A DNA stretch of 64,000 bases from Escherichia coli. GTDB taxonomy: Bacteria > Pseudomonadota > Gammaproteobacteria > Enterobacterales > Enterobacteriaceae. The stretch is taken from the NCBI RefSeq assembly GCF_024502345.1, contig NZ_JALDNN010000001.1; one strand, given 5' to 3'. The notes beneath the pieces are model-generated. The model was not told the origin of the DNA. It made no database searches and worked only from the letters and a program-made list of their open reading frames with translations. The position numbers and the translations under genes were made by a program. How positions within the stretch are numbered: the stretch's first letter is position 1; each line of letters starts with the position of its first letter. Shown piece by piece: positions 1 to 64,000 of the stretch.

Positions 1-468
1 CTTCACCGAAGACCTTCAGCCCGGTGGAATCAATTACCAGGTGTGCGATTTCACCCCGGGTGGGCGTTTTGAAACTGACGTTAACCGACTTTGCCCGCCT
101 GCTGACACAGCTGTAATCCGGGCAGCGTAGCGGAACGTTCATCAGAGAAAAAATGGAATCAATAAAGCCCTGCGCAGCGCGCAGGGTCAGCCTGAATACG
201 CGTTTAATGACCAGCACAGTCGTGATGGCAAGGTCAGAATAGCGCTGAGGTCTGCCTCGTGAAGAAGGTGTTGCTGACTCATACCAGGCCTGAATAGCTT
301 CATTATCCAGCCAGAAAGTTATGGAGCCACGGTTGATGAGGGCTTTATTGTAGGTGGGCCAGTTGGTGATTTTGAACTTTTGCTTTGCCACGGAACGGTC
401 TGCGTTGTCGGGAAGATACGTGATCTGATCCTTCAACTCAGCAAAAGTTCGATTTATTCAACAAAGCC
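1..468 (-). mobile_element. IS903-like (IS5 family) insertion sequence, partial: terminal inverted repeat plus N-terminal part of the transposase gene; element continues past the window start
   Basis: Minus-strand translation of 1..~400 reads ...TFAELKDQITYLPDNADRSVAKQKFKITNWPTYNKALINRGSITFWLDNEAIQAWYESATPSSRGRPQRYSDLAITTVLVIKRVFRLTLRAAQGFIDSIF...TRGEIAHLVIDSTGLKVFGE, recognised as IS903 transposase; terminus ...CAGCAAAAGTTCGATTTATTCAACAAAGCC ends at about 468 and matches the IS903 inverted repeat as I recall it. Confidence 0.85.
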
Positions 469-799
469 GCCCTGAAGTAAGAAAATGGTAATAGACCCCA
501 CCGATTTTCGACTAAAAAACAACCCAATAAGGCATTTAAAATTAATGCTATTTAAATCAATAGATTAAAGTGATGATTTTGACAATATGCAGCCCAACTT
601 AAGGGTAAATCAACCTTTCAACAATCAAAACCACACTCCATTAATTTTTATTATTGTGACAATCATCACATTTTACACCTGCGGGTGCTTTGATTTTGTA
701 CATTCACAAAGCTCACCAACCCCAACGACTATGAACGTAAAAAACCTCTTTTTATGCACATATTATTTCCATGTAAATCAATTCATTATGGAGATAATC

Positions 800-1153
800 A
801 TGTTCAAGCTCACGACACCCACCAGTCTTCCCCTTCTCAAACTGTCCGCCTCCGCGCTGGAAGCCCTCAGCAATGAAATCCTTGGCCCCGTCGATGATAT
901 CGACCTGTTTACCGCCTTCTGGAACGAAACGGAAACCCTGCTCTGGCATCTCAACCATGATGACACGCTGCCCGAAGACCCGCTGCTGGCAGTTGCACTG
1001 GCTAACCCGGAATACGTCACCGCACTTGATGATGGCTGGTATCTGCTTCTCGGTATCGTCTGTGATAACGGACAGGGTATCTATCTGGTATTCCCGGACA
1101 CGACCATTATCACTCAACTCCAGAACCTGATTGAGGCGCTGAACCATGAGTAA
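800..1153 (+). CDS. hypothetical small strongly acidic protein (117 aa); first gene of a four-gene operon
   Basis: ORF 587..1153 trimmed to the ATG at 800 preceded by GGAG; many D/E and almost no K/R; stop overlaps the next start (ATGA at 1146). Confidence 0.5.
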   Translation: MFKLTTPTSLPLLKLSASALEALSNEILGPVDDIDLFTAFWNETETLLWHLNHDDTLPEDPLLAVALANPEYVTALDDGWYLLLGIVCDNGQGIYLVFPDTTIITQLQNLIEALNHE

Positions 1154-1577
1154 GAAAAAAATCGCTACCGAAGCCGCCGTCATCGAAAGCTATACCGTGT
1201 TCTACAGGGGTGAAGCCGAGAAAATCAGTCCCCACAGTAAGGGTCTGCTGACGTATGAGTTGGGTAAAGAGGGTGAAACCGGAAGCCTTGCCCTGCGCTT
1301 AACCGCCAATGGCGAAGGGGGGCTGTTCTCCCGTGAATGGATAGCGCTTGATGCGATTCACGCCATTCTTGAACAACAGCAGGACAGTTTCCCGTCCCGG
1401 GTATTCCGCCCGCTGTTTGGTCAGGGCAGCACCAACAACGCCGGGTTTCTTGCCGCTGTACTGAGAAGCCCGGATATCTGTCTTATCGAGGCGGACAGCA
1501 GCAGACTCTTTATGCACCGCTGCTACGCCGACTGGCCGCATCGTATGACGCAGCTTGCCGCACTCAGCCAGGACTAA
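1146..1577 (+). CDS. hypothetical protein (143 aa)
   Basis: ORF with start overlapping the upstream stop (translational coupling); no family recognised. Confidence 0.55.
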   Translation: MSKKKIATEAAVIESYTVFYRGEAEKISPHSKGLLTYELGKEGETGSLALRLTANGEGGLFSREWIALDAIHAILEQQQDSFPSRVFRPLFGQGSTNNAGFLAAVLRSPDICLIEADSSRLFMHRCYADWPHRMTQLAALSQD

Positions 1578-1623
1578 TCCCCACTTTTTCTGTGTTCCAT
1601 ACCCCTTAAAAAGGAAATTCACT

Positions 1624-2052
1624 ATGTCATCACCCGCTATATTGCAGGGCGGCTATGTGCTGCCTCTCTCCCGGTCGTTCACCCAACTGCTTCTGGATAT
1701 CCTCGCGCAAAAACCGCCTCATCGTCACCCCATCACCGGATTAACCATTAACTTCCGTGACCCTGAATACTCACCGGAAAAGGGCGGCTGGCATCCGGTC
1801 GAAATACGCCTCATCCCTGCCGGAGAAGACTGGCAGCTCGATTACGTCACCGATTTTCACTATGCAGGACATCCATGGCCTGAGCTTGAAAAAGATGTCG
1901 ATGTGAGCTGGACGCAACAATACACGTGGCTTTCCCGTTGTGGCGATATCTCTCATGTCGACGCCCGTGAGTTCTGGTCGCTATGGGAAAGTAACTTTAT
2001 GGCTTACCACGATATGGGGGTTTTCACGGTCCGTACGTTGTGGGAAAGCTGA
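1624..2052 (+). CDS. hypothetical protein (142 aa)
   Basis: ORF 1555..2052 trimmed to the ATG at 1624 (MSSPAILQGG...); same strand and tight spacing with neighbours. Confidence 0.5.
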   Translation: MSSPAILQGGYVLPLSRSFTQLLLDILAQKPPHRHPITGLTINFRDPEYSPEKGGWHPVEIRLIPAGEDWQLDYVTDFHYAGHPWPELEKDVDVSWTQQYTWLSRCGDISHVDAREFWSLWESNFMAYHDMGVFTVRTLWES

Positions 2053-2110
2053 GTGTTCACTACGTTTCCCCCGCATCCCCCCTCTCCCCCATAGTAAGGA
2101 ACTGAATGTT

Positions 2111-2575
2111 ATGTACCGGCTTCTGCTGCTTAACTTCGTGGATTCATTTATCGATAACTGCATTCTGTCCTGCGTCGATGAACCGGCTTACGGCGGTATC
2201 GTGCAGTGCGAACTGCTTTTTGGCCTTGCCGCACACAGCGGTATCTATGTGGGTAACGGCGATATTGTTCATCTTGATGGCGATGGAACCGTTATCAAAA
2301 GTAAGGCTAAAGGTTTTCTTGACCGGCTCGATGGCTGGAACTCCGCTATCTCGGTGTATACCGACTGTATGGATTTGACGCCTCAGGGTTGTGCGCGGGC
2401 CGCTGAACGGGCAAAGGCGGCAGTGGGTCAGCGCTATCCTTATAGCCTGCTCGACTTTAACTGCCACCGGTTTACTGCCCGCTGCGTTACCGGCGATTCG
2501 TGCCCTGATATCTGGCTTGCCAGACACCTCGATACATTTCAGAAAGGGGACCGATGGCGCGTATGGCAACGATGA
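2111..2575 (+). CDS. LRAT/NlpC-P60-like putative acyltransferase or thiol hydrolase
   Basis: ORF 1940..2575 trimmed to the ATG at 2111; contains a His box (IYVGNGDIVHLDG) and the NC motif (YSLLDFNCHRF) in the order typical of the LRAT (H-box/NCEHF) family. Confidence 0.5.
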   Translation: MYRLLLLNFVDSFIDNCILSCVDEPAYGGIVQCELLFGLAAHSGIYVGNGDIVHLDGDGTVIKSKAKGFLDRLDGWNSAISVYTDCMDLTPQGCARAAERAKAAVGQRYPYSLLDFNCHRFTARCVTGDSCPDIWLARHLDTFQKGDRWRVWQR

Positions 2576-2793
2576 AAGCCAGCCGTTGCAGGCAACGTGT
2601 CACCGGACAGGGAGAACGGCTTATCCGGCTGACCATGGTGCTGTTTTACGGTCAGACAATATCTGTTCGCTACATCATCCGGCAGTTTGACGTGTCTCCC
2701 CGCACAGCAAGACGGGACCTCGCTCAACTGGCCTTTGTGCTGGAATCCGCTGGCCCTCACCTCTGGCGACTGGCTCCCTCGCTGAAACCCTGA
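2554..2793 (+). CDS. short HTH protein resembling the N-terminal HTH of the YfjR-like regulators in this window (possibly a truncated remnant)
   Basis: ...RLIRLTMVLFYGQTISVRYIIRQFDVSPRTARRDLAQLA parallels the N-termini of the ORFs at 4249 and 47188; overlaps the 3' end of the upstream gene. Confidence 0.3.
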   Translation: MARMATMKASRCRQRVTGQGERLIRLTMVLFYGQTISVRYIIRQFDVSPRTARRDLAQLAFVLESAGPHLWRLAPSLKP

Positions 2794-2867
2794 CTTTTTT
2801 CTCTGCCGGACATCTCCTGACCACCCCGTATGGCAGGCTGTCTCCGCTTTTCAATCCATAAGGGAAC

Positions 2868-3254
2868 ATGATGAAAATTTCTAAACTGTTAACCGCCACA
2901 CTTCTGCTTTCAGCCTTCAGCCACAGCGCATTTGCCGACGAGCAGGCTGACGCTCAGATGATAACCAACTCGACCTTCTGTGCGATGTACTCCACCCGCC
3001 TGACCCAGACCAGTGACAGCGGCCTTCAGGTAAAAGGCGTCAATCTCAATGCCCGCATCAACGGACCGGTATTCAACAGGGTACTTCAGGTGATGAACAA
3101 AACCTATGGCAGAACCTGGCTCGAATCAAATGCCCGTAACGGCAGCATGACCGCCATGCAGCTTTCGCAGTCGGAGCTGCTTTATAACCCGGAATATGCC
3201 CGGCAGTGCGATGCCTTTGCGGATAAAGTGGAAAAGGAATGGCGCGGAAAGTAA
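2868..3254 (+). CDS. secreted/periplasmic small protein of unknown function
   Basis: N-terminal signal peptide MMKISKLLTATLLLSAFSHSAFA; followed by an intrinsic terminator. Confidence 0.6.
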   Translation: MMKISKLLTATLLLSAFSHSAFADEQADAQMITNSTFCAMYSTRLTQTSDSGLQVKGVNLNARINGPVFNRVLQVMNKTYGRTWLESNARNGSMTAMQLSQSELLYNPEYARQCDAFADKVEKEWRGK

Positions 3255-3290
3255 TCCCGACGCGTTATACCTCCATCCGGTGAACAGAAA

Positions 3291-3314
3291 CCTGCTTTCG
3301 GGCAGGTTTTTTTT
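3291..3314 (+). terminator. rho-independent terminator
   Basis: CCTGC-TTTCGG-GCAGG hairpin followed by a run of eight T, 37 nt after the stop at 3254. Confidence 0.55.
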
Positions 3315-3333
3315 ACTTTTTTATTTTTCAGGC

Positions 3334-3348
3334 GGACAAACCCTGTCC
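3334..3348. promoter_or_regulatory. palindrome GGACA-N5-TGTCC (copy 1 of 3), candidate operator
   Basis: GGACAaacccTGTCC, 49 nt upstream of the ATG at 3397; same dyad recurs at 4191 and 47113. Confidence 0.45.
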
Positions 3349-3396
3349 GGGGGCTTCCTTAAACTGTCAGGTCCAATATCTGCAATGAGGTGAAAT

Positions 3397-4146
3397 ATGG
3401 CTACCTACCGACACGACCCTGATCTTGAATTTCTGCGCCACTGCCATCGTGACGATCTGGATTTACTGGTTTCTGTGCTTATCTGCGATCCGAAAGACGG
3501 ACTGGCACGCATCACGGAAACGCTGACCTATGATCCTCAGTATAAAAAACACAAGCCCAACCACCCGCGCTACTGGGATGCCATTGCCGCCGAGGTTCAG
3601 ACGTTTGGGGCGAACAGCTTTGCCACGCTGCTCCGCTGGGGTAAAGGGGTGCTGTACCGGGAAATTCTCACCGATGCCTGCGATAAAATGAAGGTGAACT
3701 ACAACAACAAATCCAGTGTTGAAACCATTGAAATGAATCTGCTGATGAAGATCCTGGAGAAAAGTCTTGAGAAGATGACGCCTGACCAGCTAAAGACCGT
3801 GGCGGAAGAATTGCAGACAGGCTACAGCAACCCCACGCCGGAGTTGCTGACCATGGCAATCCAGGCGGGGATAAAAACATCCGGGTTTGCGGCCTATCAG
3901 ATGGCACTTGTTGTCACAAATGGTGTGGCGAAAGCCCTGTTAGGCAGAGGGCTGACCGTTGCAGGAAATGCCATGCTGACGCGTACCATGGGCGCTTTTG
4001 CCGGTCCCGTGGGCTGGGTGCTCAGTTCTCTCTGGCTGCTGATTGATTTAGCCGGTCCCGCATACCGGGTGACGCTACCATCCTGCATTTTTATTGCCTA
4101 CATGCGCCAGAAGCATCTTTATTCACCTGAGAATACTGACGTTTAG
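3397..4146 (+). CDS. YaaW-like (UPF0174 family) protein
   Basis: N-terminus ...DPDLEFLRHCHRDDLDLLVSVL... and overall length resemble E. coli YaaW as I recall it; glycine-rich hydrophobic C-terminal segment. Confidence 0.6.
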   Translation: MATYRHDPDLEFLRHCHRDDLDLLVSVLICDPKDGLARITETLTYDPQYKKHKPNHPRYWDAIAAEVQTFGANSFATLLRWGKGVLYREILTDACDKMKVNYNNKSSVETIEMNLLMKILEKSLEKMTPDQLKTVAEELQTGYSNPTPELLTMAIQAGIKTSGFAAYQMALVVTNGVAKALLGRGLTVAGNAMLTRTMGAFAGPVGWVLSSLWLLIDLAGPAYRVTLPSCIFIAYMRQKHLYSPENTDV

Positions 4147-4190
4147 CACTTACATTTAAGGTATTCAGACTTTAAAAAACTTCAGAGGGC

Positions 4191-4205
4191 GGACAAATCC
4201 TGTCC
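4191..4205. promoter_or_regulatory. palindrome GGACA-N5-TGTCC (copy 2 of 3), candidate operator
   Basis: gcGGACAaatccTGTCCgc, 44 nt upstream of the ATG at 4249. Confidence 0.45.
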
Positions 4206-4248
4206 GCTACTGCTGGCATCATTTCCCGGCTAAATTCGGAAATGATGT

Positions 4249-4962
4249 ATGACGCTGATAACACAAGAAAACGAACATGACAGACTGGCAACCCGCCTTT
4301 CCATCATCCTGAGCCGTTTGTTTCAGGGTGAAAAGCTGCATATCGGGACGCTGGCAGAAGAATTTGGAGTGACGACGCGAACGCTGCGACGGGATTTCAA
4401 CGTCCGTCTGACCTACCTTGATATTGAACAGAGCAACGGCGTGTATCAGCTTGCCTCACATTACTTTCGTCGCCGCACGGAACGGGATATGAAGATACTG
4501 GCGAGGTTGCTGCATCTTGACCGTCTGTTACCCGCGATGGATGCCAAACTACTGAGCCTGATGCTTGACGGGGAACGTCCCTCGCCATACAGGATTATGC
4601 TACCGGAGCCGCGCCAGAAACCCACCCTTTTCGGTGATTTCAGCAGACTGACGCTCGCCATACTTAACCAGACCCAGGTGCGTATCAGAACCGACGAAAA
4701 CGTCAGCCATACCGTTCATCCCTACCGTCTGCTTTGCAGCCATGCGGAGTGGTTTCTTGCCGGATGTACGTCATCGGGCGTGTTCGTTATTTCCCTGTCC
4801 CGAATCAGGCTGGTTGAGGTATTACCGGATACAACGTTTGAGATCGATAACACACTCATTTCGCTGATTGAACAGTCTGACTTTATGGAAGCCTTACCCC
4901 ACATGAACATTATTCATCAGATAATGCATTACGGGAGTAAACAGACGAATAATCGTAATTAA
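4249..4962 (+). CDS. HTH transcriptional regulator, YfjR-like (DeoR-type HTH plus WYL-type C-terminal region)
   Basis: N-terminal HTH RLSIILSRLFQGEKLHIGTLAEEFGVTTRTLRRDFN; paralogous to the ORF at 47188. Confidence 0.6.
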   Translation: MTLITQENEHDRLATRLSIILSRLFQGEKLHIGTLAEEFGVTTRTLRRDFNVRLTYLDIEQSNGVYQLASHYFRRRTERDMKILARLLHLDRLLPAMDAKLLSLMLDGERPSPYRIMLPEPRQKPTLFGDFSRLTLAILNQTQVRIRTDENVSHTVHPYRLLCSHAEWFLAGCTSSGVFVISLSRIRLVEVLPDTTFEIDNTLISLIEQSDFMEALPHMNIIHQIMHYGSKQTNNRN

Positions 4963-5393
4963 AATCACAACATATTATTAGTGATGATTAAATCACATTA
5001 ACATGATAAGTGAGAAAGTTATGATTATCGATAAAGAATACGCACTTGTAAATGCAACAGCAAGACTTAACACTGACCTGAGGGATTATGAATATGAAAT
5101 AAACAACGCCGCCATCATAACATTTGGCAATGACCTCATTGAGGTAATCGTATATCAGTTCAGCTTTGTCATCAGCATCAGGGCAGAGGGTGAAAAAATA
5201 AAGCACGGCCTACTTGTTAACTTCGGTAAAAATATAGCAAGACAGGTTTCATCACTTTGTGCATCCGCAATGCGAGTCTACCCGAATGAAAAACACAAAC
5301 CGAGCCGTCAGCTTTTCCATTGCATAAATTAGTTTGTGCAAAGACTGTACTACCGACACGCAATAAATTAAAATAGGCCAGCTAATATAACAT

Positions 5394-7271
5394 ATGAGGT
5401 TTATGATGGCTGGCCAGTATGAAAAAGCAATAACGATAAAACAAGCGATAGATTCAATTAATTTACGCCACTATCTTCTGCCTGCAATTCAGAGGAAGTT
5501 CGTCTGGAGCAGCAGTCAAATATGTTTGCTGTTTGATTCCATCATGCGAGACTACCCGATAAACTCTTTCATGATGTGGGATATCCGTAGTGCCAGTATT
5601 AAAAATGATTACAAATTCTATGAATTCCTGAAAGAATACTGTCAGCGATTTAATGAAGAAAACCCCTGCGTAGCAACAAATGCTGGATTTCATGATTTCA
5701 AGGCGGTGATTGATGGTCAGCAGCGTCTCACATCATTATATATTGGATTGTGTGGAACGTATGCGTATAAACAGCCCCGGGTGTGGTGGCCTTCGGCACA
5801 GGATGATCGCATCCTGCCGCCCAGAAAGCTTTACGTCGATTTAACAGCGCCACTTAATTCAGACGATGAGCTCATGATGAAGTATAACTTCAGGTTCCTG
5901 ACCGACAAGCAATACGCTGATTCACTTACAGACAACAAGCATCACTGGTTCTGCCTGCACGAAATATTCAAATACGAGCAACATGATTCGCCTGATGATA
6001 TTTTATTTAACGTTGTCGTACCAGAACTCGAAAAAAGAGGACTCATTTCCAGTGAATTTTCCAGAAAAACATTACTGAGACTTTATACAAAAATAAGAAC
6101 TGAGAACATCATCCACTACTTCAATGAGAGTAGTCAGGATATTGACCATGTGCTGGATGTTTTCATACGCACGAACAGCGGGGGGACAAAACTTGAGTTC
6201 TCCGACTTACTGATGTCAATAGCGGTAGCGCACTGGCAGGGTGATTTCAGAAGAGAACTGGATGAACTGACAAAAAACATTTATCAGAATAATGAAATGG
6301 GGTTTTATATTGAAAGAGACTGGTTCTTAAAAACCAGCCTGATGCTTATTGACTCTGACGTCCGGTTCAAAGTAAAAAACTTCACTTCAGAGGAGGTCGG
6401 TAAGATACAACAACAATGGTCTGAAATAAAATCCTGCATCAAGGAGACTTTTATTCTTATCAGGCGATTCGGCATCAATCCACAGTCTTTGATATCTAAA
6501 AATGCAGTCATTCCTGTGGTCTACTGGCTTTACAAAAAGCAAACCAGTGGACATCCATTATATACAACGATTAACCTCCTGAATAAAAACCACAATGAAC
6601 GCTCAGTAATTAGCCAGTGGTTTTACATGGTACTTCTGAAAGGGATCTTTGGAAGCCAGGCAGATGCGCTACTCACGAGTATCAGAGATGTAATGAAAAA
6701 TAGTCTTTCAGATATTCACTTTCCTCTTGAAAAGATTATTGACAGATATAAAGGCTCGAATAAAGACCTCAGATTTGACGACGAATACATCGAAAGCCTT
6801 CTCAATATCAGATATGGCGAAGGTCGTTGCCGCGCACTATTGCATCTTCTGTTCCCTGAAATGAATCCGACCGAGGTGTTTCATATTGATCACCTTCACC
6901 CAAGAAATCACTTCTCAAAGAAATATCTTGAAAAATTAGATTATGTTGCGAACTCACCAGAGAACCTCAGCTTTTATGAAAACCCGGAACACTGGGACAC
7001 CATACCTAATCTTCATTTACTGAATCATTCTCAGAATATAAGTAAACAGGATACTTCCCTGAAACAATGGCTATCTCAGCCATCAAACAACTATTCGCCA
7101 TCAATGCTGTTAGTTTCAGATGAAAATATTGAGTTCAGTCGCTTCCCGGAATTCTACAATGAACGAAGAAACGCCCTGAAGCAAAGACTACTGAATCGGG
7201 TATTTCTTACAACAAAAATAGATTCATCACCATCCACAATCGATACGGATGAAGAAATTCTCACCGACTGA
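5394..7271 (+). CDS. DUF262/DUF1524 protein, GmrSD-like putative type IV (modification-dependent) restriction endonuclease
   Basis: N-terminal DUF262 hallmark ...AVIDGQQRLTSL... (DGQQR motif); C-terminal His-rich HNH-like region ...FHIDHLHPRNHF...; sits directly upstream of hsdM. Confidence 0.75.
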   Translation: MRFMMAGQYEKAITIKQAIDSINLRHYLLPAIQRKFVWSSSQICLLFDSIMRDYPINSFMMWDIRSASIKNDYKFYEFLKEYCQRFNEENPCVATNAGFHDFKAVIDGQQRLTSLYIGLCGTYAYKQPRVWWPSAQDDRILPPRKLYVDLTAPLNSDDELMMKYNFRFLTDKQYADSLTDNKHHWFCLHEIFKYEQHDSPDDILFNVVVPELEKRGLISSEFSRKTLLRLYTKIRTENIIHYFNESSQDIDHVLDVFIRTNSGGTKLEFSDLLMSIAVAHWQGDFRRELDELTKNIYQNNEMGFYIERDWFLKTSLMLIDSDVRFKVKNFTSEEVGKIQQQWSEIKSCIKETFILIRRFGINPQSLISKNAVIPVVYWLYKKQTSGHPLYTTINLLNKNHNERSVISQWFYMVLLKGIFGSQADALLTSIRDVMKNSLSDIHFPLEKIIDRYKGSNKDLRFDDEYIESLLNIRYGEGRCRALLHLLFPEMNPTEVFHIDHLHPRNHFSKKYLEKLDYVANSPENLSFYENPEHWDTIPNLHLLNHSQNISKQDTSLKQWLSQPSNNYSPSMLLVSDENIEFSRFPEFYNERRNALKQRLLNRVFLTTKIDSSPSTIDTDEEILTD

Positions 7272-7474
7272 ACGTTCAGCCCCGATAGTATTGGGGCTTC
7301 AGTATTTATCATCAGCGCAACGTTTCTACTGGCCTGGCTGAAAGAGCATTGGCTACACAACCGGGCAAACGAACTCTCAGTGCAACGTATGACATACAAA
7401 GCCTGTCATCAATATGAAATTGCGATAAAATCGGGCCAATAACAGTACTTAAGAATCATACAACAGGATACAAA

Positions 7475-9031
7475 ATGACAAGCCTTCAGCAGCGTGCAGA
7501 GCTACACCGTCAAATCTGGGCCATTGCCAATGATGTCAGAGGCTCCGTAGATGGGTGGGATTTTAAACAGTATGTACTCGGTGCACTTTTCTACCGCTTC
7601 ATCAGTGAGAATTTTTCCAGCTACATGGAAGCAGGGGATGAGAGCATACATTATGCAGCACTTGATGACAGCATCATTACCGATGACATCAAAGACGATG
7701 CCATCAGGACTAAAGGCTATTTCATCTACCCGAGCCAGCTGTTCTGCAACGTTGCCGCTAAAGCGAACACCAACGACAGGCTGAATGCTGATTTAAACAG
7801 TATCTTCGTCGCTATAGAAAGCTCTGCCTACGGCTACCCGTCAGAGGCCGACATCAAAGGCCTGTTCGCCGATTTCGATACGACCAGCAATCGACTGGGG
7901 AACACAGTTAAAGACAAAAACAGCCGTCTTGCCGCGGTTCTGAAAGGGGTTGAAGGGTTAAAACTTGGTGACTTCAACGAACATCAGATTGACCTGTTCG
8001 GTGATGCCTATGAGTTCCTGATTTCTAACTATGCCGCAAATGCCGGTAAGTCAGGCGGTGAGTTCTTTACACCGCAGCACGTCTCCAAGCTGATTGCACA
8101 ACTGGCTATGCACGGGCAGACCAGCGTTAACAAAATCTACGACCCGGCAGCGGGTTCCGGCTCACTGTTGTTGCAGGCGAAAAAACAGTTTGATAACCAC
8201 ATCATCGAAGAAGGCTTTTTCGGTCAGGAAATCAACCATACGACCTATAACCTGGCGCGTATGAACATGTTTTTGCACAATATCAACTACGACAAGTTTG
8301 ATATCAAGCTGGGTAATACACTGACTGAGCCGCACTTCAGAGATGAAAAACCGTTTGACGCCATCGTATCTAATCCACCGTATTCGGTGAAATGGATTGG
8401 CAGCGATGACCCGACGCTGATTAACGATGAACGTTTTGCCCCGGCTGGCGTTCTGGCCCCCAAATCCAAAGCTGACTTTGCGTTTGTATTACATGCACTG
8501 AACTATCTTTCTGCCAAAGGTCGTGCTGCGATTGTCTGCTTCCCGGGTATTTTTTACCGTGGCGGCGCAGAGCAGAAAATCCGTCAATATCTGGTCGACA
8601 ATAACTATGTCGAAACCGTGATTTCACTGGCACCGAACCTGTTCTTTGGCACCACCATTGCCGTCAATATTCTGGTGCTGTCTAAACATAAAACGGATAC
8701 CAAAGTTCAGTTTATTGATGCCAGCGAATTATTCAAAAAAGAGACTAACAACAATATCCTGACCGATGCCCATATCGAACAGATTATGCAGGTATTTGCC
8801 AGCAAGGAAGATGTTGCTCATCTGGCGAAATCTGTCGCGTTTGAGACCGTTGTCGCTAATGACTATAACCTGTCGGTGAGCTGCTATGTAGAAGCGAAAG
8901 ATAACCGCGAAATTATCAATATTGCTGAGCTAAATGCAGAGCTTAAAACTACGGTTAGCAAAATCGACCAGTTGCGTAAAGATATTGATGCGATTGTGGC
9001 TGAAATTGAAGGCTGCGAGGTGCAGAAATGA
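7475..9031 (+). CDS. hsdM: type I restriction-modification system, N6-adenine DNA methyltransferase subunit HsdM
   Basis: 518 aa; NPPY motif ([10 protein letters not shown]); AdoMet-binding region [10 protein letters not shown]; stop overlaps the hsdS start (ATGA). Confidence 0.95.
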
Positions 9032-10200
9032 GCGAGTTGAGTTATCTGGAAAAATTGCTGGATGGGGTTGAGGTTGAGTGGAAATCATTGGGAGATGTTG
9101 TAAATTTTCAGCGCGGAAGGCGGCTCGTAAAATCTCAGTTAGAAACCAGAGGTAAATATGCGGTTTACCAAAACAGCATGACACCACTCGGTTACTATCA
9201 TGAGTATAATGTCGCAGCTCAATCTTCGTTCATTATCTGTGCGGGTGCAGCCGGTGAAATTGGTTATAGCGAAAATGAATTTTGGGCTGCCGACGATGTT
9301 CATTTCGCAATCACACCAGAATATATAAATGACAGGTTTTTGTTTCATTTTTTGTTGACGCAAAAGAATAAAATTTCAGGACAAGTACGCCGTGCCAGTA
9401 TTCCGCGTCTCTCAAAGTCAGTAATTGAAAAACTTGAATTCCCCATCCCCTGCCCGGATAATCCGGAAAAGTCCCTTGCCATCCAGTCTGAAATCGTTCG
9501 GATTCTGGATAAATTTACTGCACTTACCGCTGAGCTTACCGCTGAGCTTAACATGCGTAAAAAACAGTACAACTACTATCGCGACCAGTTGCTGAGTTTT
9601 GATGAGGGTGAGGTTGAGTGGAAGGCTTTGGAGGAAGTCTCAACTTTTGCTAATGGAAAGGGGCATGAAAAAGACATATCAGAAGACGGTAAATATATTG
9701 TTGTAAACTCTAAGTTTATATCTACCAATGGCGAAGTCGCCAAGTTATCAAACAAACAGCTATGCCCTCTTTTTAAAGACGATATTCTTTTGGTTATGAG
9801 TGACCTGCCCAATGGCAAAGCACTTTCAAAAACATTTATTGTTGATGAAGATCATAAATACACTTTAAACCAACGTATTGGTGGAATTACAGTAAAAAAC
9901 AGTAATGAATTACTCCCTAAGTTTTTGCACTATTTTTTAAATAGAACCCCGCAATTGCTGAAACATGACAATGGTGTTGATCAAACAAATTTGCGTAAAG
10001 GTCAAATACTTGAAGTAAAAATACCAATAATTTCACTCATCAAACAAGTTCAGATCGTTGAAACTCTTGATAAATTCGATACTTACACTAAGTCGATTTC
10101 AGAAGGCCTCCCGCGCGAAATCGAGCTGCGCCATAAACAGTACGAGTACTATCGTGATTTATTGTTCAGCTTCCCGAGACCAGAAACCGCCAGCAACTGA
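9028..10200 (+). CDS. hsdS: type I R-M specificity subunit HsdS (type IC-like)
   Basis: Two target-recognition domains separated by a conserved central region with the TAEL repeats (LTAELTAEL) and a related C-terminal repeat (...[14 protein letters not shown]). Confidence 0.9.
9523..9550 (+). repeat. 12-bp direct repeat CTTACCGCTGAG x2 (plus partial CTTA) in the hsdS central spacer region
   Basis: Read directly: cttaccgctgag cttaccgctgag ctta, encoding LTAE-LTAE-L. Confidence 0.9.
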
Positions 10201-10316
10201 CGGACCATTGATACCGGCAGGGTTTGTTCTCACCCGCCCGGTATCAGGCTTTAAGAATGCCGGAAGATGCTTCTGATACCCTTCCGGAATTTGCCAGATG
10301 ACGCACAGGATGCACC

Positions 10317-13300
10317 ATGACACAACAGATACACACCATTGCTGAATCCAATAACTTTATCGTCCTTGATAAATACACCAAAGTTCTGGAGAACGGCGAC
10401 AGCTACCAGAGCGAATCGGATCTTGAGCGGGAACTGATTCAGGACCTTCTGAATCAGGGCTATGAATTTATATCCGTTAAGTCACCGACAGCGATGCTGG
10501 CGAATGCACGGGACCAGCTTCAGCATCTTAATGGTGTGGTGTTTAACGAAAGTGAATGGCGGCGCTTCGCAGAGCAGTATCTGGACAGCCCCAGTGACAG
10601 CAGCCTGGACAAAACTCGTAAAATCCATATCGACTATATCTGTGATTTCACGTTTGATGACGGTCGTCTGGAAAACATCTATCTGATAGATAAAAAGAAC
10701 CTGCTGCGCAATAAGGTGCAGGTCATTCAGCAGTTTGAACAGACCGGCTCACACGCTAACCGTTATGACGTCACCATTCTGGTTAACGGCCTGCCACTGG
10801 TGCAAATCGAACTCAAAAAGCGCGGCGTGGCTATTCGTGAAGCCTTTAACCAGATACACCGTTACAGCAAGGAAAGCTTTAACAGCGACAACTCCCTGTT
10901 TAAATACCTGCAACTGTTTGTGATATCTAACGGAACCGATACCCGGTACTTTGCCAGTACCACTAAGCGGGATAAAAACAGCTTTGATTTCACCATGAAC
11001 TGGGCGAAGTCGGATAACACTCTGATTAAGGACCTGAAGGACTTTACCGCCACCTTCTTCCAGAAACATACCCTGCTGAATGTTCTGTTTAATTACAGCG
11101 TGTTTGACAGCAGCCAGACTCTGCTCGTCATGCGCCCCTATCAGATTGCCGCCACTGAGCGAATCCTCTGGAAAATTAACAGCTCATTTAAAGCGAAGAA
11201 TTGGTCAAAACCCGAAAGCGGCGGGTTTATCTGGCATACCACCGGGTCAGGCAAAACCCTGACCAGTTTTAAGGCTGCACGACTGGCAACCGAACTGGAC
11301 TTTATAGACAAAGTCTTCTTCGTGGTCGACAGAAAAGACCTTGATTACCAGACAATGAAGGAGTATCAGCGCTTTTCTCCGGACAGCGTCAACGGTTCGG
11401 ATAATACAGCAGGCCTCAGAAGAAACCTGGATAAGGACGATAACAAAATCATCGTCACAACCATTCAGAAACTCAATAACCTGATGAAAGCCGAAGCTGA
11501 CCTGCCCGTCTATCAGCAGCAGGTAGTGTTTATCTTTGATGAGTGTCACCGCAGCCAGTTTGGTGAGGCCCAGAAAAACCTCAAAAAGAAATTCAGACGC
11601 TTTTATCAGTTTGGTTTTACCGGTACGCCTATTTTCCCGGAAAATGCACTGGGGGCAGAAACCACAACCAGCGTGTTCGGGCGTGAGTTACATTCTTACG
11701 TCATTACTGATGCGATTCGTGATGAAAAAGTACTGAAGTTTAAGGTGGACTATAACGATGTCCGCCCACAGTTTAAGTCTCTTGAAACGGAAACAGACGA
11801 GAAAAAACTCAGCGCGGCTGAAAACCAACAGGCATTTTTGCACCCCCTGCGTATCCAGGAAATAACGCAATACATTCTCAATAACTTCCGGCAGAAAACA
11901 CACCGAACCTTCCCGGGAGCTAAGGGCTTTAACGCCATGTTAGCAGTTAGCAGCGTGGACGCGGCGAAAGCTTATTACACGACGTTTAAAATGCTACAGG
12001 AAGAAGCAGAGAAGAAATCTGGCAGCTATAAATGCCTTCGGGTGGCAACCATCTTCTCCTTTGCTGCAAATGAAGAGCAAAGCGCCATTGGTGATATTAC
12101 TGACGAAAGCTTTGATACCAGTGCAATGAACAGCAGCGCGAAGGAATTCCTGGATTCAGCCATTGATGACTATAACAATCACTTTAAAACCAATTTCAGC
12201 ACCGACAGTAACGGTTTCCAGAACTACTACCGCAATTTAGCTCAACGAGTGAAAAATCAGGATATTGACCTTCTCATCGTGGTGGGAATGTTCTTGACTG
12301 GCTTTGATGCCCCGACGCTTAACACTCTTTTCGTTGACAAAAACCTCCGTTATCACGGCCTGATGCAGGCATTTTCCCGCACAAACCGTATCTATGATGC
12401 CACCAAAACCTTCGGCAATATCGTGACTTTCAGGGATCTGGAGCGTCCGACCATTGATGCCATCACACTATTTGGCGACAAAAACACCAAGAATGTGGTG
12501 CTGGAAAAAAGCTACGAAGAGTACATGCAGGGCTTTACCGATGCGGCAACCGGTGAGGCTAAACGAGGTTTTATGGCTGTTGTTTCGGAGCTGGAGCAGC
12601 GCTTCCCTGACCCTGCCAGTATCGACAGTGAAAAAGAGAAAAAAGCCTTCGTCAAACTGTTTGGTGAATATCTGCGGGCAGAAAACATCCTGCAAAACTA
12701 TGATGAATTTGCCACGCTGAAAGCCCTGCAGAAGGTTGATATTAGTGACCCGGAAGCGGTAGAAACCTTTAAAGCAGAGCACTATGTGGATGATGAAAAA
12801 TTTGCTGAATTACAAACCATTCGTCTCCCGGCAGAACGTAAAGTTCAGGACTATCGCTCAGCATACAATGATATCCGGGACTGGCAGCGACGCGAAAAAG
12901 CATCAAACGACAGGGATAAATCAACCACAGACTGGGATGACGTGGTGTTTGAAATTGACCTGCTGAAGTCGCAGGAAATTAACCTGGATTACATCCTTGG
13001 TCTGATTTTCGACCACAATCGTCAGAAAAAAGGTAAAGAAGCCCTGACTGAAGAGGTCAGACGCTTAATCCGCTCAAGTCTGGGCAACCGTGCCAAAGAA
13101 GGTCTGATTGTTGACTTTATTCAGCAAACTAACCTTGATGACATGCCGGACAAGGCCAGTATCATTGATGCATTCTTTACCTATGCTCAGCGTGAACAGC
13201 AACGGGAAGCAGAGGCGTTGATTAAGGAAGAAAACCTCAATGAAGAGGCTGCAAGGCGCTATATCCGCACATCACTAAAACGGGAGTATGCCACCGAAAA

Positions 13301-13433
13301 TGGGACGGAGCTAAATGAGACGCTACCAAAGCTCAGTCCGCTGAATCCTCAGTACAAAACGAAAAAGCAGACTGTATTCCAGAAAATTGGGGCATTTATC
13401 GAAAAATTTAAAGGGGTTGGAGGACACCTCTAG
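10317..13433 (+). CDS. hsdR: type I R-M restriction subunit HsdR (SF2 helicase/translocase plus nuclease)
   Basis: 1038 aa; Walker A ([10 protein letters not shown]) and DEAD-box motif II ([10 protein letters not shown]). Confidence 0.95.
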
Positions 13434-13654
13434 ATGTCAGATAAAAGAACAATGCGCTACCGCAATTTATGGGTAAGATTGTATCTTTTAACCTGCATCA
13501 GACCTGTTATGATCGATGAGGCGCTGGTTAATGTTAATGCTAACTGGATGAGTTTTAATCGCTGATTCAGACAATTAGCGTCCAGAACTCACAGAAACCA
13601 GTGCTTGATTTTGGATGGTAAAGTGCTGAACGGACGTATCACAGGAGAATGCTT

Positions 13655-13993
13655 ATGAGCGTAACTATAAAAGACGATCGACTCCGTACCATCGCTACCT
13701 TTGACGGTAAAACCCTGAAAGACGACCGGCTCAGGACCATCGCAACGTTTGACGGTAAAACCCTGAAAGACGACCGGCTCAGAACCATCTCAACTTTTGA
13801 CGGTAAAACCCTGAAAGACGACCGACTCCGCACCATCGCTACCTTTGATGGCAAGACCCTGAAAGACGATCGACTCCGCACCATCGCAACATTTGATGGT
13901 AAAACACTTAAAGACGATCGACTCAGAACCATCGCGACAGTTAATGGTAATGTTAGTATTGTTGTTTTGGCGTTTGCTGCTCGGCTATTTTAG
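13655..13993 (+). CDS. small repeat protein: five 16-aa tandem repeats (KDDRLRTIATFDGKTL) and a hydrophobic C-terminal tail
   Basis: Copies differ almost only at synonymous codon positions in this frame (for example Arg as cgt, agg, aga, cgc), which argues for real coding sequence; AGGAGA 7 nt upstream of the ATG at 13655. Confidence 0.5.
   Translation: MSVTIKDDRLRTIATFDGKTLKDDRLRTIATFDGKTLKDDRLRTISTFDGKTLKDDRLRTIATFDGKTLKDDRLRTIATFDGKTLKDDRLRTIATVNGNVSIVVLAFAARLF
13670..13939 (+). repeat. 48-bp tandem repeat, about 5.6 copies
   Basis: Direct inspection; units begin AAAGACGA(C/T)CG(A/G)CTC... Confidence 0.9.
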
Positions 13994-14270
13994 GGCTAAG
14001 AGCCTATCTCAACAGAGATTAATACTTTACCCAAAAGATATAATATCAGTATCTAAAAGCCTGCACCGTCTGATTTTTAGTCATTGAATCGCGAGAACGG
14101 GAGATAATTTCTCTTCTATGGGTATAGGCTCATAATGGTAGGATTCTGGTAGCTTCGAAACGCCGTATTTAAGCAATACTTAAGTCATGAAGAACCAAAC
14201 TTAAACATTTTTCTCAAGGTAAACCAGTAAAAAACTGTTAGTGCTGATGGATCGTTTGGGCTCTTTTAAA

Positions 14271-14319
14271 GGGATTGAAAATCCCCGTGTCCTTGGTTCG
14301 ATTCCGAGTCCGGGCACCA
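14271..14319 (+). tRNA. tRNA-Phe 3' fragment (anticodon stem to CCA), not a complete gene; likely an island attachment-site remnant
   Basis: GGGATTGAAAATCCCCGTGTCCTTGGTTCGATTCCGAGTCCGGGCACCA matches the 3' two-thirds of enterobacterial tRNA-Phe (GAA anticodon) as I recall it; no matching 5' acceptor or D arm upstream. Confidence 0.7.
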
Positions 14320-14516
14320 AATTCATATCAACGGACCTCCACGGAGGTCCGTTTTTCGTTTCAGAACGCCACAATTTAAGCGTTCTGCCTCCAAATCAAT
14401 TCTACCGAACTCAACCAGATTCCCCCCACATCAACCCCATTGTGTGGGTATAATTGCGGGTATACCCCAGTTCGACAGAATTTGTACCCTCTTTAACGCA
14501 TTCAGAAGGCTGAACT

Positions 14517-15782
14517 ATGGCACTGACTGACGCAAAAATCCGGGCTGCAAAGCCCACTGACAAGGCTTATAAACTCACTGACGGGGCCGGCATGTTCCTG
14601 CTGGTTCATCCTAATGGTTCCCGTTACTGGCGTCTCCGTTATCGTATTCTGGGTAAGGAGAAAACCCTGGCACTTGGTGTGTATCCGGAAGTTTCTCTCT
14701 CCGAAGCTCGTACAAAACGGGATGAGGCCCGAAAACTGATTTCGGAGGGGGTTGACCCTTGCGAACAGAAAAGAGCTAAAAAAGTAGTCCCTGATTTACA
14801 ACTCTCTTTTGAACATATTGCACGACGCTGGCATGCCAGTAATAAACAATGGGCACAATCACACAGCGATAAAGTACTCAAAAGCCTCGAGACACACGTT
14901 TTCCCCTTTATCGGCAACCGGGATATCACAACACTCAGTACCCCGGACCTGCTTATCCCTGTTCGTGCTGCAGAAGCTAAACAAATTTATGAAATCGCCA
15001 GTCGTCTGCAGCAAAGAATATCTGCTGTAATGCGTTATGCCGTACAGTCTGGCATCATCAGATATAACCCGGCTCTGGATATGGCTGGTGCATTGACCAC
15101 GGTAAAACGCCAGCATCGCCCTGCTCTGGATCTTTCACGCCTGCCTGAACTTCTGTCGCGTATTGACGGTTATAAAGGCCAGCCTGTCACCCGACTGGCA
15201 GTTATGCTGAATTTACTGGTTTTTATTCGTTCCAGTGAACTCAGATATGCCCGCTGGTCTGAAATTGATATTGACAATGCCATGTGGACTATTCCAGCCG
15301 AACGCGAACCTCTGCCAGGCGTAAAATTTTCATACCGGGGCTCCAAGATGCGAACACCACATCTTGTGCCACTCAGCCAACAGGCTGTAGCCATACTGGC
15401 AGAACTTCAGACATGGGCAGGTGAAAATGGTCTGATCTTTACGGGAGCACATGACCCACGTAAACCAATCAGTGAAAACACCGTAAATAAAGCCCTGAGG
15501 GTTATGGGGTATGACACAACCCAGGATGTCTGTGGTCATGGATTCCGGGCGATGGCATGTAGTGCATTAATAGAATCAGGTTTGTGGTCCCGCGATGCTG
15601 TGGAACGCCAGATGAGCCATCAGGAGCGTAATGGTGTACGTGCTGCGTATATCCATAAAGCCGAACATCTGGAAGAACGTCGACTTATGCTACAGTGGTG
15701 GGCCGATTTTCTGGATGCAAACAGAGAAAGATTTATCAGTCCATTTGAATATGCAAAGATTAATAATCCATTAAAACAATAA
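14517..15782 (+). CDS. int: P4-type tyrosine integrase
   Basis: 421 aa; N-terminus MALTDAKIRAAKPTDKAYKLTDGAGMFLLVHPNGSRYWRLRYR is characteristic of P4-like integrases; lies about 200 bp downstream of the tRNA-Phe fragment. Confidence 0.9.
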   Translation: MALTDAKIRAAKPTDKAYKLTDGAGMFLLVHPNGSRYWRLRYRILGKEKTLALGVYPEVSLSEARTKRDEARKLISEGVDPCEQKRAKKVVPDLQLSFEHIARRWHASNKQWAQSHSDKVLKSLETHVFPFIGNRDITTLSTPDLLIPVRAAEAKQIYEIASRLQQRISAVMRYAVQSGIIRYNPALDMAGALTTVKRQHRPALDLSRLPELLSRIDGYKGQPVTRLAVMLNLLVFIRSSELRYARWSEIDIDNAMWTIPAEREPLPGVKFSYRGSKMRTPHLVPLSQQAVAILAELQTWAGENGLIFTGAHDPRKPISENTVNKALRVMGYDTTQDVCGHGFRAMACSALIESGLWSRDAVERQMSHQERNGVRAAYIHKAEHLEERRLMLQWWADFLDANRERFISPFEYAKINNPLKQ

Positions 15783-15786
15783 TCCT

Positions 15787-15827
15787 CCCGGGAAAATGCC
15801 CGGGAACCACCCGGGGATTATTTTTTG
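15787..15827 (+). terminator. putative terminator downstream of int
   Basis: CCCGGG-aaaatg-CCCGGG hairpin region followed by ATTATTTTTT. Confidence 0.35.
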
Positions 15828-15949
15828 TTAAAAAAGGCAAAACGATATTAACTGATGTATTAAATGTTTACCGGATTGCTCCCTGCAGGTGGATTATCAG
15901 AATCCGCAGTTATTCGTTATTTATATATATTCAATAAAAAGAAACATCA

Positions 15950-15983
15950 TAAAAAATCCCGCACCCACAGGGTGATGCGGGAT
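15950..15983 (-). terminator. putative rho-independent terminator for the minus-strand gene ending at 16104
   Basis: ATCCCGCA / TGCGGGAT stem with 12-nt loop, followed on the minus strand by a T run. Confidence 0.4.
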
Positions 15984-16103
15984 AACTGACGTAAGGAATG
16001 CTGCCGGGATTTGGTGGTCCCTTGTGCTGATATGAATACAGGTTCTATTCTATACAGAATCCTTTTCAGTACAAGAGACTGTATTACAGTTTGCCATATA
16101 TGA

Positions 16104-17603
16104 TTACCTGTGGTCCGGAAGAATAAGTGGCTGCGGTTTCAGACTGTCTGCCGGCACATTTTTCTCTCCGTTAAAAACCATAACGGGTTCATTATCTTCG
16201 TCTGTCAGCGGATTGAATGGCGGTATATTTTCGGTACGAATACCGGTCAGCCACTGAAAAATGCCTGCGAAATTACGGGCACTGATTTTCCTGCTGACGG
16301 ACTGATGAGACGTGATGTCACTGGCGGTAATAATCAGGGGAACGCTGTAGCCCCCCTGCACATGACCATCATGATGAACAGGATTAGCACTGTCGCTGAC
16401 CGACAGCCCATGGTCAGAAAAGTAAAGCATTGCAAAGTGACGGGAATGCCGGCGAAGGATACCATCAAGCTGATCGAGAAAGTTATCCAGTTTACTGATG
16501 CTGGCGAGGTAACAGGCAATCTTTCGGGGATACTGCTCCAGGTAATAATTCGGCCAGGAGTTAAGTCGGTCACACGGATTCGGATGAGAGCCAATCATGT
16601 GCAGGAAAATCACCTTCGGCGAGGATTTATCCGCCAGCGCACGTTCTGTTTCCTGTAACAACAACATGTCATCCGTTTTACGGGAAGCGAAGCTGCCTTT
16701 CTTGAGGAAAACGGTATGCTCCGCATCAGAAGCAATAACAGAGATGCGTGTGTCATGCTCTCCCAGTTTTCCCTGATTGGATATCCACCATGTGCTGTAT
16801 CCTGCTTTTGCTGCCAGCGCCACCACGTTGTTGCCGGAGTCAGGGTTCTGCTCATAGTCATAAATCAGTGTCCGGCTCAGGGAAGGTACGGTACTGGCTG
16901 CTGCCGATGTATAGCCGTCAATAAATAAACCGGGAGCCGTATTCAGCCATGGTGTGGTTGGCACGGGATAGCCATATACCGACATATAATCCCTGCGCAC
17001 ACTCTCACCAGTAACGATAACAATCGTGTCATACAACGGTGTTCCCGGCAGGATTTTCCAGTTGTCAGCCCCGTGCTGACTCAGTTGTTTATAACGCTGC
17101 ATTTCACGCAATGTGTCAGTTGTTCCCACAACAATTCCTTTAACCATCCGCAACGGCCAGCTGTTTACAGAGCATAATACGAACAGCAGCAGTGCCAGCC
17201 AGTTACGGTGACCGCGGTGGTGTGTCCGCCAGAAAATCACCATGAATACCAGAATCGCGGCACTGACCAGAAAATGATAAACAGGAATCATCCCGGTAAA
17301 CTCTGCAGCCTCATCAGCCGTGGTCTGCAGCAACGCGACAATAAAACTGTTGTTGATTTTACCGTACGTCATACCCGCAGGCGCATACAGTGCACAACAG
17401 AACAGAAATAACAGCGTTGTAATGGATGTGAGGGTATTTCTGTGTGCAAGGAGAAGAAGGAGAAACAGAAGCAGCACATTTCCTGTGGCATTCTTCTCAG
17501 TGTATCCGCATGCAATTGTGATTATCACAGAAATAACAAAAAAGAATAAAAACAATAAAATCCGGGGTGTGTCGCCCGGACAAAACAGTTTTCTGATATT
17601 CAT
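16104..17603 (-). CDS. sulfatase-family phosphoethanolamine transferase (EptA/YhbX-like inner membrane protein)
   Basis: N-terminal multi-TM region then sulfatase-like domain with ...IVTGESVRRDYMSVYGY... and ...IFLHMIGSHPNP... motifs. Confidence 0.7.
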   Translation of the reverse strand: MNIRKLFCPGDTPRILLFLFFFVISVIITIACGYTEKNATGNVLLLFLLLLLAHRNTLTSITTLLFLFCCALYAPAGMTYGKINNSFIVALLQTTADEAAEFTGMIPVYHFLVSAAILVFMVIFWRTHHRGHRNWLALLLFVLCSVNSWPLRMVKGIVVGTTDTLREMQRYKQLSQHGADNWKILPGTPLYDTIVIVTGESVRRDYMSVYGYPVPTTPWLNTAPGLFIDGYTSAAASTVPSLSRTLIYDYEQNPDSGNNVVALAAKAGYSTWWISNQGKLGEHDTRISVIASDAEHTVFLKKGSFASRKTDDMLLLQETERALADKSSPKVIFLHMIGSHPNPCDRLNSWPNYYLEQYPRKIACYLASISKLDNFLDQLDGILRRHSRHFAMLYFSDHGLSVSDSANPVHHDGHVQGGYSVPLIITASDITSHQSVSRKISARNFAGIFQWLTGIRTENIPPFNPLTDEDNEPVMVFNGEKNVPADSLKPQPLILPDHR

Positions 17604-17762
17604 CGGAGTATATCGACAACATTATTATGAAGAGAACAGGATAATAAAAATCAGAAATTATCTGTAAAACAGATAACAGACAACCCTGCAGTATAATTAC
17701 TGCAGGGTGTTTCCTTTTAATTACAGAAGATAAGTAATTATTATCTTTCAGGAGCAGTTTCG

Positions 17763-18503
17763 TCAGAAGTTATAAGTCACACCAAGCATGATGTCATGAC
17801 TTTTAACATCAACCTCTGATTTATATTTATCGCCCCACTCATCCTTGTAACTCACACTGCTGTCACCTGCATCAATATAGCGATAGCTGAGGTCAAGAGC
17901 GATATCCGGGGTTACGTCATAACGGACACCAGCCCCAAGGCTCCATGCAAAGTTGTCAGCAGAGTCTGAGTGTGACAACGACTCACGCCCACTGTACCCG
18001 TACCCGTAATCCCAAGTACTGATACCAGTTGTTTTCTGATGAATTCTGGCGTAACCAATCCCTGCGGATACCCATGGTGTGAATGCACTGTCGTTCCGGA
18101 AGTCATAGTACGTATTCAGCATCAGAGTGTTGACTGACACTTCATTCTTCAGGTCATCACGCCAGTAACCACCTGACCAGCTGTCTTTATCTACGTTATA
18201 CTTCGAATCAGCTTTTCCACGCGCGTAAAACTCCAGTTCTGTACGAACCGGAATACTGAACTGCGGATAAAAATCATAACCGGCCGCAATACCGCCACTG
18301 AATACCGTATCATGGTCATCGCCGCCTTTATACTTTGACGTTTCTTCCTCATCTCCTGACAGGAAACGCTGGTCTGAAAGTGACACCACAGAGGCACCGG
18401 CTTTACCGGTCAGATAAAAACCGCTTTTACCTTCCTCAGCACCTGCATTTGCTGCAAATACACAGGCTGCGGCCACCACTGAAACAGCAAAAACCTTTTT
18501 CAT
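17763..18503 (-). CDS. outer membrane beta-barrel protein, Tia/Hek/PagN-like (Ail/OmpX superfamily)
   Basis: Signal peptide MKKVFAVSVVAAACVFAANAGA; alternating aromatic beta-strand pattern; C-terminal ...GVTYNF. Confidence 0.6.
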   Translation of the reverse strand: MKKVFAVSVVAAACVFAANAGAEEGKSGFYLTGKAGASVVSLSDQRFLSGDEEETSKYKGGDDHDTVFSGGIAAGYDFYPQFSIPVRTELEFYARGKADSKYNVDKDSWSGGYWRDDLKNEVSVNTLMLNTYYDFRNDSAFTPWVSAGIGYARIHQKTTGISTWDYGYGYSGRESLSHSDSADNFAWSLGAGVRYDVTPDIALDLSYRYIDAGDSSVSYKDEWGDKYKSEVDVKSHDIMLGVTYNF

Positions 18504-18937
18504 TTCAATTATCTCCGTTATTGCTCCGTTGCTGCAAGCAGTACTCAGTGCATTTTAAAACCCGCCATGCGATAGTCTCAATTGAATAAAATCGATCGAA
18601 TCGATAGATGATATCGATCGTCATTAACCAGAAATTTTTATCGTATTCAGTCAGCACAGATACAACAAATGCATGCCATGCAGACAGTCATACCCGGCAA
18701 CAACAGCAGATGGTTGCTGAGCAAGCAGGGAGTGAGGCTGAATCCCGGGGAAGAAAAAACCTGTAAAATTTGTTTATTCTGCCAGGAGATAAAAGTGACG
18801 TGTGTTCATGTAACACACCAGGGACGAAAGATGCATGGACTGACAGTTTGGGGGATATGATGCAACTACAGACCAAAGTGTGAATCAGTATGACCCGGGC
18901 CAGAGTTTGTGCGGTTTCTTTATATAAAAAAGCCCAC

Positions 18938-19379
18938 GGTAATGACTCCAACTTATTGATAGTGTTTTATGTTCAGATAATGCCCGATGACTTTGTCATG
19001 CAGCTCCACCGATTTTGAGAACGACAGCGACTTCCGTCCCAGCCGTGCCAGGTGCTGCCTCAGATTCAGGTTATGCCGCTCAATTCGCTGCGTATATCGC
19101 TTGCTGATTACGTGCAGCTTTCCCTTCAGGCAGGATTCATACAGCGGCCAGCCATCCGTCATCCATATCACCACGTCAAAGGGTGACAGCAGGCTCATAA
19201 GACGCCCCAGCGTCGCCATCGTGCGTTCACCGAATACGTGCGCAACAACCGTCTTCCGGAGCCTGTCATACGCGTAAAACAGCCAGCGCTGGCGCGATTT
19301 AGCCCCGACATAGCCCCACTGTTCGTCCATTTCCGCGCAGACGATGACGTCACTGCCCGGCTGTATGCGCGAGGTTACC
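18938..19379 (-). mobile_element. IS1 fragment (about 440 bp from one end), truncated by the adjacent IS3-family element
   Basis: End GGTAATGACTCCAACTTATTGATAGTG at 18938 and InsB C-terminal coding sequence; homology to IS1 stops at about 19379. Confidence 0.85.
18953..19330 (-). pseudogene. insB: IS1 transposase InsB, 5'-truncated
   Basis: Translation [48 protein letters not shown]...[11 protein letters not shown] matches the C-terminal part of InsB; N-terminal region absent. Confidence 0.85.
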
Positions 19380-19445
19380 TGCTCCCCGTTGATTAATACA
19401 CCGTGATGTTAGTAATGTCTTCATAAGCCACATGAGGACATCCCC

Positions 19446-19709
19446 ATGAAGAAGCGTTTTTCCGACGAACAGATCATATGTATTCTCCGCGAGGCCGAAG
19501 CTGGCGTTTCTGCCCGTGAGCTCTGCCGTAAGCACGCCATTTCCGACGCCACCTTTTACACATGGCGTAAGAAGTATGGCGGTATGGAGGTGCCTGAGGT
19601 TAAGCGCCTGAAGTCGCTTGAGGAAGAGAACGCCAGACTCAAGAAGCTGCTTGCCGAAGCCATGCTGGATAAAGAGGCGCTTCAGGTGGCTCTTGGGCGA
19701 AAGTACTGA
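19446..19709 (+). CDS. IS3-family transposase OrfA (HTH)
   Basis: [49 protein letters not shown]... Confidence 0.85.
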
Positions 19710-19732
19710 CGACAGACCAGAAGCGGGAAGCC

Positions 19733-20566
19733 GTGATGTTGATGTGTGATGCGACCGGTCTGTCGCAACGTCGTGCCTGCAGGCTTACAGGTTTATCCCT
19801 GTCGACCTGCCGCTATGAGGCTCACCGTCCGGCTGCTGATGCGCATTTATCAGGGCGCATCACTGAGCTGGCACTGGAGCGCAGGCGTTTTGGCTACCGT
19901 CGTATTTGGCAGTTGCTGCGCCGTGAAGGGCTTCATGTTAATCATAAGCGCGTGTACCGGCTTTATCACCTCAGTGGCCTGAGCGTAAAACGCAGAAGAC
20001 GTCGTAAAGGGCTGGCAACAGAACGTCTGCCGCTGCTCCGTCCGGCGGCGCCCAATCTGACCTGGTCGATGGATTTCGTCATGGACGCACTTTCCACCGG
20101 TCGCAGGATCAAGTGTCTTACCTGCGTCGATGATTTCACAAAGGAATGCCTGACGGTCACTGTTGCCTTTGGGATTTCAGGCGTTCAGGTCACGCGTATT
20201 CTGGACAGCATTGCACTGTTTCGAGGCTATCCGGCGACGATAAGAACTGACCAGGGGCCGGAGTTCACTTGCCGTGCACTGGATCAATGGGCCTTTGAGC
20301 ATGGTGTTGAGTTGCGCTTAATCCAGCCGGGCAAGCCAACGCAGAACGGATTTATTGAGAGCTTTAACGGACGATTTCGCGATGAATGTTTGAATGAGCA
20401 CTGGTTCAGCGATATCGTTCATGCCAGGAAAATTATTAATGACTGGCGGCAGGATTATAACGAATGCCGCCCGCACTCCACGCTGAATTATCAGACACCG
20501 TCTGAATTTGCAGCGGGCTGGAGAAAGGGTCATTCTGAGAATGAAGATTCCGACGTTACTAACTGA
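19733..20566 (+). CDS. IS3-family transposase OrfB (DDE integrase-like catalytic domain)
   Basis: ...[10 protein letters not shown]...[50 protein letters not shown]... Confidence 0.85.
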
Positions 20567-20812
20567 GTGTTGTATCTAATCGTGGGGGCAGGTCACTCGA
20601 CTTGGTTCCATTAAAAACCATGAAGTTGATATAGGGTCAAGATTTTATACGATATACACATCAAGCATCTTGCATGAGTCGCACTGACTGACCCGGGTTA
20701 GTTACCATCATATTCTTTATGGTTGAGACCATACGGAAATCAGTGAATTAAAAATATTTATTCATCCAAAACACAAATGGTTTTAAGAAAGCCTAATGCC
20801 CTTCTTGTAAAA

Positions 20813-21082
20813 TTATTCAAGATAGTCAAGTATGTTTTTTATATTGTCAATTAAGGCGACATGCAGGTCAGGGTCATCACATTCATCTGAATGGCAATAG
20901 GAAATATGTTGAAGTATAATTCTTTTTTTGAATTCACTAACTGTACACTCCAACTCATACACCGACCGTACGATATCAATACAAGGTTCATCATCGATTA
21001 AAAAATCCTGCATTTTATTATACTTATCAGTCAGATCTTCTATCATAGAAATTAATACGGGGTCATTAACTAACATTGGCAT
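20813..21082 (-). CDS. hypothetical small acidic protein (89 aa)
   Basis: ORF 20813..21232 trimmed to the ATG preceded by AGGAGA; AT-rich; no family recognised. Confidence 0.35.
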   Translation of the reverse strand: MPMLVNDPVLISMIEDLTDKYNKMQDFLIDDEPCIDIVRSVYELECTVSEFKKRIILQHISYCHSDECDDPDLHVALIDNIKNILDYLE

Positions 21083-21470
21083 ATCTCTCCTCATAATCTG
21101 AAAGTAAAGATGGACACAGCGCTGATAAATTCCAATTCCCTTGCTTGCGGTACCGACCGGGAGGAAGATGAAACTTGTTTTTAAAAGCTCTCGTGAAAGT
21201 TTGTTGCGAATTAAAACCATACTGAAGTGCAATGTCTAGGACTGTTCTGGAAGTCAATTTCAGATCAATCGCAGCACATGATAATCGACGAGCACGAACA
21301 TATTCACCCAGCGCAACACCGGTCGTCTGTTTAAACAAACGTTGAAAATGCCATCGTGAATACCCAGACTTCTCAGCAATAAATTCTACTGGCAAGGTTG
21401 TATTCAATGAACTTTCAACCCACTGCAAAATATCTTTGACAACACTTTCAGAATATTTCCTGGTGTCCAT
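21066..21470 (-). CDS. AraC-family transcriptional regulator of the MarA/SoxS/Rob type
   Basis: ...KSGYSRWHFQRLFKQTTGVALGEYVRARRLSCAAIDLKLTSRTVLDIALQYGFNSQQTFTRAFKNKFHLPPGRYR aligns in my recollection with MarA/SoxS dual-HTH domains. Confidence 0.7.
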   Translation of the reverse strand: MDTRKYSESVVKDILQWVESSLNTTLPVEFIAEKSGYSRWHFQRLFKQTTGVALGEYVRARRLSCAAIDLKLTSRTVLDIALQYGFNSQQTFTRAFKNKFHLPPGRYRKQGNWNLSALCPSLLSDYEERYANVS

Positions 21471-21562
21471 TCTCTCCCCCCAAACCATATTCTATGAATA
21501 TATTCAAACCAGAATACGGTCTCTGAGTCTGTCATCCATGAAGAACTCAGGGACCCAACTCT

Positions 21563-24064
21563 TTATTTTCGTAATAACCTCAGGCCATTTGCCACAACCA
21601 GAAGACTGGCACCAACATCAGCAAATACAGCCATCCACATAGTTCCCATTCCCATGAGCGTGAGTACAAGGAATACGGCTTTAATACCTAGAGCGAGGCT
21701 GATATTTTGCACGAGTAAGCTGTACGTTTGTCGGGATAATTTTACAAAGGCTGGGATTTTACGCAGGTCATCATCCATTAAGGCTACATCTGCAGTTTCA
21801 ATCGCCGTATCAGTACCCATTGCGCCCATAGCAAAACCGATATCAGCTGCAGCCAGAGCCGGTGCATCATTGATACCATCACCAACCATCCCAGTGATTC
21901 CAATCCGTGAATGCTCTTCAACTGCACGATGTTTATCTTCTGGCAATTGATTCCCTCGAGCCTCATCGATTCCAACCTGAGATGCGATTGCTTTAGCTGT
22001 ATGTGGGTTATCACCAGTCAGCATAATAGTTTTAACGCCAAGTTCATGAAGTTGTTCAATCGCTTCACGGCTGCTGTTTTTAACAGTATCAGCAACAGCG
22101 AACAACCCAAGCACTTGCTTACCATCATTGAGTAAAATAACTGTTTTACCCTGGCTTTCCAGCCTTTGTACTGTTGCTTTAATCTCTGATGGACAATTAA
22201 AGTGTTCTTCAGTCAAACGCAGGTTACCAAGGTAAAAATCCTTACCTGTAATCGCGCCATGCACACCTCGCCCAACAATCGCTTCAAAGCTGTCAACATC
22301 CTGCTTTTTCAAATCAGCAGAAGCATTCACAATTGCCAGTGAAACAGGGTGATCAGAGTAACTAGCGAGACTAGCTGCAGTAGTACGAACTTCACGCTCG
22401 CTCCACCCATTGAATACCATTACGTCGGTTTGTACTGGTTTCCCATAGGTAATAGTTCCTGTTTTATCCAGCGCAAGGGCTTTTAGCTTACGTCCCTGCT
22501 CAAGATAAACACCGCCTTTAATGAGAATCCCTTTGCGAGCAGCTGCAGTAAGTCCACTAACAATCGTTACTGGCGTAGAAATAACCAGGGCACATGGACA
22601 CGCAATGACAAGCATAACTAAAGCTTTATAGATCCACTCCTGCCATGTTCCTGCCCCAAACAATGGTGGCAATACAGCAACCGCAACAGCAATACCCATA
22701 ACGACGGGGGTATAAATCTGGGAAAAGCGGTCAACAAAACGTTGTGTAGCTGCTTTGGCGCCTTGCGCCTGCTCAACGGCATGAATGATGCGAGCAAGGG
22801 TTGTATTATTTGCAGCTGCAGTGACTTTATATTCAAAAGAGCCTGACTGATTTATTGTTCCAGCAAATACAGCATCGCCCGCAATTTTATCGACAGGCAT
22901 ACTTTCACCTGTAATTGGAGCTTGGTTAATGGTGGTTTGGCCTTTGACGATTTCTCCGTCGAGACCAATTCGTTCACCTGGTTTTACCCTGACAATACTG
23001 CCCGGTTGTACGCTACTGGCGTCAACTTCCTGCCATGTTCCATCAGCTTGTTGGACCATTGCAGTTTCAGGAGTCAGGTTCATCAGGGAACCTATTGCAT
23101 TTCTGGCTCTATCAAGTGATTTGGCTTCTATCAGCTCGGCAATGGTGAATAACACCATAACCATCGCCGCTTCTGGCCACTGCCCAAGGACCAAAGCCCC
23201 AGTAACGGCAATACTCATTAGTGCATTGATATTCAAGTTGCCATTGCGAATCGAAATCCAACCTTTTTTGTAGGTTGTCAGACCACAAGAAAGCACTGCT
23301 ATCAAAGCCAACCCAGCTTCTAGCCAGTCAGGCATATCAGCCCAGTGCATCACTTCGGCTGCAAGAGCAGCTACGCCAGCAAGAGCTAATGGCCACCAGG
23401 GCTTTTTTTTCTCCTGGGTATTTTTCTTGCCGCTAGTATTATCAGAGACTTCTGGCGCGAATCCCAACGAGCGAATTGCAGCCATGATAGCTTCAAGCGA
23501 ATCCGGTGTATGGGTTACAGTCAAAACACGCTGCATCAGGTTGAAATCAAGCTCTTTAACAGCGCTCATTCCACCCAGTTTCTTTTTGATAAGATTTTCT
23601 TCAACAGGACAATCCATCTGCATAATGCGAATTTCTGTCCGTAATCCACCAGCCACAACCTGCGAGCCCCCTAGGCTACTCAATTGTTCTGGAGCAGCGG
23701 AGCAACAATCCCCCTCATGGCCGTGATCGTGGCCTTCATGAGAATGCTCTTGCGCGGCATGAGCATGGTTACATCCCTTATGATTATGCTCATCATGCGA
23801 ATGCCCTTCGCCGCCATGGCTATGGGCATCATGATTATGGCCTTCATGGTTATGGCCTTCATGGTTATGACCTTCATGGGAATGATCATCACTGCATTTC
23901 TTGTGATTATGAGCCTGCTGATCATGTGCATGATCATTTGCTTTATGTGATTCACCAGTATTCTTAACCCGGAGTCCTGTCCCTAAATTGAACGTTTCAC
24001 AGCAACTAGCCGCTTCGTCTCCTGCAGGGTTTTTGCTATTTTTTACACCACCACTCATTTTCAT
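21563..24064 (-). CDS. cadA: heavy-metal translocating P1B-type ATPase (Zn/Cd/Pb-type, CadA/ZntA-like) with His-rich N-terminus
   Basis: 833 aa; N-terminal HEGHNHEGHNHEGHNH repeats; CPC membrane motif (IACPCALVIS); phosphorylation motif DKTGT; [10 protein letters not shown] hinge. Confidence 0.9.
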   Translation of the reverse strand: MKMSGGVKNSKNPAGDEAASCCETFNLGTGLRVKNTGESHKANDHAHDQQAHNHKKCSDDHSHEGHNHEGHNHEGHNHDAHSHGGEGHSHDEHNHKGCNHAHAAQEHSHEGHDHGHEGDCCSAAPEQLSSLGGSQVVAGGLRTEIRIMQMDCPVEENLIKKKLGGMSAVKELDFNLMQRVLTVTHTPDSLEAIMAAIRSLGFAPEVSDNTSGKKNTQEKKKPWWPLALAGVAALAAEVMHWADMPDWLEAGLALIAVLSCGLTTYKKGWISIRNGNLNINALMSIAVTGALVLGQWPEAAMVMVLFTIAELIEAKSLDRARNAIGSLMNLTPETAMVQQADGTWQEVDASSVQPGSIVRVKPGERIGLDGEIVKGQTTINQAPITGESMPVDKIAGDAVFAGTINQSGSFEYKVTAAANNTTLARIIHAVEQAQGAKAATQRFVDRFSQIYTPVVMGIAVAVAVLPPLFGAGTWQEWIYKALVMLVIACPCALVISTPVTIVSGLTAAARKGILIKGGVYLEQGRKLKALALDKTGTITYGKPVQTDVMVFNGWSEREVRTTAASLASYSDHPVSLAIVNASADLKKQDVDSFEAIVGRGVHGAITGKDFYLGNLRLTEEHFNCPSEIKATVQRLESQGKTVILLNDGKQVLGLFAVADTVKNSSREAIEQLHELGVKTIMLTGDNPHTAKAIASQVGIDEARGNQLPEDKHRAVEEHSRIGITGMVGDGINDAPALAAADIGFAMGAMGTDTAIETADVALMDDDLRKIPAFVKLSRQTYSLLVQNISLALGIKAVFLVLTLMGMGTMWMAVFADVGASLLVVANGLRLLRK

Positions 24065-24090
24065 TGCCTCATCTGTTAACTATACTGACG

Positions 24091-24121
24091 ATTAAAGACC
24101 CTAATCTAACTAGAGGGTCAA
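24091..24121 (-). promoter_or_regulatory. MerR-type promoter/operator (divergent region between the ATPase gene and cadR)
   Basis: Minus-strand TTGACC (-35), 19-bp spacer containing the dyad GACCCT...AGGGTC, then TTTAAT (-10); the 19-bp spacer with internal dyad is the MerR-family signature. Confidence 0.6.
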
Positions 24122-24139
24122 GCGCATAAGGGGGGAGGC

Positions 24140-24592
24140 ATGAAAATTGGTGAATTGGCCCGTAAGGCGGATTGTCCGGTGGAAACTATTCGGTACTATG
24201 AGAAAGAAGGATTACTTCAGGCTCCATTAAGAGATATTGAAAATAACTATCGCCGTTACAACAATACTCATCTGGAAAAGTTATTATTTATCCGACGCTG
24301 CCGCTCTCTTGATATGACCCATGAGGAAATACGTGCATTGCTACTGGCAATGAATAATCACGGTAAAGACTGTGGCCCCATTGATGCAATAATCAGTGCC
24401 CATCTCACTCATGTTCAGCATCGTATTAAAGAATTAATAGCCCTGGAAATACAACTCAAAGAACTTAATAACTATTGCAGCTCAGACCGGAGCGTGGACG
24501 AATGCGGGATAGTACAGAAATTGACTGCTGATGAAGAGAATGGTGATCTTCCTTTAACCGTACCAACTGACCACTTGGGGGGTGTGCATTAG
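24140..24592 (+). CDS. cadR: MerR-family metal-responsive regulator, CadR/PbrR-like
   Basis: MKIGELARKADCPVETIRYYEKEGLL...; divergent from the P-type ATPase gene. Confidence 0.8.
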   Translation: MKIGELARKADCPVETIRYYEKEGLLQAPLRDIENNYRRYNNTHLEKLLFIRRCRSLDMTHEEIRALLLAMNNHGKDCGPIDAIISAHLTHVQHRIKELIALEIQLKELNNYCSSDRSVDECGIVQKLTADEENGDLPLTVPTDHLGGVH

Positions 24593-24681
24593 TGGTGTGC
24601 GCTTATAAGTTGATTAGACTGATGGCGTAACACAAGCCCATACAGCTTTGTGCTACGCCATCATGCCCTTAAAATAAGGGG

Positions 24682-25146
24682 TCAGGCTTTTTCCATTTCG
24701 TTACCACGAGAACGACGTTGCACTGCCCCTTCTCTCTTACCGGGATGGCTTTTAGCATCAGCGGTCATTAATGTCTGGAGTATTGGGCATTCAACTCGCT
24801 CATCCCCAGCACAGCTTTTGATCAGAGCTCTGAGTGTATCTGCCATTCGTCGCATATTTTCCATACGTCGCTCTAAATCATCCATATGCTCTTGTGCCAG
24901 ACGTTTAACATCGGCGCTCTGGCGAGATTTGTCATTCCATAACTTGAGCAAATCGGCTATCTCTTCAAGAGAAAAACCAAGATCGCGCGCACTGCGGATA
25001 AAAATCAGACGATGGACATCATTGGGTGCATAATCACGGTAGCCCGCTTCGGTACGGCCAGTAGCAGGAATCAGACCAATTTGCTCGTAATAGCGAATCA
25101 TCTTTGCGGAGATTCCTGATTCGTTCGATGCTTTACCAATGTTCAT
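24682..25146 (-). CDS. cueR: MerR-family copper-responsive regulator, CueR-like
   Basis: ORF 24682..25284 trimmed to MNIGKASNESGISAKMIRYYEQIGLIPA...; C-terminal Cys pair ...CAGDERVEC...; immediately downstream of copA. Confidence 0.8.
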   Translation of the reverse strand: MNIGKASNESGISAKMIRYYEQIGLIPATGRTEAGYRDYAPNDVHRLIFIRSARDLGFSLEEIADLLKLWNDKSRQSADVKRLAQEHMDDLERRMENMRRMADTLRALIKSCAGDERVECPILQTLMTADAKSHPGKREGAVQRRSRGNEMEKA

Positions 25147-25159
25147 AGCTCCCCTTTTC

Positions 25160-27655
25160 TTAGTGCTCAGAGTCTTCTGCCAGCGGAGGCTGGAACCGAC
25201 GCAAACGAAGTGCGTTGCCCAGGACAAATACACTGGATAGCGCCATCGCGCCTGCAGCAAAGATTGGTGAAAGCAGCAATCCATAGGCAGGGTACAGCAG
25301 GCCTGCTGCTACAGGGATCAATGCGGCATTATAACCAAACGCCCAAAAAAGATTTTGCCTGATGTTACCTATGGTTGCCTTAGACAATCCAATAGCATTA
25401 GGCACACCCTGTAGGTTGCCGGACATTAAGACAACATCAGCAGATTCCACCGCTATATCGGTACCTGTACCAATTGCAAGCCCAATATCTGCCACGGCTA
25501 AAGCTGGGGCATCATTAATGCCATCACCAACATAAGCGACCTTACCGTAAGACTCCTTCAACCGACGAACTGCTTCAACTTTCCCTTCTGGCAACACTTC
25601 GGCAACCACTTCATCAATACCAAGCTGTCTCGCAATCGCATTTGCTGTATTGGCATTGTCACCGGTAATCATTGCGACTTTGAGCCCCAGTTGGTGCAAT
25701 GCATTTATGGCAATCGGCGTACTTGATTTAATAGGGTCAGCGACTGCGATAATGGCAGCCAGACGTCCATCAATAGCAACATAGAGTGGCGATTTTCCTT
25801 CGTTTCCAAGGCGTATCGCAGTCTTTGAAAAATACTCGATATCCAAGCCTAACTCACGCATAAATCGATCGGCCCCGACCTCTACGCGCTCTCCGTCTAC
25901 GGTAGCCCTGACGCCCATCCCAGTAATTGAATCAAACTCAGTCAACGCTGGCAGCGATATCTCTTTTCCTAGAGCAGCTTCAACGATAGCGCGGGCAATA
26001 GGATGTTCCGAACGTGATTCAACAGCGGCAACTTTTGCTAATACTAAGTCAAGCTCAAACCCTTCGGCCAACTCCAGGTCTGTCATTACTGGGCGCCCTT
26101 CAGTCAAAGTACCTGTTTTGTCTACAGCGACAACCCTGGCATCTTTAAGCAACTGCAGAGCTTCTCCCTTACGGAACAAGATCCCCATTTCTGCACCACG
26201 CCCAGTACCTACCATGATAGAGGTTGGGGTAGCCAATCCCATTGCACATGGGCAGGCAATGATCAATACAGCCACGGCATTAACCAGTGCGAAAGACAGG
26301 GCCGGTGATGGCCCAAATGTTAACCAGGCAAGGAAAGTTAACAACGCTGCCAGCATCACCACAGGAACAAACCATAATGTCACCTTATCGACCACGGCTT
26401 GTATAGGTAGTTTAGAGCCCTGGGCTTGCTCTACCATTCTGATTATTTGTGACAACATCGTCTGGCCACCAACGGCTGTTGCACGCAACCTCAATGCTCC
26501 TTTCTGGTTAACAGTCCCGCCAACCATTAAGCTTCCGGGAACTTTCTCGACGGGGATAGGCTCCCCCGTTATCATCGATTCATCGACAAAACTTGTTCCT
26601 TCACTCACCTCACCATCAACAGGTATCCGCTCACCTGGTCGAACTTCGATAATGTCATCAAGGGCTACATCACTAATGGGAATATCGATGACAATGCCGT
26701 TACGCAGCACATGCGCCTCTTTGGCCTGCAATCCAACCAAACGCTTGATAGCCTCAGACGTTCGACCTTTAGCTCGCGCCTCCATAAATCGTCCTAAAAG
26801 AATAAGAGCGACGATTACCGCAGCAGCTTCGTAATACACATTGACGGTACCTTGAGGCAAAAGACCTGGAGCAAAGGTCGCAATCATTGAATAACCGAAT
26901 GCAGCGAGAGTCCCGACGGAGACGAGAGAGTTCATGTCTGGGCCAAGTCTTAATAACGCGGGAATACCTTTCAGGTAAAAGCGCCGCCCCGGAATAGCCA
27001 ACACCAGCAATGTTAATACAAACTGGAGATACCAGCTTTCCTGGAGCCCAATGGTATCCATTATCCATTGATGCATTCCCGGTATCACATGCGACCCCAT
27101 TTCCAGAATAAATACTGGTAACGCAAGTACGGTCGCCAGAACTAAATCTTTCTTCAACGCAACCTTTTCAGCATCTTTTTTTTCTGCGGCACTATCATTA
27201 TTCTGGCTTTGGTTATCAACCAGGCTGGCTTCATAACCGATTTTTTCGATAGCAGTTATGAGGTCATCAACTCCTGCGGTTCCACGTACAGTAGCTCTTT
27301 CAGTCGCTAAATTAACAGTGGCTTCTTTTACACCTTTAACCGCTCGGAGCGATTTTTCGACACGCCCTACGCATGATGCACATGTCATGCCCTGAACTGA
27401 TAACTCTACAGAAGCTTGAGGAACCTCATAACCAACCTTTTCAACTGCTTCAACCAACGCCATACGATTAACGAATGCATTTAGGCGGATATCTGCACGC
27501 TCTGTTGCAAGGTTAACGCTTACGTTTTGTACGCCTTCAACCTTAGCCAGAGCGGCTTCAACTCGTCCAACGCAGCTTGCACAAGTCATTCCCTCAATGG
27601 GCAAGCTGACTTGAGTTTCACCATCATTAGAATGCTGTTTTTTTTGAATGCTCAT
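25160..27655 (-). CDS. copA: copper(I)-translocating P1B-type ATPase CopA
   Basis: 831 aa; two N-terminal HMA domains with [12 protein letters not shown]; CPC motif ([10 protein letters not shown]); DKTGTLT; [10 protein letters not shown]. Confidence 0.9.
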
Positions 27656-27691
27656 GATGTATTTCTCATCGTTATGGTCAGATAAAGAACA

Positions 27692-27722
27692 ACCTTAAGG
27701 CTTACCATCGTGGGAAGGTCAA
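27692..27722 (-). promoter_or_regulatory. putative CueR-controlled copA promoter
   Basis: Minus-strand TTGACC followed by a spacer with partial dyad (CTTACC...GGGAAG) resembling the E. coli copA operator as I recall it; approximate. Confidence 0.35.
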
Positions 27723-27840
27723 GCGCATTATTTTGAACATGCCGATGCCGTGGAAGGAATGGATATAAAAACCCTTTACATGAACACATATTCATATGTT
27801 ATATTGAAGGCATCATGTATAACCAACCGCTTGAGGCCCT

Positions 27841-28845
<1,005 letters not shown>

Positions 28846-28890
28846 TCAGGCCTCTGGTGATGCACTATCAATTTAGGAGGGAGAATCATA

Positions 28891-29253
28891 ATGTCCAGCA
28901 CATCAGATTGCGGCAACATACAAGACTGTTCCGCGACAGATCATGTCGCGGAGCCAGATCTATCAATGCTCTCGCAAAACGACATTGGGCAACTTTCCGA
29001 GATTTTCCATCTACTGGGGGACCAGTCAAGACTACGAATCCTGCTTTACTGTATGCGTGGTTCGGTCTCTGTAGGCGACATTGCTGAGTCGCTCCAGTTA
29101 TCACAATCTCTGGTCAGTCATCATCTGAGGTTGTTACGAAGTGCAAGGCTTGTTCGCGGAGAGAGAAAGGGTAAGTACATATTTTATAGCATAATGGATC
29201 ACCATGTAAGTCATGTTCTTCAGGACATGGTATTTCACATAGCTGAAGAATAA
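28891..29253 (+). CDS. ArsR/SmtB-family metalloregulatory repressor
   Basis: HTH ...VGDIAESLQLSQSLVSHHLRLLRSARLV...; start codon choice uncertain. Confidence 0.7.
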   Translation: MSSTSDCGNIQDCSATDHVAEPDLSMLSQNDIGQLSEIFHLLGDQSRLRILLYCMRGSVSVGDIAESLQLSQSLVSHHLRLLRSARLVRGERKGKYIFYSIMDHHVSHVLQDMVFHIAEE

Positions 29254-29487
29254 CCCGAATGAATTTTGATAAGTAGAGCTTGTGTAATTCCAACTCACCT
29301 TAGTTTTTCATTACTTTGGTGAGTTGTTTCATCATTAATTTATTAAAACCTTAATAATTAACCTTTTAATAATGAAACCTGCCCCCTTCCCTTGTATGTA
29401 ATAAATACCTGATGGTTCACTATCACCAGATAAAGCGAAGTGAGCAGGCCACCTCATGAAGGAGAAACCTTGCTTTGCAAGCTTATT

Positions 29488-29550
29488 GAATAGCCACGGA
29501 TAATCTAGTTTGTCTGCTTCGTGCCAAAAGCGGACATTGCTACATCACAA
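29488..29550. repeat. solo IS3-family inverted-repeat-like 21-mer followed by a palindromic element (copy 1 of an inverted pair)
   Basis: GAATAGCCACGGATAATCTAG nearly matches the IS end TGAATCGCCACGGATAATCTAG at 33425; then TGTCTGCTTCGTGCCAAAAGCGGACAT...TGCTACATCACAA, inverted relative to the copy at 32483..32519. Confidence 0.5.
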
Positions 29551-29637
29551 TGCGTTATGGTCAACATCAGAATGCAGCCCTTGTGTTGTGACGTGTAGTC
29601 TGGCCTAAACGCAGTTGCACTACATTACCTCGTGGGG

Positions 29638-29886
29638 TCAGCGACGGCCCCGTTTCAGTTCACGTACACAGGGATCATACTCATCTGCATAGCCACCAAA
29701 GTCATGGCTGGGCATGAAGTACCACTTTTCACCTTTCCAACCAGCGATCCGGGTGGTCGGTTTGGTTTTATTCAGAACAACAATACAGACGCCGACGGGA
29801 GACACTGGAGGAAGAAGTCGTTGCACCACACACTCACGATTGCCCACATCAATCCAGTCTTTGACGTGAATTTCAGGATGGTTCAT
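29638..29886 (-). CDS. hypothetical protein (82 aa)
   Basis: ORF only; overlaps a plus-strand ORF (29632..30057); strand choice uncertain. Confidence 0.3.
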   Translation of the reverse strand: MNHPEIHVKDWIDVGNRECVVQRLLPPVSPVGVCIVVLNKTKPTTRIAGWKGEKWYFMPSHDFGGYADEYDPCVRELKRGRR

Positions 29887-30166
29887 TGTTTATCTTCATG
29901 TGATGGAATTGCTTACCGTAATGCATCCGATTACCGTGCAAGATCATGTATCCTGTCGCCTTCCTGCTCCCTTGAGGTGGCGCTGCCTTGGTACAGTCAG
30001 CACTCTGAATGTCAGGCCCAGCCGCGAGGCCGGAAGCTCATCAGGTCGCTGCGGTAGGGGAAAACGGTCCGGGTAACAGACCGTAATCGCCTGCTGGTGG
30101 TTATTGGCCCTGACTGGAGCCGCACTGAAAACTGAAGCGCATTAATATACTCGCGCCTCCGACAGG

Positions 30167-32305
30167 TCAGGCAATTTCTTCCAGCGCATCGTCATTTGCC
30201 GGTGGAGGAGGAAGTATAAGCGCGTCGCACTCCCTGATGACATATTCAGGAATGAGATCAAACCGGGCAGGATCCAGCTGACAGATAAATTCATTTTCAA
30301 TGTGGTAGGTCTCATTCATGAATTTACGTATTACTGCGTTCTCGAGTCCGGTCTGAAGCAACCTGAACACCTGCAGTTTCTCGTAGCCATTACGGCAGAG
30401 CAGATAAAGCGCACGTATACGATCCGGGTCGGTGAGCTGAACGAAAGTGGCCTGGTAGTCAAAGCCGGGAATGCGATCGGCGATTGCCTGGCAGCCGAAG
30501 GCAACTTTTTCTGCGGACATTTCAGGATGTCCCACTCCCTGCACAACGGGTTCACGGGTGTCGATGGGCGTTTCACGGTGATGAAAAAGGTTTGACAGCA
30601 CCTGATAGGCATCACCGAGGTCGTCCATAATTTCATAATGTCGGCGAAGATAGATCAACTTGATGATGTCTTCACTATCAGAGTCAGTGACAGACTGGCA
30701 GATCTGAGCAAAAGTGCGGATATCACTTTCACCGATGAGCTGCTCGGTGATGCAGCCTGCGCTGTAGTGCAAGTGTGAGGCCGTAACCAGATTACTGAAC
30801 AGCTTCCTGACGGACTTCAGTGTATCAATAATAGGCTCAACATCGTGAGTCAGCATCAGTACCGTTTCATTTTTCAGGCACTCACCGGTATTGCGGCGAA
30901 ACAGCATCTCCAGGATGGCAAATTTCTTGTTCTTATCAAACGATGAAATCGGGTCGTCAAGAATGATCAGGCCTGGCTTCTTGGCTAAGCATTCATACAT
31001 AAACAGAACAATGGCAAAGGCGTTGCGTTCACCGTAGCTGAGATGCTGGCTGCCGCCGCTGACGTAGCCTTCAAAGTCTTCGTGGCGCAGTTTCAGCCGA
31101 CATTTATCGCCTTCCCCAGTGATATCCACCTGATAACGATAGCCTGCGTAAGCCAGAAAGGTATTGATATCGGTTTTATGCTTGAGGATCAGCTTCTGCA
31201 TGCCCTGACGCTGCTTATTTATTTGACCCTGCAGGCGTCCGGCCTGCGTCGTCAGGTCGTCTAAAGAGGTATTGAGACTGGCTACGGTGCGGGCCGTTTT
31301 ATCCGACTGCAGCTCCGGGAAAAACTTCACGTCTAGGCGACAGGCTTCCAGTGCAGCCTTGACGTTGGTTGAAGCGCTGAACGTAAAGCCGTTAAGAGTC
31401 TTAAGGGTATTCAGCATATTTATCAGGCTGTCTGTCTGCTTCTTCACTGTCACGAGATATTCTTCGTGCTGTTTTTCCAGCCCACTTTTTAGGGTTGTAA
31501 TATCAGCGAGGCGGGCACGGGCAGGCTCTGAAAAATATTCGCCGAGTTTATCTAGCACGCCGATCAGGCCGATCAGGTTTTTAATGACAGCCTTATCATA
31601 CTCCGCGCTGACGCGGCTAATCTGCTCGGCCTTTTCACGGGAGTCGCCAGTACAGAACGGACAGCAGCCGTCGGATAGCGCGGAGAATTTCTCATACCCC
31701 CGGGTCTGCCACTCGATCCACTCTACGCTGCTTTTACTTTGGATGTACGGCTTATAAGATTCCAAACCGTCGGGAATGTGCTGAAGCTTGTTGCCAGCGG
31801 ATAAGCCTTTCATACCGGTAGACGTTTTTGCAATCCCGGTACTACTCAGCTTAAATGCGGCGCTGAGTTCCCCCAGGTGCGTGATGAATTCTTCAAGCCC
31901 GACGTTATCAGCAAACTGCTGCCGTATGGCCACGACCATGGCTTCGATTTCGCGTTCTGTCTCGTGATACGCTTCACTTTTGATGAAGATGTCAAAACTA
32001 TTACTTACTAACTCGTCTGGTTGAAAAGTGAATTGATCGACATATTTTTCATTAAAGCACATGACGTTTTGCAGGCCATCGACACCAGTTACCCTAGGCT
32101 GTACTGCATCGGGATTAGAACCACGGTATCTAAACGGAAGCAGGTCGCTGAGACCCTGTTCATCCCCGTTTACCGTACACTGAATCGCGCGGGAAATGGT
32201 GCTTTTTCCGGTGCCGTTAGGCGCAAATTTAATATTTAGTTTTTTTTCTGCCAGAGTTATATTTGCTTTATCGATGTTATTACAGCAATTAATTTCAATT
32301 TCCAT
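30167..32305 (-). CDS. ABC-type ATPase with coiled-coil insert and CxxC zinc-hook motif (RloC/Rad50-like); candidate abortive-infection or anticodon-nuclease-type defence protein
   Basis: 712 aa; Walker A FAPNGTGKST near the N-terminus; long helical insert containing DGCCPFCTGD; Walker B LIILDDP; H-loop LTHD; C-terminal domain of about 220 aa with ...YLRRHYEIMDD...FHHRE.... Confidence 0.6.
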   Translation of the reverse strand: MEIEINCCNNIDKANITLAEKKLNIKFAPNGTGKSTISRAIQCTVNGDEQGLSDLLPFRYRGSNPDAVQPRVTGVDGLQNVMCFNEKYVDQFTFQPDELVSNSFDIFIKSEAYHETEREIEAMVVAIRQQFADNVGLEEFITHLGELSAAFKLSSTGIAKTSTGMKGLSAGNKLQHIPDGLESYKPYIQSKSSVEWIEWQTRGYEKFSALSDGCCPFCTGDSREKAEQISRVSAEYDKAVIKNLIGLIGVLDKLGEYFSEPARARLADITTLKSGLEKQHEEYLVTVKKQTDSLINMLNTLKTLNGFTFSASTNVKAALEACRLDVKFFPELQSDKTARTVASLNTSLDDLTTQAGRLQGQINKQRQGMQKLILKHKTDINTFLAYAGYRYQVDITGEGDKCRLKLRHEDFEGYVSGGSQHLSYGERNAFAIVLFMYECLAKKPGLIILDDPISSFDKNKKFAILEMLFRRNTGECLKNETVLMLTHDVEPIIDTLKSVRKLFSNLVTASHLHYSAGCITEQLIGESDIRTFAQICQSVTDSDSEDIIKLIYLRRHYEIMDDLGDAYQVLSNLFHHRETPIDTREPVVQGVGHPEMSAEKVAFGCQAIADRIPGFDYQATFVQLTDPDRIRALYLLCRNGYEKLQVFRLLQTGLENAVIRKFMNETYHIENEFICQLDPARFDLIPEYVIRECDALILPPPPANDDALEEIA

Positions 32306-32482
32306 ACCTAATCCTTTACGGCAAAGACACTGAGCAGGCCCCGTATATTGCAGGCCCGATTAATTATTTAAGCTGAAGCCAGAACATATAAGCACCGTTT
32401 CATTTTTGAGTAAAGCACTCCGGGATTCGCCCTTGGTACCGCAGCGCCGGAGCAGTTGTTTTATAGAGCGTATGTACGGCGC

Positions 32483-32519
32483 TTGTGATGTATGTCCGCT
32501 TCGTGCCAAGAGCGGACAT
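32483..32519. repeat. palindromic element (copy 2 of the inverted pair)
   Basis: TTGTGATGTA TGTCCGCTTCGTGCCAAGAGCGGACAT; inverted repeat partner of 29511..29550. Confidence 0.5.
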
Positions 32520-32588
32520 TTGCACCCTCAGTACCCGCACCAGACTAAGCCGGCTCAGCAATGTCGGCGTTGCTGATACTGACAGACG

Positions 32589-33424
32589 TTATGCCGTTTT
32601 AAAGCGACGTTTCCGGTGTATCACCATGAGAGCGACAATTACCGCCACCGCAATTGTCGCGGTCCCCCGGAAGACGACTGATGAATCTCCTAGGATGATT
32701 TCCATGAATGATGATAAAAACTGGCCGGAGAATATAGCCATAGAAAGCCAGGCAAGGTTACGTCCCCGGACGCGAGCGTGACTCTGCTCGACTGTCATAT
32801 GATTCACAAGCGGCACCGACAGACCAAACCCACAACTCATTAAAACCCCGCCAGCGATGTAGAACACTACATTATCAGCGAATGAAAATATGAAATGTCC
32901 GGCAGCGTAGCAGCTAAACGCCGTGTACAGATTTCCGTACTCACGTAAACGCGCTATGAGGCGCGGCATCATCGCAGCAGCCCCGACGGCGACCAGTGAG
33001 ATAAACGACAGAAAGTATCCGGTTTCTGCTGCCCCAATAGCCATGCAGCTAAACACCTGCGGAATGATGATAATGCTGGTGAAGAAGCAAATCATGGACA
33101 GCAGGGCTGCAAAAAGCACAGGCGCTAATCGAGTCGCACTCACCGATTCGCTTTCTCCGGCGTTTTCATTCATGTTTTCTGTCCCAGAGGACAATTGTTA
33201 CGGCACAAACGCCAGCTGCATAACCAGAAGAACCTAGGCAAAAAGATGAAGCAAAAACGGCCACTGCCAGCCAAGGGTTGCAAGTAATCCGCCTATAAAC
33301 AGAAAAATGACACCGCCCAGCTCAATCAACATTCCCTGCGAAGGTATCATTTTCAGGCAAGCCTGACCGCTATGAAACGAGGAAATCAATCCGGTTCCTG
33401 CTGACATGACGATGGCGGTATCTG
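32589..33424 (-). pseudogene. MFS-type transporter gene remnant, frameshifted and cut by the IS3-family element
   Basis: ORF 32589..33194 is hydrophobic with about 6 TM helices; more TM-like coding sequence continues upstream in another frame to the IS boundary at 33425. Confidence 0.45.
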
Positions 33425-33442
33425 TGAATCGCCACGGATAAT

Positions 33443-33909
33443 CTAGACACTTCCGAGCCGTTGATAATACTGGTTTTCATATTCTGTCGGTGACATCTGA
33501 TCGCTAGAACCATGCCGACGCCTACTGTTATAAAACATTTCGATGTAATCAAAAATATCGCTGCGGGCTTCTTCCCGCGTTCCGTAGATCTTTTTCTTTA
33601 TCCGCTCGCGTTTCAGTAACTGGAAAAAGCTTTCTGCAACCGCGTTATCGTGGCAGTTACCACGACGGCTCATGCTGCCCTCCAGTCCGTGTGATTTCAG
33701 GAACGACTGCCACTCATGGCTTGTGTACTGACTGCCCTGATCCGAGTGAACCAGCACCTGTTTTTGGGGGTTACGCCGCCATACAGCCATCAGCAGTGCG
33801 TTCAGGACAATGTCCTTTGTCATCCGGGATTGCATTGACCAGCCGATAATTTTACGTGAGAACAGATCAACAACCACGGCAAGATACAGCCAGCCTTCGT
33901 GAGTCCTGA
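33443..33909 (-). pseudogene. IS3-family transposase OrfB, 3' exon-like segment downstream of the intron
   Basis: ...IRTHEGWLYLAVVVDLFSRKIIGWSMQSRM...HSDQGSQYTS...GNCHDNAVAESFF... (DDE domain). Confidence 0.8.
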
Positions 33910-36179
33910 GTAGAGTAAGAGGCAGGGCGTAGTCGGACTATTTCCCTGCCTCTCCTCCCCGAACCGGACGTGCACCTTTCAGCGCATCCGGCTCTCCATT
34001 TAAATGCTGGCGAACGCCATTGCCACTTCTGTAAAGCGCGATGTATACGTGTTTCTGGTCTCCGTCCTCAGATAGGGATTACCTTCGGGTAGCCGCCAGC
34101 GGAACAGCTTCTTGCCTTGCCCCACCAACCGGTACAGTATTTCGCCGCTGAGCTTGCCGTGATTGGTTTTACCAAATAAAACCCACGTTTTGCTCTGACC
34201 CGGTTTCGGTGATTTACACCACCACCTCATCAGGGAAGCGATACCTGTACGGTATTTGCGGGCCAGCCAGTGAGCCAGCTTCCAGAACACGACACGGTCG
34301 ATATAACTGAAGACTTTGGCCTTAAAATCAACGAACTGATAGAACATAGCCCAGCCTTTCAGTTTTCGGTTGAGTTGTTCAGCCATATCGACTTTGCTTT
34401 CACTGTAGTTGCCTGATAACAGTGCTGTCAGCGATGCGGCGAAGTTTCTGGCTTTCTCCTGCGGGATCGTTGAGACCACTCGCATCTCGCCATAACGACT
34501 GCGTTTGCGAATGATCCTGTGCCCCAGAAAGATAAAGCCGTCATTAACATGGGTGATTTTAGTCTTATCCATGTTCAGCCTGAGTTTCAGACTGCCTTCG
34601 AGCACACCCCGACACTCCTCCCTGATGGCTTCCGCCTGTGCTTTGGTGCCTTTGACGATGAGGACAAAATCATCGGCATAGCGGCAGTACGCCACCGCGG
34701 GTTTCCACTGCCAGTTTTCTCTGACCGCCGTACTTCGGCCCCGTTGGATACTGTTATTCCAGTACCACCGATCTTTTCTGGCTTTCCCGCTCAGGTAGCG
34801 CTCATGCAGGTATTGATCGAACTCATTCAGCATGATGTTCGATAATAGCGGCGATATAACACCGCCCTGTGGCACACCTTCACTGGCCGCCCGAAAGAGA
34901 CCGACATCGATATGTCCCGCCTTGATGGTTTTCCACAGCAGAGTCATGAAACGTGCGTCACTGATCCTGCGGCGTACAGCCTTCATCAGCAGTCGATGAT
35001 GTACGGTGTCGAAGTAACTGGACAGGTCGCCTTCAATCACCCAGCGTCCCCGGGTTTCACCACAGTCTGTGAGCTGTAATTTCACCGTGCGGATCGCGTG
35101 GTGGACACTGCGCTCAGGCCGGAAGCCATATGAGAGCGTATGAAAATCACTCTCCCATATCGGCTCCATCGCCATCAGCATGGCCCGCTGAACAATACGA
35201 TCCCGCAACGCGGGGATACCCAGTGGTCGCAGTTTGCCGTTGCTTTTAGGGATGTAAACCCGTCTGGCGGGCAAGGGCTGGTAGTGGCCTGAGAGTAATT
35301 CATCCCTGAGGATTTGCAGCTCAACAGCCAGTCTGGCCTGTAGCATTGTTTTGTTCACGCCATCAACGCCGGGGGTATGGGCCCCCTTTGATGAAAGCGT
35401 GATCCGCGCCGCTTCAGCCAGCCATTCTGGTTGTGTTATCAGACGCAGCAGCCGTTGAATCCGTAGGGACGGATCGGTGGCTGCCCATGTGGCAAGCTTG
35501 CGTTGCATTTCGCTGATTATCAAAGGTCTTCACCTCGTTAGGTCAGTTAATTCACGTCGCAAACACATTCAAACTGCTTCCCTTCGCCATGTAATGGGCT
35601 TTCCCCATCGCGGACTACTACGGAAGCTCCGCCAGCCAGCGCGTCATCGGAGCCATGCCCCCTTAACATCCGTCGCTGACCTTCCCCGGTTTACCTGCCT
35701 GGACTCAGGCATACTGAGGAGGCTGCCCGTCGCACTCTTTATCCTTGCTTGCCGCAAGTTGGCAGAAGTCAGCAACGCAAGCGTGATAGACGCTGCTGCC
35801 CCGGTGTTTCGCATACATGTCAAAACACCTTCGACCGGCAGTGCTTACGTATCACTGCCAGTTCCTCCTGCACGGCCTGTCAGATCACGTAGGCCGTGGT
35901 GACGTTTTCAACCCACAGAGGCGGATTAACGGGTTCATGTTCTTCAGCCTTTCAGTACTTAACCTTGAGGATCATCTCGGCTTAGTGATCTCGCCTCAAT
36001 CCCCGTTGTCAGCGGGTTACATCACCCTGCGGGCATGCCGCAGGTCACTGCCGCTCAGGTTCTCCACCGTCACACCCGGTGGGATTGTTGGGTTTCTCAT
36101 CGTGAGTTACCGGTTCAATATTCCAGACAGACTCGCGGTTCATTTAAGCATCCATGCCCGCCCTGAACTCCGGGCACAC
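33910..36179 (-). mobile_element. bacterial group II intron (about 2.27 kb) inserted in IS3-family orfB
   Basis: 5' end GUGUG immediately after exon codon ...DITY; 3' end ...CUAC (AY); domain V GAGCCGGATGCGCTGAAAGGTGCACGTCCGGTTC about 50 nt from the 3' end; internal RT/maturase ORF; joining the flanks restores in-frame ...DITYIRTHEGWLYLAV.... Confidence 0.85.
34000..35523 (-). CDS. group II intron-encoded reverse transcriptase/maturase
   Basis: 507 aa; RT motifs including ...YCRYADDFVLIV... (YADD box) and a C-terminal maturase region; no HNH endonuclease Cys cluster seen. Confidence 0.9.
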   Translation of the reverse strand: MIISEMQRKLATWAATDPSLRIQRLLRLITQPEWLAEAARITLSSKGAHTPGVDGVNKTMLQARLAVELQILRDELLSGHYQPLPARRVYIPKSNGKLRPLGIPALRDRIVQRAMLMAMEPIWESDFHTLSYGFRPERSVHHAIRTVKLQLTDCGETRGRWVIEGDLSSYFDTVHHRLLMKAVRRRISDARFMTLLWKTIKAGHIDVGLFRAASEGVPQGGVISPLLSNIMLNEFDQYLHERYLSGKARKDRWYWNNSIQRGRSTAVRENWQWKPAVAYCRYADDFVLIVKGTKAQAEAIREECRGVLEGSLKLRLNMDKTKITHVNDGFIFLGHRIIRKRSRYGEMRVVSTIPQEKARNFAASLTALLSGNYSESKVDMAEQLNRKLKGWAMFYQFVDFKAKVFSYIDRVVFWKLAHWLARKYRTGIASLMRWWCKSPKPGQSKTWVLFGKTNHGKLSGEILYRLVGQGKKLFRWRLPEGNPYLRTETRNTYTSRFTEVAMAFASI

Positions 36180-36525
36180 TGTAGGTTATGTCCGTTACCC
36201 AACGCTCATCCGGAGCATCCGGATTGAACTGTCGCTGGAGCCTGTTGGGCGACACAATACTGGCCTCGCCTTTACGTGCCCGCGGGCTCCGGTATCCGAC
36301 CTGAGCCTTTATCCCGACACGTTTCATCAGTCGCCAGACTCTGTTGACTCCGCACTGTTGCCCGCTATCCCGCAGATCCAGATGGATCTTGCGATAACCA
36401 TAGACACATCCCGATTCCAGCCAGAACTGTTTAATCTGTCCTGTCAGTCTCAGGTCTACCTGATGGCGTTGTGAATGCGGCTGCTGAAGCCAGGAGTAAA
36501 AGCCACTGGGATGAACATCCAGCAC
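36180..36525 (-). pseudogene. IS3-family transposase OrfB, 5' exon-like segment upstream of the intron
   Basis: ...RQFNPDAPDERWVTDITY then the reading frame runs into the intron. Confidence 0.8.
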
Positions 36526-36611
36526 CCTACAAAGCAGGCGAACAGGCCAGAAACAGGTGTTGTCGCGGATAAAGGCGTACCTCAGTCGGACAGTTTTGCG
36601 AAGTACGCCGC

Positions 36612-37832
36612 TGTAGATTCAATTGGTCAACGCAACAGTTATGTGAAAACATGGGGTTGCGGAGGTTTTTTGAATGAGACGAACATTTACAGCAGAGGAA
36701 AAAGCCTCTGTTTTTGAACTATGGAAGAACGGAACAGGCTTCAGTGAAATAGCGAATATCCTGGGTTCAAAACCCGGAACGATCTTCACTATGTTAAGGG
36801 ATACTGGCGGCATAAAACCCCATGAGCGTAAGCGGGCTGTAGCTCACCTGACACTGTCTGAGCGCGAGGAGATACGAGCTGGTTTGTCAGCCAAAATGAG
36901 CATTCGTGCGATAGCTACTGCGCTGAATCGCAGTCCTTCGACGATCTCACGTGAAGTTCAGCGTAATCGGGGCAGACGCTATTACAAAGCTGTTGATGCT
37001 AATAACCGAGCCAACAGAATGGCGAAAAGGCCAAAACCGTGCTTACTGGATCAAAATTTACCATTGCGAAAGCTTGTTCTGGAAAAGCTGGAGATGAAAT
37101 GGTCTCCAGAGCAAATATCAGGATGGTTAAGGCGAACAAAACCACGTCAAAAAACGCTGCGAATATCACCTGAGACAATTTATAAAACGCTGTACTTTCG
37201 TAGCCGTGAAGCGCTACACCACCTGAATATACAGCATCTGCGACGGTCGCATAGCCTTCGCCATGGCAGGCGTCATACCCGCAAAGGCGAAAGAGGTACG
37301 ATTAACATAGTGAACGGAACACCAATTCACGAACGTTCCCGAAATATCGATAACAGACGCTCTCTGGGGCATTGGGAGGGCGATTTAGTCTCAGGTACAA
37401 AAAACTCTCATATAGCCACACTTGTAGACCGAAAATCACGTTATACGATCATCCTTAGACTCAGGGGCAAAGATTCTGTCTCAGTAAATCAGGCTCTTAC
37501 CGACAAATTCCTGAGTTTACCGTCAGAACTCAGAAAATCACTGACATGGGACAGAGGAATGGAACTGGCCAGACATCTAGAATTTACTGTCAGCACCGGC
37601 GTTAAAGTTTACTTCTGCGATCCTCAGAGTCCTTGGCAGCGGGGAACAAATGAGAACACAAATGGGCTAATTCGGCAGTACTTTCCTAAAAAGACATGTC
37701 TTGCCCAATATACTCAACATGAACTAGATCTGGTTGCTGCTCAGCTAAACAACAGACCGAGAAAGACACTGAAGTTCAAAACACCGAAAGAGATAATTGA
37801 AAGGGGTGTTGCATTGACAGATTGAATCTACA
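36612..37832 (+). mobile_element. IS30, complete (1221 bp)
   Basis: Terminal inverted repeats TGTAGATTCAATTGGTCAACGCAACAG at 36612 and its reverse complement ending at 37832; one 383-aa transposase ORF. Confidence 0.9.
36674..37825 (+). CDS. IS30 transposase
   Basis: 383 aa, MRRTFTAEEKASVFELWKNGTGFSEIANILGSKPGTIF..., recognised as the E. coli IS30 transposase. Confidence 0.95.
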   Translation: MRRTFTAEEKASVFELWKNGTGFSEIANILGSKPGTIFTMLRDTGGIKPHERKRAVAHLTLSEREEIRAGLSAKMSIRAIATALNRSPSTISREVQRNRGRRYYKAVDANNRANRMAKRPKPCLLDQNLPLRKLVLEKLEMKWSPEQISGWLRRTKPRQKTLRISPETIYKTLYFRSREALHHLNIQHLRRSHSLRHGRRHTRKGERGTINIVNGTPIHERSRNIDNRRSLGHWEGDLVSGTKNSHIATLVDRKSRYTIILRLRGKDSVSVNQALTDKFLSLPSELRKSLTWDRGMELARHLEFTVSTGVKVYFCDPQSPWQRGTNENTNGLIRQYFPKKTCLAQYTQHELDLVAAQLNNRPRKTLKFKTPKEIIERGVALTD

Positions 37833-38089
37833 GCGGCTTTTTTTAATATGTCCCGTTCGTCGGTAACCCGCTTCAGCTCTTTCTGAAGGCGGCGGATCTC
37901 GGTCTGAGCATCTGACTGTTCTTTATTAGTGGAAGAATCCGGGCCGTACTTCTTTATCCAGGCGTAAAGGCTGTGGGTGGTGATATCGAGACGTGTTGCA
38001 ACGCTGGCAACAGAATAACCGCGATCAACAACCTGTTTGACTGCTTCAATTTTAAACTCTTCGGGATAACGCTTACCGCTCATGGGCAC
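37833..38089 (-). pseudogene. IS3-family transposase OrfA, interrupted near its 3' end by IS30
   Basis: MSGKRYPEEFKIEAVKQVVDRGYSVASVATRLDITTHSLYAWIKKYG...ILKKAAV then IS30; the continuation (YFAKLSD*) lies on the other side of IS30 near 36585..36611. Confidence 0.8.
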
Positions 38090-38317
38090 CTCTCTTTAAG
38101 CCATCTTAAATGACTCTGAGGTGTCTGTTAAACCCGTGGCGATTCAAGAAGGTTGAATATGATTCCCGACTCATTAATGGAACGCTGCATGATGTTATGC
38201 ATTACGGGTTGACATTACGATGTGACGGGCCGGGTTAGCTGTATGGAGCCTGTACACAAGTTTGTGTAATTGCCTGATTTTGATATGTTCAATTCAACAT
38301 CAAAAGCAGGTTACTTT

Positions 38318-38708
38318 ATGGACGAAAAACAGTTGTAGGCTCTGGCTAACGAACTGACCAAAAATCTCAAAACCCCTGACGATCTCAACCAGTTCGATCG
38401 CCTGCTGAAAAAAATCAACGTTGAGCGCCGCCTCAACGCCGAAATGCTCCATCACCTCGGCTACGGTAAACATCAGTCTAAACCGGGTGCCAACTCCCGC
38501 AACGGCTATTTCACAAAAACCGTTACCACCGGCGATGGCCCGCTGGAACTGCGTACGCCGTGCGATCGTGACGGCTCCTTCGAGCCCCAACTGGTGAAGA
38601 AAAACCAGACCCGGATCACCGGGATGGATAACCAAATCCTGTCACTGTACGCCAAAGGGATGACCACCCGTGAGATAGTGGCTGCGTTCAAAGAGTTGTA
38701 TGACGCGG
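38318..38708 (+). pseudogene. IS256-family transposase remnant (N-terminal part, in-frame stop, 3'-truncated)
   Basis: MDEKQL*ALANELTKNLKTPDDLNQFDRLLKKINVERRLNAEMLHHLGYGKHQSKPGANSRNGYFTKTVTTGDGPLELRTPCDRDGSFEPQLVKKNQTRITGMDNQILSLYAKGMTTREIVAAFKELYDADVSPTL; TAG at codon 7; similarity ends near 38708. Confidence 0.7.
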
Positions 38709-39766
38709 ATGTCTCACCGACGCTGGTAGTCCTTCATGCTCCGGAAGGTCAGACTGATGTTGTCTTCACTGCCATCATCAGCAAGCGTGTTTTTAACGGT
38801 AAGATTGACTTTTGGGGAATATTCAGAAATGACAGAATCACAATTATTTTTATTCAAATCAACTTTTTTGCGCTCAGACAAGGGGCAGACTCCTGACCAT
38901 TACTGAAGTCGCCCGCCACGAGCAATTTCAGGGGGAGCTCCGTTTTCTTGCTCGCACCACCGGTATGCAAATCAAGTTTTAAATTAATACGCGCTTTAGG
39001 GATTTCGGACTGAAAGGAAGAATTAGACATGGCTGTCCCTGTTCTATGGAGTGATAGAAACGGTCAATGCCAGTGAAAAATAAATAAGAAAAAATTACCC
39101 AGCCAGAACAACTTTCCGGTTCGCGTCATCCGACGTAAATAAAAATCCCGGAACCAAAAAAAGCGGGCGCATTCCATCCACCAGCATGTCGACACTGTAT
39201 TTTCTGGGTATTTGTCTGAAATGAAAAATTTCGGATAAGGCCCAATGGCTGGAGTTTGGGAACGTTCCCTGCCAGATCGAAAATGAAAAAATGTAACAAA
39301 GATTTACATTCCTGGCTTTTAACAAAAAAAATATCATCTTTCTGATTTATAAAAATTTTACACCATAACCCTTCAGGCCCCGCGGGATAAGGATGTACAG
39401 AAAATGATCAATTTGGCTTAGGGTGTATATTTGTACAAAATATCACCAGTCACGTGAAATATCTGATTTTGTACTTTTATCAGAAATTGAGAAGCTGGAC
39501 GTGACTGAGCATGTGAAAAACTGGCGACAGTTTCAGGTTTCCATCATTTCTTATTATTCACGTAAACCGGGCTTATTTATTTTTTTTCAGATTAAAGGAA
39601 TTGCAACGCCCGGACTTTACGCATATCTCATACCTGTACCAGCGATATGAATATCTCAGCCGCCGGTGCATTAGCGCGACCAGGAACAACACCCGTTCGG
39701 TTTACAGAAAGACAGACGTGGACAGTGATGAGCTTTGCTGCGGGTTGAGAACGGTTGTTTTACTGC

Positions 39767-40372
39767 TCAAGGTTGTAACACGATCCGATTCGACTCCAGC
39801 ATGACAGCCGACAGTGTATGAGCCGCAAAAACAGCCATACAGGCTGACAAGTCGCCATTCACAAGAAACTCAACCGGCGCAACGAGTTTCCCTCCATCCG
39901 AAAATCCGCAGGTCAGTGCCGACTTCCTTACCAGCAGTGCATTCGCATCGCTGTATTCCAGGGCCAGAAGCGTTTCATTGTCCCAGTCCCTGTCACTCAC
40001 CGCTGCATTGACCCAGCCCCGCGATTTAAGCTGTTCAATTGCGTACGTCAGCCGATACAAATCCGACTGCGCTGACACCGGTCCGGTGCACGAAGACCAC
40101 AGATATTCCAGACGACTGAATAAGCTGGCGGCAAGGCCTTTGTTACGCCCCAGCGTCAGCAATCCCTCAATATCAGATGCGATTGCACGTGGAAACCGTT
40201 TTTGCTTATACGCCACCGTTAACCAGCGCAGTATAAATGCATGCGTGCTGAGTGGCGACAATGCCTGACCATCCTGCTGAGCGGTACGTAAGGCGACAAG
40301 GGCGCACCAGGCGAAATGCGCAAGTGCTGTGACGGTTTGTTCCGGGGGTAAGGTATCGTGAGCTTTTTTCAT
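39767..40372 (-). CDS. hypothetical protein (201 aa), first gene of a CP4-like module
   Basis: ORF; same strand and tight spacing with neighbours. Confidence 0.45.
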   Translation of the reverse strand: MKKAHDTLPPEQTVTALAHFAWCALVALRTAQQDGQALSPLSTHAFILRWLTVAYKQKRFPRAIASDIEGLLTLGRNKGLAASLFSRLEYLWSSCTGPVSAQSDLYRLTYAIEQLKSRGWVNAAVSDRDWDNETLLALEYSDANALLVRKSALTCGFSDGGKLVAPVEFLVNGDLSACMAVFAAHTLSAVMLESNRIVLQP

Positions 40373-40448
40373 TCAGGGATTATATCGGCGCTGCAGACAC
40401 CGGGGAAGACCTGGATAACTCCCCCATTAATTAGAGAAGCTATTACTT

Positions 40449-41015
40449 TCACGGACAAATCATCCCCGTTCTGGCCGTTGCTATTGGCTCTGACATGGCC
40501 TTAACATGCACGGTAAGCTGGTTAAAGGGTGTTGCGAAGACTCCCTGAGCGACGCGGTTAATAATGATCTGCGTCATACTCGTTACACCGTCAGTGCAGG
40601 CGGTACCGGTCACCTTTTGCCATGCGTCGGCGATGATGGCGTTAAGCCCCGGAGGCGCACTGTCGGTCAGTTGCAGGTTTCGCCCTGTACCCAGCGTATC
40701 GAGATTGAGCAGCAGCACCATTTTGCACTCCGGTGCGCTGGCCGTCTCCCATATCCAGCGTAACAGCGTCGGGAGTGAACGATGTCGTGCCTGCTGACGC
40801 TGGCGCGAATATTCGCCGGTGCGCTGCCAGACTTCAGAGTGAAAACGCAGAATCAATGACCGGTATTCGCTCATGGCTTCACGATACGGTAGCGCCAGCG
40901 TAAAGCTGAATGCCGCCAGTCGCGGGTAATGGTCAACGGCCTGTTGCAGAAATGCACGCGTGCTGACGGCATCCGCGCTGACAGCATCAGACGCCCGTAT
41001 GTAAGAATGATTCAT
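40449..41015 (-). CDS. YagK/YfjJ-like hypothetical protein (recurring paralog family, type A)
   Basis: Clear similarity to ORF 62146..62688 (AFLQQAVDHYPRLAAFSFTL vs RFVQQGVDHWPHLLAFHFTL; LRWIWE...KMVLLLNLD vs LRWLRE...RCLLLLSQT); family name from memory of CP4 prophage proteins. Confidence 0.45.
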   Translation of the reverse strand: MNHSYIRASDAVSADAVSTRAFLQQAVDHYPRLAAFSFTLALPYREAMSEYRSLILRFHSEVWQRTGEYSRQRQQARHRSLPTLLRWIWETASAPECKMVLLLNLDTLGTGRNLQLTDSAPPGLNAIIADAWQKVTGTACTDGVTSMTQIIINRVAQGVFATPFNQLTVHVKAMSEPIATARTGMICP

Positions 41016-41090
41016 AATGCAGACTCTCTTTAGGTTAAATCAGGGAGGACACCGCCTCTACGGCGGTATCTGGTTCATAAAGACGGGGAA

Positions 41091-41507
41091 CTATCTGGTA
41101 CTGCAGCAGTAGTTTCTCTGCCAGTGCGCTTCTTCGATGCTGTAGATACCAGTCAGACACCGGGGACAGTGCTTCACGCCCTGGTAATGGTCGCCGCACC
41201 ACACGCAGTACCAGGAGAGCACCATTACCGTCGCTTCCAGCCCGTTGATGAGACTGCGCAGCTTTCGGTGCCGGGCTTCGGTTTTCACTTCCGGGTCAAG
41301 GTGGGCGCAGGCCATCAGCACATGCCGGGCCACGCTCTGCTGGTCATGTTCAAACCACGGCGGCTCCCCGTATGTCCCCGCATGGAGCACCAGTCGACAG
41401 CCGCAGGACGCGCAGCTCCATATCTGCCCCGGCGCACTCACGGCCTCCCCGGCTGTCGCGAAGTGGCCTTCGCGGTCATTGGCCAGATAACATTTCAGCA
41501 TGCGCAT
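41091..41507 (-). CDS. Cys/His-rich putative zinc-binding protein (paralog 1)
   Basis: Shares the pattern SC..C.......PWFEH....C.....W.C..CG..Y.G...C..C.TG with ORF 41495..41944. Confidence 0.45.
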   Translation of the reverse strand: MRMLKCYLANDREGHFATAGEAVSAPGQIWSCASCGCRLVLHAGTYGEPPWFEHDQQSVARHVLMACAHLDPEVKTEARHRKLRSLINGLEATVMVLSWYCVWCGDHYQGVKHCPRCLTGIYSIEEAHWQRNYCCSTR

Positions 41508-41944
41508 GCCGTCACTTCCTCTATCCGGTTGGTATCAGCACGCACATCACTGTGCTCGCCCGTCCGGCAGGTGAGGCAGTAGCGCTCACCGTGGTAATCA
41601 CTGCCGCAGCCGTGACAGTGCCAGTCTGCGTAGAAAACCAGGGGACGGGCTTCCGGTACATAAGACTGCAGTTGCCGGATATGGCGGGTCTCCCTCACCC
41701 CGGGCTTTACATACGGGCAGTGCTGTCGACCGTTCTCCGAAAGCTTTGCTGCATGATGTTCAAACCACGGACGTTCGGTGTCGTATTCAGGATGGTACTG
41801 CAGGGCACTGGCACACAGATGGCAGCTGTAGCGGTCATACGGCGCGGTCTGCGCGGTTATGGCTCCCGTGAGACGGCCGTTGCCGTCCAGAGCCATAAAC
41901 GATTTTGCATACATAGTGGTACTCTCCTTACCGCCAGACGACAC
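41495..41944 (-). CDS. Cys/His-rich putative zinc-binding protein (paralog 2)
   Basis: As above; overlaps the downstream gene by about 13 nt. Confidence 0.45.
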   Translation of the reverse strand: MSSGGKESTTMYAKSFMALDGNGRLTGAITAQTAPYDRYSCHLCASALQYHPEYDTERPWFEHHAAKLSENGRQHCPYVKPGVRETRHIRQLQSYVPEARPLVFYADWHCHGCGSDYHGERYCLTCRTGEHSDVRADTNRIEEVTACAC

Positions 41945-42203
41945 GCAGGCGTCAGCCGTCCCGGTACGGGCAGCGTGGCAGGGTGAATGGCGGTTCAGTT
42001 ATGCGTTAGCGGGTCGGTACGGTTGGTGGTCGGCACCGGAATACAGAAAGGTTACGGTTGTGCAGGTGCGTCGGTGGGTCTGAAACAAACGGGACAGGGT
42101 CTGGCGCCACAGTACTGTCGCCGGCAACGGGGACACGTCCAGCGAACCGGGATGGCCTGTGGCTGAGTGCGGCGTCGTTTTTCCATTCAGATATCCTCCC
42201 TGC

Positions 42204-42443
42204 TCAGACGCCACGGGAATCAGCAATACGCTGCTGCATCCAGGCTTCCACCTCGCTTCTGCGCCAGCGGGAGCTGCGCCCCAGCTTGATGGGTTTCGGA
42301 AACAACCCGTCGCCAATCAGTTTGTAAAACCATTTGTCGGTCATCCCGGTAAACGTGGTGATAAAGGTCATGTCGATAAGCGGGTCCTGAGCTGAAAGCA
42401 GTGTGTCAGGGCTGGCATTAATATTCGTATTCAACGTGGTCAT
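42204..42443 (-). CDS. AlpA-like phage regulatory protein / excisionase-family HTH
   Basis: ...LIDMTFITTFTGMTDKWFYKLIGDGLFPKPIKLGRSSRWRRSEVEAWMQQR...; highly similar to ORF 62914..63144. Confidence 0.65.
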   Translation of the reverse strand: MTTLNTNINASPDTLLSAQDPLIDMTFITTFTGMTDKWFYKLIGDGLFPKPIKLGRSSRWRRSEVEAWMQQRIADSRGV

Positions 42444-42595
42444 GGTATTTTTCTCCCTCTGAGGATATGGCTATCGGGAGACGTCCGGTGGTGGTTGAAT
42501 CATGGGGTTACCGGTTCTCCTCAGAGGATAGGGGAACGTTGTAAAAAATTACCCGGCCCGCACAATCAGGCCTGATGAATCGAGATATGTCTGGC

Positions 42596-43201
42596 TCAGC
42601 CACGGCTGCAACCGAAGTTACGCTCACCGTCACCGGTGATTTTGGTCTCCAGCTTGGCTAAATAGGCCGCCTGCGACAGGGCCTGTTGCAGTTGAGCACC
42701 ATCGCCACGTGTCAACCATGAGACTGGACTCGCCGGGAAACGAGCCAGAACGGCATGCGCCTGTGCATCCACCTTCAGGGCGCTGCACCACGCTTGTTTA
42801 ATCATACCTGCAAGCGAATCCGGGTCTTTGTAATCTCCCGGTCCGCACCACGTATCGCGGTTCAGCAACAGCACCGCGTGGTAATGCTTCTTCCCTTTGA
42901 TTTCACCAAACTCCCGCGCCCAGATAAAACGCAGCGTGGTCGGCCAGACGCGTTTGCCCTCGCGACGTTGACGCGTCTGAAGGGCATCAATCCGGGCTTT
43001 CAGGGAATCGGTGAAGCGGGAGATAACAGCAGCATCGGTGGCCGCTGGCGTATCCGGCAGACGGAGGTCAACACGCAGGGCCAGTAAGCGGGTGTAAGCG
43101 TTAAGAGCGCAACTGAAGGTATCAGCGATGCGTTGCTGCCAGTAAGGGTCGTATGTGTAACTCATTAAAATGGACTCCGGTGGGTTATCGTTCATAACCA
43201 T
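42596..43201 (-). CDS. YagK/YfjJ-like hypothetical protein (type B)
   Basis: ...KHYHAVLLLNRDTW...; related to ORF 63213..63803. Confidence 0.45.
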   Translation of the reverse strand: MVMNDNPPESILMSYTYDPYWQQRIADTFSCALNAYTRLLALRVDLRLPDTPAATDAAVISRFTDSLKARIDALQTRQRREGKRVWPTTLRFIWAREFGEIKGKKHYHAVLLLNRDTWCGPGDYKDPDSLAGMIKQAWCSALKVDAQAHAVLARFPASPVSWLTRGDGAQLQQALSQAAYLAKLETKITGDGERNFGCSRG

Positions 43202-43336
43202 TACCGGTGCTGTTAAAAAAAACTTATTGCCTTCAGCGAGTCCGCCAGTCGATCCCTCAGAGACGGCTGGCTTCAGTAAAATATCGTGGCTGGCAGAATG
43301 ATTGCGTAAAGGGTAATCGCCTCTCAGAAATCGGTT

Positions 43337-43762
43337 CTAATGCCGGGTGACCCGAAGGCTGCGAAAAAACAGTCTTCCCGTTAGACGATGGCGGGTACGC
43401 TTGACATAAGCGGCGTCAACGAGTTCATCGGGTGGCAAATCACGGGTGATATTACAAATCGTCGCCAGTGCTGTATCGGAGAGTTTAAAACTCCGTGACA
43501 AGGCGTAGTAATCCCCGGTTTTTTGGTTACTGATGTTATCGAATAACGCTCTGAAGAAATCCGTCTGTGAAGGTCTGCGGGCGTTGATAATTGCCTCTGT
43601 CGCTTCATCCCTGAATGTTACCTCCACCTCTTCCATCCCCAGTGAGCGAATGATCCCGGCAATGTCAGGCCAGTAGCGAAGATCGAAACTGTTAAGTCGC
43701 TGCAATTCTGGCTTACAGAAGCAGCTGAAGATTGCGATGCCCTTGTATTGACCTGGACCCAA
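43337..43762 (-). CDS. hypothetical protein (141 aa)
   Basis: ORF only. Confidence 0.3.
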   Translation of the reverse strand: MGPGQYKGIAIFSCFCKPELQRLNSFDLRYWPDIAGIIRSLGMEEVEVTFRDEATEAIINARRPSQTDFFRALFDNISNQKTGDYYALSRSFKLSDTALATICNITRDLPPDELVDAAYVKRTRHRLTGRLFFRSLRVTRH

Positions 43763-45311
43763 AATAGGTTGTGGTTACCCTGAAAAGCAAATATTACCCC
43801 AGAGGGATGTATATACCCGGGGCAAGAGCCCCTGTACCAGTCCCTCATTGCTGTCATGATATTATTACCCCGTTCAATAAGCCCGATAAATAATCGTTAT
43901 CGGGACTACTGCTAAAACGCCCTGTAACGCATCAGGAGCGCCATATTCATACTAACCACAGATTTCCACTATCGTGTTATTCAATGCGCTTATGCAGGCT
44001 CACAGGAAGCTATGGCGGTATAAGACACTACAGCGCTCAATTACTTATTAAATAGCTTGCGGTGATTACCAGGATAATCACCCTATTCCACGTCACCTCA
44101 ATCGGGTTATTCTGTTTACGATACAATCATGACTATTATCACCAACACGGATAATGCCCCGTTTACAGTCGTTACCAATGGCCTTGTTTACACATATCAA
44201 AAAACTTTCAGGGATAACGGGTCACCGTAGTATCTGTAACTGACAGGTATTGTAAGCGTCAATATCAGGCAGACAGAGCAATACCGACAGGCTTACTACA
44301 GGTTAGTTCACTGACTGAGCATTTAACGCTCATCACTAATACGCAGACCAGTAATAAACCATTGATACTCACCTGCTGATTTTCAGGCATGACCATTCAC
44401 CCAAAACGTTACTGTTAACCAGTAACCACCCTGTCGTTATGATTATTAGATTACTGATGTTAATCATCTTCACTTTTATCCTGACGAGGACTAGTCAATG
44501 GTAATATCGACTCAATTCAATTCTGTTTTCTTAATGATAGATTTTTAATGAGTGCTAAACATTCAGGTTGTGACTACATTGAATGGTGTATTTCTTACCT
44601 GATGGCAATGATTGCTCAATGGATACCATCCAATAGTACTATCCCCTTAGTGAATACCTTCAGATAATAATACCTCCCAGGCATAACCCACTTACTGATA
44701 ACACATCATCGATTACTGTTACAAATGATAAGACCCCTTCTTTAATATATTAATACCAATCCAACACGCCAGGCATAACAATAGCTATGAAGATAACCAC
44801 GCCAGACAGCACTTACCTACAACAAACGCCTGCATCAGTTACTCTGGAATTATCTTTTTTCAATAACATGAAAATAGACACCACGTCATATCAAATAACC
44901 TCAATCAAATTAACCCCGTATCATCACTGCCCGCAGAAGCCCTCAATCCTGATTATGAGCAACAAAATGGAAATACCTCATGGCAGCCCGACCTGATACC
45001 AGAAATGCCCCCTGAAGCGAACCAGGCACCATGATGGGGATGAAAACGAAAGCATGCAGGAGAACAAGATAACCTATTGAGACGATACTCATCCAGTAAA
45101 CAGAGAAGCATCTGAGAGATAAACAAAGAAAATGACAACTTTAAAACCATGGTAAAACCTTGTCAAAACCAGTATAAATCAACAATAAAACCTCACGATG
45201 ACTACCAGATGTGTTTTTAAGTGACGATAAAACCATCATCGTGATACTGTGTAGCTACAACAATCACCACCATAACCACTACTATGTAGTTTACGATTAC
45301 AGGTATCCACA

Positions 45312-46280
45312 ATGGTTGTACATTACGACAATGGCAGACAACATCTTATAAAAACCCGTGACCTGAGAGTCTGTGCTTTTTATGCCGGGTGGCTGGGTGT
45401 TAATAAAATAATTAACACCCGTGACATTCCTCACCAGGATGCAGAAAGTTGTCGACAGGCACTCAACAAACTGATTAATCAGTTCATACCGAATGCAGAA
45501 CAGCGGGCAAGACTTTTTTCTGATATGGAAACAGCCCGTGATGAAAACATCCTTCCGCTGGAAAGTTTTGACTGGCTAGAACAGGATGAACGGGCAACAT
45601 TCTGGTTATGGGCGTATATTTGCAAGGCCGGAGACTACGAACTTGGTATTGACAAACCAGCAAATGCAGAGTTCGGAAAGAACTGGTATCAGCGAATGAA
45701 TCTGAGTGTATCTCCGACAAGCCACCAGGAAAGAATTAATATTATCATCTCTTTTTTCGACAACATTATTATTCCGACCCCACCGGTAAATCATCTCAAG
45801 CGCCAGGTCATGGACAGGCTGAAAGACCAGTGGAAAAATATTTACAGCAAACCAGCTCCGCTGAAATGGTTACCTAATGAAGAAGACGCGGTACTGTGGG
45901 CATGGAACAGCCTCAAATCGCTTCAGGAAGAAAGAAATGCGCCCACTATCGGGCTCTCATTAAATATTTCAACGCCAGGAATGAGTACCTGGTTTACCCC
46001 CCTGAGTCATTCTGAACGCAATTTAGCCCTGCGCACGGCGATCGACTTATGGGACGATGCACCGGATACAAAGCGTTTATTCCTTCTGAACCTGAATAAA
46101 GCCTGGAACCAGCAAAAATTACGTCAGTCCCGTACCGATAAAAAAGCACTCAATACGTACCTGAAGAACGAAACAAAAACTCGACTGGACTTTATGGCAG
46201 AACGTAGCGGAGTTCGCATCAGTGATATGCTGGAAATGCTGATTAATGACCATTACCGAAAAACCTGTGGTGGTGAGTGA
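45312..46280 (+). CDS. hypothetical protein (322 aa), orphan gene after a 1.5-kb AT-rich non-coding region
   Basis: Long ORF with normal amino-acid composition; no family recognised. Confidence 0.5.
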   Translation: MVVHYDNGRQHLIKTRDLRVCAFYAGWLGVNKIINTRDIPHQDAESCRQALNKLINQFIPNAEQRARLFSDMETARDENILPLESFDWLEQDERATFWLWAYICKAGDYELGIDKPANAEFGKNWYQRMNLSVSPTSHQERINIIISFFDNIIIPTPPVNHLKRQVMDRLKDQWKNIYSKPAPLKWLPNEEDAVLWAWNSLKSLQEERNAPTIGLSLNISTPGMSTWFTPLSHSERNLALRTAIDLWDDAPDTKRLFLLNLNKAWNQQKLRQSRTDKKALNTYLKNETKTRLDFMAERSGVRISDMLEMLINDHYRKTCGGE

Positions 46281-46629
46281 GGGCTTTGCGCTAAAAACAA
46301 GGTGAGCGGAGGCAGTAATACAGACCAGAAATGACATTCAAAATAATTTCAGACCTATATTACCGGTGTGAGAACGGCAGCAGAAGTGCTGCCGTTTTGT
46401 TATTTCACTCACGGAGGTTAATGTGTCCAGTAAGAACAAACGGGGTCCCGATACCCTGTTACCGTCGTTATTCCTTCTCCCGGGTCAACTGTCCCACAAA
46501 ATACCCGTGCGTATGCTTCTCGCGCTAAGTCACAGCTATGCTTTCTGTTCCGGTACCCAGGTCTCTCTGATACACGGTCCGCCAGCTCATGAAGGCGGCT
46601 ATTTATTGCCAGTAATAAGGGAGAAAGAA

Positions 46630-46926
46630 ATGCATTGTCCGAATTGCGGTTCGCAAAACATACGACTGCGCCATGTGGGTAAAAAGACGGGTGGGGTCAT
46701 TGGCGCAACAGCCGGAGGCATTGCCGGGCTTGAAGGAGCCTCCACCGGTGCGCTGATAGGTTCAGTCATTCCGGTTGTCGGTACGATAGCCGGAGGCCTC
46801 ATTGGTTTTCTGTCCGGCGCCTGTGCTGGTGCGGTGGCAGGCTCTCTGGCCGGAGAACAACTGGACGGTACCGTCTTTGATGAATACGGCTGCACGCAGT
46901 GCGAGCATATCTTCAGTGCACCGTAA
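46630..46926 (+). CDS. small zinc-ribbon / glycine-zipper membrane protein
   Basis: ORF 46423..46926 trimmed to MHCPNCGSQN (GGGAG RBS); CPNC...CTQC Cys pairs flanking a Gly-rich hydrophobic segment. Confidence 0.45.
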   Translation: MHCPNCGSQNIRLRHVGKKTGGVIGATAGGIAGLEGASTGALIGSVIPVVGTIAGGLIGFLSGACAGAVAGSLAGEQLDGTVFDEYGCTQCEHIFSAP

Positions 46927-47112
46927 CGTTAATAAGGGTCAGCCCATCCTGCACAAAGCCTGAGCCGCTGACCGTACTCGCTACGGCACGACTGATGACA
47001 GGGCGTGTCAGCATGCTGTCGTCATTTCAGCTACCTGGCACTAACCCTTTGTTAATTCTCCTGTTTACTGAAAGATGAATTTTACTTTTTCTTTTCCGCC
47101 ATTACGGGGGAT

Positions 47113-47127
47113 GGACATAACGTGTCC
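47113..47127. promoter_or_regulatory. palindrome GGACA-N5-TGTCC (copy 3 of 3), candidate operator
   Basis: GGACAtaacgTGTCC, 60 nt upstream of the ATG at 47188. Confidence 0.45.
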
Positions 47128-47187
47128 CTCCCCGCCCGCATAATAACCGCATGAAATATCAACCTATTTATCGCACACGGAGCGTCC

Positions 47188-47916
47188 ATGCAACGACCCG
47201 ATGAAGAGGCCCGCTACGACCGGCTGGCCGTCAGATTGTCGGTCATTATCAGCCGGTTAATGGCCGGAGAAACGCTGACCCTTCAGACACTGTCCGGTGA
47301 GTTTGGTGTATCGATACGCACCCTGCGTCGTGACTTACATCAACGGCTGGTCCACCTCGACATTATCGGGGAGAACGGCACGTATCGGCTCAGTGAGAGC
47401 GCCACGCGTGATCACTCTCCGGGGGCCGTTTCCTTTGCCCGCAGTACCGGTATCGCACGCATTATCCCGTCGCAGAACCGGCAACTGATGCACCTGCTGA
47501 TGAATGAAACGGGCACCTCACCCTGCTTTATCTGGCACGACTTACCGCCAGCATGGACACAGGCTGACAGTTTTCATCGTCTGGCCGAAGCCATTTGTCA
47601 TCACCGGGTGGTCAGTCTGCTGGTCGGCGGTGTCCGTCACGATGAGCAGGAGCCTTACCGCCTGATTTACCGGCATCAGCACTGGTATCTGGTCGTCTGT
47701 TGCCGGGGGAGCCTTCGGGTGTTCCGGCTGGAAGACATTATCTCGGCCTCACTCTCAGAGCAAACCTTCCGTCGCCGGAGCGAAATCAGTTCGCTCATTA
47801 CTGAAGAGGGATTTATCAGCGCACTGCCCCACTTTCGCTTTATCAGTGATGTCATTCACACCTTCAGGGAACAACACCCTGAACATCCATCCAGACCCAA
47901 AGGAGTCAAATCGTGA
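47188..47916 (+). CDS. HTH transcriptional regulator, YfjR-like (second copy)
   Basis: RLAVRLSVIISRLMAGETLTLQTLSGEFGVSIRTLRRDLH; paralog of ORF 4249..4962; stop overlaps the next start. Confidence 0.6.
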   Translation: MQRPDEEARYDRLAVRLSVIISRLMAGETLTLQTLSGEFGVSIRTLRRDLHQRLVHLDIIGENGTYRLSESATRDHSPGAVSFARSTGIARIIPSQNRQLMHLLMNETGTSPCFIWHDLPPAWTQADSFHRLAEAICHHRVVSLLVGGVRHDEQEPYRLIYRHQHWYLVVCCRGSLRVFRLEDIISASLSEQTFRRRSEISSLITEEGFISALPHFRFISDVIHTFREQHPEHPSRPKGVKS

Positions 47917-48179
47917 AACCTGTCGAAGGCCCTCTGCTGCTCTTCACCCTGATGTTGTCTGCCGTAACCCTGAGCGGCTGTGGCGACAAAAATGAACGCG
48001 AGTTTATCCGGGGATGCAAATCAGGCGGCGGTACTACCGCCGTCTGCGGATGTATCCGGGATGACCTCAAAACGAAATATACGCACGGGGAGCTGGAGAA
48101 AATGAACCAGCAATACGGTTATGTCCCCCCGCGCTTCATGGACAACATGCTGAGCGCTGCTCAGCAGTGCAGAAAATAA
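47913..48179 (+). CDS. small lipoprotein
   Basis: Signal peptide with lipobox LSGC (MKPVEGPLLLFTLMLSAVTLSGCGD...). Confidence 0.55.
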   Translation: MKPVEGPLLLFTLMLSAVTLSGCGDKNEREFIRGCKSGGGTTAVCGCIRDDLKTKYTHGELEKMNQQYGYVPPRFMDNMLSAAQQCRK

Positions 48180-48191
48180 GGAAATCTGAAC

Positions 48192-48503
48192 ATGGCGCTT
48201 GTCATTAAATATTTCGCGATTGCCTTCGCCATCGCGCTTGTGGTCGTGCTGTTTAACGTGTTCGGGAGTACCGGCGAGATACGCAGTTTTGGTCAGGGAA
48301 TGGAATATCTGTTCTGGATGACGCTTGGGCCCGGAGCCGGTATGACGGTCGGTGCTGCTCTTCGACAATGGCTGATGCCGGATGCGGTATACACCCGCGA
48401 AGGAATGACCGGATTACTCAAGGCCCGTCTGTTCTGGCTTGTGGGCCCACAGTATATCGGCTGGCTGGCCGGACTTATCGTCGTGGGTAAACAACTCATG
48501 TAA
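48192..48503 (+). CDS. small membrane protein
   Basis: Three hydrophobic segments; ORF only. Confidence 0.45.
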   Translation: MALVIKYFAIAFAIALVVVLFNVFGSTGEIRSFGQGMEYLFWMTLGPGAGMTVGAALRQWLMPDAVYTREGMTGLLKARLFWLVGPQYIGWLAGLIVVGKQLM

Positions 48504-48549
48504 CACGGCTGCCCCCCAACAACATTTTTGACTGAGAAGGAAAAATACC

Positions 48550-49020
48550 ATGCGATTCATGCACGCCATCCTGTCAGCAGGATTACTGACCTTTGCCATC
48601 ACGGCACAGGCGGTCCCCAATATGTGGAGCAGTGGCTTCGGTATGGGCGTCACCGAGTACATCATCACCAGCCCGGAAAACGTGATGATGAACCTGAACT
48701 GCACCGGCAACCCTGACGACCAGAATATCCTGCAGCATCACGTCATGCTCACCCTGCCTGACGGCAGCGGTGCCGATTCACAGGATGAGAAAACCGCCAT
48801 CACCGTCGTCACGGATGACCAGACGTTCCCCCTGCCGTCCTCTCTGGGCTGGCGTAACGGCGACAACGCCTGGCTGTCGTTCATTGATGCCATCAGAAAA
48901 GCAACGTCGTTTGAGATTTACGTCAACGACAAACAGGTGGGGCACTTTACCCCTTCGGCTGGAAACGTTCACAAGGTTCTGGCTGATATGCCCGAATGCA
49001 CGACACTGACCGCCGGGTAA
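48550..49020 (+). CDS. secreted protein of unknown function
   Basis: Signal peptide MRFMHAILSAGLLTFAITAQA. Confidence 0.5.
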   Translation: MRFMHAILSAGLLTFAITAQAVPNMWSSGFGMGVTEYIITSPENVMMNLNCTGNPDDQNILQHHVMLTLPDGSGADSQDEKTAITVVTDDQTFPLPSSLGWRNGDNAWLSFIDAIRKATSFEIYVNDKQVGHFTPSAGNVHKVLADMPECTTLTAG

Positions 49021-49068
49021 CCCGGCGCATCCCCGGTTTACAGCAAAATCAATCAAGGACAATACGAT

Positions 49069-49581
49069 ATGACCGACATTTCGACACTCAGCCAGCGACT
49101 GACGACGCCAACCCTGCATTTTGTTCTACTCACCGTCGCCACCTGCGGCATCTGGCCGTTACTGTGGCTGTACCGAAAACAGCAGATTATCAGCGACACC
49201 ACCGGATATCCGGTTTGCGGCAATCTGTTTATCATCTGGCTCGCCGTCTGTTTTGGGCTCGGACGACAGTTCGGCGTGATGGCCTCACCGGACCTGGCGG
49301 GCTACTACACGGGCAGCGATACACTGTTGGCCTTAAGCGGCATTCTGTCGCTCACCTGCGGCGTGATGTACATCGTCTGGGCCTTTAAGGCCAGAGCAGC
49401 ACTGCGACACTATGCGCTGAACACCTTCCGGTTTGACCTGAAGATGAATGCGTTTTATACCGTGGTGCTCAACGTCTTCTACATTACATACTGCATCAAC
49501 GATATGCCGCAGGCACTGGCGAAGCACCGCATTATTCATGGTCAGGCCCCTGTGCCGCCGGAGTCTCCGTCACCGCAGTAA
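49069..49581 (+). CDS. membrane protein of unknown function
   Basis: Four predicted TM segments; ORF only. Confidence 0.45.
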   Translation: MTDISTLSQRLTTPTLHFVLLTVATCGIWPLLWLYRKQQIISDTTGYPVCGNLFIIWLAVCFGLGRQFGVMASPDLAGYYTGSDTLLALSGILSLTCGVMYIVWAFKARAALRHYALNTFRFDLKMNAFYTVVLNVFYITYCINDMPQALAKHRIIHGQAPVPPESPSPQ

Positions 49582-49663
49582 CGCAGCTCTCCTCTTATTA
49601 TCCGGCCGGGGCATTCCTGTGTGCCCCAGATTCATCCGGATCCCCCCTCTGAGATTTGACCCA

Positions 49664-49885
49664 ATGACATTACTGAAAATCGTGCTCAACACCCTGCGTC
49701 AGGTGCTGACGTGGTGCGCCAGCAGCCGGGCGCAGCAGTTTGTGGAAGACCACTTCCGCGAAGAAGGCTATGACGAAGACAGTATTTACATCGCCAGACA
49801 GGCGGCAACCCTGCTCGCAGGTGCCTTAATCACAGCGCTCATGGAACAGATACTGCAGCTTATTGCCACACACTTAACCCACTGA
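49664..49885 (+). CDS. hypothetical small protein
   Basis: ORF 49448..49885 trimmed to MTLLKIV...; weak RBS. Confidence 0.25.
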
Positions 49886-49940
49886 TGCCCTGCTCACTGA
49901 GCGGGGCATTTTGTTTTATGCCATTCATCAGGAACTGAAT

Positions 49941-50174
49941 ATGCAAGTCACTGACGATACGTCGTTACCGCCAGGGCAATTCACCCGCCGACAGGCTGAA
50001 GCCGTGGTCACGCTTTACCACAACGTCACTATAGAAGATGACCAGGGTACGCACTTTCGGCTGGTTATTCGCGACAGCGAGGGGACGTTAATCTGGCGGG
50101 CCTGGAATTTTGAAGCCAGTGCCGGGGAATGGCTTAACCGCTATCTGCTCAGCCACGGGATCCCCAAACACTGA
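49941..50174 (+). CDS. hypothetical small protein
   Basis: ORF 49911..50174 trimmed to MQVTDDT.... Confidence 0.3.
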
Positions 50175-50277
50175 CACACCACAGCTTAACCCAATAGCGA
50201 CCACACAAAAAAGCCATGCTCCCACAGGAGCATGGCTGTTTTGTTTATGCCGTTAAATCAACAATAAGGAATTTACC

Positions 50278-50673
50278 ATGAGACTAGCCAGCCGCTTTGG
50301 ACGGACAAACCAGATCCGTCGCGATCGTCCGTTAACCCGCGAAGAACTGATGCAGGTCGTTCCCAGCGTATTCAGTGCAGATCGCCACGGTTCCAGGAGC
50401 GAAAAATACGCTTACATACCCACCATTACTCTGCTCGAAAATCTTCAACGCGAAGGCTTTGAACCCTTCTTCGCCTGCCAGTCACGCGTACGCGACCCTG
50501 ACCGCCGGGAGCACACCAAACATCTGCTGCGCCATCTTTGTAGACCGGAGAATGATGTTTGGATGAAAGCGAGTTTTGGTACCCTCATCATTGAGGGTAC
50601 CAACAGCAAAATACTCGGCGAATGCTATTGTCTAAGCACAGCGCCAAGCCTTAGCGGCACGAATAGTTGTTAA
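50278..50673 (+). CDS. DUF932-like (YfjQ-like) protein, probably 3'-truncated
   Basis: MRLASRFGRTNQIRRDRPLTREELMQVVPSVF... resembles N-termini of CP4-prophage DUF932 proteins as I recall them; ORF ends 2 bp before the convergent res gene. Confidence 0.35.
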   Translation: MRLASRFGRTNQIRRDRPLTREELMQVVPSVFSADRHGSRSEKYAYIPTITLLENLQREGFEPFFACQSRVRDPDRREHTKHLLRHLCRPENDVWMKASFGTLIIEGTNSKILGECYCLSTAPSLSGTNSC

Positions 50674-50675
50674 CC

Positions 50676-53414
50676 TTACTCAGCTTTAGCAAACTGCTGG
50701 GTGAAGTAAGCCAATGAATTAGCTTCTTTTACGGCATCATGCGGAATGAGTAAGTATTTCCAAGGTTTGCCACCGTGCTGTGCAAGGTATTCACTGGCAT
50801 GACTACACCATTTCACACCACTGCGGGCTTTTTCGGTGACTTCCTCATTCCAACTGCCGTCTTGGTTTTGATGTTGAGTACTTTTAGTTTCAATCATCAA
50901 TACATAGTCGGCGGTTTCAGCAACGAAATCCGGCACGTATTCAGGATGCTCGCTACCGCGTTTGTAGTACATCTTGAATTGGCCTTTGGCAGGCTTAAAC
51001 CACTTCTCGCAGTCGCGTTCTAAAATCACCGCAAAACGGCGCTCAGTGTCTGAATCAAACTTTTGCAATGGGTATAGACAACGGCTAAAGCCGCCAAAGA
51101 GCATTTGTTTGATGCGACTGACATCGCGTACTGTATCACGGTAGCTTTGCACCGGCTGGTCTTGCGCTATGGTGTAAGCGCAGTCACGTAAGGTACTAAA
51201 GCCACTGCGTACATCGACGACGTACTCGGTTGCTTCTTCAAAGAAGTGGTTGTTCAGTTGCGCATGAATTAACTTCGCAATCGCATCACTCTGGTTTTGC
51301 AGAATGTTCTCAACCACATCGTCGTCGTTTTCAGCGGCCAGTGTATTGACAGCTTGAGTGGCTAGGTCAAACAAAAGTTCAGCTTGCTCGTCGTAAGGAA
51401 TATCGTCGTAATCGAACAGCTTCTTCAAAATATAGTTTTGTTTCACCGGCTCGTAGTTGCCCGAATCGCCTTCGCCACGAATGGTTTGGTGATTGTCTTG
51501 CAGGCTTTGTTGAATCAGAGTTCGGTCGATAGGTTTTAAACCTTTAATGGCAGCAATGTCCAAATCGAACGGGTGATAGCCGGTACGTACTTCACCTGAT
51601 GGTGAAACAATAATACGCGGAATATCTATGGTGTTATCCACCGTGAGCTGGGTGACTTGCTCAACAATCGCCGCAATATCCACCGATTCTTCAGTAAATA
51701 GCTCCCGTTGCTCTTGGGTTAACTGAGCTTTTACTTGTTCGGTGATCTGTGCTTTTACCTCAGTCGTTAACAATGCTTTGCTGGTCGGCGCATCGGTAGG
51801 GCGTGTTTGATATTGCTTGATCACGTCCAATGCAGCGCGGGCAACGGTTTGTTGGTTAGGCGTGGTATAAGTGGCTTTAGGTTCTTGTACCTCACGGTTA
51901 CCGTCTGCACCGGTTGCGGTTACACCTGAACCAGTCAGTTGCTGCTCTAGGTTCGATTTAACCTGCACACTTTGTTTGGTTACATCGTCTTCTGGGCGAT
52001 CTAATACGCGTGTTTTCAGGCGCAGTGGGTTATTCGGGTCGTTAGCCTCATCAACAATTTCTTGGAATTTGTCGTGCGCAACAATGCTCAGCGTATCGAC
52101 GGCTTCAACACCTGTACGTTTGCCATAAGGTAAACGCAAACCACGGCCAATTGACTGTTCAATTAGGGTTCTGGCGTTGGCTGCACGTAGTGGCACAATG
52201 GTGTACAGGTTAGTAACGTCCCAACCTTCTTTCAGCATGTTAACGTGAATGACGATCTCGGTTGGCTCATCGACATGCTCAACATTGAGCAGTGCTTGAA
52301 TAGTTTCTTCTTCTTTTTTACTGCTATCCACTTGAATGACTTTGCCACGGTAGCGGCCGTCAAACACTGTTTCAAGTTTGGTTAAAAGCTCTGCTGCATG
52401 CGTGGTATCACGGGCAATCACCAACATAAAAGGCTTAACTAACTTAGCATCGTTTTCATGTGCATAAGTGATTAAATCCACCTTGGTTTGCTCATGTAAA
52501 CGAATACCGTCCATTAACTTAATGGTTTCTAGTTCGTCTTTATCATATTGGCTGGCATCAAAGTTACGCTGAGTAACAACGGCAGGCTCTTTAACAAAAC
52601 CATCATCCATGGCACAGGCCAATGGGTAATCAATCACCACATTTTTAAAGTGCACAGGGCCACGACTTGATTCGGTAAATGGTGTGGCCGTTAGCTCTAA
52701 TGCGAATAGTGGATTAAGCTCATTGAGCGCACGCATACCGGCATCGGCACGATAGCGATGCGATTCGTCCATCAGCAGCACTAAGTCAGGTAAGTTCGAT
52801 AGATACTCAAAGTAGCTTTCGCCTAGGGTTTCCGCTAAACGCTTAATACGCGGGGCTTTGCCTCCACGTACTTCGGTGTTAATTTTCGCGATGTTAAACA
52901 CATTGATCCGAACCGAACCAAATAGATCGCCCATGACTTGTGCGCCGCGGCTCTCATAGTTATCACCGGTGATCACTTCTGGCGGTGCTAGCACAAAATC
53001 GGTAATGCCTTTAAACACGTACTTCGGTGAGGCGGGCGAGAAATCGCTGATCAGCTTTTCATAAATAGTCAGGTTAGGTGCCAACACAAAATAATTGCGA
53101 ATGCCATGTACCTGATACAAATAGGTAATAAACGCCCCCATCAAACGGGTTTTACCTACACCTGTTGCCAAGGCAAAACACAGTGAAGGAAAGTCACGTT
53201 CAAAATCGCTGAGCTTAGGAAACTGCGCTTTTAAGGTTTCTAATAGCTCCGGCACATCGCGTTTTGGGTTCAGTAGTTTGTGCTCAGAAGCACTAATCGC
53301 CACTGCCAACGCACGCAGCGAATCTTGCTGCGGCTGGCGTAAGCTTAAACGGCCAATAATATTATTAATGGCACGTAATTGGTCGGGTTTTAAGCTTGAT
53401 AAATCCATGGTCAT
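50676..53414 (-). CDS. type III-like restriction enzyme Res subunit (SF2 helicase plus C-terminal PD-(D/E)xK nuclease)
   Basis: 912 aa; Walker A LATGVGKTRLM; DEAH-like motif LVLLMDESHR; C-terminal ...YVPDFVAETADYVLMIETK... reads as a PD-(D/E)xK core. Confidence 0.75.
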   Translation of the reverse strand: MTMDLSSLKPDQLRAINNIIGRLSLRQPQQDSLRALAVAISASEHKLLNPKRDVPELLETLKAQFPKLSDFERDFPSLCFALATGVGKTRLMGAFITYLYQVHGIRNYFVLAPNLTIYEKLISDFSPASPKYVFKGITDFVLAPPEVITGDNYESRGAQVMGDLFGSVRINVFNIAKINTEVRGGKAPRIKRLAETLGESYFEYLSNLPDLVLLMDESHRYRADAGMRALNELNPLFALELTATPFTESSRGPVHFKNVVIDYPLACAMDDGFVKEPAVVTQRNFDASQYDKDELETIKLMDGIRLHEQTKVDLITYAHENDAKLVKPFMLVIARDTTHAAELLTKLETVFDGRYRGKVIQVDSSKKEEETIQALLNVEHVDEPTEIVIHVNMLKEGWDVTNLYTIVPLRAANARTLIEQSIGRGLRLPYGKRTGVEAVDTLSIVAHDKFQEIVDEANDPNNPLRLKTRVLDRPEDDVTKQSVQVKSNLEQQLTGSGVTATGADGNREVQEPKATYTTPNQQTVARAALDVIKQYQTRPTDAPTSKALLTTEVKAQITEQVKAQLTQEQRELFTEESVDIAAIVEQVTQLTVDNTIDIPRIIVSPSGEVRTGYHPFDLDIAAIKGLKPIDRTLIQQSLQDNHQTIRGEGDSGNYEPVKQNYILKKLFDYDDIPYDEQAELLFDLATQAVNTLAAENDDDVVENILQNQSDAIAKLIHAQLNNHFFEEATEYVVDVRSGFSTLRDCAYTIAQDQPVQSYRDTVRDVSRIKQMLFGGFSRCLYPLQKFDSDTERRFAVILERDCEKWFKPAKGQFKMYYKRGSEHPEYVPDFVAETADYVLMIETKSTQHQNQDGSWNEEVTEKARSGVKWCSHASEYLAQHGGKPWKYLLIPHDAVKEANSLAYFTQQFAKAE

Positions 53415-53435
53415 TATAATTATCCTTATTAACCG

Positions 53436-55142
53436 TTAATCTTGCGCTGCATCGTCATCGGCAGACGCATCGTCAGTTAGGTTTGCCACGTTTAACGAAT
53501 AATCGTCCTGACCAAATTGGCACTTGTCTAAAATGGCTTTTGGCAGTTTTTTCAAGGTTAAATTGGTAAAACGACCTGGCTCGCAGCGAAATGCACCACA
53601 CATAACCAGTAAAGTTCGGTCACTGCCAACTTCTTCTGACAGCGCTTCTAATTTATCTACCGATAAGCTTTGTGTGGTGACATAAATATGATCCGTCTCG
53701 GTTGAATAACCGTGATCCCACCAATTCACTTCCGATGGCGCATAGGTAAAACCTTCCAGCTTACAAACGGCTTCGGCGAGCATTTCTGGGTTGTACTCTT
53801 TATTGATCACTTCCAAGCCAAACTTATCTTTCACAATTAAGGTCGGGGCAAGTTTGTAATAGCGGAAGCCACCGCCACCTTGCCAGTTTACAGACTTAGA
53901 AATACCACCTTGATCTTCGCCATCAATCACTTTTTGCAAGCGCGGGATAATATGGGTATGACAATGATCACCTAGCTCGACCGAGATCCAACGTCTTTTC
54001 ATCTTGTGAGCTACAGCAGCAGTAGTTCCCGAACCACCGAATGAATCAAAGACTAAATCGCCTTCTCGCGTACACATTTCGAAAATCCGCTTCAAAAGCG
54101 CTTCGGGTTTTTTTCCATTTTTGAAACTAACGCCGCCTTCATTTGCTATTCCATTCCAACTAATGTCAGTCCAAACATCAGTTATTAGTTCAGCAGGTTG
54201 CATCTCACCGTCAATTTCCAAAAGCCTATTGGAGTAAAAGACCATTTGCCTACCATTTGCGATATAAAAGCCTTCGACATCCTCATTTGGATGTACATAA
54301 ACCTTATCCCTATCTTTCTTTGACTTCTCGATAGTTTCTTTTCTCTTTATTTTAGCACCACCACCAATTGCAACGGATTGAAATACACGTTCTGCATTAT
54401 CAATTGCGAATTGTGCTAATTCATCATCAAATGTATCAGGCAGTTTTTTCTTGGCTTCTTTTGTATCTTTATAGCCATTGGCCTTTGCAAACGCATCGGC
54501 AATACCGCACCACGTCCAACTTTTATAATGGTCATCTGGGTTTAATAGATATTTGTTATATCCCGTATCATATCCTTTAGGTATATAGATTTTGTTAAGC
54601 GGTTTCTGGGTGCGATCTTTTGCGTATACAAGCAAAAAGTTTACTGTGGAGAAAACTGTGGCCCCTGTTGCCTTAAAGCCTGAAGGGTCATTTGTGGTCA
54701 TCGATATGGTATTTAACTGATTTGCACGACCAAAAATCTCGTCCATCAAAACTTTTAAATAAGCCATTTCGCAGTCATCTAAGTGAACGAATATTACTCC
54801 ATCATCACTTAGTAGATTACGAATTATTTCTAACCTATCCCTCATTAAGCCCAGCCAAATGGAATGCTCCAGACCATCATCATAGTGCTCAAAAGCACTT
54901 CCGGTATTGAATGGTGGGTCTATGTAAACACACTTCACTTTGCCTGCATATTCTTGCTCTAGCGCCTTCAATGCCAATAAGTTATCGCCAAAAATCAGTT
55001 TATTATCAAAAATATCGTTTTCGGTCACTTTTTGGCTGGCGTGATAAGACTTGCTCGGGTCTTCTAACAAAATGCGCGGCTCTAACTTTTTGCGCTCGTT
55101 TTTGCCTATCCAGGTCAGTTCTAATTTGGTTTTGCTCATCAT
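53436..55142 (-). CDS. type III-like Mod DNA methyltransferase (beta-class N6-adenine/N4-cytosine)
   Basis: 568 aa; motif IV DPPFNTG near the N-terminus and motif I FDSFGGSGTT about 290 aa later (order IV-TRD-I). Confidence 0.8.
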   Translation of the reverse strand: MMSKTKLELTWIGKNERKKLEPRILLEDPSKSYHASQKVTENDIFDNKLIFGDNLLALKALEQEYAGKVKCVYIDPPFNTGSAFEHYDDGLEHSIWLGLMRDRLEIIRNLLSDDGVIFVHLDDCEMAYLKVLMDEIFGRANQLNTISMTTNDPSGFKATGATVFSTVNFLLVYAKDRTQKPLNKIYIPKGYDTGYNKYLLNPDDHYKSWTWCGIADAFAKANGYKDTKEAKKKLPDTFDDELAQFAIDNAERVFQSVAIGGGAKIKRKETIEKSKKDRDKVYVHPNEDVEGFYIANGRQMVFYSNRLLEIDGEMQPAELITDVWTDISWNGIANEGGVSFKNGKKPEALLKRIFEMCTREGDLVFDSFGGSGTTAAVAHKMKRRWISVELGDHCHTHIIPRLQKVIDGEDQGGISKSVNWQGGGGFRYYKLAPTLIVKDKFGLEVINKEYNPEMLAEAVCKLEGFTYAPSEVNWWDHGYSTETDHIYVTTQSLSVDKLEALSEEVGSDRTLLVMCGAFRCEPGRFTNLTLKKLPKAILDKCQFGQDDYSLNVANLTDDASADDDAAQD

Positions 55143-55196
55143 TTCTGTGCTCTTATCTTGTGTTCGTTACTTAGCGTTATTATTCTACAGCAATCG

Positions 55197-57062
55197 CTAC
55201 GCAGGTTGTGCTTGGCGATTACTCGCTTGGGTGTTTTGCCCTTGTCGGCGTTGCGCTTGCTCGGCTAAGTAACTGAATAAATTCTGGTTGTGTGGGTCGT
55301 TCGCTTGAAGGCGTTCTTGTTTTGCTACAACTGCCGGGCTTTCTGCCAAGTTTAAATGGCTAATCCACACCGTTTGCATTAAACGTGCGGTATCGCCCAA
55401 GCGTTTGAAGTATGCGTGCGGCGCACTGCCTAATACTAATGCCGTAAAACTATCAAAAAATTGCTGACGAAGTTCATCAAAAGCGTGGCTGATTAATCTT
55501 TTAAATGCCGCTTGCTCGGTAATCTCAGGAGCCGTAATAGCGCCTTCAAACTGCGCCATTAATAGCGTGGTTATGCAGTAAGTAAAATGTCGATATACCA
55601 GTTTTTCTGGGCTTGGACTACTGCGCTCTGCGTTTGTACATAAGACTTGAATAGCCAGATAGCAGTTCACCGCGTTAATGGCGACGGCCCCCTGTAAATC
55701 TGTACTAAAAACGGCTTGGTACTCGGCACTTTCTTGGTTAGTGAATTTGCTTGGCTCTACTTTTAGCTGATAAGGCACGCGTACATCACCGTGCATACAG
55801 GCCAATGCTTTGGCCAAGGTGTCGATAGTAATGCTGCGAATACCCGCTGCTGCGCTTTGTTGTGGGCGGTAGAGATATTCAACACCAAACATTTTCATCT
55901 CTTGGCGCAAGCGTTCTTGGGTATCATCCAGCGCGGCAAAGTTGGCTAAATCGACCGGGTTTTGCAGGTTACGCGCTTTGGTTACTTGTTTGTGAAATGC
56001 ATCGTTACCCGTGTTGATAATGGTTACCATCACTTGAGCTTGGCTGATGTCTGCATTTGGGTTTTCACGCATAAACTGTGCAGCACTAGCAATGGTTTGT
56101 GCACCGTTAACGACGGACAGGCCATCGACTGCAACATGCTTGCTACCTGTGTGGCCTCTAATATTCCCTTTTGGTTTTACTGCATTGCCAACCAGAGTAA
56201 TGCCATTGTTAAGATAAATAAAATTTTCCGGCTCATGTAAAAGGGTGTCTTTAATCGCCCTATTTACCCCACGTCTGCCAGCACCAATAAAATAGCGAAT
56301 ATTTTTCTCGTAAAGTTTACGGTCATGAGTAGTGTGCAAGGCAATTAAATCGGTTAGCTTGGCGATACCAAATACGACTTTTCGTGGTTGTTCTTGCACT
56401 CGGAACTTATATACAGCGACACGCTCGTTTACCGTATCAACCGCATGTTCACTGCGAAGAGCCTGCTCAACATCGGTGGCGGTGTATTCTTGATATTCAG
56501 GTGCGATTTGCTCTTCACCTTCATCAATCAGCTCTTGGATCGCTGGTTGTAGGTAGTTTTGTGCTTGTATGGTAATGCCATTACCTGTGTATGCGACAAG
56601 CAGTTGAATTCTTTCGCACTCGTCTAATGCGGCTTCAATATTTGCTTGAAGGTTTTGAACATTTTGATTAAAGCGGTGAAATTGCTTGTTTAAAAGTAAC
56701 TTTACACCCTCAATAAAAGCCTGTGCTTCGCCCAATTGGAATTGCGCATCTTCCTTCATTTTTGACTGTACTAAGTACAGAGTCTGATCAGCTTCGTGAT
56801 AATAAATTGCATCAATACCATGGTCTTCATAGTCGTCCACCACAGCTTTTGCTGCGGTCACTACGTCTAAATCGAATTTTTGCTGTAGTACGAATGCGCT
56901 AAAAGCCCTGGAAATTTGCTTTTTAGGTTTATCTTCTCGCCCACCTTGCCCAAGCAATGGCGGTAAATGCGGCACAAAACGCTGCTGTAGCAGTTCTTTT
57001 AATAGGGTAAGAAATTGTGGTTGTAATGCTGCCAAGTGAGTTGTCCTTATTTTTATTGCCAA
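55197..57062 (-). CDS. AIPR-like putative abortive-infection protein (tentative) with N-terminal PD-(D/E)xK-like motif
   Basis: 621 aa; N-terminal ...[22 protein letters not shown]... resembles a nuclease core; family assignment from memory only; start overlaps the upstream Abi_2 gene by about 10 nt. Confidence 0.35.
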
Positions 57063-57994
57063 ATTGGCCGCGCTTGCCAGTCGGCTGGAAAGCCCATGCG
57101 GTCAATGTCTATTTGGTGATGATTTATCAATTGGATGAGTCGTTGCTTCCAGTGATGTTCACCACTGATCACATCCATGAGGTAGCCCAACATCACCAAG
57201 GTGTTATAAATTTTTCGTAAACGCCGGTCGCTATCGGGCAGGTTTTGCAAGCTTTGAATCAGTGCCGGTTCACCATGGCGTGGCAGTACCGTGGTTTTAA
57301 TAAAATCACGGTTCCATAGCCTAGAATGATGGGCACTTAAATTGCGCACTAGCGACAAATGCTCACAGAATGAGGTAAGAGTTTTTTCATCTAGGCCGTA
57401 GCTTTTGCTTATTACCTGGCGGTCGGCACGCAGCTTGATATTGCTGTACCAACAGGAAAGTTGCCCCATGGTTAACAGCTCAACACAGGCCCAAATAGGG
57501 GGTAGTGGCTCTTGATATTTTTGCGTAAGGTGCTTGATGAACTCTTCACGACTGCACTTTACCTCACCCGTGAGTTTGCCAAGGCTACTGGCGTATTCTA
57601 ATAAATCACCAAAGAGCTCTGGTTTTAAATGAGGGTGCGCGGTTTGGTATTTTTGGCTCAACTGATACGCAATTTGTGTGCGTAATGACACCTCAAAACG
57701 CTCGATGGCATCTAGCACTAACAAACGTAGTTCACGGTCGAAAACATATAGGCTTAGGACTTGGTCAAACTGAGTACCTGTGATAAACGTATGACTGGCA
57801 TGATCTTGCTCATAGGGCAAACAATAAGCCGCAAAACGATAGTAGTTCAGCTGTGCTAAGTAAAACTCAGCTTTCGGGACATCACTGATCACTAGGCCAC
57901 GTTGTTGCAACAAGCGTACTTGATCGCTAAAGCTTGTAGGGGGCTTGGTAAAAGCGACTTTAGGGACTGGTTTGCGGCTCATTTGACCTCCCAT
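57053..57994 (-). CDS. Abi_2 family (AbiD/AbiF-like) abortive infection protein
   Basis: 313 aa; ...FGDLLEY... and ...[19 protein letters not shown]... match the hallmark Abi-like motifs as I recall them. Confidence 0.65.
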
Positions 57995-58139
57995 GCAACA
58001 GAAGATCGAATTTTGCGGGCCCCAGAAACGAGTAACCCCTCACAGGGCGCTGATCTGACGGGTAGCGGGAGGGGTGTTGTTGCAGTGATCATAGCCCCAA
58101 ACTGAAAAAAGTCAATGCTGGCGTTGAAATTGATTGTCA

Positions 58140-61034
58140 TCATTGAACCGTCCACCCAATGGTAAATAGGGTCTCTTGGCTGGTTTTTTTATTCAGTTTG
58201 CCTTCTAAGCTTTCAATCAGCTGTTCGCGCTTTTCGTCCACTTCATCTTGTTTATCAAACAGTTCACGGCGGCTTTTATTGCGCTGACTTTCTAACTGGC
58301 GCTGCTGTTTTTGCAGGGCAAGTTTCTCTTCCAGGGTTGGAGCTATTTTGGCTTCGCGGCGTACTTGCTTGATTTGCTTATCAAGCTCTTTTATAGATTG
58401 TTCAAGCCCTTCTTTTAAATCGTCTGCCCAAGAATCTAACTTGTTTACCTCTTGCTCGAAGAAGCTGAGATTACGATCGTTAACTTGCTTTTCGATGCCT
58501 AGTCTCGACTGCTGTAACGCATGCTGCAGCGCATATTGATAGCCAGGATATAAGGCGGCAAGTTCTTGCTCACTTACTTCACTTTGCACACAGGCACTAA
58601 GCTGCATCAGCTTTTGCACGACTTCACTTGGTAGCGGATGACCATGTTCATCTTGCGCGGCGAACAATAAATGGTCTTCGCTACGCTCCAATGATTCGAC
58701 ACTAAATTTTTGTAGGCTTAGTACACCTGACAAACCCACTAAGGGTTCTAGCATACTGATTTTTGTTTGGTGGTTGCTGTAATCAAAAATTACGCTGGCA
58801 ATGGGTAATTCACGTTGAAGCGCGTTGCTGATCACCCATTCACCCAGCGGGTGGGTGATACGATACACATGGGCATTGGCTAGTTTACCGGTTTCAATAC
58901 TGCCGCTTTGCTGTCCTCGGCGTACAAGTTGGTAGCTACCTGTAGGAGCCTGATTGATACTTTGATTAAGCGTAAAACTATGGTTGCTTGGGTCAATGTC
59001 TGCGATAGCTGCAAGTTCATGCGTACTGAGTTGCCAGAACCAACGGCCTACTTTATCGAGGCGTTGCTGCGCGGCATCTAGCTGAATTTTGAGTAAGTCG
59101 TGAATATCTTCATCGAAATTTTCCAGCAGCAGTTGCTGGGTCTCGCGCATTTTTTGGTTGATGTCGGCTTCTAGCTCTTTTTGCAATTGATCAAAAGCTG
59201 CTTCTATTTCCGCCGGTTGCCGACAAGTCTCGTATATATTTTGGATGCGTTTTTCAAAATCAATACCAGATTCAATGCTGCCTAGCACATCGTCCGATGC
59301 ACCAAACACGCCATCGAACAGATGGAATTTTTCAGTCAGTAACTCTAAAACACGCTGATCGGCTTTGTTGGCTTCGTTGAGGAAGTTGATCACCACAACA
59401 TCAAATTGCTGCCCATAGCGGTGACAACGGCCAATACGTTGCTCTACTCGTTGTGGGTTCCATGGTAAGTCATAGTTAATAAGTAACGAACAGAACTGTA
59501 AGTTAACCCCTTCTGCAGCCGCTTCGGTTGCGATCATAACTTCGGCATGATGGCGGAAGTAATCAATTAGGGCAGTACGGCGGTCAATTTGCGGTGAACC
59601 ACTCACCTTATCACTACCTTGGTTTTCAGCTAACCACTGCTGATAAACTTTGGTTGCTTCTGGATGGTTATTGCTGCCACTAAAGGTGACTAATTTATCA
59701 GCAAAGCCATTCGCCTCGAGGAAACGAGCTAGGTATTCTTGCGTGCGCTTCGATTCGGTAAAAATAATGACTTTACGTGGCGCCCCCATTTCCTCCATTT
59801 TGGCAAACCCTTGATTAAGCGCCGTTAGCAAGGCTTGGGTTTTACTGTCGGTGGTAATGGATTTAGCCTGCTCGATATAATGCTCAAGCTCGGCTATTTC
59901 AGCATTGAGTAACTCAAAGTCAATATCACTCTCAGGGGTATTGCTTTGTGTTTCTTCTACATACTCGCTGTACTCTTCTCCTAAATCATCACTCTCAACA
60001 AGCTCACTGATAATATCGAGGTCCGATTTAGCCTGTACTTTCAAGTCAACCAATCGGCGCTTTATAGTTTCGAGTGTGTTGAGCACTGCGTGCGAACTAG
60101 ATGCTAATAGCTTTCTCAGTATAAGGCCGGTTAAATGACGTTGGCTCTTGGGTAGTGCATAGCTCTCGTCCTTTTCCAATAAGGCACTAATACTTTCGTA
60201 AAGTGCCATCTCAGCATTAGAGGGTGTAAACGGTACGGTGAGTGTTTGACGTTGGGTATAGCGGACGTATTCGAGTACATCTTTGCGCAAGGTACGCTGA
60301 ATAAACCCGGTAAGTCGTTTCTTTAAATGCCCTAGCGCACTTTCGTTATTGACAAAGTGTTGTTTGAAGCTTCGCTCATCGCCGAAGATTTGATCGTCGA
60401 TAATGGTTGAAAGTCCATACAATTCCATGAGCGAGTTTTGTAAGGGTGTTGCAGTAAGTAATAGCTTTTTACTGCCATCTAATGCGCGGCGTAGCGTTTG
60501 ACCCATTTTATTGCTGCTACGATGTGCATTACGTAGCTTGTGCGCTTCGTCGATGACGACAATATCCCATGGCTCTAGCATTAGCTGCGTTTCCATTCTC
60601 GCAGCATAGTGATAGGACATAATAGAAACGCAGTGATTAGCTAGCGGGTTAGTTTGACCATTGTTAACACTAATGCGCCACGTTTTTGCATCAAGCACTT
60701 GCGTTGGTAAATTAAACTTATCGCCCAATTCCTGCGCCCACTGGCGTCGCAATGACGCCGGGCAGATGATCAATATGCGGCGTTTACGCTCTGCCCAATA
60801 CTGTGACAGTACTAAGCCTGCTTCAATAGTTTTCCCTAAGCCCACTTCATCAGCGAGTACAACACCTTTGCTTAACGGGTTGTTGAGCGCAAAAAGTGCC
60901 GCATGAATTTGGTGCGGATTGAGATCAACACTGGCATCAAAAAGAGATTGAGACAATTTATCAACGCCATTTTCAGCGTGGCGAATGGTTAATTCCTGCG
61001 CAAAGTATTTTGCTTGATAATCAGTTATTACCAT
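58140..61034 (-). CDS. SNF2-family (SWI2/SNF2) DEAD/DEAH-box helicase with long coiled-coil C-terminal extension
   Basis: ORF 58140..61115 trimmed to the ATG at 61034 that overlaps the stop of the upstream HTH gene (ATGGTAATAACTGA); motifs LADEVGLGKTIEAG, IVVIDEAHKLRN, helicase C motif ...QRIGRCHRYGQ.... Confidence 0.85.
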   Translation of the reverse strand: MVITDYQAKYFAQELTIRHAENGVDKLSQSLFDASVDLNPHQIHAALFALNNPLSKGVVLADEVGLGKTIEAGLVLSQYWAERKRRILIICPASLRRQWAQELGDKFNLPTQVLDAKTWRISVNNGQTNPLANHCVSIMSYHYAARMETQLMLEPWDIVVIDEAHKLRNAHRSSNKMGQTLRRALDGSKKLLLTATPLQNSLMELYGLSTIIDDQIFGDERSFKQHFVNNESALGHLKKRLTGFIQRTLRKDVLEYVRYTQRQTLTVPFTPSNAEMALYESISALLEKDESYALPKSQRHLTGLILRKLLASSSHAVLNTLETIKRRLVDLKVQAKSDLDIISELVESDDLGEEYSEYVEETQSNTPESDIDFELLNAEIAELEHYIEQAKSITTDSKTQALLTALNQGFAKMEEMGAPRKVIIFTESKRTQEYLARFLEANGFADKLVTFSGSNNHPEATKVYQQWLAENQGSDKVSGSPQIDRRTALIDYFRHHAEVMIATEAAAEGVNLQFCSLLINYDLPWNPQRVEQRIGRCHRYGQQFDVVVINFLNEANKADQRVLELLTEKFHLFDGVFGASDDVLGSIESGIDFEKRIQNIYETCRQPAEIEAAFDQLQKELEADINQKMRETQQLLLENFDEDIHDLLKIQLDAAQQRLDKVGRWFWQLSTHELAAIADIDPSNHSFTLNQSINQAPTGSYQLVRRGQQSGSIETGKLANAHVYRITHPLGEWVISNALQRELPIASVIFDYSNHQTKISMLEPLVGLSGVLSLQKFSVESLERSEDHLLFAAQDEHGHPLPSEVVQKLMQLSACVQSEVSEQELAALYPGYQYALQHALQQSRLGIEKQVNDRNLSFFEQEVNKLDSWADDLKEGLEQSIKELDKQIKQVRREAKIAPTLEEKLALQKQQRQLESQRNKSRRELFDKQDEVDEKREQLIESLEGKLNKKTSQETLFTIGWTVQ

Positions 61035-61227
61035 CCAACACCCCTTTTCCTTGAGCTGCTTGCGTACTGATCCATTCTTCAAGATCGGATTGTTTAAAGC
61101 GCCAAGCATTGCCAACTTTAAAAGCAGGAATTTTATGTACCGCTGCTAGACGGTAAACAGTTCTCTCATTTACCTTCAAATACTCAGCTACTTCTTTAAT
61201 TGTCAGAACGGTATCAGTCATTTTCAC
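61021..61227 (-). CDS. small excisionase/MerR-like HTH DNA-binding protein, first gene of the operon
   Basis: 68 aa; ...LTIKEVAEYLKVNERTVYRLAAVHKIPAFKVGNAWRFKQSDLEEWI.... Confidence 0.6.
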   Translation of the reverse strand: MKMTDTVLTIKEVAEYLKVNERTVYRLAAVHKIPAFKVGNAWRFKQSDLEEWISTQAAQGKGVLDGNN

Positions 61228-61433
61228 TCGGCCACTTTGAAAAGTGCGTCAATTATCTAATGCGAGTGTCAAAATAGTACAAATAAGTACATGAATCAAT
61301 CTTATTCGGCACTTGCCGGAGCTCCTTGGCTTTAATCCTCATCAATTTTAGGTACAGTTTTCAGGCTCGGGGATAAAGTATAAAGAATGTCGTACTGCCG
61401 CTGCCAGAGCAATATTCCCCCCTGCTGGTTGTA

Positions 61434-62093
61434 TCAGAGATGGTATGCCGGTATTTTGCGGGTTGTTCCCGTCAGGTTATCGTGCACCTCCACGGTCGTC
61501 GTTACCACCGGCATTCCGGCCTTTCTCAGCCTCAGGACATCAGCCGCAATACGCTGACTGCCAAACCAGAACAGGCCGTCCAGTGCAGTCACCAGTAAAC
61601 CTGCCTCCAGCGCATACTTCAGCCGTTCACGGGGCGCTTTCACTTCCCTGGCAACCTGCTGATATGGCGATGATGTGCTTTCATTCCCAACCACGCGACG
61701 AATACGGTGAGACAGATGATACCGGTATATATCCGGCACACCAGAAAGACTGGCCTTCAGGCTGTACACGCAGCCAAACCGTTTATCGTTGAACACCACA
61801 TTTTTCTGGCTGATGCCCCATTCTTCACGCAGCGCGGCAATCAGTTGTGGTGTCCGGGTAAGCAGCAAGCGAAAAGGCAGCTCAAAACTGGTGACGTAAT
61901 CCACATTCAACAATGCAATACGCAGTCGTTCTTCTGGCCCGGCCTCTGTCTGCCGACACTCCTCCAGAACATCCTGCCACTGCCGGCGAAGACGGGGCGA
62001 TTCGTTCCGTTCTGTAAAACAGTATTTATCTGCCAGATAATCAATTCGTGTACGCATACTGAAAAGAATTCCGTATAAAGATTCAGCAGACAA
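61434..62093 (-). CDS. hypothetical protein (219 aa)
   Basis: ORF only. Confidence 0.4.
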   Translation of the reverse strand: MSAESLYGILFSMRTRIDYLADKYCFTERNESPRLRRQWQDVLEECRQTEAGPEERLRIALLNVDYVTSFELPFRLLLTRTPQLIAALREEWGISQKNVVFNDKRFGCVYSLKASLSGVPDIYRYHLSHRIRRVVGNESTSSPYQQVAREVKAPRERLKYALEAGLLVTALDGLFWFGSQRIAADVLRLRKAGMPVVTTTVEVHDNLTGTTRKIPAYHL

Positions 62094-62145
62094 AACTTTA
62101 TCAGTCTGTAAAAATTAACGGAAGAGTCGATATTTCTCCCGGTCA

Positions 62146-62688
62146 TCACCGGATGATTGTTGCAATAACCAGTGGCCTCAGAGACTGAACAGCCGTTTTT
62201 AACGCAACGTATTGCTCTGATGTATCAGGCCGGGTAACCCGAAAACACCTTTCCACCCGACATTGTCCGCCCGTATCCATCCCCCGCCAGGTCTGCTGCA
62301 GTAAATCCACCACTTGCGAACATTGTTCATCAACTGTGACACTGGCTCGCGGGTGACAAATACTCGTCTGGCTGAGCAGCAACAGGCATCGCATTGTTGC
62401 TCCTCCATGTTGTTCCCGCAACCAGCGTAATACCACCGGCGATGATGGACTGGTCGTGTGATTACGCTCAGTAATACGTTCATAAAAGGAAGTACAGAAT
62501 GCATGAATATGTTGCCCGTTGATGTTTCCTTCTGCCGAATGGAGCGTGAAGTGAAATGCCAACAGATGTGGCCAGTGGTCCACCCCCTGCTGAACAAAAC
62601 GCCGGATTTCCCCCGGCGCTGAAAGTAAGGCTTCGGTTATTTGCACTATTTTACCCCTGTGAATTTTGTTAAGCCGGTGCAGACACAC
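62146..62688 (-). CDS. YagK/YfjJ-like hypothetical protein (type A, second copy)
   Basis: Paralog of ORF 40449..41015. Confidence 0.45.
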   Translation of the reverse strand: MCLHRLNKIHRGKIVQITEALLSAPGEIRRFVQQGVDHWPHLLAFHFTLHSAEGNINGQHIHAFCTSFYERITERNHTTSPSSPVVLRWLREQHGGATMRCLLLLSQTSICHPRASVTVDEQCSQVVDLLQQTWRGMDTGGQCRVERCFRVTRPDTSEQYVALKTAVQSLRPLVIATIIR

Positions 62689-62913
62689 GGAAAGCGCACA
62701 TCAACACCAGCACAGTACGATACAAACACCAGTGACTGACGGGACGAAGGAAATGACGAATCAGTCAGGAAATGATGACAAACAGTTGGCTGACCAGAGG
62801 GTGTCAGCAGAAAGATGAGCGGGAGTGTCGCCAGCACCAGGGACAGGGCTGATTTCCGCAATACCAGCGCCGGCATTTTGCACATTGACAGCGTACTGGC
62901 ATTACAACACGTT

Positions 62914-63144
62914 TCATGCTGCTCCTCGTGATTCCTCAATTCGCTGCTGCATCCACTGCTCCACTTCACTTTTGTACCAGCGGCTGCTGCGCCCCAGTTT
63001 GATGGGTTTAGGGAAATGACCTTCACTGATCAGCCTGTAAAACCATTTATCGGTCATGCCGGTGAAACTGGTGATGTAGTTCATGTCGATCAGGGGATCA
63101 TCGGCACGCAGCAATACGCTGTCGTGGCTTGTTGTGGTCAACAT
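62914..63144 (-). CDS. AlpA-like phage regulatory protein (second copy)
   Basis: ORF 62914..63264 trimmed to MLTTTSHDSVLLRADDPLIDMNYITSFTGMTDKWFYRLISEGHFPKPIKLGRSSRWYKSEVEQWMQQR. Confidence 0.6.
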   Translation of the reverse strand: MLTTTSHDSVLLRADDPLIDMNYITSFTGMTDKWFYRLISEGHFPKPIKLGRSSRWYKSEVEQWMQQRIEESRGAA

Positions 63145-63212
63145 GGTCAGAATGTCCTCAGTGAGATTTATGAAGAATGGGGTAATACGGGAAATGGGAT
63201 TGCGTGCTGCTT

Positions 63213-63803
63213 TCAGCACTGCCAACCGGGATTGCCGGCAAGGCAACGGGCTTCCGGATCGCACACTCCACGGCGATCGCGGGCGAAATCACTGAACGCC
63301 CAGATAAGGTCCTTAAACAGGGCTTCGCAGTCCGGTGACCGGCGATCCAGTACCACATCCCGGGTGATCTGCTTCTGGTACAGCTTTGCTTCACCTGGTG
63401 ACGCGAAACCCAGCACATTACTCCAGGCATCCAGTATCAACCGATCCAGTTCGGGGCCGTCGAAATACTCCTGTCTGACGCACAGCACCACGTGGTATTC
63501 CGGCTTTTCCGGATGACGGGTCAGGAGCCAGCAGAGGTCACGCCCGGGCGTTGCATTCATCAGCGCACTGACAGTTTCGATAAAGGCCATACCAAACCAG
63601 GTCTTTCTGCTGCTGAAGGTAGTGTCATATTCACATGGCAGACGAAGCAGGATCCGCCGTACCCGGGAGCCGGACTGCTCACGCAGCGCACGCTCAAGAA
63701 CGCCGATGACTTTGCTCTGATAAGATGGCCAGAAGGGGGCAAGGCTATAGTCGAAATAAGGAATAGCATTCATAAGATATGCTCCGTTATGCGCAGCCCA
63801 CAA
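63213..63803 (-). CDS. YagK/YfjJ-like hypothetical protein (type B, second copy)
   Basis: ...EYHVVLCVRQEYFDG...; related to ORF 42596..43201. Confidence 0.45.
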   Translation of the reverse strand: MWAAHNGAYLMNAIPYFDYSLAPFWPSYQSKVIGVLERALREQSGSRVRRILLRLPCEYDTTFSSRKTWFGMAFIETVSALMNATPGRDLCWLLTRHPEKPEYHVVLCVRQEYFDGPELDRLILDAWSNVLGFASPGEAKLYQKQITRDVVLDRRSPDCEALFKDLIWAFSDFARDRRGVCDPEARCLAGNPGWQC

Positions 63804-64000
63804 CGCGTCCTGCCCGAGAATGAGCTGACGTGTTATGGTTTGCGGATGGGGTTGATGGAATACGTGAAGAACCGAAACAGAACGGGAAGATCAGGTCACC
63901 GACAAGGGGCGAACACCGGATACAGGTTCAGGATGAATGATCTCCGTTGACTTCGGTTCACATCATTAATCAAGGCGGTAAGGTTTTACCGACGGAGTGT

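Follow-up and report, generated by a model that had tools for sequence, protein, structure and literature searches.

The gene-free gap at positions 43763-45311 of the window, by which we mean the whole 64-kb stretch of E. coli DNA that was analysed, would on our best reading of its sequence be a control region, non-coding and conserved, that lies at the core of genomic islands of a family widespread among enterobacteria. Its place in the island is best explained if it forms a non-coding backbone 'hub' that separates the two modules of an integrative island of the CP4-57/serU type.

Extent and composition of the gap

None of the six frames has an ORF of at least 80 aa between 43763 and 45311, and at 1549 nt this is the longest stretch of the 64 kb free of such ORFs, followed by one of 523 nt. 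A preliminary description of this DNA had reported an AT-rich region lacking ORFs at about 43800-45311, with a recurring motif, in front of a 322-aa ORF (45312-46280). Our analysis agrees with all of these points and moves the true start to 43763. The gap has a GC content of 40.3%, where the window overall has 47.8% and the 4-kb flanks of the gap have 54-56%, and it ranks among the lowest 2% of windows of equal size in the 64-kb stretch. The AT content is thus well above that of the flanks over several hundred bp, as in regions of the H-NS type.

The gap also has a pronounced strand bias. G makes up 16.3% of the + strand, the lowest value among all 1549-nt windows on both strands of the 64 kb, and the median C/G ratio in 78-nt windows is 1.47 in the gap versus 1.06 in the whole window. 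G is 13-19% at each locus that was compared, and the G-poor, C>G bias is kept even across alleles that cannot be aligned with each other.

Genomic context

The gene order is that of CP4-57/serU-type islands, with AlpA and YagK/YfjJ on one strand and DUF905, DUF932, an anti-restriction protein, RadC and CbeA/CbtA on the other, as judged from the annotation of identical DNA (E. coli EH09-18-41, plasmid pMB18183_1), from Pfam matches and from the same order in 15 related loci. The leftward module consists of zinc-ribbon proteins, AlpA, the HUH nickase YagK/YfjJ and a variable cargo slot; the rightward module starts with the 322-aa protein and a WYL regulator and continues with DUF905, DUF932, the anti-restriction protein, RadC and CbeA/CbtA. 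In the window the island is cut within DUF932 at ~50670. An integrase with a tRNA attachment site at an island end was not found among the listed ORFs, and the 64 kb contain no tRNA gene. Because copies are located on plasmids and the island is truncated, we suggest that the island here is an immobilised fragment.

The gene set and order match those of CP4-57, CP4-44 and CP4-6 of E. coli K-12 and of the serU-type islands of pathogenic E. coli. Specifically, the shared order is AlpA, YagK/YfjJ ('inovirus Gp2 family'), GTPase/WYL regulator, DUF905, DUF932, anti-restriction protein, RadC, DUF987 and CbeA/CbtA. The CP4 elements of K-12 presumably do not carry the 322-aa gene. In the islands of E. 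coli ABU 83972, H10407 and ST131 a homologue of the 322-aa protein is encoded behind a 1.86-kb unannotated gap, which has only block D (see below) in common with the gap in the window. This analogous gap is kept at 1.75-1.86 kb in E. coli islands, and about one in three complete E. coli genomes has the sister form; the form in the window is found on large Klebsiella resistance plasmids. One sister island encodes its own H-NS paralogue. A search for diverged homologues of the gap in E. coli genomes and plasmids returned only copies with at least 99% identity, and none were found in viral contigs. Literature searches on YagK/YfjJ, DUF932 islands and leading-region promoters gave nothing relevant to the locus and, within the library searched, no published function for the gap or the 322-aa gene.

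A conserved backbone with a hypervariable centre

All related loci that we examined have a gene-free gap of 0.9-1.9 kb in the same arrangement. Comparison of 16-21 diverged non-redundant loci, with conservation islands taken from a 16-sequence alignment and folding carried out on 17 sequences, divides the region as follows.

43337..43762, - strand: truncated ORF bordering the gap on the left, corresponding by tblastn to residues 146-266 only of a 270-aa protein
43763..43914: variable cargo junction, with an 8-bp hairpin (43882-43889 / 43897-43904) and CCGATAAATA, which matches 8/10 positions of the H-NS high-affinity motif
43915..44011: block A, the left end of the backbone, with boxes AAACGCGCTGTAACGCATCAGG (43915-43940), a second box (43968-43985) and CTTACAGnAAGCC (43999-44011)
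44012..44733: hypervariable centre, with every copy of TTACTG/CAGTAA and the inverted repeats GTTACTG-TTAAC-CAGTAAC (44408-44426) and TGGAT-ACC-ATCCA (~44620-44632)
44734..44767, + strand: box C0, CCCCTTCTTTAATATATTAATACCAATCCAACAC, including the 12-bp palindrome TTAATATATTAA (44742-44753)
44839..45063, + strand: boxes C1-C4, namely TnACTCTGGAATTATCTT (44839-44856), CCTGATTCTGAGCAAC (44948-44969), CCTG..CTGATG..CTGA.GCGAA (44988-45021) and AGCGTGCAGAAGG (45050-45063), defined from the conservation islands
45123..45293, + strand: block D, the promoter-proximal control block of ~170 nt, with 0.73 identity and conserved in 13-18 of the 21 loci
45143, 45154, 45165, (45176), 45187 and 45229: AAAACC repeats of block D, in exact 11-bp register
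45193-45201 / 45236-45244: inverted repeat of block D, TCACGATGA / TCATCGTGA
45221-45250: candidate promoter of block D, GTGACG (45221-45226), 18 nt and TG-A-TACTGT (45242-45250)
45251-45258 and 45278-45290: palindromes of block D, GTAGCTAC and ACTAC-TAT-GTAGT

The conserved backbone module covers ~1.4 kb (43914-45311) and combines a conserved length and the G-poor strand bias with short conserved boxes and a hypervariable centre. The first ~150 nt of the gene-free stretch are the cargo junction and fall outside this module: to the left of 43914 the related loci have at least three unrelated classes of sequence, and to the right the sequence is shared. The truncated ORF at 43337..43762, which has no match in Pfam, PHROG or PADLOC, is a cargo remnant outside the module; the 270-aa protein that it matches is intact and on the opposite strand in one related locus (L004), and partly so in another (L005).

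Block A aligns in 15 of the 16 other non-redundant loci, in each case 1248-1549 nt upstream of the homologous ATG, and folds only weakly, into a 7-bp hairpin on the - strand (-4.5 kcal/mol). The centre is of a different kind. Its equivalents in relatives are 595-838 nt long, with 14-18% G and 22-27% C, and belong to at least seven mutually unalignable types; the centre in the window can be aligned only with the Klebsiella type (three loci, ~70% identity) and with part of one Salmonella locus. Both of its inverted repeats are perfect in one of the Klebsiella-type loci (L013). The recurring motif belongs to this segment: TTACTG/CAGTAA occurs seven times in the gap where 0.93 copies are expected (~7-fold enriched), and the longer form TTACTGAT occurs 11 times with at most one mismatch versus 2.0 +/- 1.3 expected, all in the range 44041-44834. 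It is enriched only in the allele of the window and in a Salmonella microsatellite, which rules it out as a family-wide operator and makes it an allele-specific trait of the hypervariable segment. A phase switch by Dam methylation at GATC clusters is ruled out too, with 0-1 GATC per allele in the centre, below expectation.

Box C0 is the most invariant element besides the promoter block. It is identical or nearly so in 16 of the 21 non-redundant loci, in all cases 519-591 nt upstream of the ATG, and it is single-copy in the window. Searching metagenomes with a 20-mer from C0 gave 17 further homologous loci and six chance matches. Between boxes C1-C4 the DNA has an identity to the window of 0.59, near that of third codon positions of the 322-aa gene (0.55).

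A hidden gene or pseudogene can be ruled out by three observations: there is no open frame, the conservation of the gap at the three positions of a 3-nt period is 0.60/0.60/0.565 (no periodicity) versus 0.735/0.823/0.55 in the 322-aa coding sequence, and 95 of the 102 indels are not multiples of three.

The 322-aa gene and its product

The gene to the right of the gap and the element that follows it are:

45312..46280, + strand: 322-aa gene (GC 44.9%), with a helical domain at residues 1-260 and a domain of the ribbon-helix-helix (RHH) type at residues ~273-317
46371..46398, + strand: hairpin resembling an intrinsic terminator, with a 12-bp stem including six GC pairs, followed by the T-run TTTTGTTATTT

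DNA similarity to the relatives runs on through this hairpin. The 322-aa gene forms a separate unit with its own predicted terminator.

The gene had been described as an orphan encoding a protein of no recognisable family; the first label does not survive, and the second is not supported. Homologues with 37-98% identity form 106 protein clusters. They come from across Enterobacterales, with Salmonella, Klebsiella, Serratia, Pectobacterium, Providencia, Yersinia, Edwardsiella, Escherichia and other genera represented, and all are in CP4-57/serU-type islands. The conservation of the ORF shows codon periodicity. The C-terminal 70 residues are nearly invariant among the homologues and contain the RHH-type domain, which matches PF10723 ('RepB-RCR_reg'). 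With a cut-off of 21 bits, the protein scores 19.6 at full length and 22.8 when its C-terminal 50 residues are taken alone, and 19 of 22 family members match. The profile NF010256 (RepA2/CopB) is matched with E 1.3e-4, although at 21.9 bits versus a cut-off of 87, and other RHH families are among the weak matches of the C-terminus. Residues ~273-317 align to the C-terminal two-thirds of the ~80-residue PF10723 and IncFII RepA2/CopB proteins. Like the genes for these repressors of replication genes, the 322-aa gene is located near a gene for a Rep-like (HUH) protein and near an AT-rich non-coding region.

Structure prediction, which had been proposed as a check, gives a confident all-helical model for residues 1-260, with no solved relative. 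A profile search of the PDB returned nothing significant, and the protein has no match in PHROG or PADLOC. The AF2 monomer model has a pLDDT of 86.7. At the C-terminus it places helices at 286-299 and 303-319, and models the strand region (~277-285) as helix with lower confidence; a linked tandem-dimer model (pLDDT 54.7) has no strands and no beta-ribbon. On these matches the RHH assignment is marginal, and the 322-aa product is probably a DNA-binding protein.

A candidate control region for the 322-aa gene

The sequence features of the gap fit, at about an even chance, a region that would work as DNA, occupied by proteins, to control transcription of the 322-aa gene. The gap is non-coding and unstructured, it is conserved in length and strand composition with a few short invariant boxes, and its synteny holds at each related locus. 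Calling it a regulatory region, as the preliminary description did, is therefore reasonable, since it precedes a gene and has a strongly conserved promoter-proximal block. Its AT-richness, the terminator of the 322-aa gene, the PF10723 and NF010256 matches of the C-terminus and the lack of any RNA structure or family all point the same way.

The evidence centres on block D, which has no codon periodicity and is recognisable even in E. albertii, Yersinia, Providencia and Morganella loci, where the proteins are 38-63% identical. As judged by this conservation, the comparison establishes strong purifying selection on the 170 nt that precede the gene. The AAAACC repeats keep their register, with an 11-nt period in block D that is also detected by TRF, and phasing at 11 bp puts them on one helix face. 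RHH proteins bind iteron-type operators on one helix face, for example ParR on parC of plasmid R1 and omega on the heptads of pSM19035. The likeness here is that AAAACC occurs 4-6 times at 11-bp spacing immediately upstream of, and within, the candidate promoter of an RHH-type gene; the differences are that there is no partition ATPase or actin-like partner, that the repeats are fewer and that the sites are candidates. The phased A-tracts of block D could equally be intrinsic bends or H-NS sites.

In the mechanism that we propose, the 322-aa gene would be read from a weak extended -10 promoter (45221-45250), and the phased repeats and CTAC/GTAG palindromes over the start site would serve as operators for the C-terminal domain of the 322-aa protein, which is probably autoregulated, and/or for other island regulators. 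The AT-rich, A-tract-phased DNA could also nucleate H-NS-type silencing, and the upstream 1.2 kb would mainly be a spacer with accessory binding sites.

Silencing by H-NS, as had been proposed from the look of the sequence, is plausible. In these hosts, foreign AT-rich DNA is usually subject to H-NS-type silencing, and the phased A-tracts and island context fit it. The gap resembles H-NS-silenced regulatory regions in a GC content 15 percentage points under the flanks, in the phased A-tracts and in its location in an island. However, the high-affinity motif is not enriched, with one weak (8/10) match in the gap and no more than in the flanks, and H-NS does not explain the strand asymmetry or the invariant boxes. 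Strain CFT073, which has an H-NS ChIP data set (PMC9765446), did not appear among the carriers of the sister island.

Several observations fit the control region poorly. The candidate promoter has 4/6 and 3/6 of the consensus hexamers and is missing from the list of the consensus scan; a scan for sigma-70-like sites over 16 loci gave no well-conserved site on the + strand and one weak site on the - strand (9/16 loci, near 44975). The RHH assignment is marginal, with full-length scores below the cut-offs, a low-confidence dimer model and no significant hit in the PDB. A control region also leaves unexplained why 1.2 kb of upstream DNA is constant in length, why the G-poor, C>G bias is kept across unalignable alleles and why box C0, 570 nt away from the gene, is invariant. 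Readings of single boxes as sites for LexA, CRP, sigma-54 or DnaA were tried by eye; none fits and none is conserved.

Alternative explanations

The strand bias is what a long, unstructured and untranslated transcript would account for, an alternative that we consider possible though unlikely. It would be either a C-rich, G-poor rightward leader that loads Rho, keeping the rightward module off unless an antiterminator acts, or a G/U-rich, C-poor leftward leader that resists Rho. In the leftward version transcription would cross 1.4 kb that is not translated, in the direction of the cargo slot and of the YagK-AlpA genes. A bias that persists where the alleles cannot be aligned, a C/G ratio well above that of the window, the lowest G content in the 64 kb and the absence of secondary structure, as Rho loading needs, are all consistent with such a transcript. 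There are also promoter-like sites on the - strand (TTGACA-17-TAAAGT, 10/12, at 45166-45138, and the one near 44975) and a weak - strand hairpin and T-run at the left edge of block A. AlpA-type regulators, candidate antiterminators for the rightward version, are encoded next door, although an antiterminator role of AlpA is not known outside other systems. Against this, a rightward leader has no conserved promoter at the left end, the - strand promoter-like sites are poorly conserved in the window itself, and most of block C is conserved no better than synonymous sites.

The invariance of box C0 could instead reflect a replication or transfer origin: the excised island would be nicked by the HUH endonuclease YagK/YfjJ within the gap, with C0 as the best candidate site, and the 322-aa protein would control the process. 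We consider this distinctly unlikely. A cognate HUH initiator, as rolling-circle elements have, is encoded in the island: the HUH motif (HYH) and the YxxK motif are kept in YagK/YfjJ homologues, which also match the Rep family PF23343 (E 3e-5 and sub-threshold for the copy in the window, 34.8 bits and above the cut-off for the E. coli copy), and the C-terminus of the 322-aa protein resembles replication regulators of rolling-circle plasmids (PF10723) and IncFII RepA2/CopB. Box C0, AT-rich and with a palindrome, is invariant and occurs once; it has TTCTTTAATA in common with the nick region of M13 gpII and ATATTAATA with the phiX174 origin. The likeness to the plus-strand origins of M13/f1 (gpII) and phiX174 (gpA), where an HUH-motif protein is likewise encoded nearby, is limited to these 9-10 AT-rich bases, which have a chance probability of a few percent each. 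Nor is C0 placed as a nick site in a hairpin loop or beside initiator repeats would be: it has no conserved or flanking hairpin, and neither iterons nor a second (termination) copy was found. Its distance is tied to the 322-aa gene (519-591 nt) and not to YagK, which has variable cargo between itself and C0 and is missing from one locus. Homology of YagK to M13 gpII is not supported, gpII belonging to different Pfam families (PF05144/PF05155) with no similarity to YagK. A broader form of this idea, slightly less probable again, would make the gap and its two flanking genes an unrecognised replication/mobilisation module, in which YagK/YfjJ acts on C0, the 322-aa protein, by way of its RepB/CopB-like RHH end, sets the level of initiation from the phased AAAACC operators and the G-poor bias marks a single-stranded or heavily transcribed intermediate.

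That the gap is decayed gene or neutral spacer, functionless beyond the promoter, is improbable. Block C and the centre do change at a rate similar to, or above, that of third codon positions, the adjoining ORF is a gene fragment, and constraint appears relaxed in the Salmonella allele because a heptanucleotide microsatellite has expanded there. However, no open frame or similarity at the protein level is left in any of the 16-21 diverged loci, the length from block A to the ATG and the strand composition are kept across at least seven unalignable alleles, boxes A, C0 and C1 are invariant far from the gene, and E. coli islands keep their analogous unannotated gap.

A structured small or large non-coding RNA within the gap, of which a small form had been suggested earlier, is highly improbable: the gap is long, conserved and non-coding and has short conserved inverted repeats (44408-44426 and 45278-45290), but Rfam gives no match at E<=1 either between 40 and 50 kb of the window or in the sister gap of E. 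coli, the RNAalifold consensus for blocks A, C and D of 17 diverged sequences is 0 to -6 kcal/mol on both strands with no conserved structure, single-sequence folding gives z-scores of -1.5 and -1.85 with a centre that is not significantly structured, and the pairing capacity is small because G is only 15-16%.

Implications

Islands of the CP4-57/serU family are very common, and their cargo consists of toxin-antitoxin, anti-restriction and defence genes. If only the ordinary reading is true, the gap is one more AT-rich island promoter region, whereas if the replication/mobilisation module were real, very common 'cryptic prophages' would be autonomous rolling-circle replicons once excised. The analysis maps the conserved non-coding elements of the gap, defines a widespread, uncharacterised protein family with a DNA-binding-type end, and places a cargo insertion slot immediately to the left of 43914, so that the control logic of these islands is now directly testable.

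Composition and coding potential of the gap

Counting only ORFs of at least 80 aa, no interval in the 64-kb window stays ORF-free for longer than the 1549-nt gap (43763-45311; the runner-up has 523 nt) directly upstream of the 322-aa gene (45312-46280, +). In the ORF listing no frame of the gap is open for more than 69 codons, so the claim of the preliminary description that no convincing ORF precedes the gene holds. The AT-richness it reported is also borne out: GC content is 40.3% in the gap versus 47.8% in the window and 54–56% in the 4 kb on each side, and only 2% of same-size windows are equally AT-rich. The recurring motif is likewise real, with TTACTG/CAGTAA observed 7 times versus 0.93 expected, and TTACTGAT, allowing at most one mismatch, present in 11 copies versus 2.0 ± 1.3 expected. 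The + strand is strongly asymmetric (GC skew to −0.38, AT skew +0.40), and its 16.3% G is the lowest single-strand value within the window.

We rule out the gap as coding sequence because conservation lacks 3-nt periodicity (0.60/0.60/0.565, versus 0.735/0.823/0.55 in the 322-aa gene) and 95 of the 102 indels would shift a reading frame. Translated frames resemble each other no more than 70% DNA identity would lead one to expect.

Conservation across related loci

Related loci were gathered from genomes, from exact-protein look-ups and by scanning metagenomes for a conserved 20-mer; removing near-duplicates left 17 sequences, 56–74% identical to the window over the last 600 nt. Every collected locus has a gene-free gap of 0.9–1.9 kb between a YagK/YfjJ gene, or adjoining cargo, and a homologue of the 322-aa gene. 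From left to right the gap consists of:

43915-44011: block A, common to almost all loci, 1.2–1.55 kb from the ATG
44012-44733: centre, length kept (595–838 nt), composition kept (G 14–18%, C 22–27%)
44734-44767: box C0, nearly invariant, 519–591 nt from the ATG in all cases
between C0 and block D: boxes C1-C4, short and conserved
45123-45293: block D, best conserved part of the gap (0.73 identity)

The centre comes in at least seven types that are mutually unalignable across loci. The window's type is also found in Klebsiella loci at ~70% identity, with two inverted repeats perfectly preserved. The Salmonella type carries a perfect heptanucleotide repeat, a (GATTACT)x13 microsatellite (L010:4222-4312 in Salmonella enterica, 694–778 nt upstream of the 322-aa homologue), made of the TTACTGA motif that also recurs across the window's gap; the tract may be prone to slippage, i.e., phase-variable. 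Much of block C is conserved no better than the third codon positions of the gene (0.59 versus 0.55), so selection acts on block D and the short boxes, and seems to act on gap length and strand composition as well.

Block D is still recognisable at loci whose 322-aa homologue is just 38% identical. Such homologues occur in same-family E. coli islands (ABU 83972, ETEC H10407, ST131 and others), preceded at the same position by a different unannotated gene-free gap of 1.75–1.86 kb (L043:6001-7859 in ABU 83972, L044:5001-6750, L019:3175-5000), which has block D alone in common with the window's gap. Of 5426 complete E. coli genomes, 1877 carry the first 1.1 kb of this sister gap, the part adjoining YagK/YfjJ, at 80–90% identity; no feature is annotated in it. 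In the ABU 83972 island, a segment lying a few kb to the left of YagK/YfjJ (L043:1523-3194) encodes an H-NS family protein/paralogue and has a frameshifted ProQ/FinO family gene.

Island setting and cargo slot

At ≥99% identity, the gap DNA is carried by one E. coli chromosome and by plasmids, two from E. coli and 16 large ones from Klebsiella, Raoultella and Citrobacter. It is unannotated in all these records, whose annotation is that of a CP4-57/serU-type island:

− strand: zinc-ribbon proteins, AlpA, YagK/YfjJ ('inovirus Gp2 family')
+ strand: 322-aa gene, glycine-zipper membrane protein, WYL/HTH regulator, DUF4234, DUF905
+ strand, same island: DUF932, anti-restriction protein, RadC, DUF987, CbeA/CbtA

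A good intrinsic-terminator-like hairpin (46371-46398) lies downstream of the 322-aa ORF. The small gene that follows (46630-46926, +) encodes a 98-aa protein whose two ends carry CxxC pairs and which has a glycine-zipper membrane segment; this protein is kept in Klebsiella-type islands. In the window the island is truncated inside DUF932 at ~50670, of which 131 aa are left (50278-50673), and beyond it lies a defence cluster (50278-61115 covers both):

50676-53414, −: type III restriction Res
53436-55142, −: type III Mod
55197-57062, −: AIPR protein
57053-57994, −: Abi_2 protein
58140-61115, −: SNF2 helicase

The DNA left of 43914 belongs to unrelated sequence classes among loci, and is a cargo slot. 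The window ORF bordering the gap (43337-43762, −) is the C-terminal ~120 residues, about half, of a 270-aa protein of unassigned family, which is intact in Siccibacter (L004:3582-4394) in the opposite orientation; truncation and strand together imply an inversion plus deletion at the slot between YagK/YfjJ and block A. OLD-family (AAA_15/TOPRIM) nuclease genes occupy the slot in Hafnia, Tenebrionibacter and Rouxiella (L003:1883-3859, L006:2400-4370, L015:33-1970), which suggests a defence-gene hotspot beside the gap.

The 322-aa protein family

The gene had been called an orphan, wrongly: a search of 5.8 billion proteins gave 106 homologous clusters at 37–98% identity, from Salmonella, Klebsiella, Enterobacter, Serratia, Pectobacterium, Lonsdalea, Providencia, Morganella, Yersinia, Edwardsiella, Escherichia and others. 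That it has no recognisable family is correct for the full length, for which curated libraries hold no family and PHROG and PADLOC no match, but not for the C-terminus, whose last 70 residues are nearly invariant and which marginally matches the ribbon-helix-helix (RHH) family PF10723 (RepB-RCR_reg) and IncFII RepA2/CopB. The full-length protein scores slightly under both cut-offs, the isolated domain slightly over that of PF10723 (22.8 bits versus 21). PF10723 is matched by 19 of 22 homologues, and several other RHH families are among the weak matches. Among the papers searched, none deals with the gap, with the family of the 322-aa protein or with the function of YagK/YfjJ.

Block D as a candidate control region

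Block D contains the following elements:

45143, 45154, 45165, (45176, degenerate), 45187, 45229: AAAACC repeats
45193-45244: bracketed by a 9-bp inverted repeat, TCACGATGA/TCATCGTGA
45221-45250: candidate extended −10 promoter, GTGACG-N18-TG-A-TACTGT, predicted, hexamers weak
after the candidate promoter: palindromes GTAGCTAC and ACTAC-TAT-GTAGT

The AAAACC spacings are exact multiples of 11 bp, placing the repeats on one helix face, and their register is preserved in a distant E. albertii locus; GTAGTTT is invariant. The candidate promoter is missing from the consensus promoter scan and from the 16-locus scan. Judged from its sequence, the layout is as expected for a promoter with operators: block D would be a promoter whose putative operators may serve an autoregulator of RHH type, other regulators of the island, or both. 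H-NS, too, classically targets foreign AT-rich DNA with phased A-tracts. Its high-affinity motif shows no enrichment in the gap, and we established no link between a CFT073 H-NS data set (PMC9765446) and the window's island.

Alternative functions of the gap

The G-poor, C-rich bias is conserved (median C/G 1.47 in the gap versus 1.06 in the window). Combined with the lack of structure it would be a Rho loading signature if the + strand is transcribed, or that of a Rho-resistant leader if the − strand is, where promoter-like sites are present but poorly conserved; we regard a long unstructured leader as unlikely.

An origin we hold to be quite improbable, though several features would fit one. 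The YagK/YfjJ protein at 42596-43201 (−) has HUH (HYH, in KHYHAVLLLN) and YxxK (AAYLAK) motifs, kept across genera and both lost from the second copy (40449-41015, −); they mark YagK/YfjJ as predicted HUH-type nickases. YagK/YfjJ also match Rep family PF23343, the 322-aa C-terminus resembles rolling-circle and IncFII replication regulators, and box C0 has TTCTTTAATA in common with the nick region of M13 gpII and ATATTAATA with the phiX174 origin. However, both matches are no more than short AT-rich strings, M13 gpII belongs to other Pfam families without similarity to YagK, and C0 has neither hairpin nor second copy, its spacing being tied to the 322-aa gene rather than to YagK.

A neutral spacer or decayed gene is very unlikely, being contradicted by the preserved length, composition and distal invariant boxes. 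The small RNA suggested earlier is scarcely credible as a structured one, with no Rfam match at E ≤ 1, RNAalifold energies between 0 and −6 kcal/mol whichever strand is folded, and z-scores of −1.5 and −1.85 for the centre.

A control region does not account for the conserved length, for the strand bias across unalignable alleles or for the invariant box 570 nt from the gene, and these three properties leave a replication or leader function some probability. Of the preliminary description, the reading as a non-coding, AT-rich, probably regulatory region survives; the orphan status of the gene is wrong, and no evidence points to a structured sRNA. The gap is best described as the probable AT-rich control region of an island acquired by horizontal transfer, one with a probable autoregulated DNA-binding protein.

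Follow-up and report, generated by a model that had tools for sequence, protein, structure and literature searches.

A probable recombination scar between two genomic islands beside a defence gene cluster of Escherichia coli

Introduction

In a 64,000-nucleotide stretch of Escherichia coli DNA (assembly GCF_024502345.1, contig NZ_JALDNN010000001.1), referred to here as the window, a small open reading frame (ORF) converges on res, the gene of a type III restriction subunit. Only 2 nt (50674–50675, 'cc') lie between their stop codons, the ORF ending at 50673 and res at 50676, as had been noted before. The original prediction described the ORF as a DUF932-like gene lacking its C-terminal half, the 3′ end of which had been replaced by a defence cassette of 10.5 kb. 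The ORF end and the res stop were taken as the insertion boundary. What this ORF consists of, and whether its end marks the border of an inserted cassette, are the questions addressed here.

A truncated DUF932 gene

The left part of the locus comprised the following features:

49941–50174, plus strand: intact DUF905 gene of island A (PF06006, 119 bits; 100% identical to the annotated gene of EH09-18-41)
50212–50237, no strand: bidirectional terminator-like hairpin between the DUF905 gene and the truncated gene, a pattern match only (consensus scan), with an 11-bp stem, seven GC pairs and T runs on both strands
50278–50673, plus strand: chimeric ORF of 131 aa in three pieces, ATG start, TAA at 50671–50673
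50278–50532, plus strand: DUF932 N-terminal remnant, codons 1–85 of 272, 100% DNA identity to NZ_CP063503
50524–50533, no strand: junction J1 with microhomology CTGCTGCGCC, crossover within CC at 50532–50533
50534–50603, plus strand: last 70 bp of orfX (3′ end), sharing 100% identity over this stretch with orfX of E. coli selC islands
50577–50604, no strand: perfect 12-bp hairpin TTGGTACCCTCA-TCAT-TGAGGGTACCAA at the orfX end; homology to a cassette-less element stops directly after it
50604–50675, no strand: distal end of the defence cargo and 3′ flank of res, in which the chimeric ORF has its final 22 codons and its stop

The ORF is a truncated DUF932 gene. Residues 1–85 belonged to DUF932, residues 86–109 to orfX read in frame and residues 110–131 to read-through into the cargo flank. 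The family assignment of the original prediction was confirmed by PF06067, which matched with 33.2 bits (cut-off 23; E 5.8e-8). The match was confined to residues 37–86, corresponding to profile positions 2–52 of 227, and left the domain incomplete. In BLASTP, WP_009652424.1, an annotated DUF932 protein of 272 aa from E. coli EH09-18-41, was identical over ORF residues 1–85 (85/85) and showed no similarity beyond. The last 46 residues were non-DUF932 sequence. Members of the 90% cluster of WP_009652424.1 were 272–273 aa long rather than about 130 aa, and the truncation therefore stands. It was deeper than the half that had been proposed, with 187 of 272 aa (about 69%) missing. An AAGGA motif was located 8 nt upstream of the ATG. 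Because only 52 of the 227 domain positions were kept, the product is most probably non-functional and the ORF a pseudogene. A literature search gave no information on the function of DUF932. In E. coli K-12, yfjQ and yafZ are DUF932 genes of CP4-57/CP4-6-type islands, with about 273 aa.

The N-terminal 85 aa of DUF932 and the upstream YfjT-like, DUF4234 and DUF905 genes were those of an island of this CP4-57/CP4-6 type, and this side of the locus is termed island A. Unlike these islands, the window held only the first third of DUF932, and the downstream module was replaced by DNA of another element. In its native context, the full-length DUF932 gene was followed by antirestriction, RadC, DUF987, YeeU and CbtA genes and by others as far as yghD. 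In blastn, the part of island A beyond the break, with the 3′ part of DUF932 and the downstream genes, had no match in the whole window.

The joint between island A and orfX

A base-level walk along the sequence showed that the window equals island A through position 50533 and the cassette-bearing references from position 50532 onwards. In megablast, positions 49900–50533 were 100% identical to the DUF905 and DUF932 region of NZ_CP063503, and positions 50524–51300 matched the res flank of 28 cassette-bearing E. coli genomes with 99.9% identity. The break at 50532/50533 was thus inside the ORF, 143 bp upstream of the res stop. The microhomology CTGCTGCGCC matched its partner sequence CTGCTGCACC in nine of ten positions, with the 10-bp consensus CTGCTGCRCC; an in-register match of at least 9/10 is calculated to occur by chance at about 3e-5. 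The GC content dropped from about 0.55 to about 0.46 near 50500. Neither repeats nor IS elements were present at the joint.

The DNA joined to DUF932 had been regarded as the terminus of the cassette. It turned out to be the last 70 bp of orfX. The remnant shared 67 of 81 nt with orfX of E. coli E14 and, up to position 50564, 34 of 42 nt with the JGI contig L017. In tblastn, it matched residues 185–210 of the E14 orfX (E 1e-6). Versions of orfX with 212–236 aa read through the codons that form ORF residues 86–109. The hairpin at the orfX end had a folding z-score of −4.9 on the plus strand and −4.0 on the minus strand, and none of 200 shuffled sequences folded equally well. It was kept with substitutions in E14.

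Positions 50604–50675 had no homology to the cassette-less elements of E14 (L020) and L017, and a terminator scan detected no intrinsic terminator between J1 and the res stop. In its native contexts, the cassette ran leftward past the breakpoint of the window, either into orfX or to an IS66 end. Ten distinct left contexts of orfX held the selC integrase, an IS or fimbrial genes, but in no case island A. In cassette-less relatives, type I R-M sets took the place of this cargo after orfX and were likewise convergent. These comparisons indicate that orfX is a conserved backbone gene of mobilizable genomic islands (MGIs) targeting yicC and the left neighbour of their variable cargo. They also place the true cargo boundary at about 50603/50604, and with the break at 50532/50533 neither the ORF end nor the res stop held as an insertion boundary. 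The 2-bp spacing of the stops is inherited from the native arrangement of orfX and res and is meaningless in itself.

The defence cargo and its right flank

The cassette genes covered about 10.5 kb, from 50676 to 61221, and were followed by island backbone:

50676–53414, minus strand: res, type III restriction subunit, 912 aa (Pfam ResIII; PADLOC REase_III, 634 bits)
53436–55142, minus strand: mod, type III DNA methyltransferase, 568 aa (Pfam N6_N4_Mtase; PADLOC MTase_III, 944 bits)
55197–57035, minus strand: AIPR/AbiU-like protein, 612 aa as annotated in homologous loci (Pfam AIPR, 133.8 bits; PADLOC AbiU)
57053–57982, minus strand: Abi_2/AbiD-like protein, 309 aa as annotated (Pfam Abi_2, 175 bits; PADLOC AbiD, 238 bits)
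58019–58082, no strand: invariant non-coding motif of 57–64 nt with the core GAGTAACCCCTCACAGGGCGCTGATCTGACGGGTAGCGGGAGGGGT, splitting the cassette into two modules
58140–61034, minus strand: DrmD-like SNF2 helicase, 964 aa (Pfam SNF2-rel_dom and Helicase_C; PADLOC DrmD)
61021–61221, minus strand: MAD1-like/excisionase-family HTH protein, 66 aa, first minus-strand cargo gene (PADLOC mad1; TIGR01764)
61434–64000, minus strand: CP4-57-like island backbone with an ECs1377-family gene, an AlpA-like HTH gene and others (NCBIfam ECs1377_fam; Pfam Phage_AlpA)

Type III R-M was represented by the adjacent Mod/Res pair. Equivalents of DrmA, DrmB and DrmC were not detected in the cassette with Pfam and PADLOC, and the SNF2 helicase scored 697 bits against NCBIfam DISARM_DrmD_b, below the cut-off of 950. 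The HTH protein was just above the cut-off for NCBIfam antiphage_MADS1 (82 bits; cut-off 80). With PADLOC, mad1 was matched alone, and none of the cassette proteins matched mad2–8. In contrast to DISARM and MADS loci, AbiD and AIPR genes were interleaved. For these reasons, the absence of DrmA/B/C and mad2–8, the sub-cut-off DrmD and the interleaved AbiD and AIPR genes, the cassette represents neither canonical DISARM nor canonical MADS but a mixed defence cluster. The literature held only passing mentions of MADS.

The cassette and its right flank up to position 64000 were contiguous in other E. coli genomes with 99% identity, and the right flank was collinear with APEC E16002 and MB46 to the window end. 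The backbone at 61434–64000 is not the remainder of island A.

Relationship to yicC-targeting mobilizable islands

The SXT/R391-mobilised MGI subfamily (MGIVflInd1-like) is characterised by a cis-acting locus with about 63% identity to the SXT oriT over about 282 bp and by the core genes cds4, cds8 and rdfM. Among the MGIs inserted at the 3′ end of yicC, the MGIVflInd1 family is mobilised by SXT/R391 ICEs and MGIVmi1 by IncA/C plasmids (PMC4542580, PMC4344509, PMC5397120, PMC5704250). In E. coli E14, yicC (L020, 9427–10290) was followed by int (10606–11856), the element starting directly after yicC. The same position directly after the host's own yicC was found in Methylophaga, Reinekea and Marinobacter, and host yicC preceded int in three loci (L038, L048 and L050). 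This placement fits the published MGIs (PMC4542580, PMC4344509). The int, primase, orfX and DUF927 proteins shared 84–99% amino acid identity across 28 species with differing cargo. A conserved core, variable R-M cargo and a host range of marine Gammaproteobacteria are consistent with earlier work (PMC4542580).

Relatives of the cassette segment occurred in Alteromonas, Pseudoalteromonas, Methylophaga and other marine Gammaproteobacteria. As in MGIs, they had a small conserved core, type I or type III R-M cargo and HipA. An intact MGI version with cargo of the window type was present in Pantoea sp. ARC607. The window differed from MGIs in holding only a fragment, consisting of 70 bp of orfX, the cargo and the HTH gene, without integrase or yicC junction. 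Neither the yicC or attL sequence of the E14 element nor an int of the MGI type was present in the window. ARAGORN revealed no tRNA or att landmark, and no core (non-island) gene was recognised in the window. An integrase fragment beside orfX in selC islands was considered as an MGI integrase remnant and rejected, as only the intact selC integrase was matched, with 25% identity. The cassette is the variable cargo of a yicC-targeting MGI.

Origin of the joint

Direct observations comprise the coordinates and identities of the pieces, their microhomology, the native context of each partner and the recurrence of the joint on independent contigs. The explanation that we favour, with a probability of about 85%, is that the 131-aa ORF is the scar of an illegitimate recombination that joined DUF932 of island A to the end of the MGI gene orfX. 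A 10-bp imperfect microhomology would have connected codon 85/86 of DUF932 in the CP4-57-like island to a point 70 bp before the orfX end. The event would have been RecA-independent, whether it deleted DNA between two neighbouring islands or joined two separate DNA molecules. It is interpreted as a deletion or illegitimate-recombination joint because both partners are truncated. Island A would have lost the 3′ two-thirds of DUF932 together with antirestriction, RadC, DUF987, YeeU/CbtA, DUF5983, DUF957 and DUF4942 genes. The MGI would have lost all DNA to the left of the 3′ end of orfX. This part comprised the integrase, a HigB-like gene and a primase-helicase in intact MGI relatives; in the known E. 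coli selC versions, it comprised decayed integrase and ArdA fragments only. The joint probably came to be in frame by chance, so that translation would pass from DUF932 through the orfX tail and the 3′ flank of the cargo and end at a TAA 2 bp short of the res stop.

J1 resembled short-homology deletion and novel-joint scars in its abruptness, in the 9/10 microhomology, in the truncation of both partners and in the lack of repeats or IS elements. It differed in that the mechanism is inferred from the joint sequence, with no parental arrangement recovered. An ancestor with intact island A followed by the MGI was not found, and the partners were side by side in no complete E. coli genome. A tandem ancestor would fit a deletion in cis, but because no ancestral arrangement was found, such a deletion is indistinguishable from an inter-molecular joint.

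A discrete defence cassette of about 10.5 kb inserted into DUF932, with its boundary at the ORF end and the res stop, would account for the truncated gene, for the lower-GC foreign DNA behind it and for the extent of the cassette genes. Of this claim, the replacement of the DUF932 3′ end by cassette-bearing foreign DNA held, but insertion as a 10.5-kb unit did not. The break was inside the ORF and the orfX remnant and not at the cassette end, and the 3′ part of DUF932 and the distal DNA of island A were absent on the far side. The contiguity of the cassette with its right flank to 64000 in other genomes left no empty site. Elsewhere, the cassette had different and longer left flanks, with no terminus common to all copies, and it was composite, split by the backbone motif at 58019–58082. 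Such an insertion is therefore very unlikely. J1 could also be an assembly chimera of two islands that share a short repeat. Both sides of J1 occurred together in none of 5426 complete E. coli genomes (megablast), and an exact scan with the junction 37-mer gave no match in 100,044 species-representative genomes. Against a chimera, J1 was assembled independently in at least ten fetched contigs from different samples and assemblers, running up to 33–38 kb across J1, and the exact chimeric protein is on record on at least 17–25 independent contigs (ENA, Logan, NCBI). The junction 61-mer was present in 10/10 fetched loci, which were 99.83–100% identical to the window. The imperfect 10-bp repeat is too short to mislead assemblers repeatedly. 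An artefact is extremely remote; J1 is real and confined to one lineage.

A functional role of the 131-aa product is highly improbable as well. A fusion or short DUF932-like protein under selection, modulating for example res or the island, would be in line with the in-frame joint, the retained ATG and AAGGA, the identity of the ORF in all copies and transcription that would run antisense into the res 3′ end. An in-frame joint, however, has a prior probability of one in three, and the domain is left with 52 of 227 positions, followed by a 24-aa fragment of an unrelated protein and 22 aa of non-coding flank. Among 15 billion sequences, the protein formed a cluster of one. Since all copies are near-identical and belong to one near-clonal lineage, their identity is uninformative on selection and no evidence of constraint.

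The illegitimate-recombination scar that we favour is of an ordinary kind. The locus itself is minor and adds one gene remnant, left where a mosaic enterobacterial island recombined, to others of its type. Annotations should treat the ORF as a pseudogene or fusion remnant of DUF932 instead of a gene, shift the cassette boundary to about 50603/50604 and place the recombination joint at 50532/50533. The cluster of type III R-M, AIPR, AbiD and SNF2 genes is widely spread, with copies in Proteus, Pantoea, the selC islands of E. coli and IncFIB plasmids of Salmonella, and the comparison shows that yicC-type mobilizable islands carry it as cargo. Pieces of such islands were captured without their integrase into CP4-57-like islands. 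The locus illustrates how defence cargo may move between island backbones by deletion and illegitimate recombination and not by site-specific insertion.

The motif at 58019–58082

The invariant motif that splits the cassette was located directly after orfX in cassette-less relatives. Rfam yielded nothing on the motif, neither at the gathering threshold in a search of the whole window nor at E ≤ 1 in a search of positions 57900–58250. Rfam matches were obtained elsewhere only, to an IS1222 frameshift element and a group II intron. A structured RNA was considered and rejected, as the motif folded no better than shuffled sequences (z +1.0 to +1.5). IncC plasmids had no blastn match to the motif region. 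An unannotated Vibrio cidicii 'plasmid' matched the region, a match that is uninformative.

It is possible, if rather unlikely, that the motif is a cis-acting site of yicC-type MGIs, either part of an oriT mimic or a docking or recombination site for the exchange of defence cargo modules. If so, such a site would explain the modular cargo on either side, and if it were still working, a helper ICE could mobilise the fused island and flanking DNA in an Hfr-like manner.

Structure and origin of the chimeric ORF

The open reading frame (ORF) that ended just short of the convergent res stop, with 2 nt between the two stop codons as originally predicted, encoded 131 amino acids. Pfam PF06067 (DUF932) matched it with 33.2 bits (cut-off 23), confirming the original family call. 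The match was confined to residues 37-86, corresponding to profile positions 2-52 of 227. Residues 1-85 showed 85/85 identity to a 272-aa DUF932 protein of E. coli EH09-18-41, and members of the cluster of this protein were 272-273 aa long. Full-length homologues are thus not about 130 aa long, and the DUF932 gene is truncated, as had been supposed. The ATG start and an upstream AAGGA motif were still present.

The chimeric ORF and its pieces
50278..50673, +, chimeric ORF, 131 aa, TAA at 50671-50673
Residues 1-85, +, DUF932
Residues 86-109 (50534-50603), +, orfX, in frame
Last 22 codons, +, read-through into the distal cargo end

The fusion point J1 emerged when positions 49900-51300 were compared by megablast with 5426 complete E. 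coli genomes. Two genomes matched query bases 1-634 at 100% identity with DUF905 and DUF932, 28 matched bases 625-1401 at 99.9% with the 3' flank of res, and none of the 5426 covered both parts. Base by base, the window equalled the DUF932 reference up to 50533 and the cassette references from 50532 onward. At 50524-50533 the parental sequences were CTGCTGCGCC and CTGCTGCACC, matching in register at 9/10 positions (chance probability ~3e-5 by our own arithmetic). GC dropped from ~0.55 to ~0.46 across J1, which fell at codon 85/86, 143 bp short of the res stop.

In other genomes, the left flank of the cassette ran on past J1 into the convergent gene orfX, a conserved backbone gene of mobilisable genomic islands (MGIs) targeting yicC. 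Annotated with 192 aa in E. coli selC islands owing to an in-frame stop, orfX had a frame that remained open beyond this stop up to a TAA 2 bp before res. Because this open frame passes through the same codons as the tail of the window ORF, the latter is a three-piece mosaic, and the 2-bp stop-to-stop spacing is a native orfX/res trait inherited by the chimera. Judged from its sequence, the chimeric ORF is in frame yet almost certainly inert. The in-frame stop was at 8962-8964 of comparison locus L004 and, in 28 E. coli genomes with cassette-bearing selC islands, at the matching position. Versions without it, from E. coli E14, Klebsiella and metagenomes, reached 212-236 aa and read '...LALLHHLC(R/G/A)PE(N/S)DVW...'. 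Given this difference in length, orfX was probably already a pseudogene in the selC-island lineage.

The orfX stretch 50534-50603 shared 67/81 nt with E14 (tblastn E 1e-6). Homology to cassette-less elements stopped at 50603 (E14 allele) or 50564 (L017 allele). The former position is just past a hairpin inside the chimeric ORF (50577-50604; fold z -4.9), which has a perfect 12-bp stem and a 4-nt loop. The hairpin marks where orfX ends in the native element and was kept with substitutions in E14; lacking a U-tract, it was rejected as a canonical terminator. The cargo boundary is the end of cassette-less homology (50603 by the E14 allele), not the ORF end, where the insertion boundary had been placed.

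Formation and spread of the junction

The original prediction had the 10.5-kb cassette replacing the 3' end of the DUF932 gene. The truncation of that gene held, while a simple insertion did not: no island A DNA followed the cassette, and its right flank was contiguous with it elsewhere. The 5 kb downstream of the break in intact island A, the CP4-57-like source of the DUF932 gene, were missing from the window (the rest of DUF932, antirestriction, RadC, DUF987, YeeU, CbtA, DUF5983, DUF957, DUF4942). Right of the cassette were instead an ECs1377-family gene, an AlpA-like HTH and other CP4-57-type backbone genes. Positions 50524-64000 were collinear with APEC E16002 at 99% identity, and strain MB46, without the res/mod part, was collinear from the MAD1-like gene as far as 64000. 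Since both partners are truncated, J1 is a deletion or illegitimate-recombination joint. The most likely mechanism would be short-homology illegitimate recombination, joining island A with an MGI fragment that lacked an integrase and would already have been embedded in a CP4-57-like backbone. The DUF932 C-terminus and the antirestriction/RadC/toxin-antitoxin module of island A would thereby have been lost. The parental arrangement of the two partners was not found among the genomes compared, including the 5426 complete E. coli genomes. Overall, J1 is an unremarkable scar left by recombination, of a kind already known.

An assembly artefact was rejected because the junction recurred: the exact 131-aa protein was recorded on 17-25 contigs (ENA, Logan, NCBI assemblies), and 10/10 fetched loci held the junction 61-mer. 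Over up to 20 kb, these loci shared 99.83-100% identity with the window. Neither the 5426 complete E. coli genomes nor 100,044 species-representative genomes contained the junction; it marks one recent lineage. On one metagenomic contig with the junction (L005 10399-13135), res was split into ORFs of 565 and 362 aa, either by a frameshift or by an assembly error.

Other independent deletion joints were found in or beside the same cassette (L023, L027 at 10768-11409, L002), and the region seems prone to deletions. After one of them, 213 aa of res remained and unrelated genes followed; that of CFSAN004176 (L002) lay ~150 bp past the HTH gene beside setC, near the equivalent of 61376. Just upstream of the ECs1377-family gene, at 61376-61381, the window differed from APEC E16002 and TB06051 by a 6-bp indel, reading AAAGTATAAAGAAT against AAAGAAT elsewhere.

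The cassette and its native element

Based on Pfam, NCBIfam and PADLOC models, the cassette combines a type III R-M system with accessory defence genes and falls short of a full MADS or DISARM locus.

Features of the cassette
50676-53414, -, type III Res
53436-55142, -, type III Mod
55197-57035, -, AIPR/AbiU-like protein
57053-57982, -, Abi_2/AbiD-like protein
58019-58082, non-coding motif (57-64 nt) between Abi and SNF2
58140-61034, -, DrmD-like SNF2 helicase
61021-61221, -, MAD1-like/excisionase-family HTH

The HTH, 'mads1' in RefSeq, barely exceeded the NCBIfam MAD1 cut-off (82 vs 80 bits) and matched the excisionase-family HTH (TIGR01764) equally. As E14 has HTH genes so named at the head of unrelated type I R-M cargo, its copy sharing only 34% identity with that of the window, the name may over-assign the MADS system. 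The same cassette also occurred on conjugative Salmonella plasmids. Variants without the AIPR gene (CUPF09, MB46, Salmonella IncFIB plasmid pR18.1595_113k) carried IS1 or IS256 adjoining the motif, between it and SNF2.

Cassette-less relatives had the order int, HigB-like, HTH, TOTE-type primase-helicase (AEP) and orfX, followed by other convergent cargo (type I R-M sets, Fic, AAA_15), HTH and a DUF927 protein. The integrase directly followed yicC in E14 and the host's own yicC in Methylophaga, Reinekea and Marinobacter. Published MGIs integrate in the 3' end of yicC (PMC4542580, PMC4344509, PMC5397120, PMC5704250), and the relatives of the cassette segment resembled them in three features: integration site, host range (Alteromonas, Pseudoalteromonas, Methylophaga, others) and R-M and HipA cargo. 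In Pantoea sp. ARC607, such an island seemed to be intact and bore window-type cargo. All that the window retained of it was the cargo, the HTH gene and 70 bp of orfX. Across the family (E14, L016-L018, L033-L060), core proteins were 84-99% identical in only distantly related Gammaproteobacteria, ranging from marine Alteromonadales to Pantoea, Proteus and E. coli, which implies recent, wide horizontal spread.

The motif recurred at L020 (E14) 16697-16753, L017 7237-7300 and in L033-L060. Because it follows orfX directly in cassette-less yicC-type islands, the res-mod-AIPR-Abi block (~7.4 kb) appears, by comparison with E14, to have entered as a module between orfX and the motif; SNF2 and HTH would be a second. 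A 46-nt core was identical in 28 gammaproteobacterial species representatives, and 33 E. coli genomes each had one copy of it. On Salmonella IncFIB plasmids and one plasmid of Teredinibacter, the motif was again accompanied by Abi. Neither an Rfam match nor a significant RNA fold was obtained for 58019-58082. Hypothetically, it could be an oriT mimic or a cargo-docking site, and it is the only element here that might repay further work.

Elsewhere in the window, another defence cluster (5394-13433) comprised a DUF262 (GmrSD-like) gene and a type I R-M system (HsdM, HsdS, HsdR), with ~96% identity to islands in many E. coli genomes. Rfam matches at 19676-19793 and 33910-33996 were an IS1222-type frameshift element and a group II intron domain, both within the IS-rich stretch separating the left island from island A.

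Follow-up and report, generated by a model that had tools for sequence, protein, structure and literature searches.

A widespread, apparently unnamed SNF2-Mod-Res restriction-modification core with exchangeable Abi-family cargo in an Escherichia coli island

Type III restriction-modification (R-M) systems recognize an asymmetric site of 5-6 bp, hemimethylate it, and cleave about 25 bp off, which takes two inverted unmodified sites and ATP. In the canonical enzymes, such as EcoP15I, Mod and Res suffice. Several larger methylation-based systems, all difficult to dissect, include an SNF2 ATPase: DrmD, ArmA, BrxHII, and HmaA. The Abi_2 and AIPR families have been published as predicted HEPN RNases. 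AIPR and HEPN proteins have been linked to type III R-M, and a coupling of immunity and suicide has been hypothesized (PMC3506569). The embedding of defense genes in Hma, BREX, DISARM, and type I R-M loci has been published as well (bioRxiv 10.1101/2024.01.29.577857). Both phenomena are already known; the SNF2-Mod-Res trio described below has no name in the literature that could be searched.

Here, we analyzed a window of 64,000 nucleotides from Escherichia coli, in which the initial annotation had placed six minus-strand genes (50676-61227) and had proposed an undescribed six-gene composite system of HTH, SNF2, Abi_2, AIPR, beta-class Mod, and Res proteins. All six open reading frames are present at those coordinates and co-oriented, and profile and motif searches bore out the family labels. 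They form a mobile cassette of 10.8 kb (about 50534-61376, minus strand), delimited by homology to other E. coli genomes: positions 525-11377 of the query 50000-62000 are common to the selC island of strain 2014C-3011, and from 44000 to 50533, on its left side, the window has 100% identity with strain EH09-18-41. The cassette interrupts a plus-strand DUF932 gene, which had been suspected of truncation. The intact gene in EH09-18-41 has 819 nt; homology of the window ends about 255 nt into it, leaving an N-terminal stub (50278-50533) whose reading frame continues to 50673 inside cassette DNA. No terminal repeats were found at the cassette ends. The GC content is 0.40-0.47 in the cassette versus 0.50-0.55 in the flanks, in line with the AT richness reported earlier, and the suggested recent acquisition into a CP4-like island also holds: the genes form a single cassette, all in one orientation, that entered a CP4-57-like island of E. 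coli recently. Of 5426 complete E. coli genomes, 30 carry the cassette, and 24 of these have 80% or more of its length. The window is also rich in further defense genes.

The SNF2 gene (ATG at 61034) and the HTH gene (stop at 61021-61023) overlap by 14 nt, as originally described. The second proposed overlap, between Abi_2 and AIPR, depended on a TTG start at 57062 and was given up: the better-supported AIPR start, TTG 57035, has a Shine-Dalgarno sequence AAGGA, is the RefSeq start, and lies 17 nt past the Abi_2 stop. The remaining gaps are about 145-157 nt (SNF2 to Abi_2), 54 nt (AIPR to Mod), and 21 nt (Mod to Res).

The Mod and Res proteins are most similar to type III R-M enzymes of the EcoP15I/EcoP1I type. 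Mod (53436-55142, minus strand, 568 aa), the second core gene, matches PADLOC MTase_III (PDLC03636, 7e-285) and Pfam N6_N4_Mtase (PF01555). Because its DPPF motif (residue 75) precedes FGGSG (residue 368), with the order motif IV, target-recognition domain, motif I, it is assigned to the beta class. Its PDB relatives are Mod of H. pylori and of EcoP15I. In comparison with a Salmonella plasmid allele, the ends of the protein are near-identical, whereas divergence is much stronger at residues about 150-350, which suggests that the central target-recognition domain is swapped between near-identical flanks, as expected for a working specificity subunit. The third core gene, res (50676-53414, minus strand), encodes a 912-aa protein with an SF2 ATPase and a C-terminal PD-(D/E)xK nuclease and matches PADLOC REase_III (PDLC03648, 9e-191) and Pfam ResIII. 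Its GVGKT and DESH motifs and residues E791, D829, E842, and K844 are invariant (these four residues were checked in 18 homologs); the catalytic motifs are intact in SNF2, Mod, and Res alike. The best Foldseek match of the Res model is EcoP15I Res (4zcf_C, 4.9e-10), and among solved structures those of EcoP15I Mod and Res come first or close to first. However, the two Res proteins are only distant relatives (phmmer, 3e-6), and alignment with an EcoP15I-like Res by hhalign (98% probability) covers the ATPase core only. The cassette further differs from type III systems in having a conserved SNF2 gene upstream and a cargo slot between the partner genes.

The SNF2-family ATPase, core gene 1 (58140-61034, minus strand, 964 aa), consists of a DrmD-like motor core and a family-specific C-terminal domain. 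It matches Pfam SNF2-rel_dom (2e-34) and Helicase_C (1e-16), and its GLGKT and DEAH motifs are intact. The match to PADLOC DrmD (PDLC02619, 1.7e-208) is confined to residues 57-692; the NCBIfam model DrmD_b (NF038318) gives 697 bits, under its cutoff of 950, with only profile positions 22-656 of 868 aligned. Among the other PADLOC helicase models, HmaA (1.7e-56) is weak compared with DrmD, DrmA (2.7e-44) is secondary, and BrxHI/HII are weak. Conservation spans the full length of the protein. The C-terminal 325 aa are predicted to form a beta-rich domain with a long coiled-coil hairpin (pLDDT 92 in the structure model), and a profile of this domain retrieved 2229 clusters at E<=1e-10. No nuclease domain was found in the SNF2 protein by Pfam searches or by matching of the modeled C-terminus.

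The 66-aa HTH protein of the excisionase/MerR type (61021-61221, minus strand, start ATG at 61221) matches TIGR01764 excisionase and PADLOC mad1 (3e-10) and narrowly exceeds the NCBIfam MAD1 cutoff (81.9 bits against 80). It is of the excisionase/HTH_17 type. Of 77 loci, redundant E. coli copies counted, only 10 have a homolog immediately upstream of SNF2, and the protein is presumably an optional transcriptional regulator. The RefSeq name 'mads1' is misleading, and the 'mads1' and 'DrmD' matches should not be taken as evidence for MADS or DISARM.

The array as a whole matches no named multi-gene system in PADLOC or NCBIfam. The absence of DISARM and BREX components, claimed in the initial annotation, is upheld by profile searches, which detected no DrmA, DrmB, DrmC, or PglZ/BrxC; none of the six proteins matches DrmB or DrmC in PADLOC, and the 47-64 kb region contains no other open reading frame above about 250 aa. 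MAD2-8, HmaB/C, and a YprA-type helicase are also absent from the cassette by PADLOC and NCBIfam. As identities of the cassette, DISARM, MADS, Hma, ARMADA, and BREX were rejected, their defining components being missing.

Each of these systems nevertheless resembles the cassette in part. Class 1 DISARM (DrmD, DrmMI, DrmA, DrmB, DrmC) is likewise a methylation-based defense with an SNF2 helicase directly upstream of an adenine-type methyltransferase, and the motor core of our protein is closest to the DrmD models. In contrast, the cassette lacks DrmA, DrmB (DUF1998), and DrmC (PLD), its methyltransferase is a type III Mod rather than DrmMI, the SNF2 C-terminus is different, and the effector is the Res helicase-nuclease. 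The Hma and DUF499-centered BREX-related loci combine an SNF2 helicase, a methyltransferase, and a third ATPase (PMC11232893), and have a defense-gene hotspot filled in about two-thirds of loci, with the cargo families HEC-01, HEC-06, PD-T4-4, and Ppl-like in common with ours (10.1101/2024.01.29.577857; PMC11232893); the DUF1156 methylase HmaB, the DUF499 ATPase HmaC, and the nuclease fused to HmaA have no counterparts in the cassette. ARMADA type II and BREX type 3 share an SNF2/RapA-like ATPase, an N6 methyltransferase, and a helicase or nuclease effector, but theirs are PglX-like methyltransferases and YprA/DUF1998 helicases or PglZ/BrxC, none of which is present here. ARMADA is defined by a YprA-like DEAD/DEAH helicase with DUF1998 (ArmC) and a PglX-like methyltransferase, and its SNF2 protein ArmA is essential (10.1101/2025.09.15.676423). 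MADS (mad1-mad8) is a methylation-associated defense operon whose MAD1 model is passed by our small HTH protein; the cassette is without MAD2-MAD8, including the type I-like methylase and specificity pair (MAD2 and MAD5) and the mandatory MAD6, MAD7, and MAD8 (10.1101/2023.03.30.534895). Finally, PrrC in EcoprrI and other R-M-linked Abi genes provide examples of a predicted RNase toxin serving as back-up inside an R-M operon, although the system that houses PrrC is of type I and PrrC itself is an ABC-ATPase anticodon nuclease.

To describe the conserved neighborhood, we considered 66 species-representative loci with a full-length SNF2 gene, plus plasmids; 42 of the loci have at least 7 kb downstream. 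Mod and Res follow SNF2 on the same strand in 34 of these 42. In three further loci Mod lies behind 4-6 kb of cargo and Res is thus beyond range, in one locus Res is upstream, and only two of the 42 are clear negatives. SNF2 is therefore not found mostly without Mod and Res, an outcome that would have spoken for coincidence: it is syntenic with them in about 90% of loci, across phyla and on plasmids. Reciprocally, SNF2 is located upstream of every full-length plasmid Res homolog inspected (Salmonella, Deinococcus, Aeromonas, Sphingopyxis, Roseomonas, and Ketogulonicigenium). The trio forms compact operons, in which stops overlap and gaps are -19 to +20 nt, in Heliorestis, Polynucleobacter, Pseudomonas, Paracoccus, Agrobacterium, and Ketogulonicigenium. 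The synteny spans Proteobacteria, Firmicutes, Bacteroidota, Verrucomicrobia, Planctomycetes, Chloroflexi, Deinococcota, and others. By comparative genomics, the conserved core is thus established as SNF2, followed by a beta-class type III Mod and then Res. We found no name for this trio in the literature that could be searched, and it is a widespread, seemingly unnamed R-M core.

Between SNF2 and Mod, the cassette contains two Abi-type genes. The Abi_2/AbiD-family protein (57053-57982, minus strand, 309 aa; 313 aa from ATG 57994) matches PF07751 (4.6e-51) and PADLOC AbiD (3.4e-71) and has the motif RNLSAH, so that it shows both PF07751 and the R-x4-6-H motif (here R-x4-H) of HEPN Abi_2/AbiD proteins; its start is probably ATG 57982, which has a Shine-Dalgarno sequence GGGAGG. 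The AIPR/AbiU-like protein (55197-57035, minus strand, 612 aa; 621 aa from TTG 57062) matches PF10592 (3.7e-38), PADLOC AbiU (1.4e-37), and PHROG 'Abi alpha-like' (6e-69). A promoter-like site in the SNF2/Abi_2 gap (TTGACT-16-TATGAT, 58088-58115, minus strand), matching the consensus at 10 of 12 positions and the best in the region, is possibly the cargo's own promoter; such sites are no commoner across the region than in shuffled sequence.

The SNF2|Mod slot is highly variable. In the cassette lineage, the SNF2-Mod spacing exceeds 300 nt in 18 of 26 loci (69%), and the inserted genes are diverse known or candidate defense genes, nearly all on the same strand: HEC-01, HEC-06, PD-T4-4, Ppl-like, HerA, SoFic, GmrSD-like, and others. 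AIPR is the sole occupant in Vibrio, Marinobacter, Pseudomonas, Nitrosomonas, and Deinococcus. Naturally occurring lesions, which include deletions, frameshifts, and insertions of IS elements, fall in the cargo and leave the core intact. Thus, AIPR has an internal deletion in five E. coli genomes and is missing from a second allele, and in the allele of the Salmonella plasmid and E. coli CUPF09 Abi_2 shares just 64% identity and carries a frameshift. In the E. coli and Salmonella alleles where AIPR was lost, or Abi_2 and the Mod target-recognition domain were exchanged, SNF2 and Res remain 98-99% identical. The two families also exist elsewhere: Abi_2 is present in 394 plasmid records, compared with 35 for Res, and AIPR occurs alone on 5.6-kb plasmids. 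Like previously described embedded genes, those of the slot lie between core genes in the same orientation, vary among loci, and are found in other contexts. Since Abi_2 and AIPR are absent from most loci, are found alone, and are lost in alleles, the locus is a core with a regulator and cargo, not a six-component system. These comparisons show that the two genes are independent, exchangeable cargo of an SNF2-Mod hotspot, presumably with an abortive-infection role. Of the initial proposal, then, the single cassette with no named match stands, and the unity of its six parts does not.

We consider it probable that the cassette is a layered defense module, in which a methylation-dependent type III-like restriction core with a third conserved partner carries exchangeable Abi cargo. 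The alternative of one obligate composite system, with Abi_2 and AIPR as integral effectors or sensors mutually dependent with SNF2, Mod, and Res, could explain the tight packing and common orientation of the genes, the conservation of the full array (99.9% in 18 E. coli genomes and 93-98% in one gammaproteobacterial MAG), and the recurrence of AIPR at this position in five or more distant genera, given its known linkage to type III R-M (PMC3506569). It is improbable, as most SNF2-Mod-Res loci have other cargo or none, Abi_2 and AIPR occur apart from each other and outside the cassette context, and the core is intact in AIPR-deleted and Abi-frameshifted alleles. The synteny counts over many phyla contradict a chance juxtaposition of four unrelated systems (orphan DrmD, AbiD, AbiU, and type III R-M) in a defense island, their taxonomic spread counters the sampling of related mobile elements, and the cassette travels whole among Salmonella plasmids and two islands of E. 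coli; although PADLOC and NCBIfam label the genes singly, without a system-level model, and the window is defense-rich, this explanation is highly improbable. Decay of a class 1 DISARM or MADS locus with loss of the other genes is suggested by the DrmD model as the best SNF2 match and by the MAD1 and 'mads1' assignments of the HTH protein. It is barely credible: the DrmD_b score is below cutoff, the C-terminal third of SNF2 is unmatched, Mod is a type III N6_N4_Mtase and not DrmMI, matches to DrmA/B/C and MAD2-8 and other large reading frames within 47-64 kb are lacking, MADS needs MAD6-8 (10.1101/2023.03.30.534895), and the trio by itself is a complete, conserved unit.

The place of SNF2 within the layered module is a separate question. 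The trio may represent a distinct, unnamed class of ATP-dependent R-M with the SNF2 translocase as an obligatory third subunit, a reading that we hold only tentatively. The gene order is fixed, start and stop codons overlap with Mod in compact loci, and SNF2 and Res diverge at equal rates, their identity matrices in the cassette lineage being correlated (r=0.79, Mantel p about 0.0005), which partly reflects simple co-transfer. These observations, together with the association in about 90% of loci and upstream of all full-length plasmid Res inspected, argue against SNF2 being a separate accessory or stand-alone defense gene that travels with type III R-M and is neither a subunit nor needed for restriction. 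The task of such an accessory might be to overcome anti-restriction, or it might be directed at other targets. An accessory role would be consistent with one SNF2 subfamily adjoining three Mod/Res lineages that are intermixed on the SNF2 tree, as for a portable non-subunit accessory, and with canonical type III enzymes and the distant actinobacterial relatives of Res, which are plain Mod-Res pairs. SNF2 also persists without Mod/Res in MB46 and L032: one E. coli strain retained HTH-SNF2 after IS1-mediated loss of Mod/Res, and in one MAG SNF2 adjoins CRISPR-Cas I-E. HmaA alone is reported to be protective, but it has a fused nuclease (PMC11232893), unlike the cassette SNF2. On balance we consider the accessory role unlikely.

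In the layered module, Mod would methylate host DNA at a short site fixed by its swappable central target-recognition domain and, by analogy with EcoP15I, would also give Res its DNA recognition; Res would cleave incoming unmodified DNA. SNF2 would be a co-inherited, ATP-driven double-strand DNA translocase in the same pathway, which may dock via its coiled coil and then act on foreign DNA in one of two ways: by bringing Mod-Res to it or stimulating them there, or by stripping bound proteins off it. This role would parallel those of DrmD in class 1 DISARM, ArmA in ARMADA, BrxHII in BREX type 3, and the Hma partner. Abi_2 and AIPR would form a second line once restriction is evaded or blocked, as PrrC backs up EcoprrI.

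In summary, the same kind of motor is here joined to the best-understood ATP-dependent restriction chemistry, that of type III Mod/Res, in a natural E. coli cassette with three core genes, and natural cargo-free versions of the trio are present in other bacteria. If SNF2 is needed, the trio is the simplest system for learning why; if it is not, SNF2 is a portable accessory, and its role is of interest in itself, be it to counter anti-restriction or to broaden the range of targets. Candidate defense genes can in practice be drawn from the SNF2|Mod gap, which is occupied in about two-thirds of lineage loci. Should the obligatory role of SNF2 prove true, the trio would connect classical type III R-M, in evolutionary terms, with the systems that pair SNF2 with a methylase (class 1 DISARM, ARMADA, BREX type 3, and Hma); defense cargo would have a conserved place to land, the SNF2|Mod junction, and 'guilt by embedding' would extend to type III systems; and E. 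coli would offer a compact three-gene model for SNF2 motor function in methylation-based immunity.

The cassette at 50676-61227 is a type III-like restriction-modification (R-M) system that includes a cargo hotspot and is accompanied by a co-inherited SNF2 partner. The initial annotation had proposed a six-gene composite defence system. All six genes are present and the SNF2, Mod and Res genes are conserved together, but Abi_2 and AIPR are exchangeable cargo and the HTH gene is optional. The six open reading frames lie on the minus strand at their predicted positions, and profile searches upheld every family assignment. HTH (61021-61221, minus strand) is an excisionase-type protein that scores narrowly above the cutoff of the NCBIfam MAD1 model (81.9 versus 80 bits). 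The other matches are SNF2-rel_dom (2e-34) and Helicase_C (1e-16) for the SNF2-family ATPase, PF07751 (4.6e-51) for Abi_2 and PF10592 (3.7e-38) for AIPR. Mod is an N6_N4 methyltransferase of the beta class, because its DPPF motif (residue 75) precedes FGGSG (368). Res is ResIII helicase-like and carries an invariant C-terminal PD-(D/E)xK signature (E791...D829...E842-x-K844). Its predicted structure is mediocre (pLDDT 75.7, pTM 0.43) with low TM-scores, and we used from it the top Foldseek match alone, EcoP15I Res (4zcf_C).

Of the two suggested gene overlaps, that of the HTH stop with the SNF2 ATG is real and measures 14 nt. The overlap of Abi_2 with AIPR depends on an upstream TTG and does not hold for the start preceded by AAGGA, which is also that of RefSeq, TTG 57035, 17 nt past the Abi_2 stop. 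A promoter and terminator scan gave counts not above those for shuffled sequence and only one good promoter-like site. This site, a consensus match only, is the best of the region and lies in the SNF2/Abi_2 gap, which would be in keeping with a promoter carried in by the cargo itself.

The 964-aa SNF2 family is conserved along its full length. With one genome scanned per species, at least 562 relatives were found; 79 loci were fetched, and their open reading frames were searched using as queries the window proteins plus representatives of two additional Mod/Res lineages. SNF2 is full-length in 66 loci, 42 of which have at least 7 kb available downstream. In this gene-neighbourhood check both Mod and Res follow SNF2 on the same strand in 34 of the 42 loci, a count that contradicts a chance juxtaposition. 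In three more loci 4-6 kb of inserted genes precede Mod, the only partner found, leaving Res beyond range; one has a Res-like gene upstream instead, two are degraded, and two are clear negatives. One of the latter, locus L032 from a Deltaproteobacteria metagenome-assembled genome (MAG), contains at 3347-12664 the SNF2 homologue, after which come cas3 and cas8e of type I-E CRISPR-Cas in place of Mod and Res.

The reciprocal test, with Res as a tblastn query against plasmids, found SNF2 upstream of every full-length Res homologue inspected. The gene orders are HTH-SNF2-IS256-Abi'-Mod'-Res in Salmonella, SNF2-AIPR-HTH-VapC-Mod-Res in Deinococcus, WYL-SNF2-AAA-DUF4276-Mod-IS-Res in Aeromonas, SNF2-hypothetical-Mod-Res in Sphingopyxis, SNF2, a 1-kb gap and Mod-Res in Roseomonas, and abutting SNF2-Mod-Res in Ketogulonicigenium. 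A more distant actinobacterial Res relative (30% identity over half the length) belongs to a plain Mod-Res pair. In compact loci the genes overlap or abut (spacing -19 to +20 nt).

The SNF2 subfamily is partnered by three Mod/Res lineages, all labelled type III by PADLOC. Lineage A, the type of the window, combines PDLC03636 with PDLC03648. Lineage B (03634 with 03647; L011, L039, and other loci) is the EcoP15I-like, canonical pair, matching 4zcf_C at 3e-59 in phmmer. Lineage C (03646 with 03654; L047, L018, L010, L053, and other loci) has Mod and Res of about 1000-1130 aa each, and its Res (PDLC03654) has no relative in PDB. For lineage A, the matrix of pairwise SNF2 identities correlates with that of Res (r=0.79, Mantel p about 0.0005), and all three core proteins have equal mean divergence, at about 48% pairwise identity. 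On a neighbour-joining SNF2 tree, which is a coarse guide only because it has no support values, partners from the three lineages are intermixed; judging by this pattern, SNF2 and Mod/Res pairs appear to have recombined repeatedly. One locus, L036, has the permuted order Mod-Res-SNF2. In four loci from Corallococcus and Archangium (L072-L075), SNF2 resembles that of the window only in the first ~660 residues and has a different, longer C-terminus; the neighbouring genes (764 and 859 aa) have no PADLOC match, and these loci may represent another SNF2-centred system.

The cargo status of Abi_2 and AIPR is reflected in the gap between SNF2 and Mod, which exceeds 300 nt in 18 of 26 lineage A loci and is at most 60 nt in seven; a smaller second gap, between Mod and Res, likewise carries inserts. 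Gap contents vary between loci. AIPR alone is found in Vibrio, Marinobacter, Pseudomonas, Nitrosomonas, and Deinococcus, and Abi_2 with AIPR in E. coli and one MAG. Other loci carry HEC-01A ATPases; a PD-T4-4_A-like ATPase with a small gene; PDC-S13, PDC-S02 (PD-DExK), PDC-S05, and PDC-S06; HerA, SoFic, GmrSD-like HEC-06, and a PD-Lambda-2_B-like protein; LmuB-like ATPases and a Ppl-like protein; AAA with DUF4276; or toxin-antitoxin pairs. The window itself encodes, at 30167-32305 on the minus strand, a 712-aa ABC/LmuB-like ATPase with a full-length match to the PADLOC candidate PDC-S06 (PDLC04889, 1.3e-297), a family whose relatives are also cargo in SNF2-Mod-Res loci such as L054. Homologues of Abi_2 occur in 394 plasmid records versus 35 for Res, AIPR homologues are carried alone by 5.6-kb plasmids, and in five E. 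coli genomes AIPR has lost an internal segment. A MAD1-like HTH gene lies directly 5' of SNF2 in only 10 of 77 loci, redundant E. coli copies counted, and a WYL protein takes its position in the Aeromonas locus.

An example of exchange within the cassette is provided by a second allele, found in four E. coli genomes (e.g., L095, CUPF09) and on Salmonella plasmids (e.g., L087, 3724-13739, on IncFIB pR18.1595_113k). Its SNF2 and Res are 98-99% identical to those of the window, and the middle is replaced: IS256 or IS1 occupies the SNF2/Abi gap, AIPR is absent, and the frameshifted Abi_2 is only 64% identical. Mod retains near-identical ends around a far more diverged central target-recognition domain. 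On plasmids this allele adjoins the resistance genes floR, tet(A), and aph. In E. coli MB46 (L096, 8031-13041) there remains HTH-SNF2-IS1-Abi-IS1, Mod and Res having been lost apparently via IS1, with a DUF262 (GmrSD-like) gene in the vicinity.

The cassette is a discrete mobile unit. As initially suggested, it is richer in AT than its flanks (GC 0.40-0.47 inside, 0.50-0.55 outside), and the truncation of the adjacent DUF932 gene is genuine: the left flank matches E. coli EH09-18-41 at 100% identity as far as 50533, where it breaks about 255 nt into the 819-nt DUF932 gene of a CP4-57-like island. Of 5426 complete E. coli genomes, 30 carry the region 50540-61370, and 24 of these have at least 80% of its length. 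On the chromosome it occurs in two or more settings, among them a large island containing IS elements and a small selC (tRNA-Sec) island where homology ends at 61376, adjoining setC. Fifteen Salmonella plasmids also carry the cassette, and several of them were typed as conjugative IncFIB plasmids. No terminal direct or inverted repeats that might account for its movement were found, and no Res homologues were detected in phage genomes at E<=1e-20.

The window as a whole looks like an island mosaic, because two heavy-metal P-type ATPases, of ZntA/Cd and CopA types (21563-27655, minus strand), separate two defence clusters. The second cluster (5394-13433, plus strand) has a 625-aa HEC-05 protein (GmrSD-like; PADLOC PDLC04151, 3.9e-231) immediately preceding a complete type I R-M system (hsdM 7475-9031, hsdS 9028-10200, hsdR 10317-13433, plus strand), after which comes an integrase (14517-15782). 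Another AT-rich dip (43500-46500, GC 0.39-0.44) includes a 322-aa open reading frame (45312-46280) that has no NCBIfam or PADLOC match and is hypothetical according to RefSeq in E. coli EH09-18-41, where the island is identical. The 64-kb window has no tRNA genes.

Several described systems resemble the cassette in part; PADLOC and DefenseFinder models were applied as single-protein HMMs. MADS was considered owing to the RefSeq/PGAP name "mads1 ... MAD1", assigned to HTH because its 81.9 bits exceed the cutoff. Only HTH matches, and MAD6-8 are mandatory in MADS (10.1101/2023.03.30.534895). The same label marks 61021-61221 of the window, L001, L002, L095, and L096 with no other MADS gene present, and could produce false MADS calls. 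The initial exclusion of DISARM and BREX stands. Class 1 DISARM would require DrmA/B/C, which are absent; Mod is not DrmMI, and the cassette SNF2 scores below the DrmD_b cutoff with its C-terminus unmatched. BREX and related systems are rejected by the absence of their defining components, Hma/DUF499 systems by that of DUF1156 and DUF499, and ARMADA by that of a YprA-type helicase. Type III R-M fits at the sequence level, but the cassette differs by its conserved third gene. [quoted passage not shown] The parts and the embedding principle are already known. Our literature search found no named system of SNF2 with type III Mod/Res, which is weak evidence, as most subscription journals and REBASE lay outside it.

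The observed features are the gene content, intact catalytic motifs, conserved trio, exchangeable cargo, and swapping of the Mod target-recognition domain. Because Mod and Res are homologous to EcoP15I, Mod would methylate host DNA and direct Res to its target, and Res would cleave unmodified DNA. The motor of SNF2 is intact, and the protein lacks a nuclease. The C-terminus, modelled as a beta-domain with a long coiled-coil hairpin (pLDDT 92), defines a distinct subfamily (2229 clusters at E<=1e-10). Among solved structures, SNF2 is closest to RapA and chromatin remodellers. By analogy with DrmD, ArmA, BrxHII, and HmaA, SNF2 may act as a DNA translocase in the same pathway; ArmA has been shown to be essential (10.1101/2025.09.15.676423). 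Functional coupling of SNF2 to Mod/Res is probable, and a strict requirement for SNF2 is slightly less likely than not. Abi_2 contains an R-x4-H motif and is classed as a predicted HEPN RNase. Together with AIPR it might serve as a back-up when restriction fails, a role shown for PrrC with EcoprrI. AIPR has been published as a predicted HEPN RNase, and back-up by such genes has been proposed in general terms (PMC3506569).

In summary, the SNF2-Mod-Res trio is widespread, seems to be undescribed, and provides in E. coli a compact model of SNF2 motor function in methylation-based immunity.

Follow-up and report, generated by a model that had tools for sequence, protein, structure and literature searches.

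The C proteins of R-M systems are encoded by a small helix-turn-helix (HTH) gene that heads, and often overlaps, a restriction-related gene. They are autoregulated and control the timing and level of R-M expression when the system enters a new host. They are XRE/HTH_3-type dimers and bind palindromic C-boxes. BrxR, a WYL-domain regulator found with BREX and in other defence islands, is larger, about 300 amino acids, and contains wHTH, WYL, and C-terminal domains. In MADS, a methylation-based defence operon, the first gene encodes MAD1 (mads1). MAD1 has been classed among "widespread regulators", and deletion of mad1 barely affects defence; the MADS detection model treats MAD6, MAD7, and MAD8 as mandatory (Maestri et al., bioRxiv 10.1101/2023.03.30.534895). 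Streptomyces BldC is MerR-like, has no effector domain, and regulates promoters by binding direct repeats as head-to-tail multimers (PMC5859096). Class 1 DISARM is composed of DrmD, DrmMI, DrmA, DrmB, and DrmC. EcoP15I-type III R-M systems consist of adjacent Mod and Res genes, with Mod first. Their Res subunit combines an SF2 ATPase with a PD-(D/E)xK nuclease, and they are characterized by hemimethylation at asymmetric sites and by ATP-dependent cleavage that involves two sites.

The locus described here lies in a 64,000-nucleotide stretch of Escherichia coli DNA (the window; assembly GCF_024502345.1, contig NZ_JALDNN010000001.1). It is a six-gene operon on the minus strand. In order, the genes encode a MAD1-family HTH protein, a DrmD-like SNF2 helicase, AbiD and AIPR proteins as cargo, a type III Mod, and a type III Res. 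The HTH gene is probably the autoregulatory leader gene of a mobile defence cassette, with possible translational coupling to the helicase gene. Related loci fetched for comparison are labeled with the letter L.

The HTH gene (61021..61221, minus strand) encodes a 66-amino-acid protein of the HTH_17 type, an excisionase/BldC-like winged helix. The initial annotation gave it as a 68-amino-acid open reading frame (ORF). The ORF itself is sound, and the longer form results from an alternative GTG start at 61227; the ATG at 61221 is conserved in all relatives and is also the start chosen by PGAP. Pfam HTH_17 matches residues 5-54 with an E value of 2e-19 and is the single domain found. The 68-amino-acid ORF scores 81.9 bits against the NCBIfam MAD1 equivalog model NF047737, a small margin over the cut-off of 80. 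The protein also matches PADLOC mad1 PDLC04133 (E 3e-10) and the TIGR01764 "excise" model (62.5 bits), and it weakly resembles Tn916 Xis and excisionases of the AlpA type. Across eight homologous genes, differences number 289, 183, and 816 at codon positions 1, 2, and 3 of the HTH frame, which shows that the frame is under purifying selection. RefSeq annotates the same E. coli pair, with an identical gene, as mads1 and an SNF2-related protein (PGAP). Both the HTH gene and the helicase gene are real, as the initial annotation had proposed for the DNA-binding gene.

A sequence search of the HTH protein against the PDB returned only weak matches (E of at least 0.2), so a fold search was needed. 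The AF2 model has a pLDDT of 82.5 and a beta-alpha-alpha-beta-beta-alpha topology. The PDB structures that match it best are those of BldC-DNA complexes, RdfS, and Xis, and the same fold is also found in the architectural DNA-binding proteins Xis, RacA, and terminase small subunits. BldC and the Xis/RdfS excisionases share only about 20-28% sequence identity with the HTH protein, and their repeat sequence differs from the one described below. With the NCBIfam BldC model, the HTH protein reaches 23.5 bits, where the cut-off is 77. Its C-terminal tail varies with the downstream partner.

The HTH and helicase genes are co-oriented and share 14 nucleotides, ATGGTAATAACTGA (61021..61034, minus strand), read in both frames as the initial annotation had stated. 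The HTH ORF ends with GAT GGT AAT AAC TGA, with the TGA at 61023-61021, and the helicase frame from 61034 reads ATG GTA ATA ACT GAT. The 14-nucleotide overlap is at the identical position in every fetched 66-amino-acid relative (L084, L100-L106, and L005). The HTH stop in these relatives is either TGA or TAA, and helicase residue 5 is D or N accordingly. Other junctions overlap by 8 nucleotides (L082 and L085) or 14 nucleotides (L088), and six more distant loci have overlaps of 4, 4, 8, and 11 nucleotides, an abutment (0), or a 3-nucleotide gap. Overlap or abutment of the two genes is conserved across the relatives.

Common gene overlaps for translational coupling are 1 and 4 nucleotides. The 14 nucleotides seen here are simply a family-specific junction and not a typical coupling distance, contrary to the initial annotation. 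The helicase gene has its own SD-like AAGGGG sequence (61046-61041) 6 nucleotides before its ATG, and RNA folding of 60995-61095 revealed no significant structure occluding the helicase start (z = −0.85). Folding of the leader was likewise not significant (z = +0.92). Neither fold supports structure-dependent coupling, and because the helicase gene has its own SD with no occluding structure, coupling is not required. Translational coupling of the pair is still plausible. The overlap is routine operon architecture: in a mobile operon for anti-phage restriction, it is the usual, conserved point at which the leader gene, probably self-regulating, meets the gene for the first enzyme. RefSeq already annotates the pair.

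The helicase gene (58140..61034, minus strand) encodes 964 amino acids. The N-terminus M-x-I-T-D-Y-Q/H-A-K-Y-F is retained from residue 1 in 16 diverse homologues, and in most of 80 species-level loci the helicase ORF opens just a few codons before the conserved methionine. In the window, the ORF is open back to 61115, where the initial annotation had placed an upstream ATG. The triplet at 61115 is TTG, and the next in-frame ATG is at 61109. Stop codons interrupt the corresponding upstream stretch of Yersinia L084 and of L104-L106. With this evidence the helicase start is settled at ATG 61034, which is a useful result in its own right.

The helicase matches PADLOC DrmD, DrmD_b, SNF2-rel_dom, and Helicase_C. 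The motifs GLGKT, DEAH, and QRIGRCHRYGQ are intact, and the C-terminus is a coiled coil. PADLOC DrmD PDLC02619 scores 693 bits but covers only residues 30-665. NF038318 (DrmD_b) scores 697 bits, under its cut-off of 950, and NF038317 scores 305 bits, under its cut-off of 610. As in class 1 DISARM, the helicase is closest to DrmD models and shares an operon with an N6-adenine-type methyltransferase. Unlike class 1 DISARM, it falls below both DrmD equivalog cut-offs, and DrmA, DrmB (DUF1998), and DrmC were not found; apart from the leader and the helicase, the only families matched in the operon are AbiD, AbiU/AIPR, MTase_III, and REase_III. The suggestion in the initial annotation of a DISARM-related helicase with different partners holds: it is partnered by type III Mod and Res, and AbiD and AIPR are inserted in between.

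The AbiD/Abi_2 family gene (57053..57994, minus strand; start at 57982 according to PGAP) scores 238 bits with AbiD in PADLOC. The relatives in Vibrio, Yersinia, and Providencia do not have it, whereas L100 does. The AIPR family gene (55197..57035, minus strand; ORF open up to 57062) is AbiU-like, was identified with PADLOC, NCBIfam, and RefSeq, and is often found as cargo in this helicase-Mod slot. AIPR proteins are common in R-M operons (Iyer et al. 2008). Both AbiD and AIPR are variable cargo and are missing from many HTH-bearing loci. A promoter-like sequence, TTGACT-16-TATGAT (58088..58115, minus strand), separates the end of the helicase gene from the AbiD start. As the best such sequence of the region, it has 10 of 12 consensus positions, and on this consensus match may be the cargo genes' own promoter.

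The type III DNA methyltransferase gene, Mod (53436..55142, minus strand), matches MTase_III PDLC03636 over its full length (944 bits, residues 1-568) and carries DPPF and FGGSG motifs. The type III-like restriction subunit gene, Res (50676..53414, minus strand), matches REase_III PDLC03648 with 634 bits over residues 96-566 only. Res contains a Pfam ResIII helicase domain (E 1e-19), and its match to an Hjc-like nuclease reaches only E 0.52. A PD...ExK-like motif, VPDF...IETK, was read from the translation at the Res C-terminus. The NCBIfam type III models score under their cut-offs. Mod and Res resemble EcoP15I-type III R-M in being adjacent, with Mod first, and in their family-level matches. 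Classical type III R-M lacks the additional conserved SNF2 helicase upstream, the optional leader regulator, and the helicase-Mod slot with defence genes.

The HTH gene has the same family and leader position as MAD1 in MADS. The genes downstream differ, being SNF2 helicase, AbiD, AIPR, and type III Mod and Res in place of mad2-mad8. PADLOC gave no mad2-mad8 matches on the five downstream proteins, and thus none for the mandatory MAD6, MAD7, and MAD8. In the fetched MADS-like loci the HTH gene does not overlap its neighbor as in the window; it is followed by a 2-nucleotide gap and a 127-amino-acid gene. The operon is neither DISARM nor MADS, and the literature searched contained no described system combining SNF2 with type III.

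The operon is a self-contained, horizontally mobile defence cassette of about 10.8 kb (about 50524-61357). The match to the E. coli backbone ends at about 61357, and E. coli carries the cassette as a discrete insert in a backbone common to more than 1500 genomes. The L005 cassette, which is 97% identical, becomes similar from about 61311, about 15 nucleotides upstream of the −35 described below, so the cassette carries its own promoter block. The cassette sits in integrase-bearing islands. Separate AlpA genes are present in these islands (window 62914-63264; also L082, L084, L088, and L097). A tRNA scan of the window found no tRNA gene, and the attachment site is therefore not in view.

The triad of SNF2, Mod, and Res has a wide distribution that spans phyla. 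The helicase is partnered by type III Mod and Res in the window and in 38 of the 48 related species-level loci with enough flanking sequence. Loci with 1050-amino-acid methylases had been considered as class 1 DISARM, and PADLOC shows type III Mod and Res in them. The HTH gene adjoins the helicase gene in nine of 78 species-level loci; wherever present, it is immediately upstream in the same orientation. Some 85% of the loci of this helicase family have no HTH gene at all, so HTH regulation is dispensable for the system. The HTH gene is an optional leader module. Members of the same HTH family, with 63-65% identity, stand at the head of MADS-like operons (L097-L099) and of further SNF2-Mod-Res operons (L089-L096). 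The recombinases nearby vary: some copies are beside different tyrosine integrases, some beside serine recombinases, some have no recombinase in the flank, and some are on plasmids.

Clustering of the genes upstream of the helicase gene yielded no large family besides HTH and BrxR. BrxR occupies the HTH slot on the same strand in L087 (TAATG, a 1-nucleotide overlap with the helicase start) and L046 (2-nucleotide gap). BrxR homologues also lie just upstream of the helicase gene in L058 (131-nucleotide gap) and L010. The 66-amino-acid HTH protein differs from BrxR in having a single HTH_17 domain and no WYL domain.

A candidate core promoter and operator (61267..61299, minus strand) precedes the HTH gene. 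It is composed of a −35 TTGATT (61299-61294), a 17-nucleotide spacer, and a −10 TATTTT (61276-61271). The promoter was assigned by eye; it is a weak match, with 8 of 12 consensus positions, and was missed by a generic promoter scan. Three pentamers, TGTAC-N5-TGTAC-N5-TGACA, are arranged in 10-bp phase at 61291-61267 and fill the spacer and the −10. In the type A loci, this block is the only conserved piece in upstream regions that are otherwise unalignable. The head-to-tail binding of BldC on direct repeats fits three pentamers in this phase, and the window protein, as a winged helix on direct repeats, would differ in this respect from the C proteins.

The motif TGYAY-N5-TGWAY-N5-YGACA has 22 matches in the 1.82 Mb of fetched loci, although it was defined post hoc from partly the same sequences and the 22 matches represent about eight independent lineages. 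All 22 are on the same strand as a MAD1-type HTH gene and 19-59 nucleotides ahead of its start. Chance alone would give only about 0.1 matches, so the absence of background matches is not a strong test. The motif precedes every HTH gene of the KVNERT[VI]YRLA type, whether the genes downstream are SNF2-type III or MADS-like, and the MADS-like loci thus share the three-pentamer block with the window. It covers the spacer and −10 in loci of the window type and begins at the last base of the −10 in loci of the L100 and L097 type. HTH proteins with the recognition helix KLAEKTAYRLA (L082, L085, and L088) are preceded by different pentamers, TTCCy, in the same phase within a TTGnnn-17-TATTCT promoter. 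Recognition-helix type and pentamer type vary together, a protein-DNA covariation. More divergent HTH genes (L004, L018, L022, and others) are without the TGYAY-type motif. The full motif has a single copy in the window, with no sign of a pleiotropic regulon such as that of BldC. A two-pentamer version has four matches in the window against 2.7 expected, with no sign of internal sites.

The HTH protein probably regulates its own transcription, as the conserved repeat block at its promoter indirectly suggests; the conserved position of the block inside the promoter could also reflect promoter function alone. In the proposed mechanism, the HTH protein would bind the three pentamers head-to-tail within the core promoter, as BldC and Xis do. 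In this way it would control the expression of the entire operon, its own gene included, at the level of transcription, most likely as a repressor. The protein would act like an R-M C protein or BrxR, setting the level and timing of expression when the cassette enters a new host. The helicase gene, joined to the HTH gene by the overlap, would be co-transcribed with it, and its translation would probably be partly coupled to that of the HTH despite its own SD.

Instead of being a transcription factor, the HTH protein could belong to the helicase/R-M machinery, either as a stoichiometric subunit that binds DNA or as an adaptor, for example one that loads the SNF2 translocase, with the overlap allowing co-translational assembly in a fixed ratio. 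The tight junction, conserved as overlap or abutment, would suit such a role, as would the C-terminal tail that tracks the downstream partner and the fold shared with Xis, RacA, and terminase small subunits. A subunit of this kind is unlikely, given that the same helicase family mostly occurs without the HTH, that the unrelated BrxR takes its place in other loci, and that nearly the same DNA-binding core heads MADS-like operons with no SNF2 gene immediately downstream. The limited effect of mad1 deletion on MADS defence and the conserved DNA motif at the HTH gene's own promoter also argue against it. The repeat block lies at that promoter and not at island ends, which also speaks against an island excisionase (recombination directionality factor) placed beside the helicase gene by chance. 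The TIGR01764 score, the weak resemblance to Tn916 Xis and AlpA-type proteins, and the integrase-bearing islands point toward an excisionase. Such a role is very unlikely, since the HTH gene travels with the SNF2 or MADS operon and not with a recombinase, the islands have AlpA genes of their own, and the E. coli cassette is a discrete insert in a widely shared backbone.

Toxin-antitoxin (TA) modules usually have a small HTH gene overlapping the gene downstream; in type II modules antitoxin and toxin are both small, and the toxin belongs to a known family. The pair could be read as an autoregulated module of this type, with the HTH protein as antitoxin or repressor and the toxin role falling to the helicase or to the Abi genes further on, and the operon does contain genes of abortive infection, AbiD and AIPR. 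PADLOC, NCBIfam, and Pfam gave no match to a toxin or antitoxin family. The HTH gene is paired with a conserved 964-amino-acid SNF2 helicase that occurs mostly without it, and the AbiD and AIPR genes come and go and may have their own promoter. A TA-like module is accordingly given very little weight. The "autoregulated toxin-type module" of the initial annotation thus retains its first half, on the indirect evidence of the promoter repeats, and loses its second in a six-gene operon. The open helicase frame back to 61115 would also permit a helicase start at TTG 61115 or ATG 61109, with the HTH ORF a non-expressed alternative frame, which the initial annotation had named as the outcome that would overturn it. 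This is barely credible. Homologues begin at M-x-I-T-D with ORFs opening a few codons upstream, the extension is interrupted in four relatives, the HTH frame has strong third-position bias and family HMM matches, and the PGAP annotation has both genes, each with the start given here.

With an autoregulatory leader gene as the preferred reading, a wider proposal can be put forward tentatively, as one that may well prove wrong. The MAD1-type HTH and its three-pentamer promoter would form a portable promoter-operator-regulator cartridge, exchanged among mobile operons that are otherwise unrelated: MADS, SNF2-type III R-M, and, as a more remote case, the LHR/tLST locus for heat resistance. The cartridge would be an HTH_17 counterpart of the C proteins and BrxR. 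In the LHR papers, no functional data were found for the related orf1 HTH. The operon itself would be an undescribed, phylum-spanning architecture in which a DrmD-like SNF2 helicase is obligatorily combined with type III Mod and Res, and an internal slot collects further defence genes such as those of the AIPR, AbiD, SIR2-HerA, HEC-01A, and PDC families.

Overall, the locus represents ordinary biology with modestly new regulatory detail. The pentamer block provides a testable candidate operator for the MAD1 family, whose deletion in MADS had little effect on defence. If the block is the MAD1 operator, expression of defence operons could be predicted and engineered, and the HTH_17 class would join the C proteins, BrxR, and CapW-type proteins as defence regulators. 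The combination of DrmD-like SNF2 with type III Mod and Res in 38 of 48 loci suggests a third core component in many type III-like systems. Detection tools now split such systems into "RM type III" and an orphan DISARM gene, which affects counts in defence inventories.

Two further features lie within the HTH coding sequence. A palindromic operator was considered and rejected, as the promoter region contains no inverted repeat and the sole one is inside the HTH coding sequence. The generic promoter scan flagged an intragenic promoter-like site at 61157-61130, which is regarded as a chance match.

All genes of the region lie on the minus strand. The HTH ORF (61227/61221 to 61021) ends in GAT GGT AAT AAC TGA, and the helicase frame opens at 61034 with ATG GTA ATA ACT GAT. 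The two genes therefore have 14 nucleotides in common, ATGGTAATAACTGA, at positions 61034-61021. In E. coli 90-1 the identical pair is annotated by RefSeq/PGAP as mads1, which is 66 amino acids in length and begins at the ATG equivalent to 61221, and a 964-amino-acid gene named "SNF2-related protein", with the same overlap. The 14-nucleotide overlap reported in the initial annotation is confirmed by the reading of both frames and by this entry. The junction is of a kind ordinary in operons and had been annotated already. An SD-like sequence, AAGGGG, is located 6 nucleotides 5' of the helicase ATG. No RNA structure hiding the helicase start was found at the junction.

A helicase start at an ATG at 61115 had also been considered in the initial annotation. 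The base triplet at 61115 is TTG, and the next in-frame ATG is at 61109. The helicase family is very large: at least 8000 candidates score E ≤ 1e-20, and the best 120 of these are mostly 950-966 amino acids in length. Among homologues the N-terminus M-x-I-T-D-Y-Q/H-A-K-Y-F is kept from residue 1. In most of the 80 species-level loci the helicase ORF opens just a few codons 5' of the conserved Met, and stop codons are present in the frame 5' of the ATG in Yersinia (L084) and in the closer relatives L104-L106. Because of these three observations, starts at 61109 and 61115 are rejected. The comparative data place the start at 61034, and any start upstream of it has next to no probability.

The 14-nucleotide overlap is also found in Yersinia, Photobacterium, the Oceanisphaera-like locus L100, and L101-L106. 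The position of the stop codon, TGA or TAA, is unchanged at this junction, while helicase residue 5 switches between D and N. Both frames are maintained.

The HTH gene is real, with matches to Pfam HTH_17 (E 2e-19), TIGR01764 "excise", and NCBIfam MAD1 (NF047737); the last scores 81.9 bits, where the cut-off is 80. When eight homologous HTH genes are compared, codon positions 1/2/3 differ 289/183/816 times, and purifying selection in the HTH frame is concluded from this distribution.

The genes 3' of the helicase are AbiD/Abi_2 (57994-57053), AIPR (57035-55197), type III Mod (55142-53436), and a type III-like Res (53414-50676), all on the minus strand, so the statement that the helicase partners differ from those of DISARM holds. 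The DrmD-like helicase scores under both DrmD equivalog cut-offs. DrmA, DrmB, and DrmC are all missing from the operon, as are mad2-mad8. For these reasons the operon is neither DISARM nor MADS. The HTH is an addition to the MAD1 family, sitting in a non-MADS operon.

Scanning a single genome for each species yielded 80 loci spread over many phyla; the downstream flank measures 6 kb or more in 48 of them. A same-strand type III Mod is present in 38 of these 48 loci and a Res of the window's type in 28; most of the 38 Mod-bearing loci also have a Res. A second, 1100-amino-acid Res type, called REase_III by PADLOC, occurs about 8 times across all fetched loci. The slot between the helicase and Mod is occupied by 0-4 additional ORFs, which belong to many unrelated defence families and include AIPR, AbiD, HEC-01A ATPase, SIR2 plus HerA, PDC-S02/S05/S13, and a pAgo-like protein. 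The co-occurrence of Mod and Res and the variable content of the slot define the core as SNF2-Mod-Res. The slot is a defence hotspot within a defence operon, with AbiD and AIPR as its cargo. This SNF2-type III triad, widespread and with a slot for cargo, would be a modestly new element. Extra defence genes are sometimes found in the Mod-Res slot as well (comparison loci L002-L081).

The best sigma-70-like match of the region is TTGACT-16-TATGAT (58088-58115, minus strand), which agrees with the consensus at 10 of 12 positions. It lies in the 145 nucleotides that separate the helicase stop from the abiD start. Since this promoter-like site is directly 5' of abiD, the AbiD-AIPR cargo may bring its own promoter.

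A same-strand HTH_17 gene is located directly 5' of the helicase in 9 of 78 species-level loci. The two genes overlap by 14, 4, 4, 8, and 11 nucleotides, abut (0), or are separated by 3, 58, and 73 nucleotides. The 8-nucleotide overlap occurs in Vibrio and Providencia relatives, and gaps of 5-10 nucleotides occur in comparison loci L089-L096. Elsewhere a BrxR/WYL regulator occupies the place of the HTH on the same strand, with a 1-nucleotide TAATG overlap with the helicase start in L087 (7105-8001) and a 2-nucleotide gap in L046 (about 9093-9989). BrxR homologues are also found just 5' of the helicase in L058 (about 8967-9869; 131-nucleotide gap) and L010 (about 9117-9990), where the exact helicase start is uncertain. 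Psychrobacter MADS-like operons are headed by HTHs 63-65% identical to that of the window. The first gene of a heat-resistance locus (sHSP20, ClpK, and others; LHR/tLST) is a 93-amino-acid HTH with 55% identity, so MAD1 relatives also lead non-defence operons. More than 1000 Klebsiella plasmids carry this HTH, among them pCRE-195-1 (L108 8980-9261); it is also found on an Acinetobacter plasmid (L109 3868-4149). From its minority presence, its replacement by BrxR, and the other operons it heads, the HTH is an optional, exchangeable leader module and not a core enzyme partner.

Type A loci share a single alignable upstream block, ATTGATyCA-TGyACTyATTTGTACTAnTTTGACA. In the window this block contains a -35 TTGATT (61299-61294), a 17-nucleotide spacer, and a -10 TATTTT (61276-61271). 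Three pentamers, TGTAC/TGTAC/TGACA, lie inside the promoter block in 10-bp phase (61291-61267), all on the minus strand. The promoter is weak, with 8 of 12 consensus positions, and is missing from the list of the promoter scan. The pattern TGYAY-N5-TGWAY-N5-YGACA, derived post hoc, has 22 matches, representing about 8 lineages, in 1.82 Mb of fetched loci. Chance alone would give no more than about 0.1 matches there, so the lack of background matches is no strong test. All 22 are located 19-59 nucleotides 5' of KVNERT[VI]YRLA-type HTH genes, MADS-linked ones included, and every such gene among the fetched loci has the motif. KLAEKTAYRLA-type HTHs, with another recognition helix, have TTCCy pentamers in the same phase within a TTGnnn-17-TATTCT promoter. 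The shared repeat block is a candidate operator and, as such, a modestly new element.

In L100 and the Psychrobacter MADS-linked locus L097, the repeats begin at the final -10 base of a TTGACA-16-TA[AG]ACT promoter. The operon order of L100 is that of the window, HTH-SNF2-Abi_2-AIPR-Mod-Res. The DNA-binding core of its HTH and its promoter layout (TTGACA-16-TAAACT, then repeats) are nearer to those of L097 than to those of the window. This likeness hints that a promoter-HTH cartridge may have been exchanged between system types.

The AF2 model of the HTH (pLDDT 82.5) is a beta-alpha-alpha-beta-beta-alpha winged helix. The best fold matches in the PDB are to BldC-DNA complexes (6ama, 6amk), to RdfS, and to Xis of mycobacteriophage or GIsul2. 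They have TM 0.6-0.8 and probability 1.0, although the E-values of so small a protein reach only about 1e-2. BldC regulates promoters through head-to-tail oligomerisation on direct repeats (PMC5859096), and this binding mode fits the geometry of the pentamer repeats at the HTH promoter. Deletion of mad1 barely affected MADS defence, and MAD1 was described as similar to widespread regulators (bioRxiv 10.1101/2023.03.30.534895); both fit a regulatory role.

Gene order, start sites, co-orientation, and the conserved junction are established. The HTH would bind the three pentamers within its own core promoter and autoregulate the operon, most likely by repression, and the helicase would be co-transcribed with it. 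Helicase translation may be coupled in part to HTH termination, its own SD also being there. The overlap and the non-DISARM partners noted initially stand, and coupling may occur; the pair as a TA-like module, suggested from the overlap, is highly improbable. The conserved junction could also be read as that of a structural subunit of the helicase complex, which is unlikely for a leader found in so few loci. An island excisionase, a role that the "excise" and Xis matches recall, is a considerably weaker candidate for a gene heading operons on plasmids and in several system types.

The E. coli cassette forms a discrete insert (about 50524-61357) within an island backbone. The backbone above about 61357, the region of the ECs1377-family gene, is present in about 1536 genomes. 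The HTH-helicase junction region is found in 29 of 5426 genomes, and 24 genomes hold 80% or more of the full cassette; strains 90-1 and APEC E16002 are among the carriers. Other cassette-bearing strains lose the match below 50524, so the left flank is different in the window strain. Paralogous backbone sets are located at 39767-43201 and 62146-63803. They include YagK/YfjJ-type (inovirus Gp2-like) proteins (40449-41015, 42596-43201, 62146-62688, and 63213-63803), zinc-ribbon proteins (41091-41944), and an AlpA-like gene (62914-63264). These sets suggest a tandem arrangement of at least two related integrative elements. No tRNA gene was found in the 64-kb window.

The cassette is found on plasmids too. 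Salmonella IncFIB plasmid CP123678.1 (L107) carries the same HTH-SNF2-Mod-Res cassette with an HTH 98.5% identical; this copy lacks AIPR, has a truncated Abi gene, and carries an IS256 3' of the helicase. HTHs 95-99% identical to that of the window occur in 22 plasmid records. The cassettes of L093/L094 (10338-13639) and L102/L103 (9188-12002) appear decayed or variant. One form has the HTH and SNF2 followed by a 181-amino-acid ORF and Res, with no Mod called; an active Res would not be expected to occur without a Mod. The other form has a split helicase (507 + 142 amino acids) followed by an Mrr-type nuclease, with ParDE adjoining.
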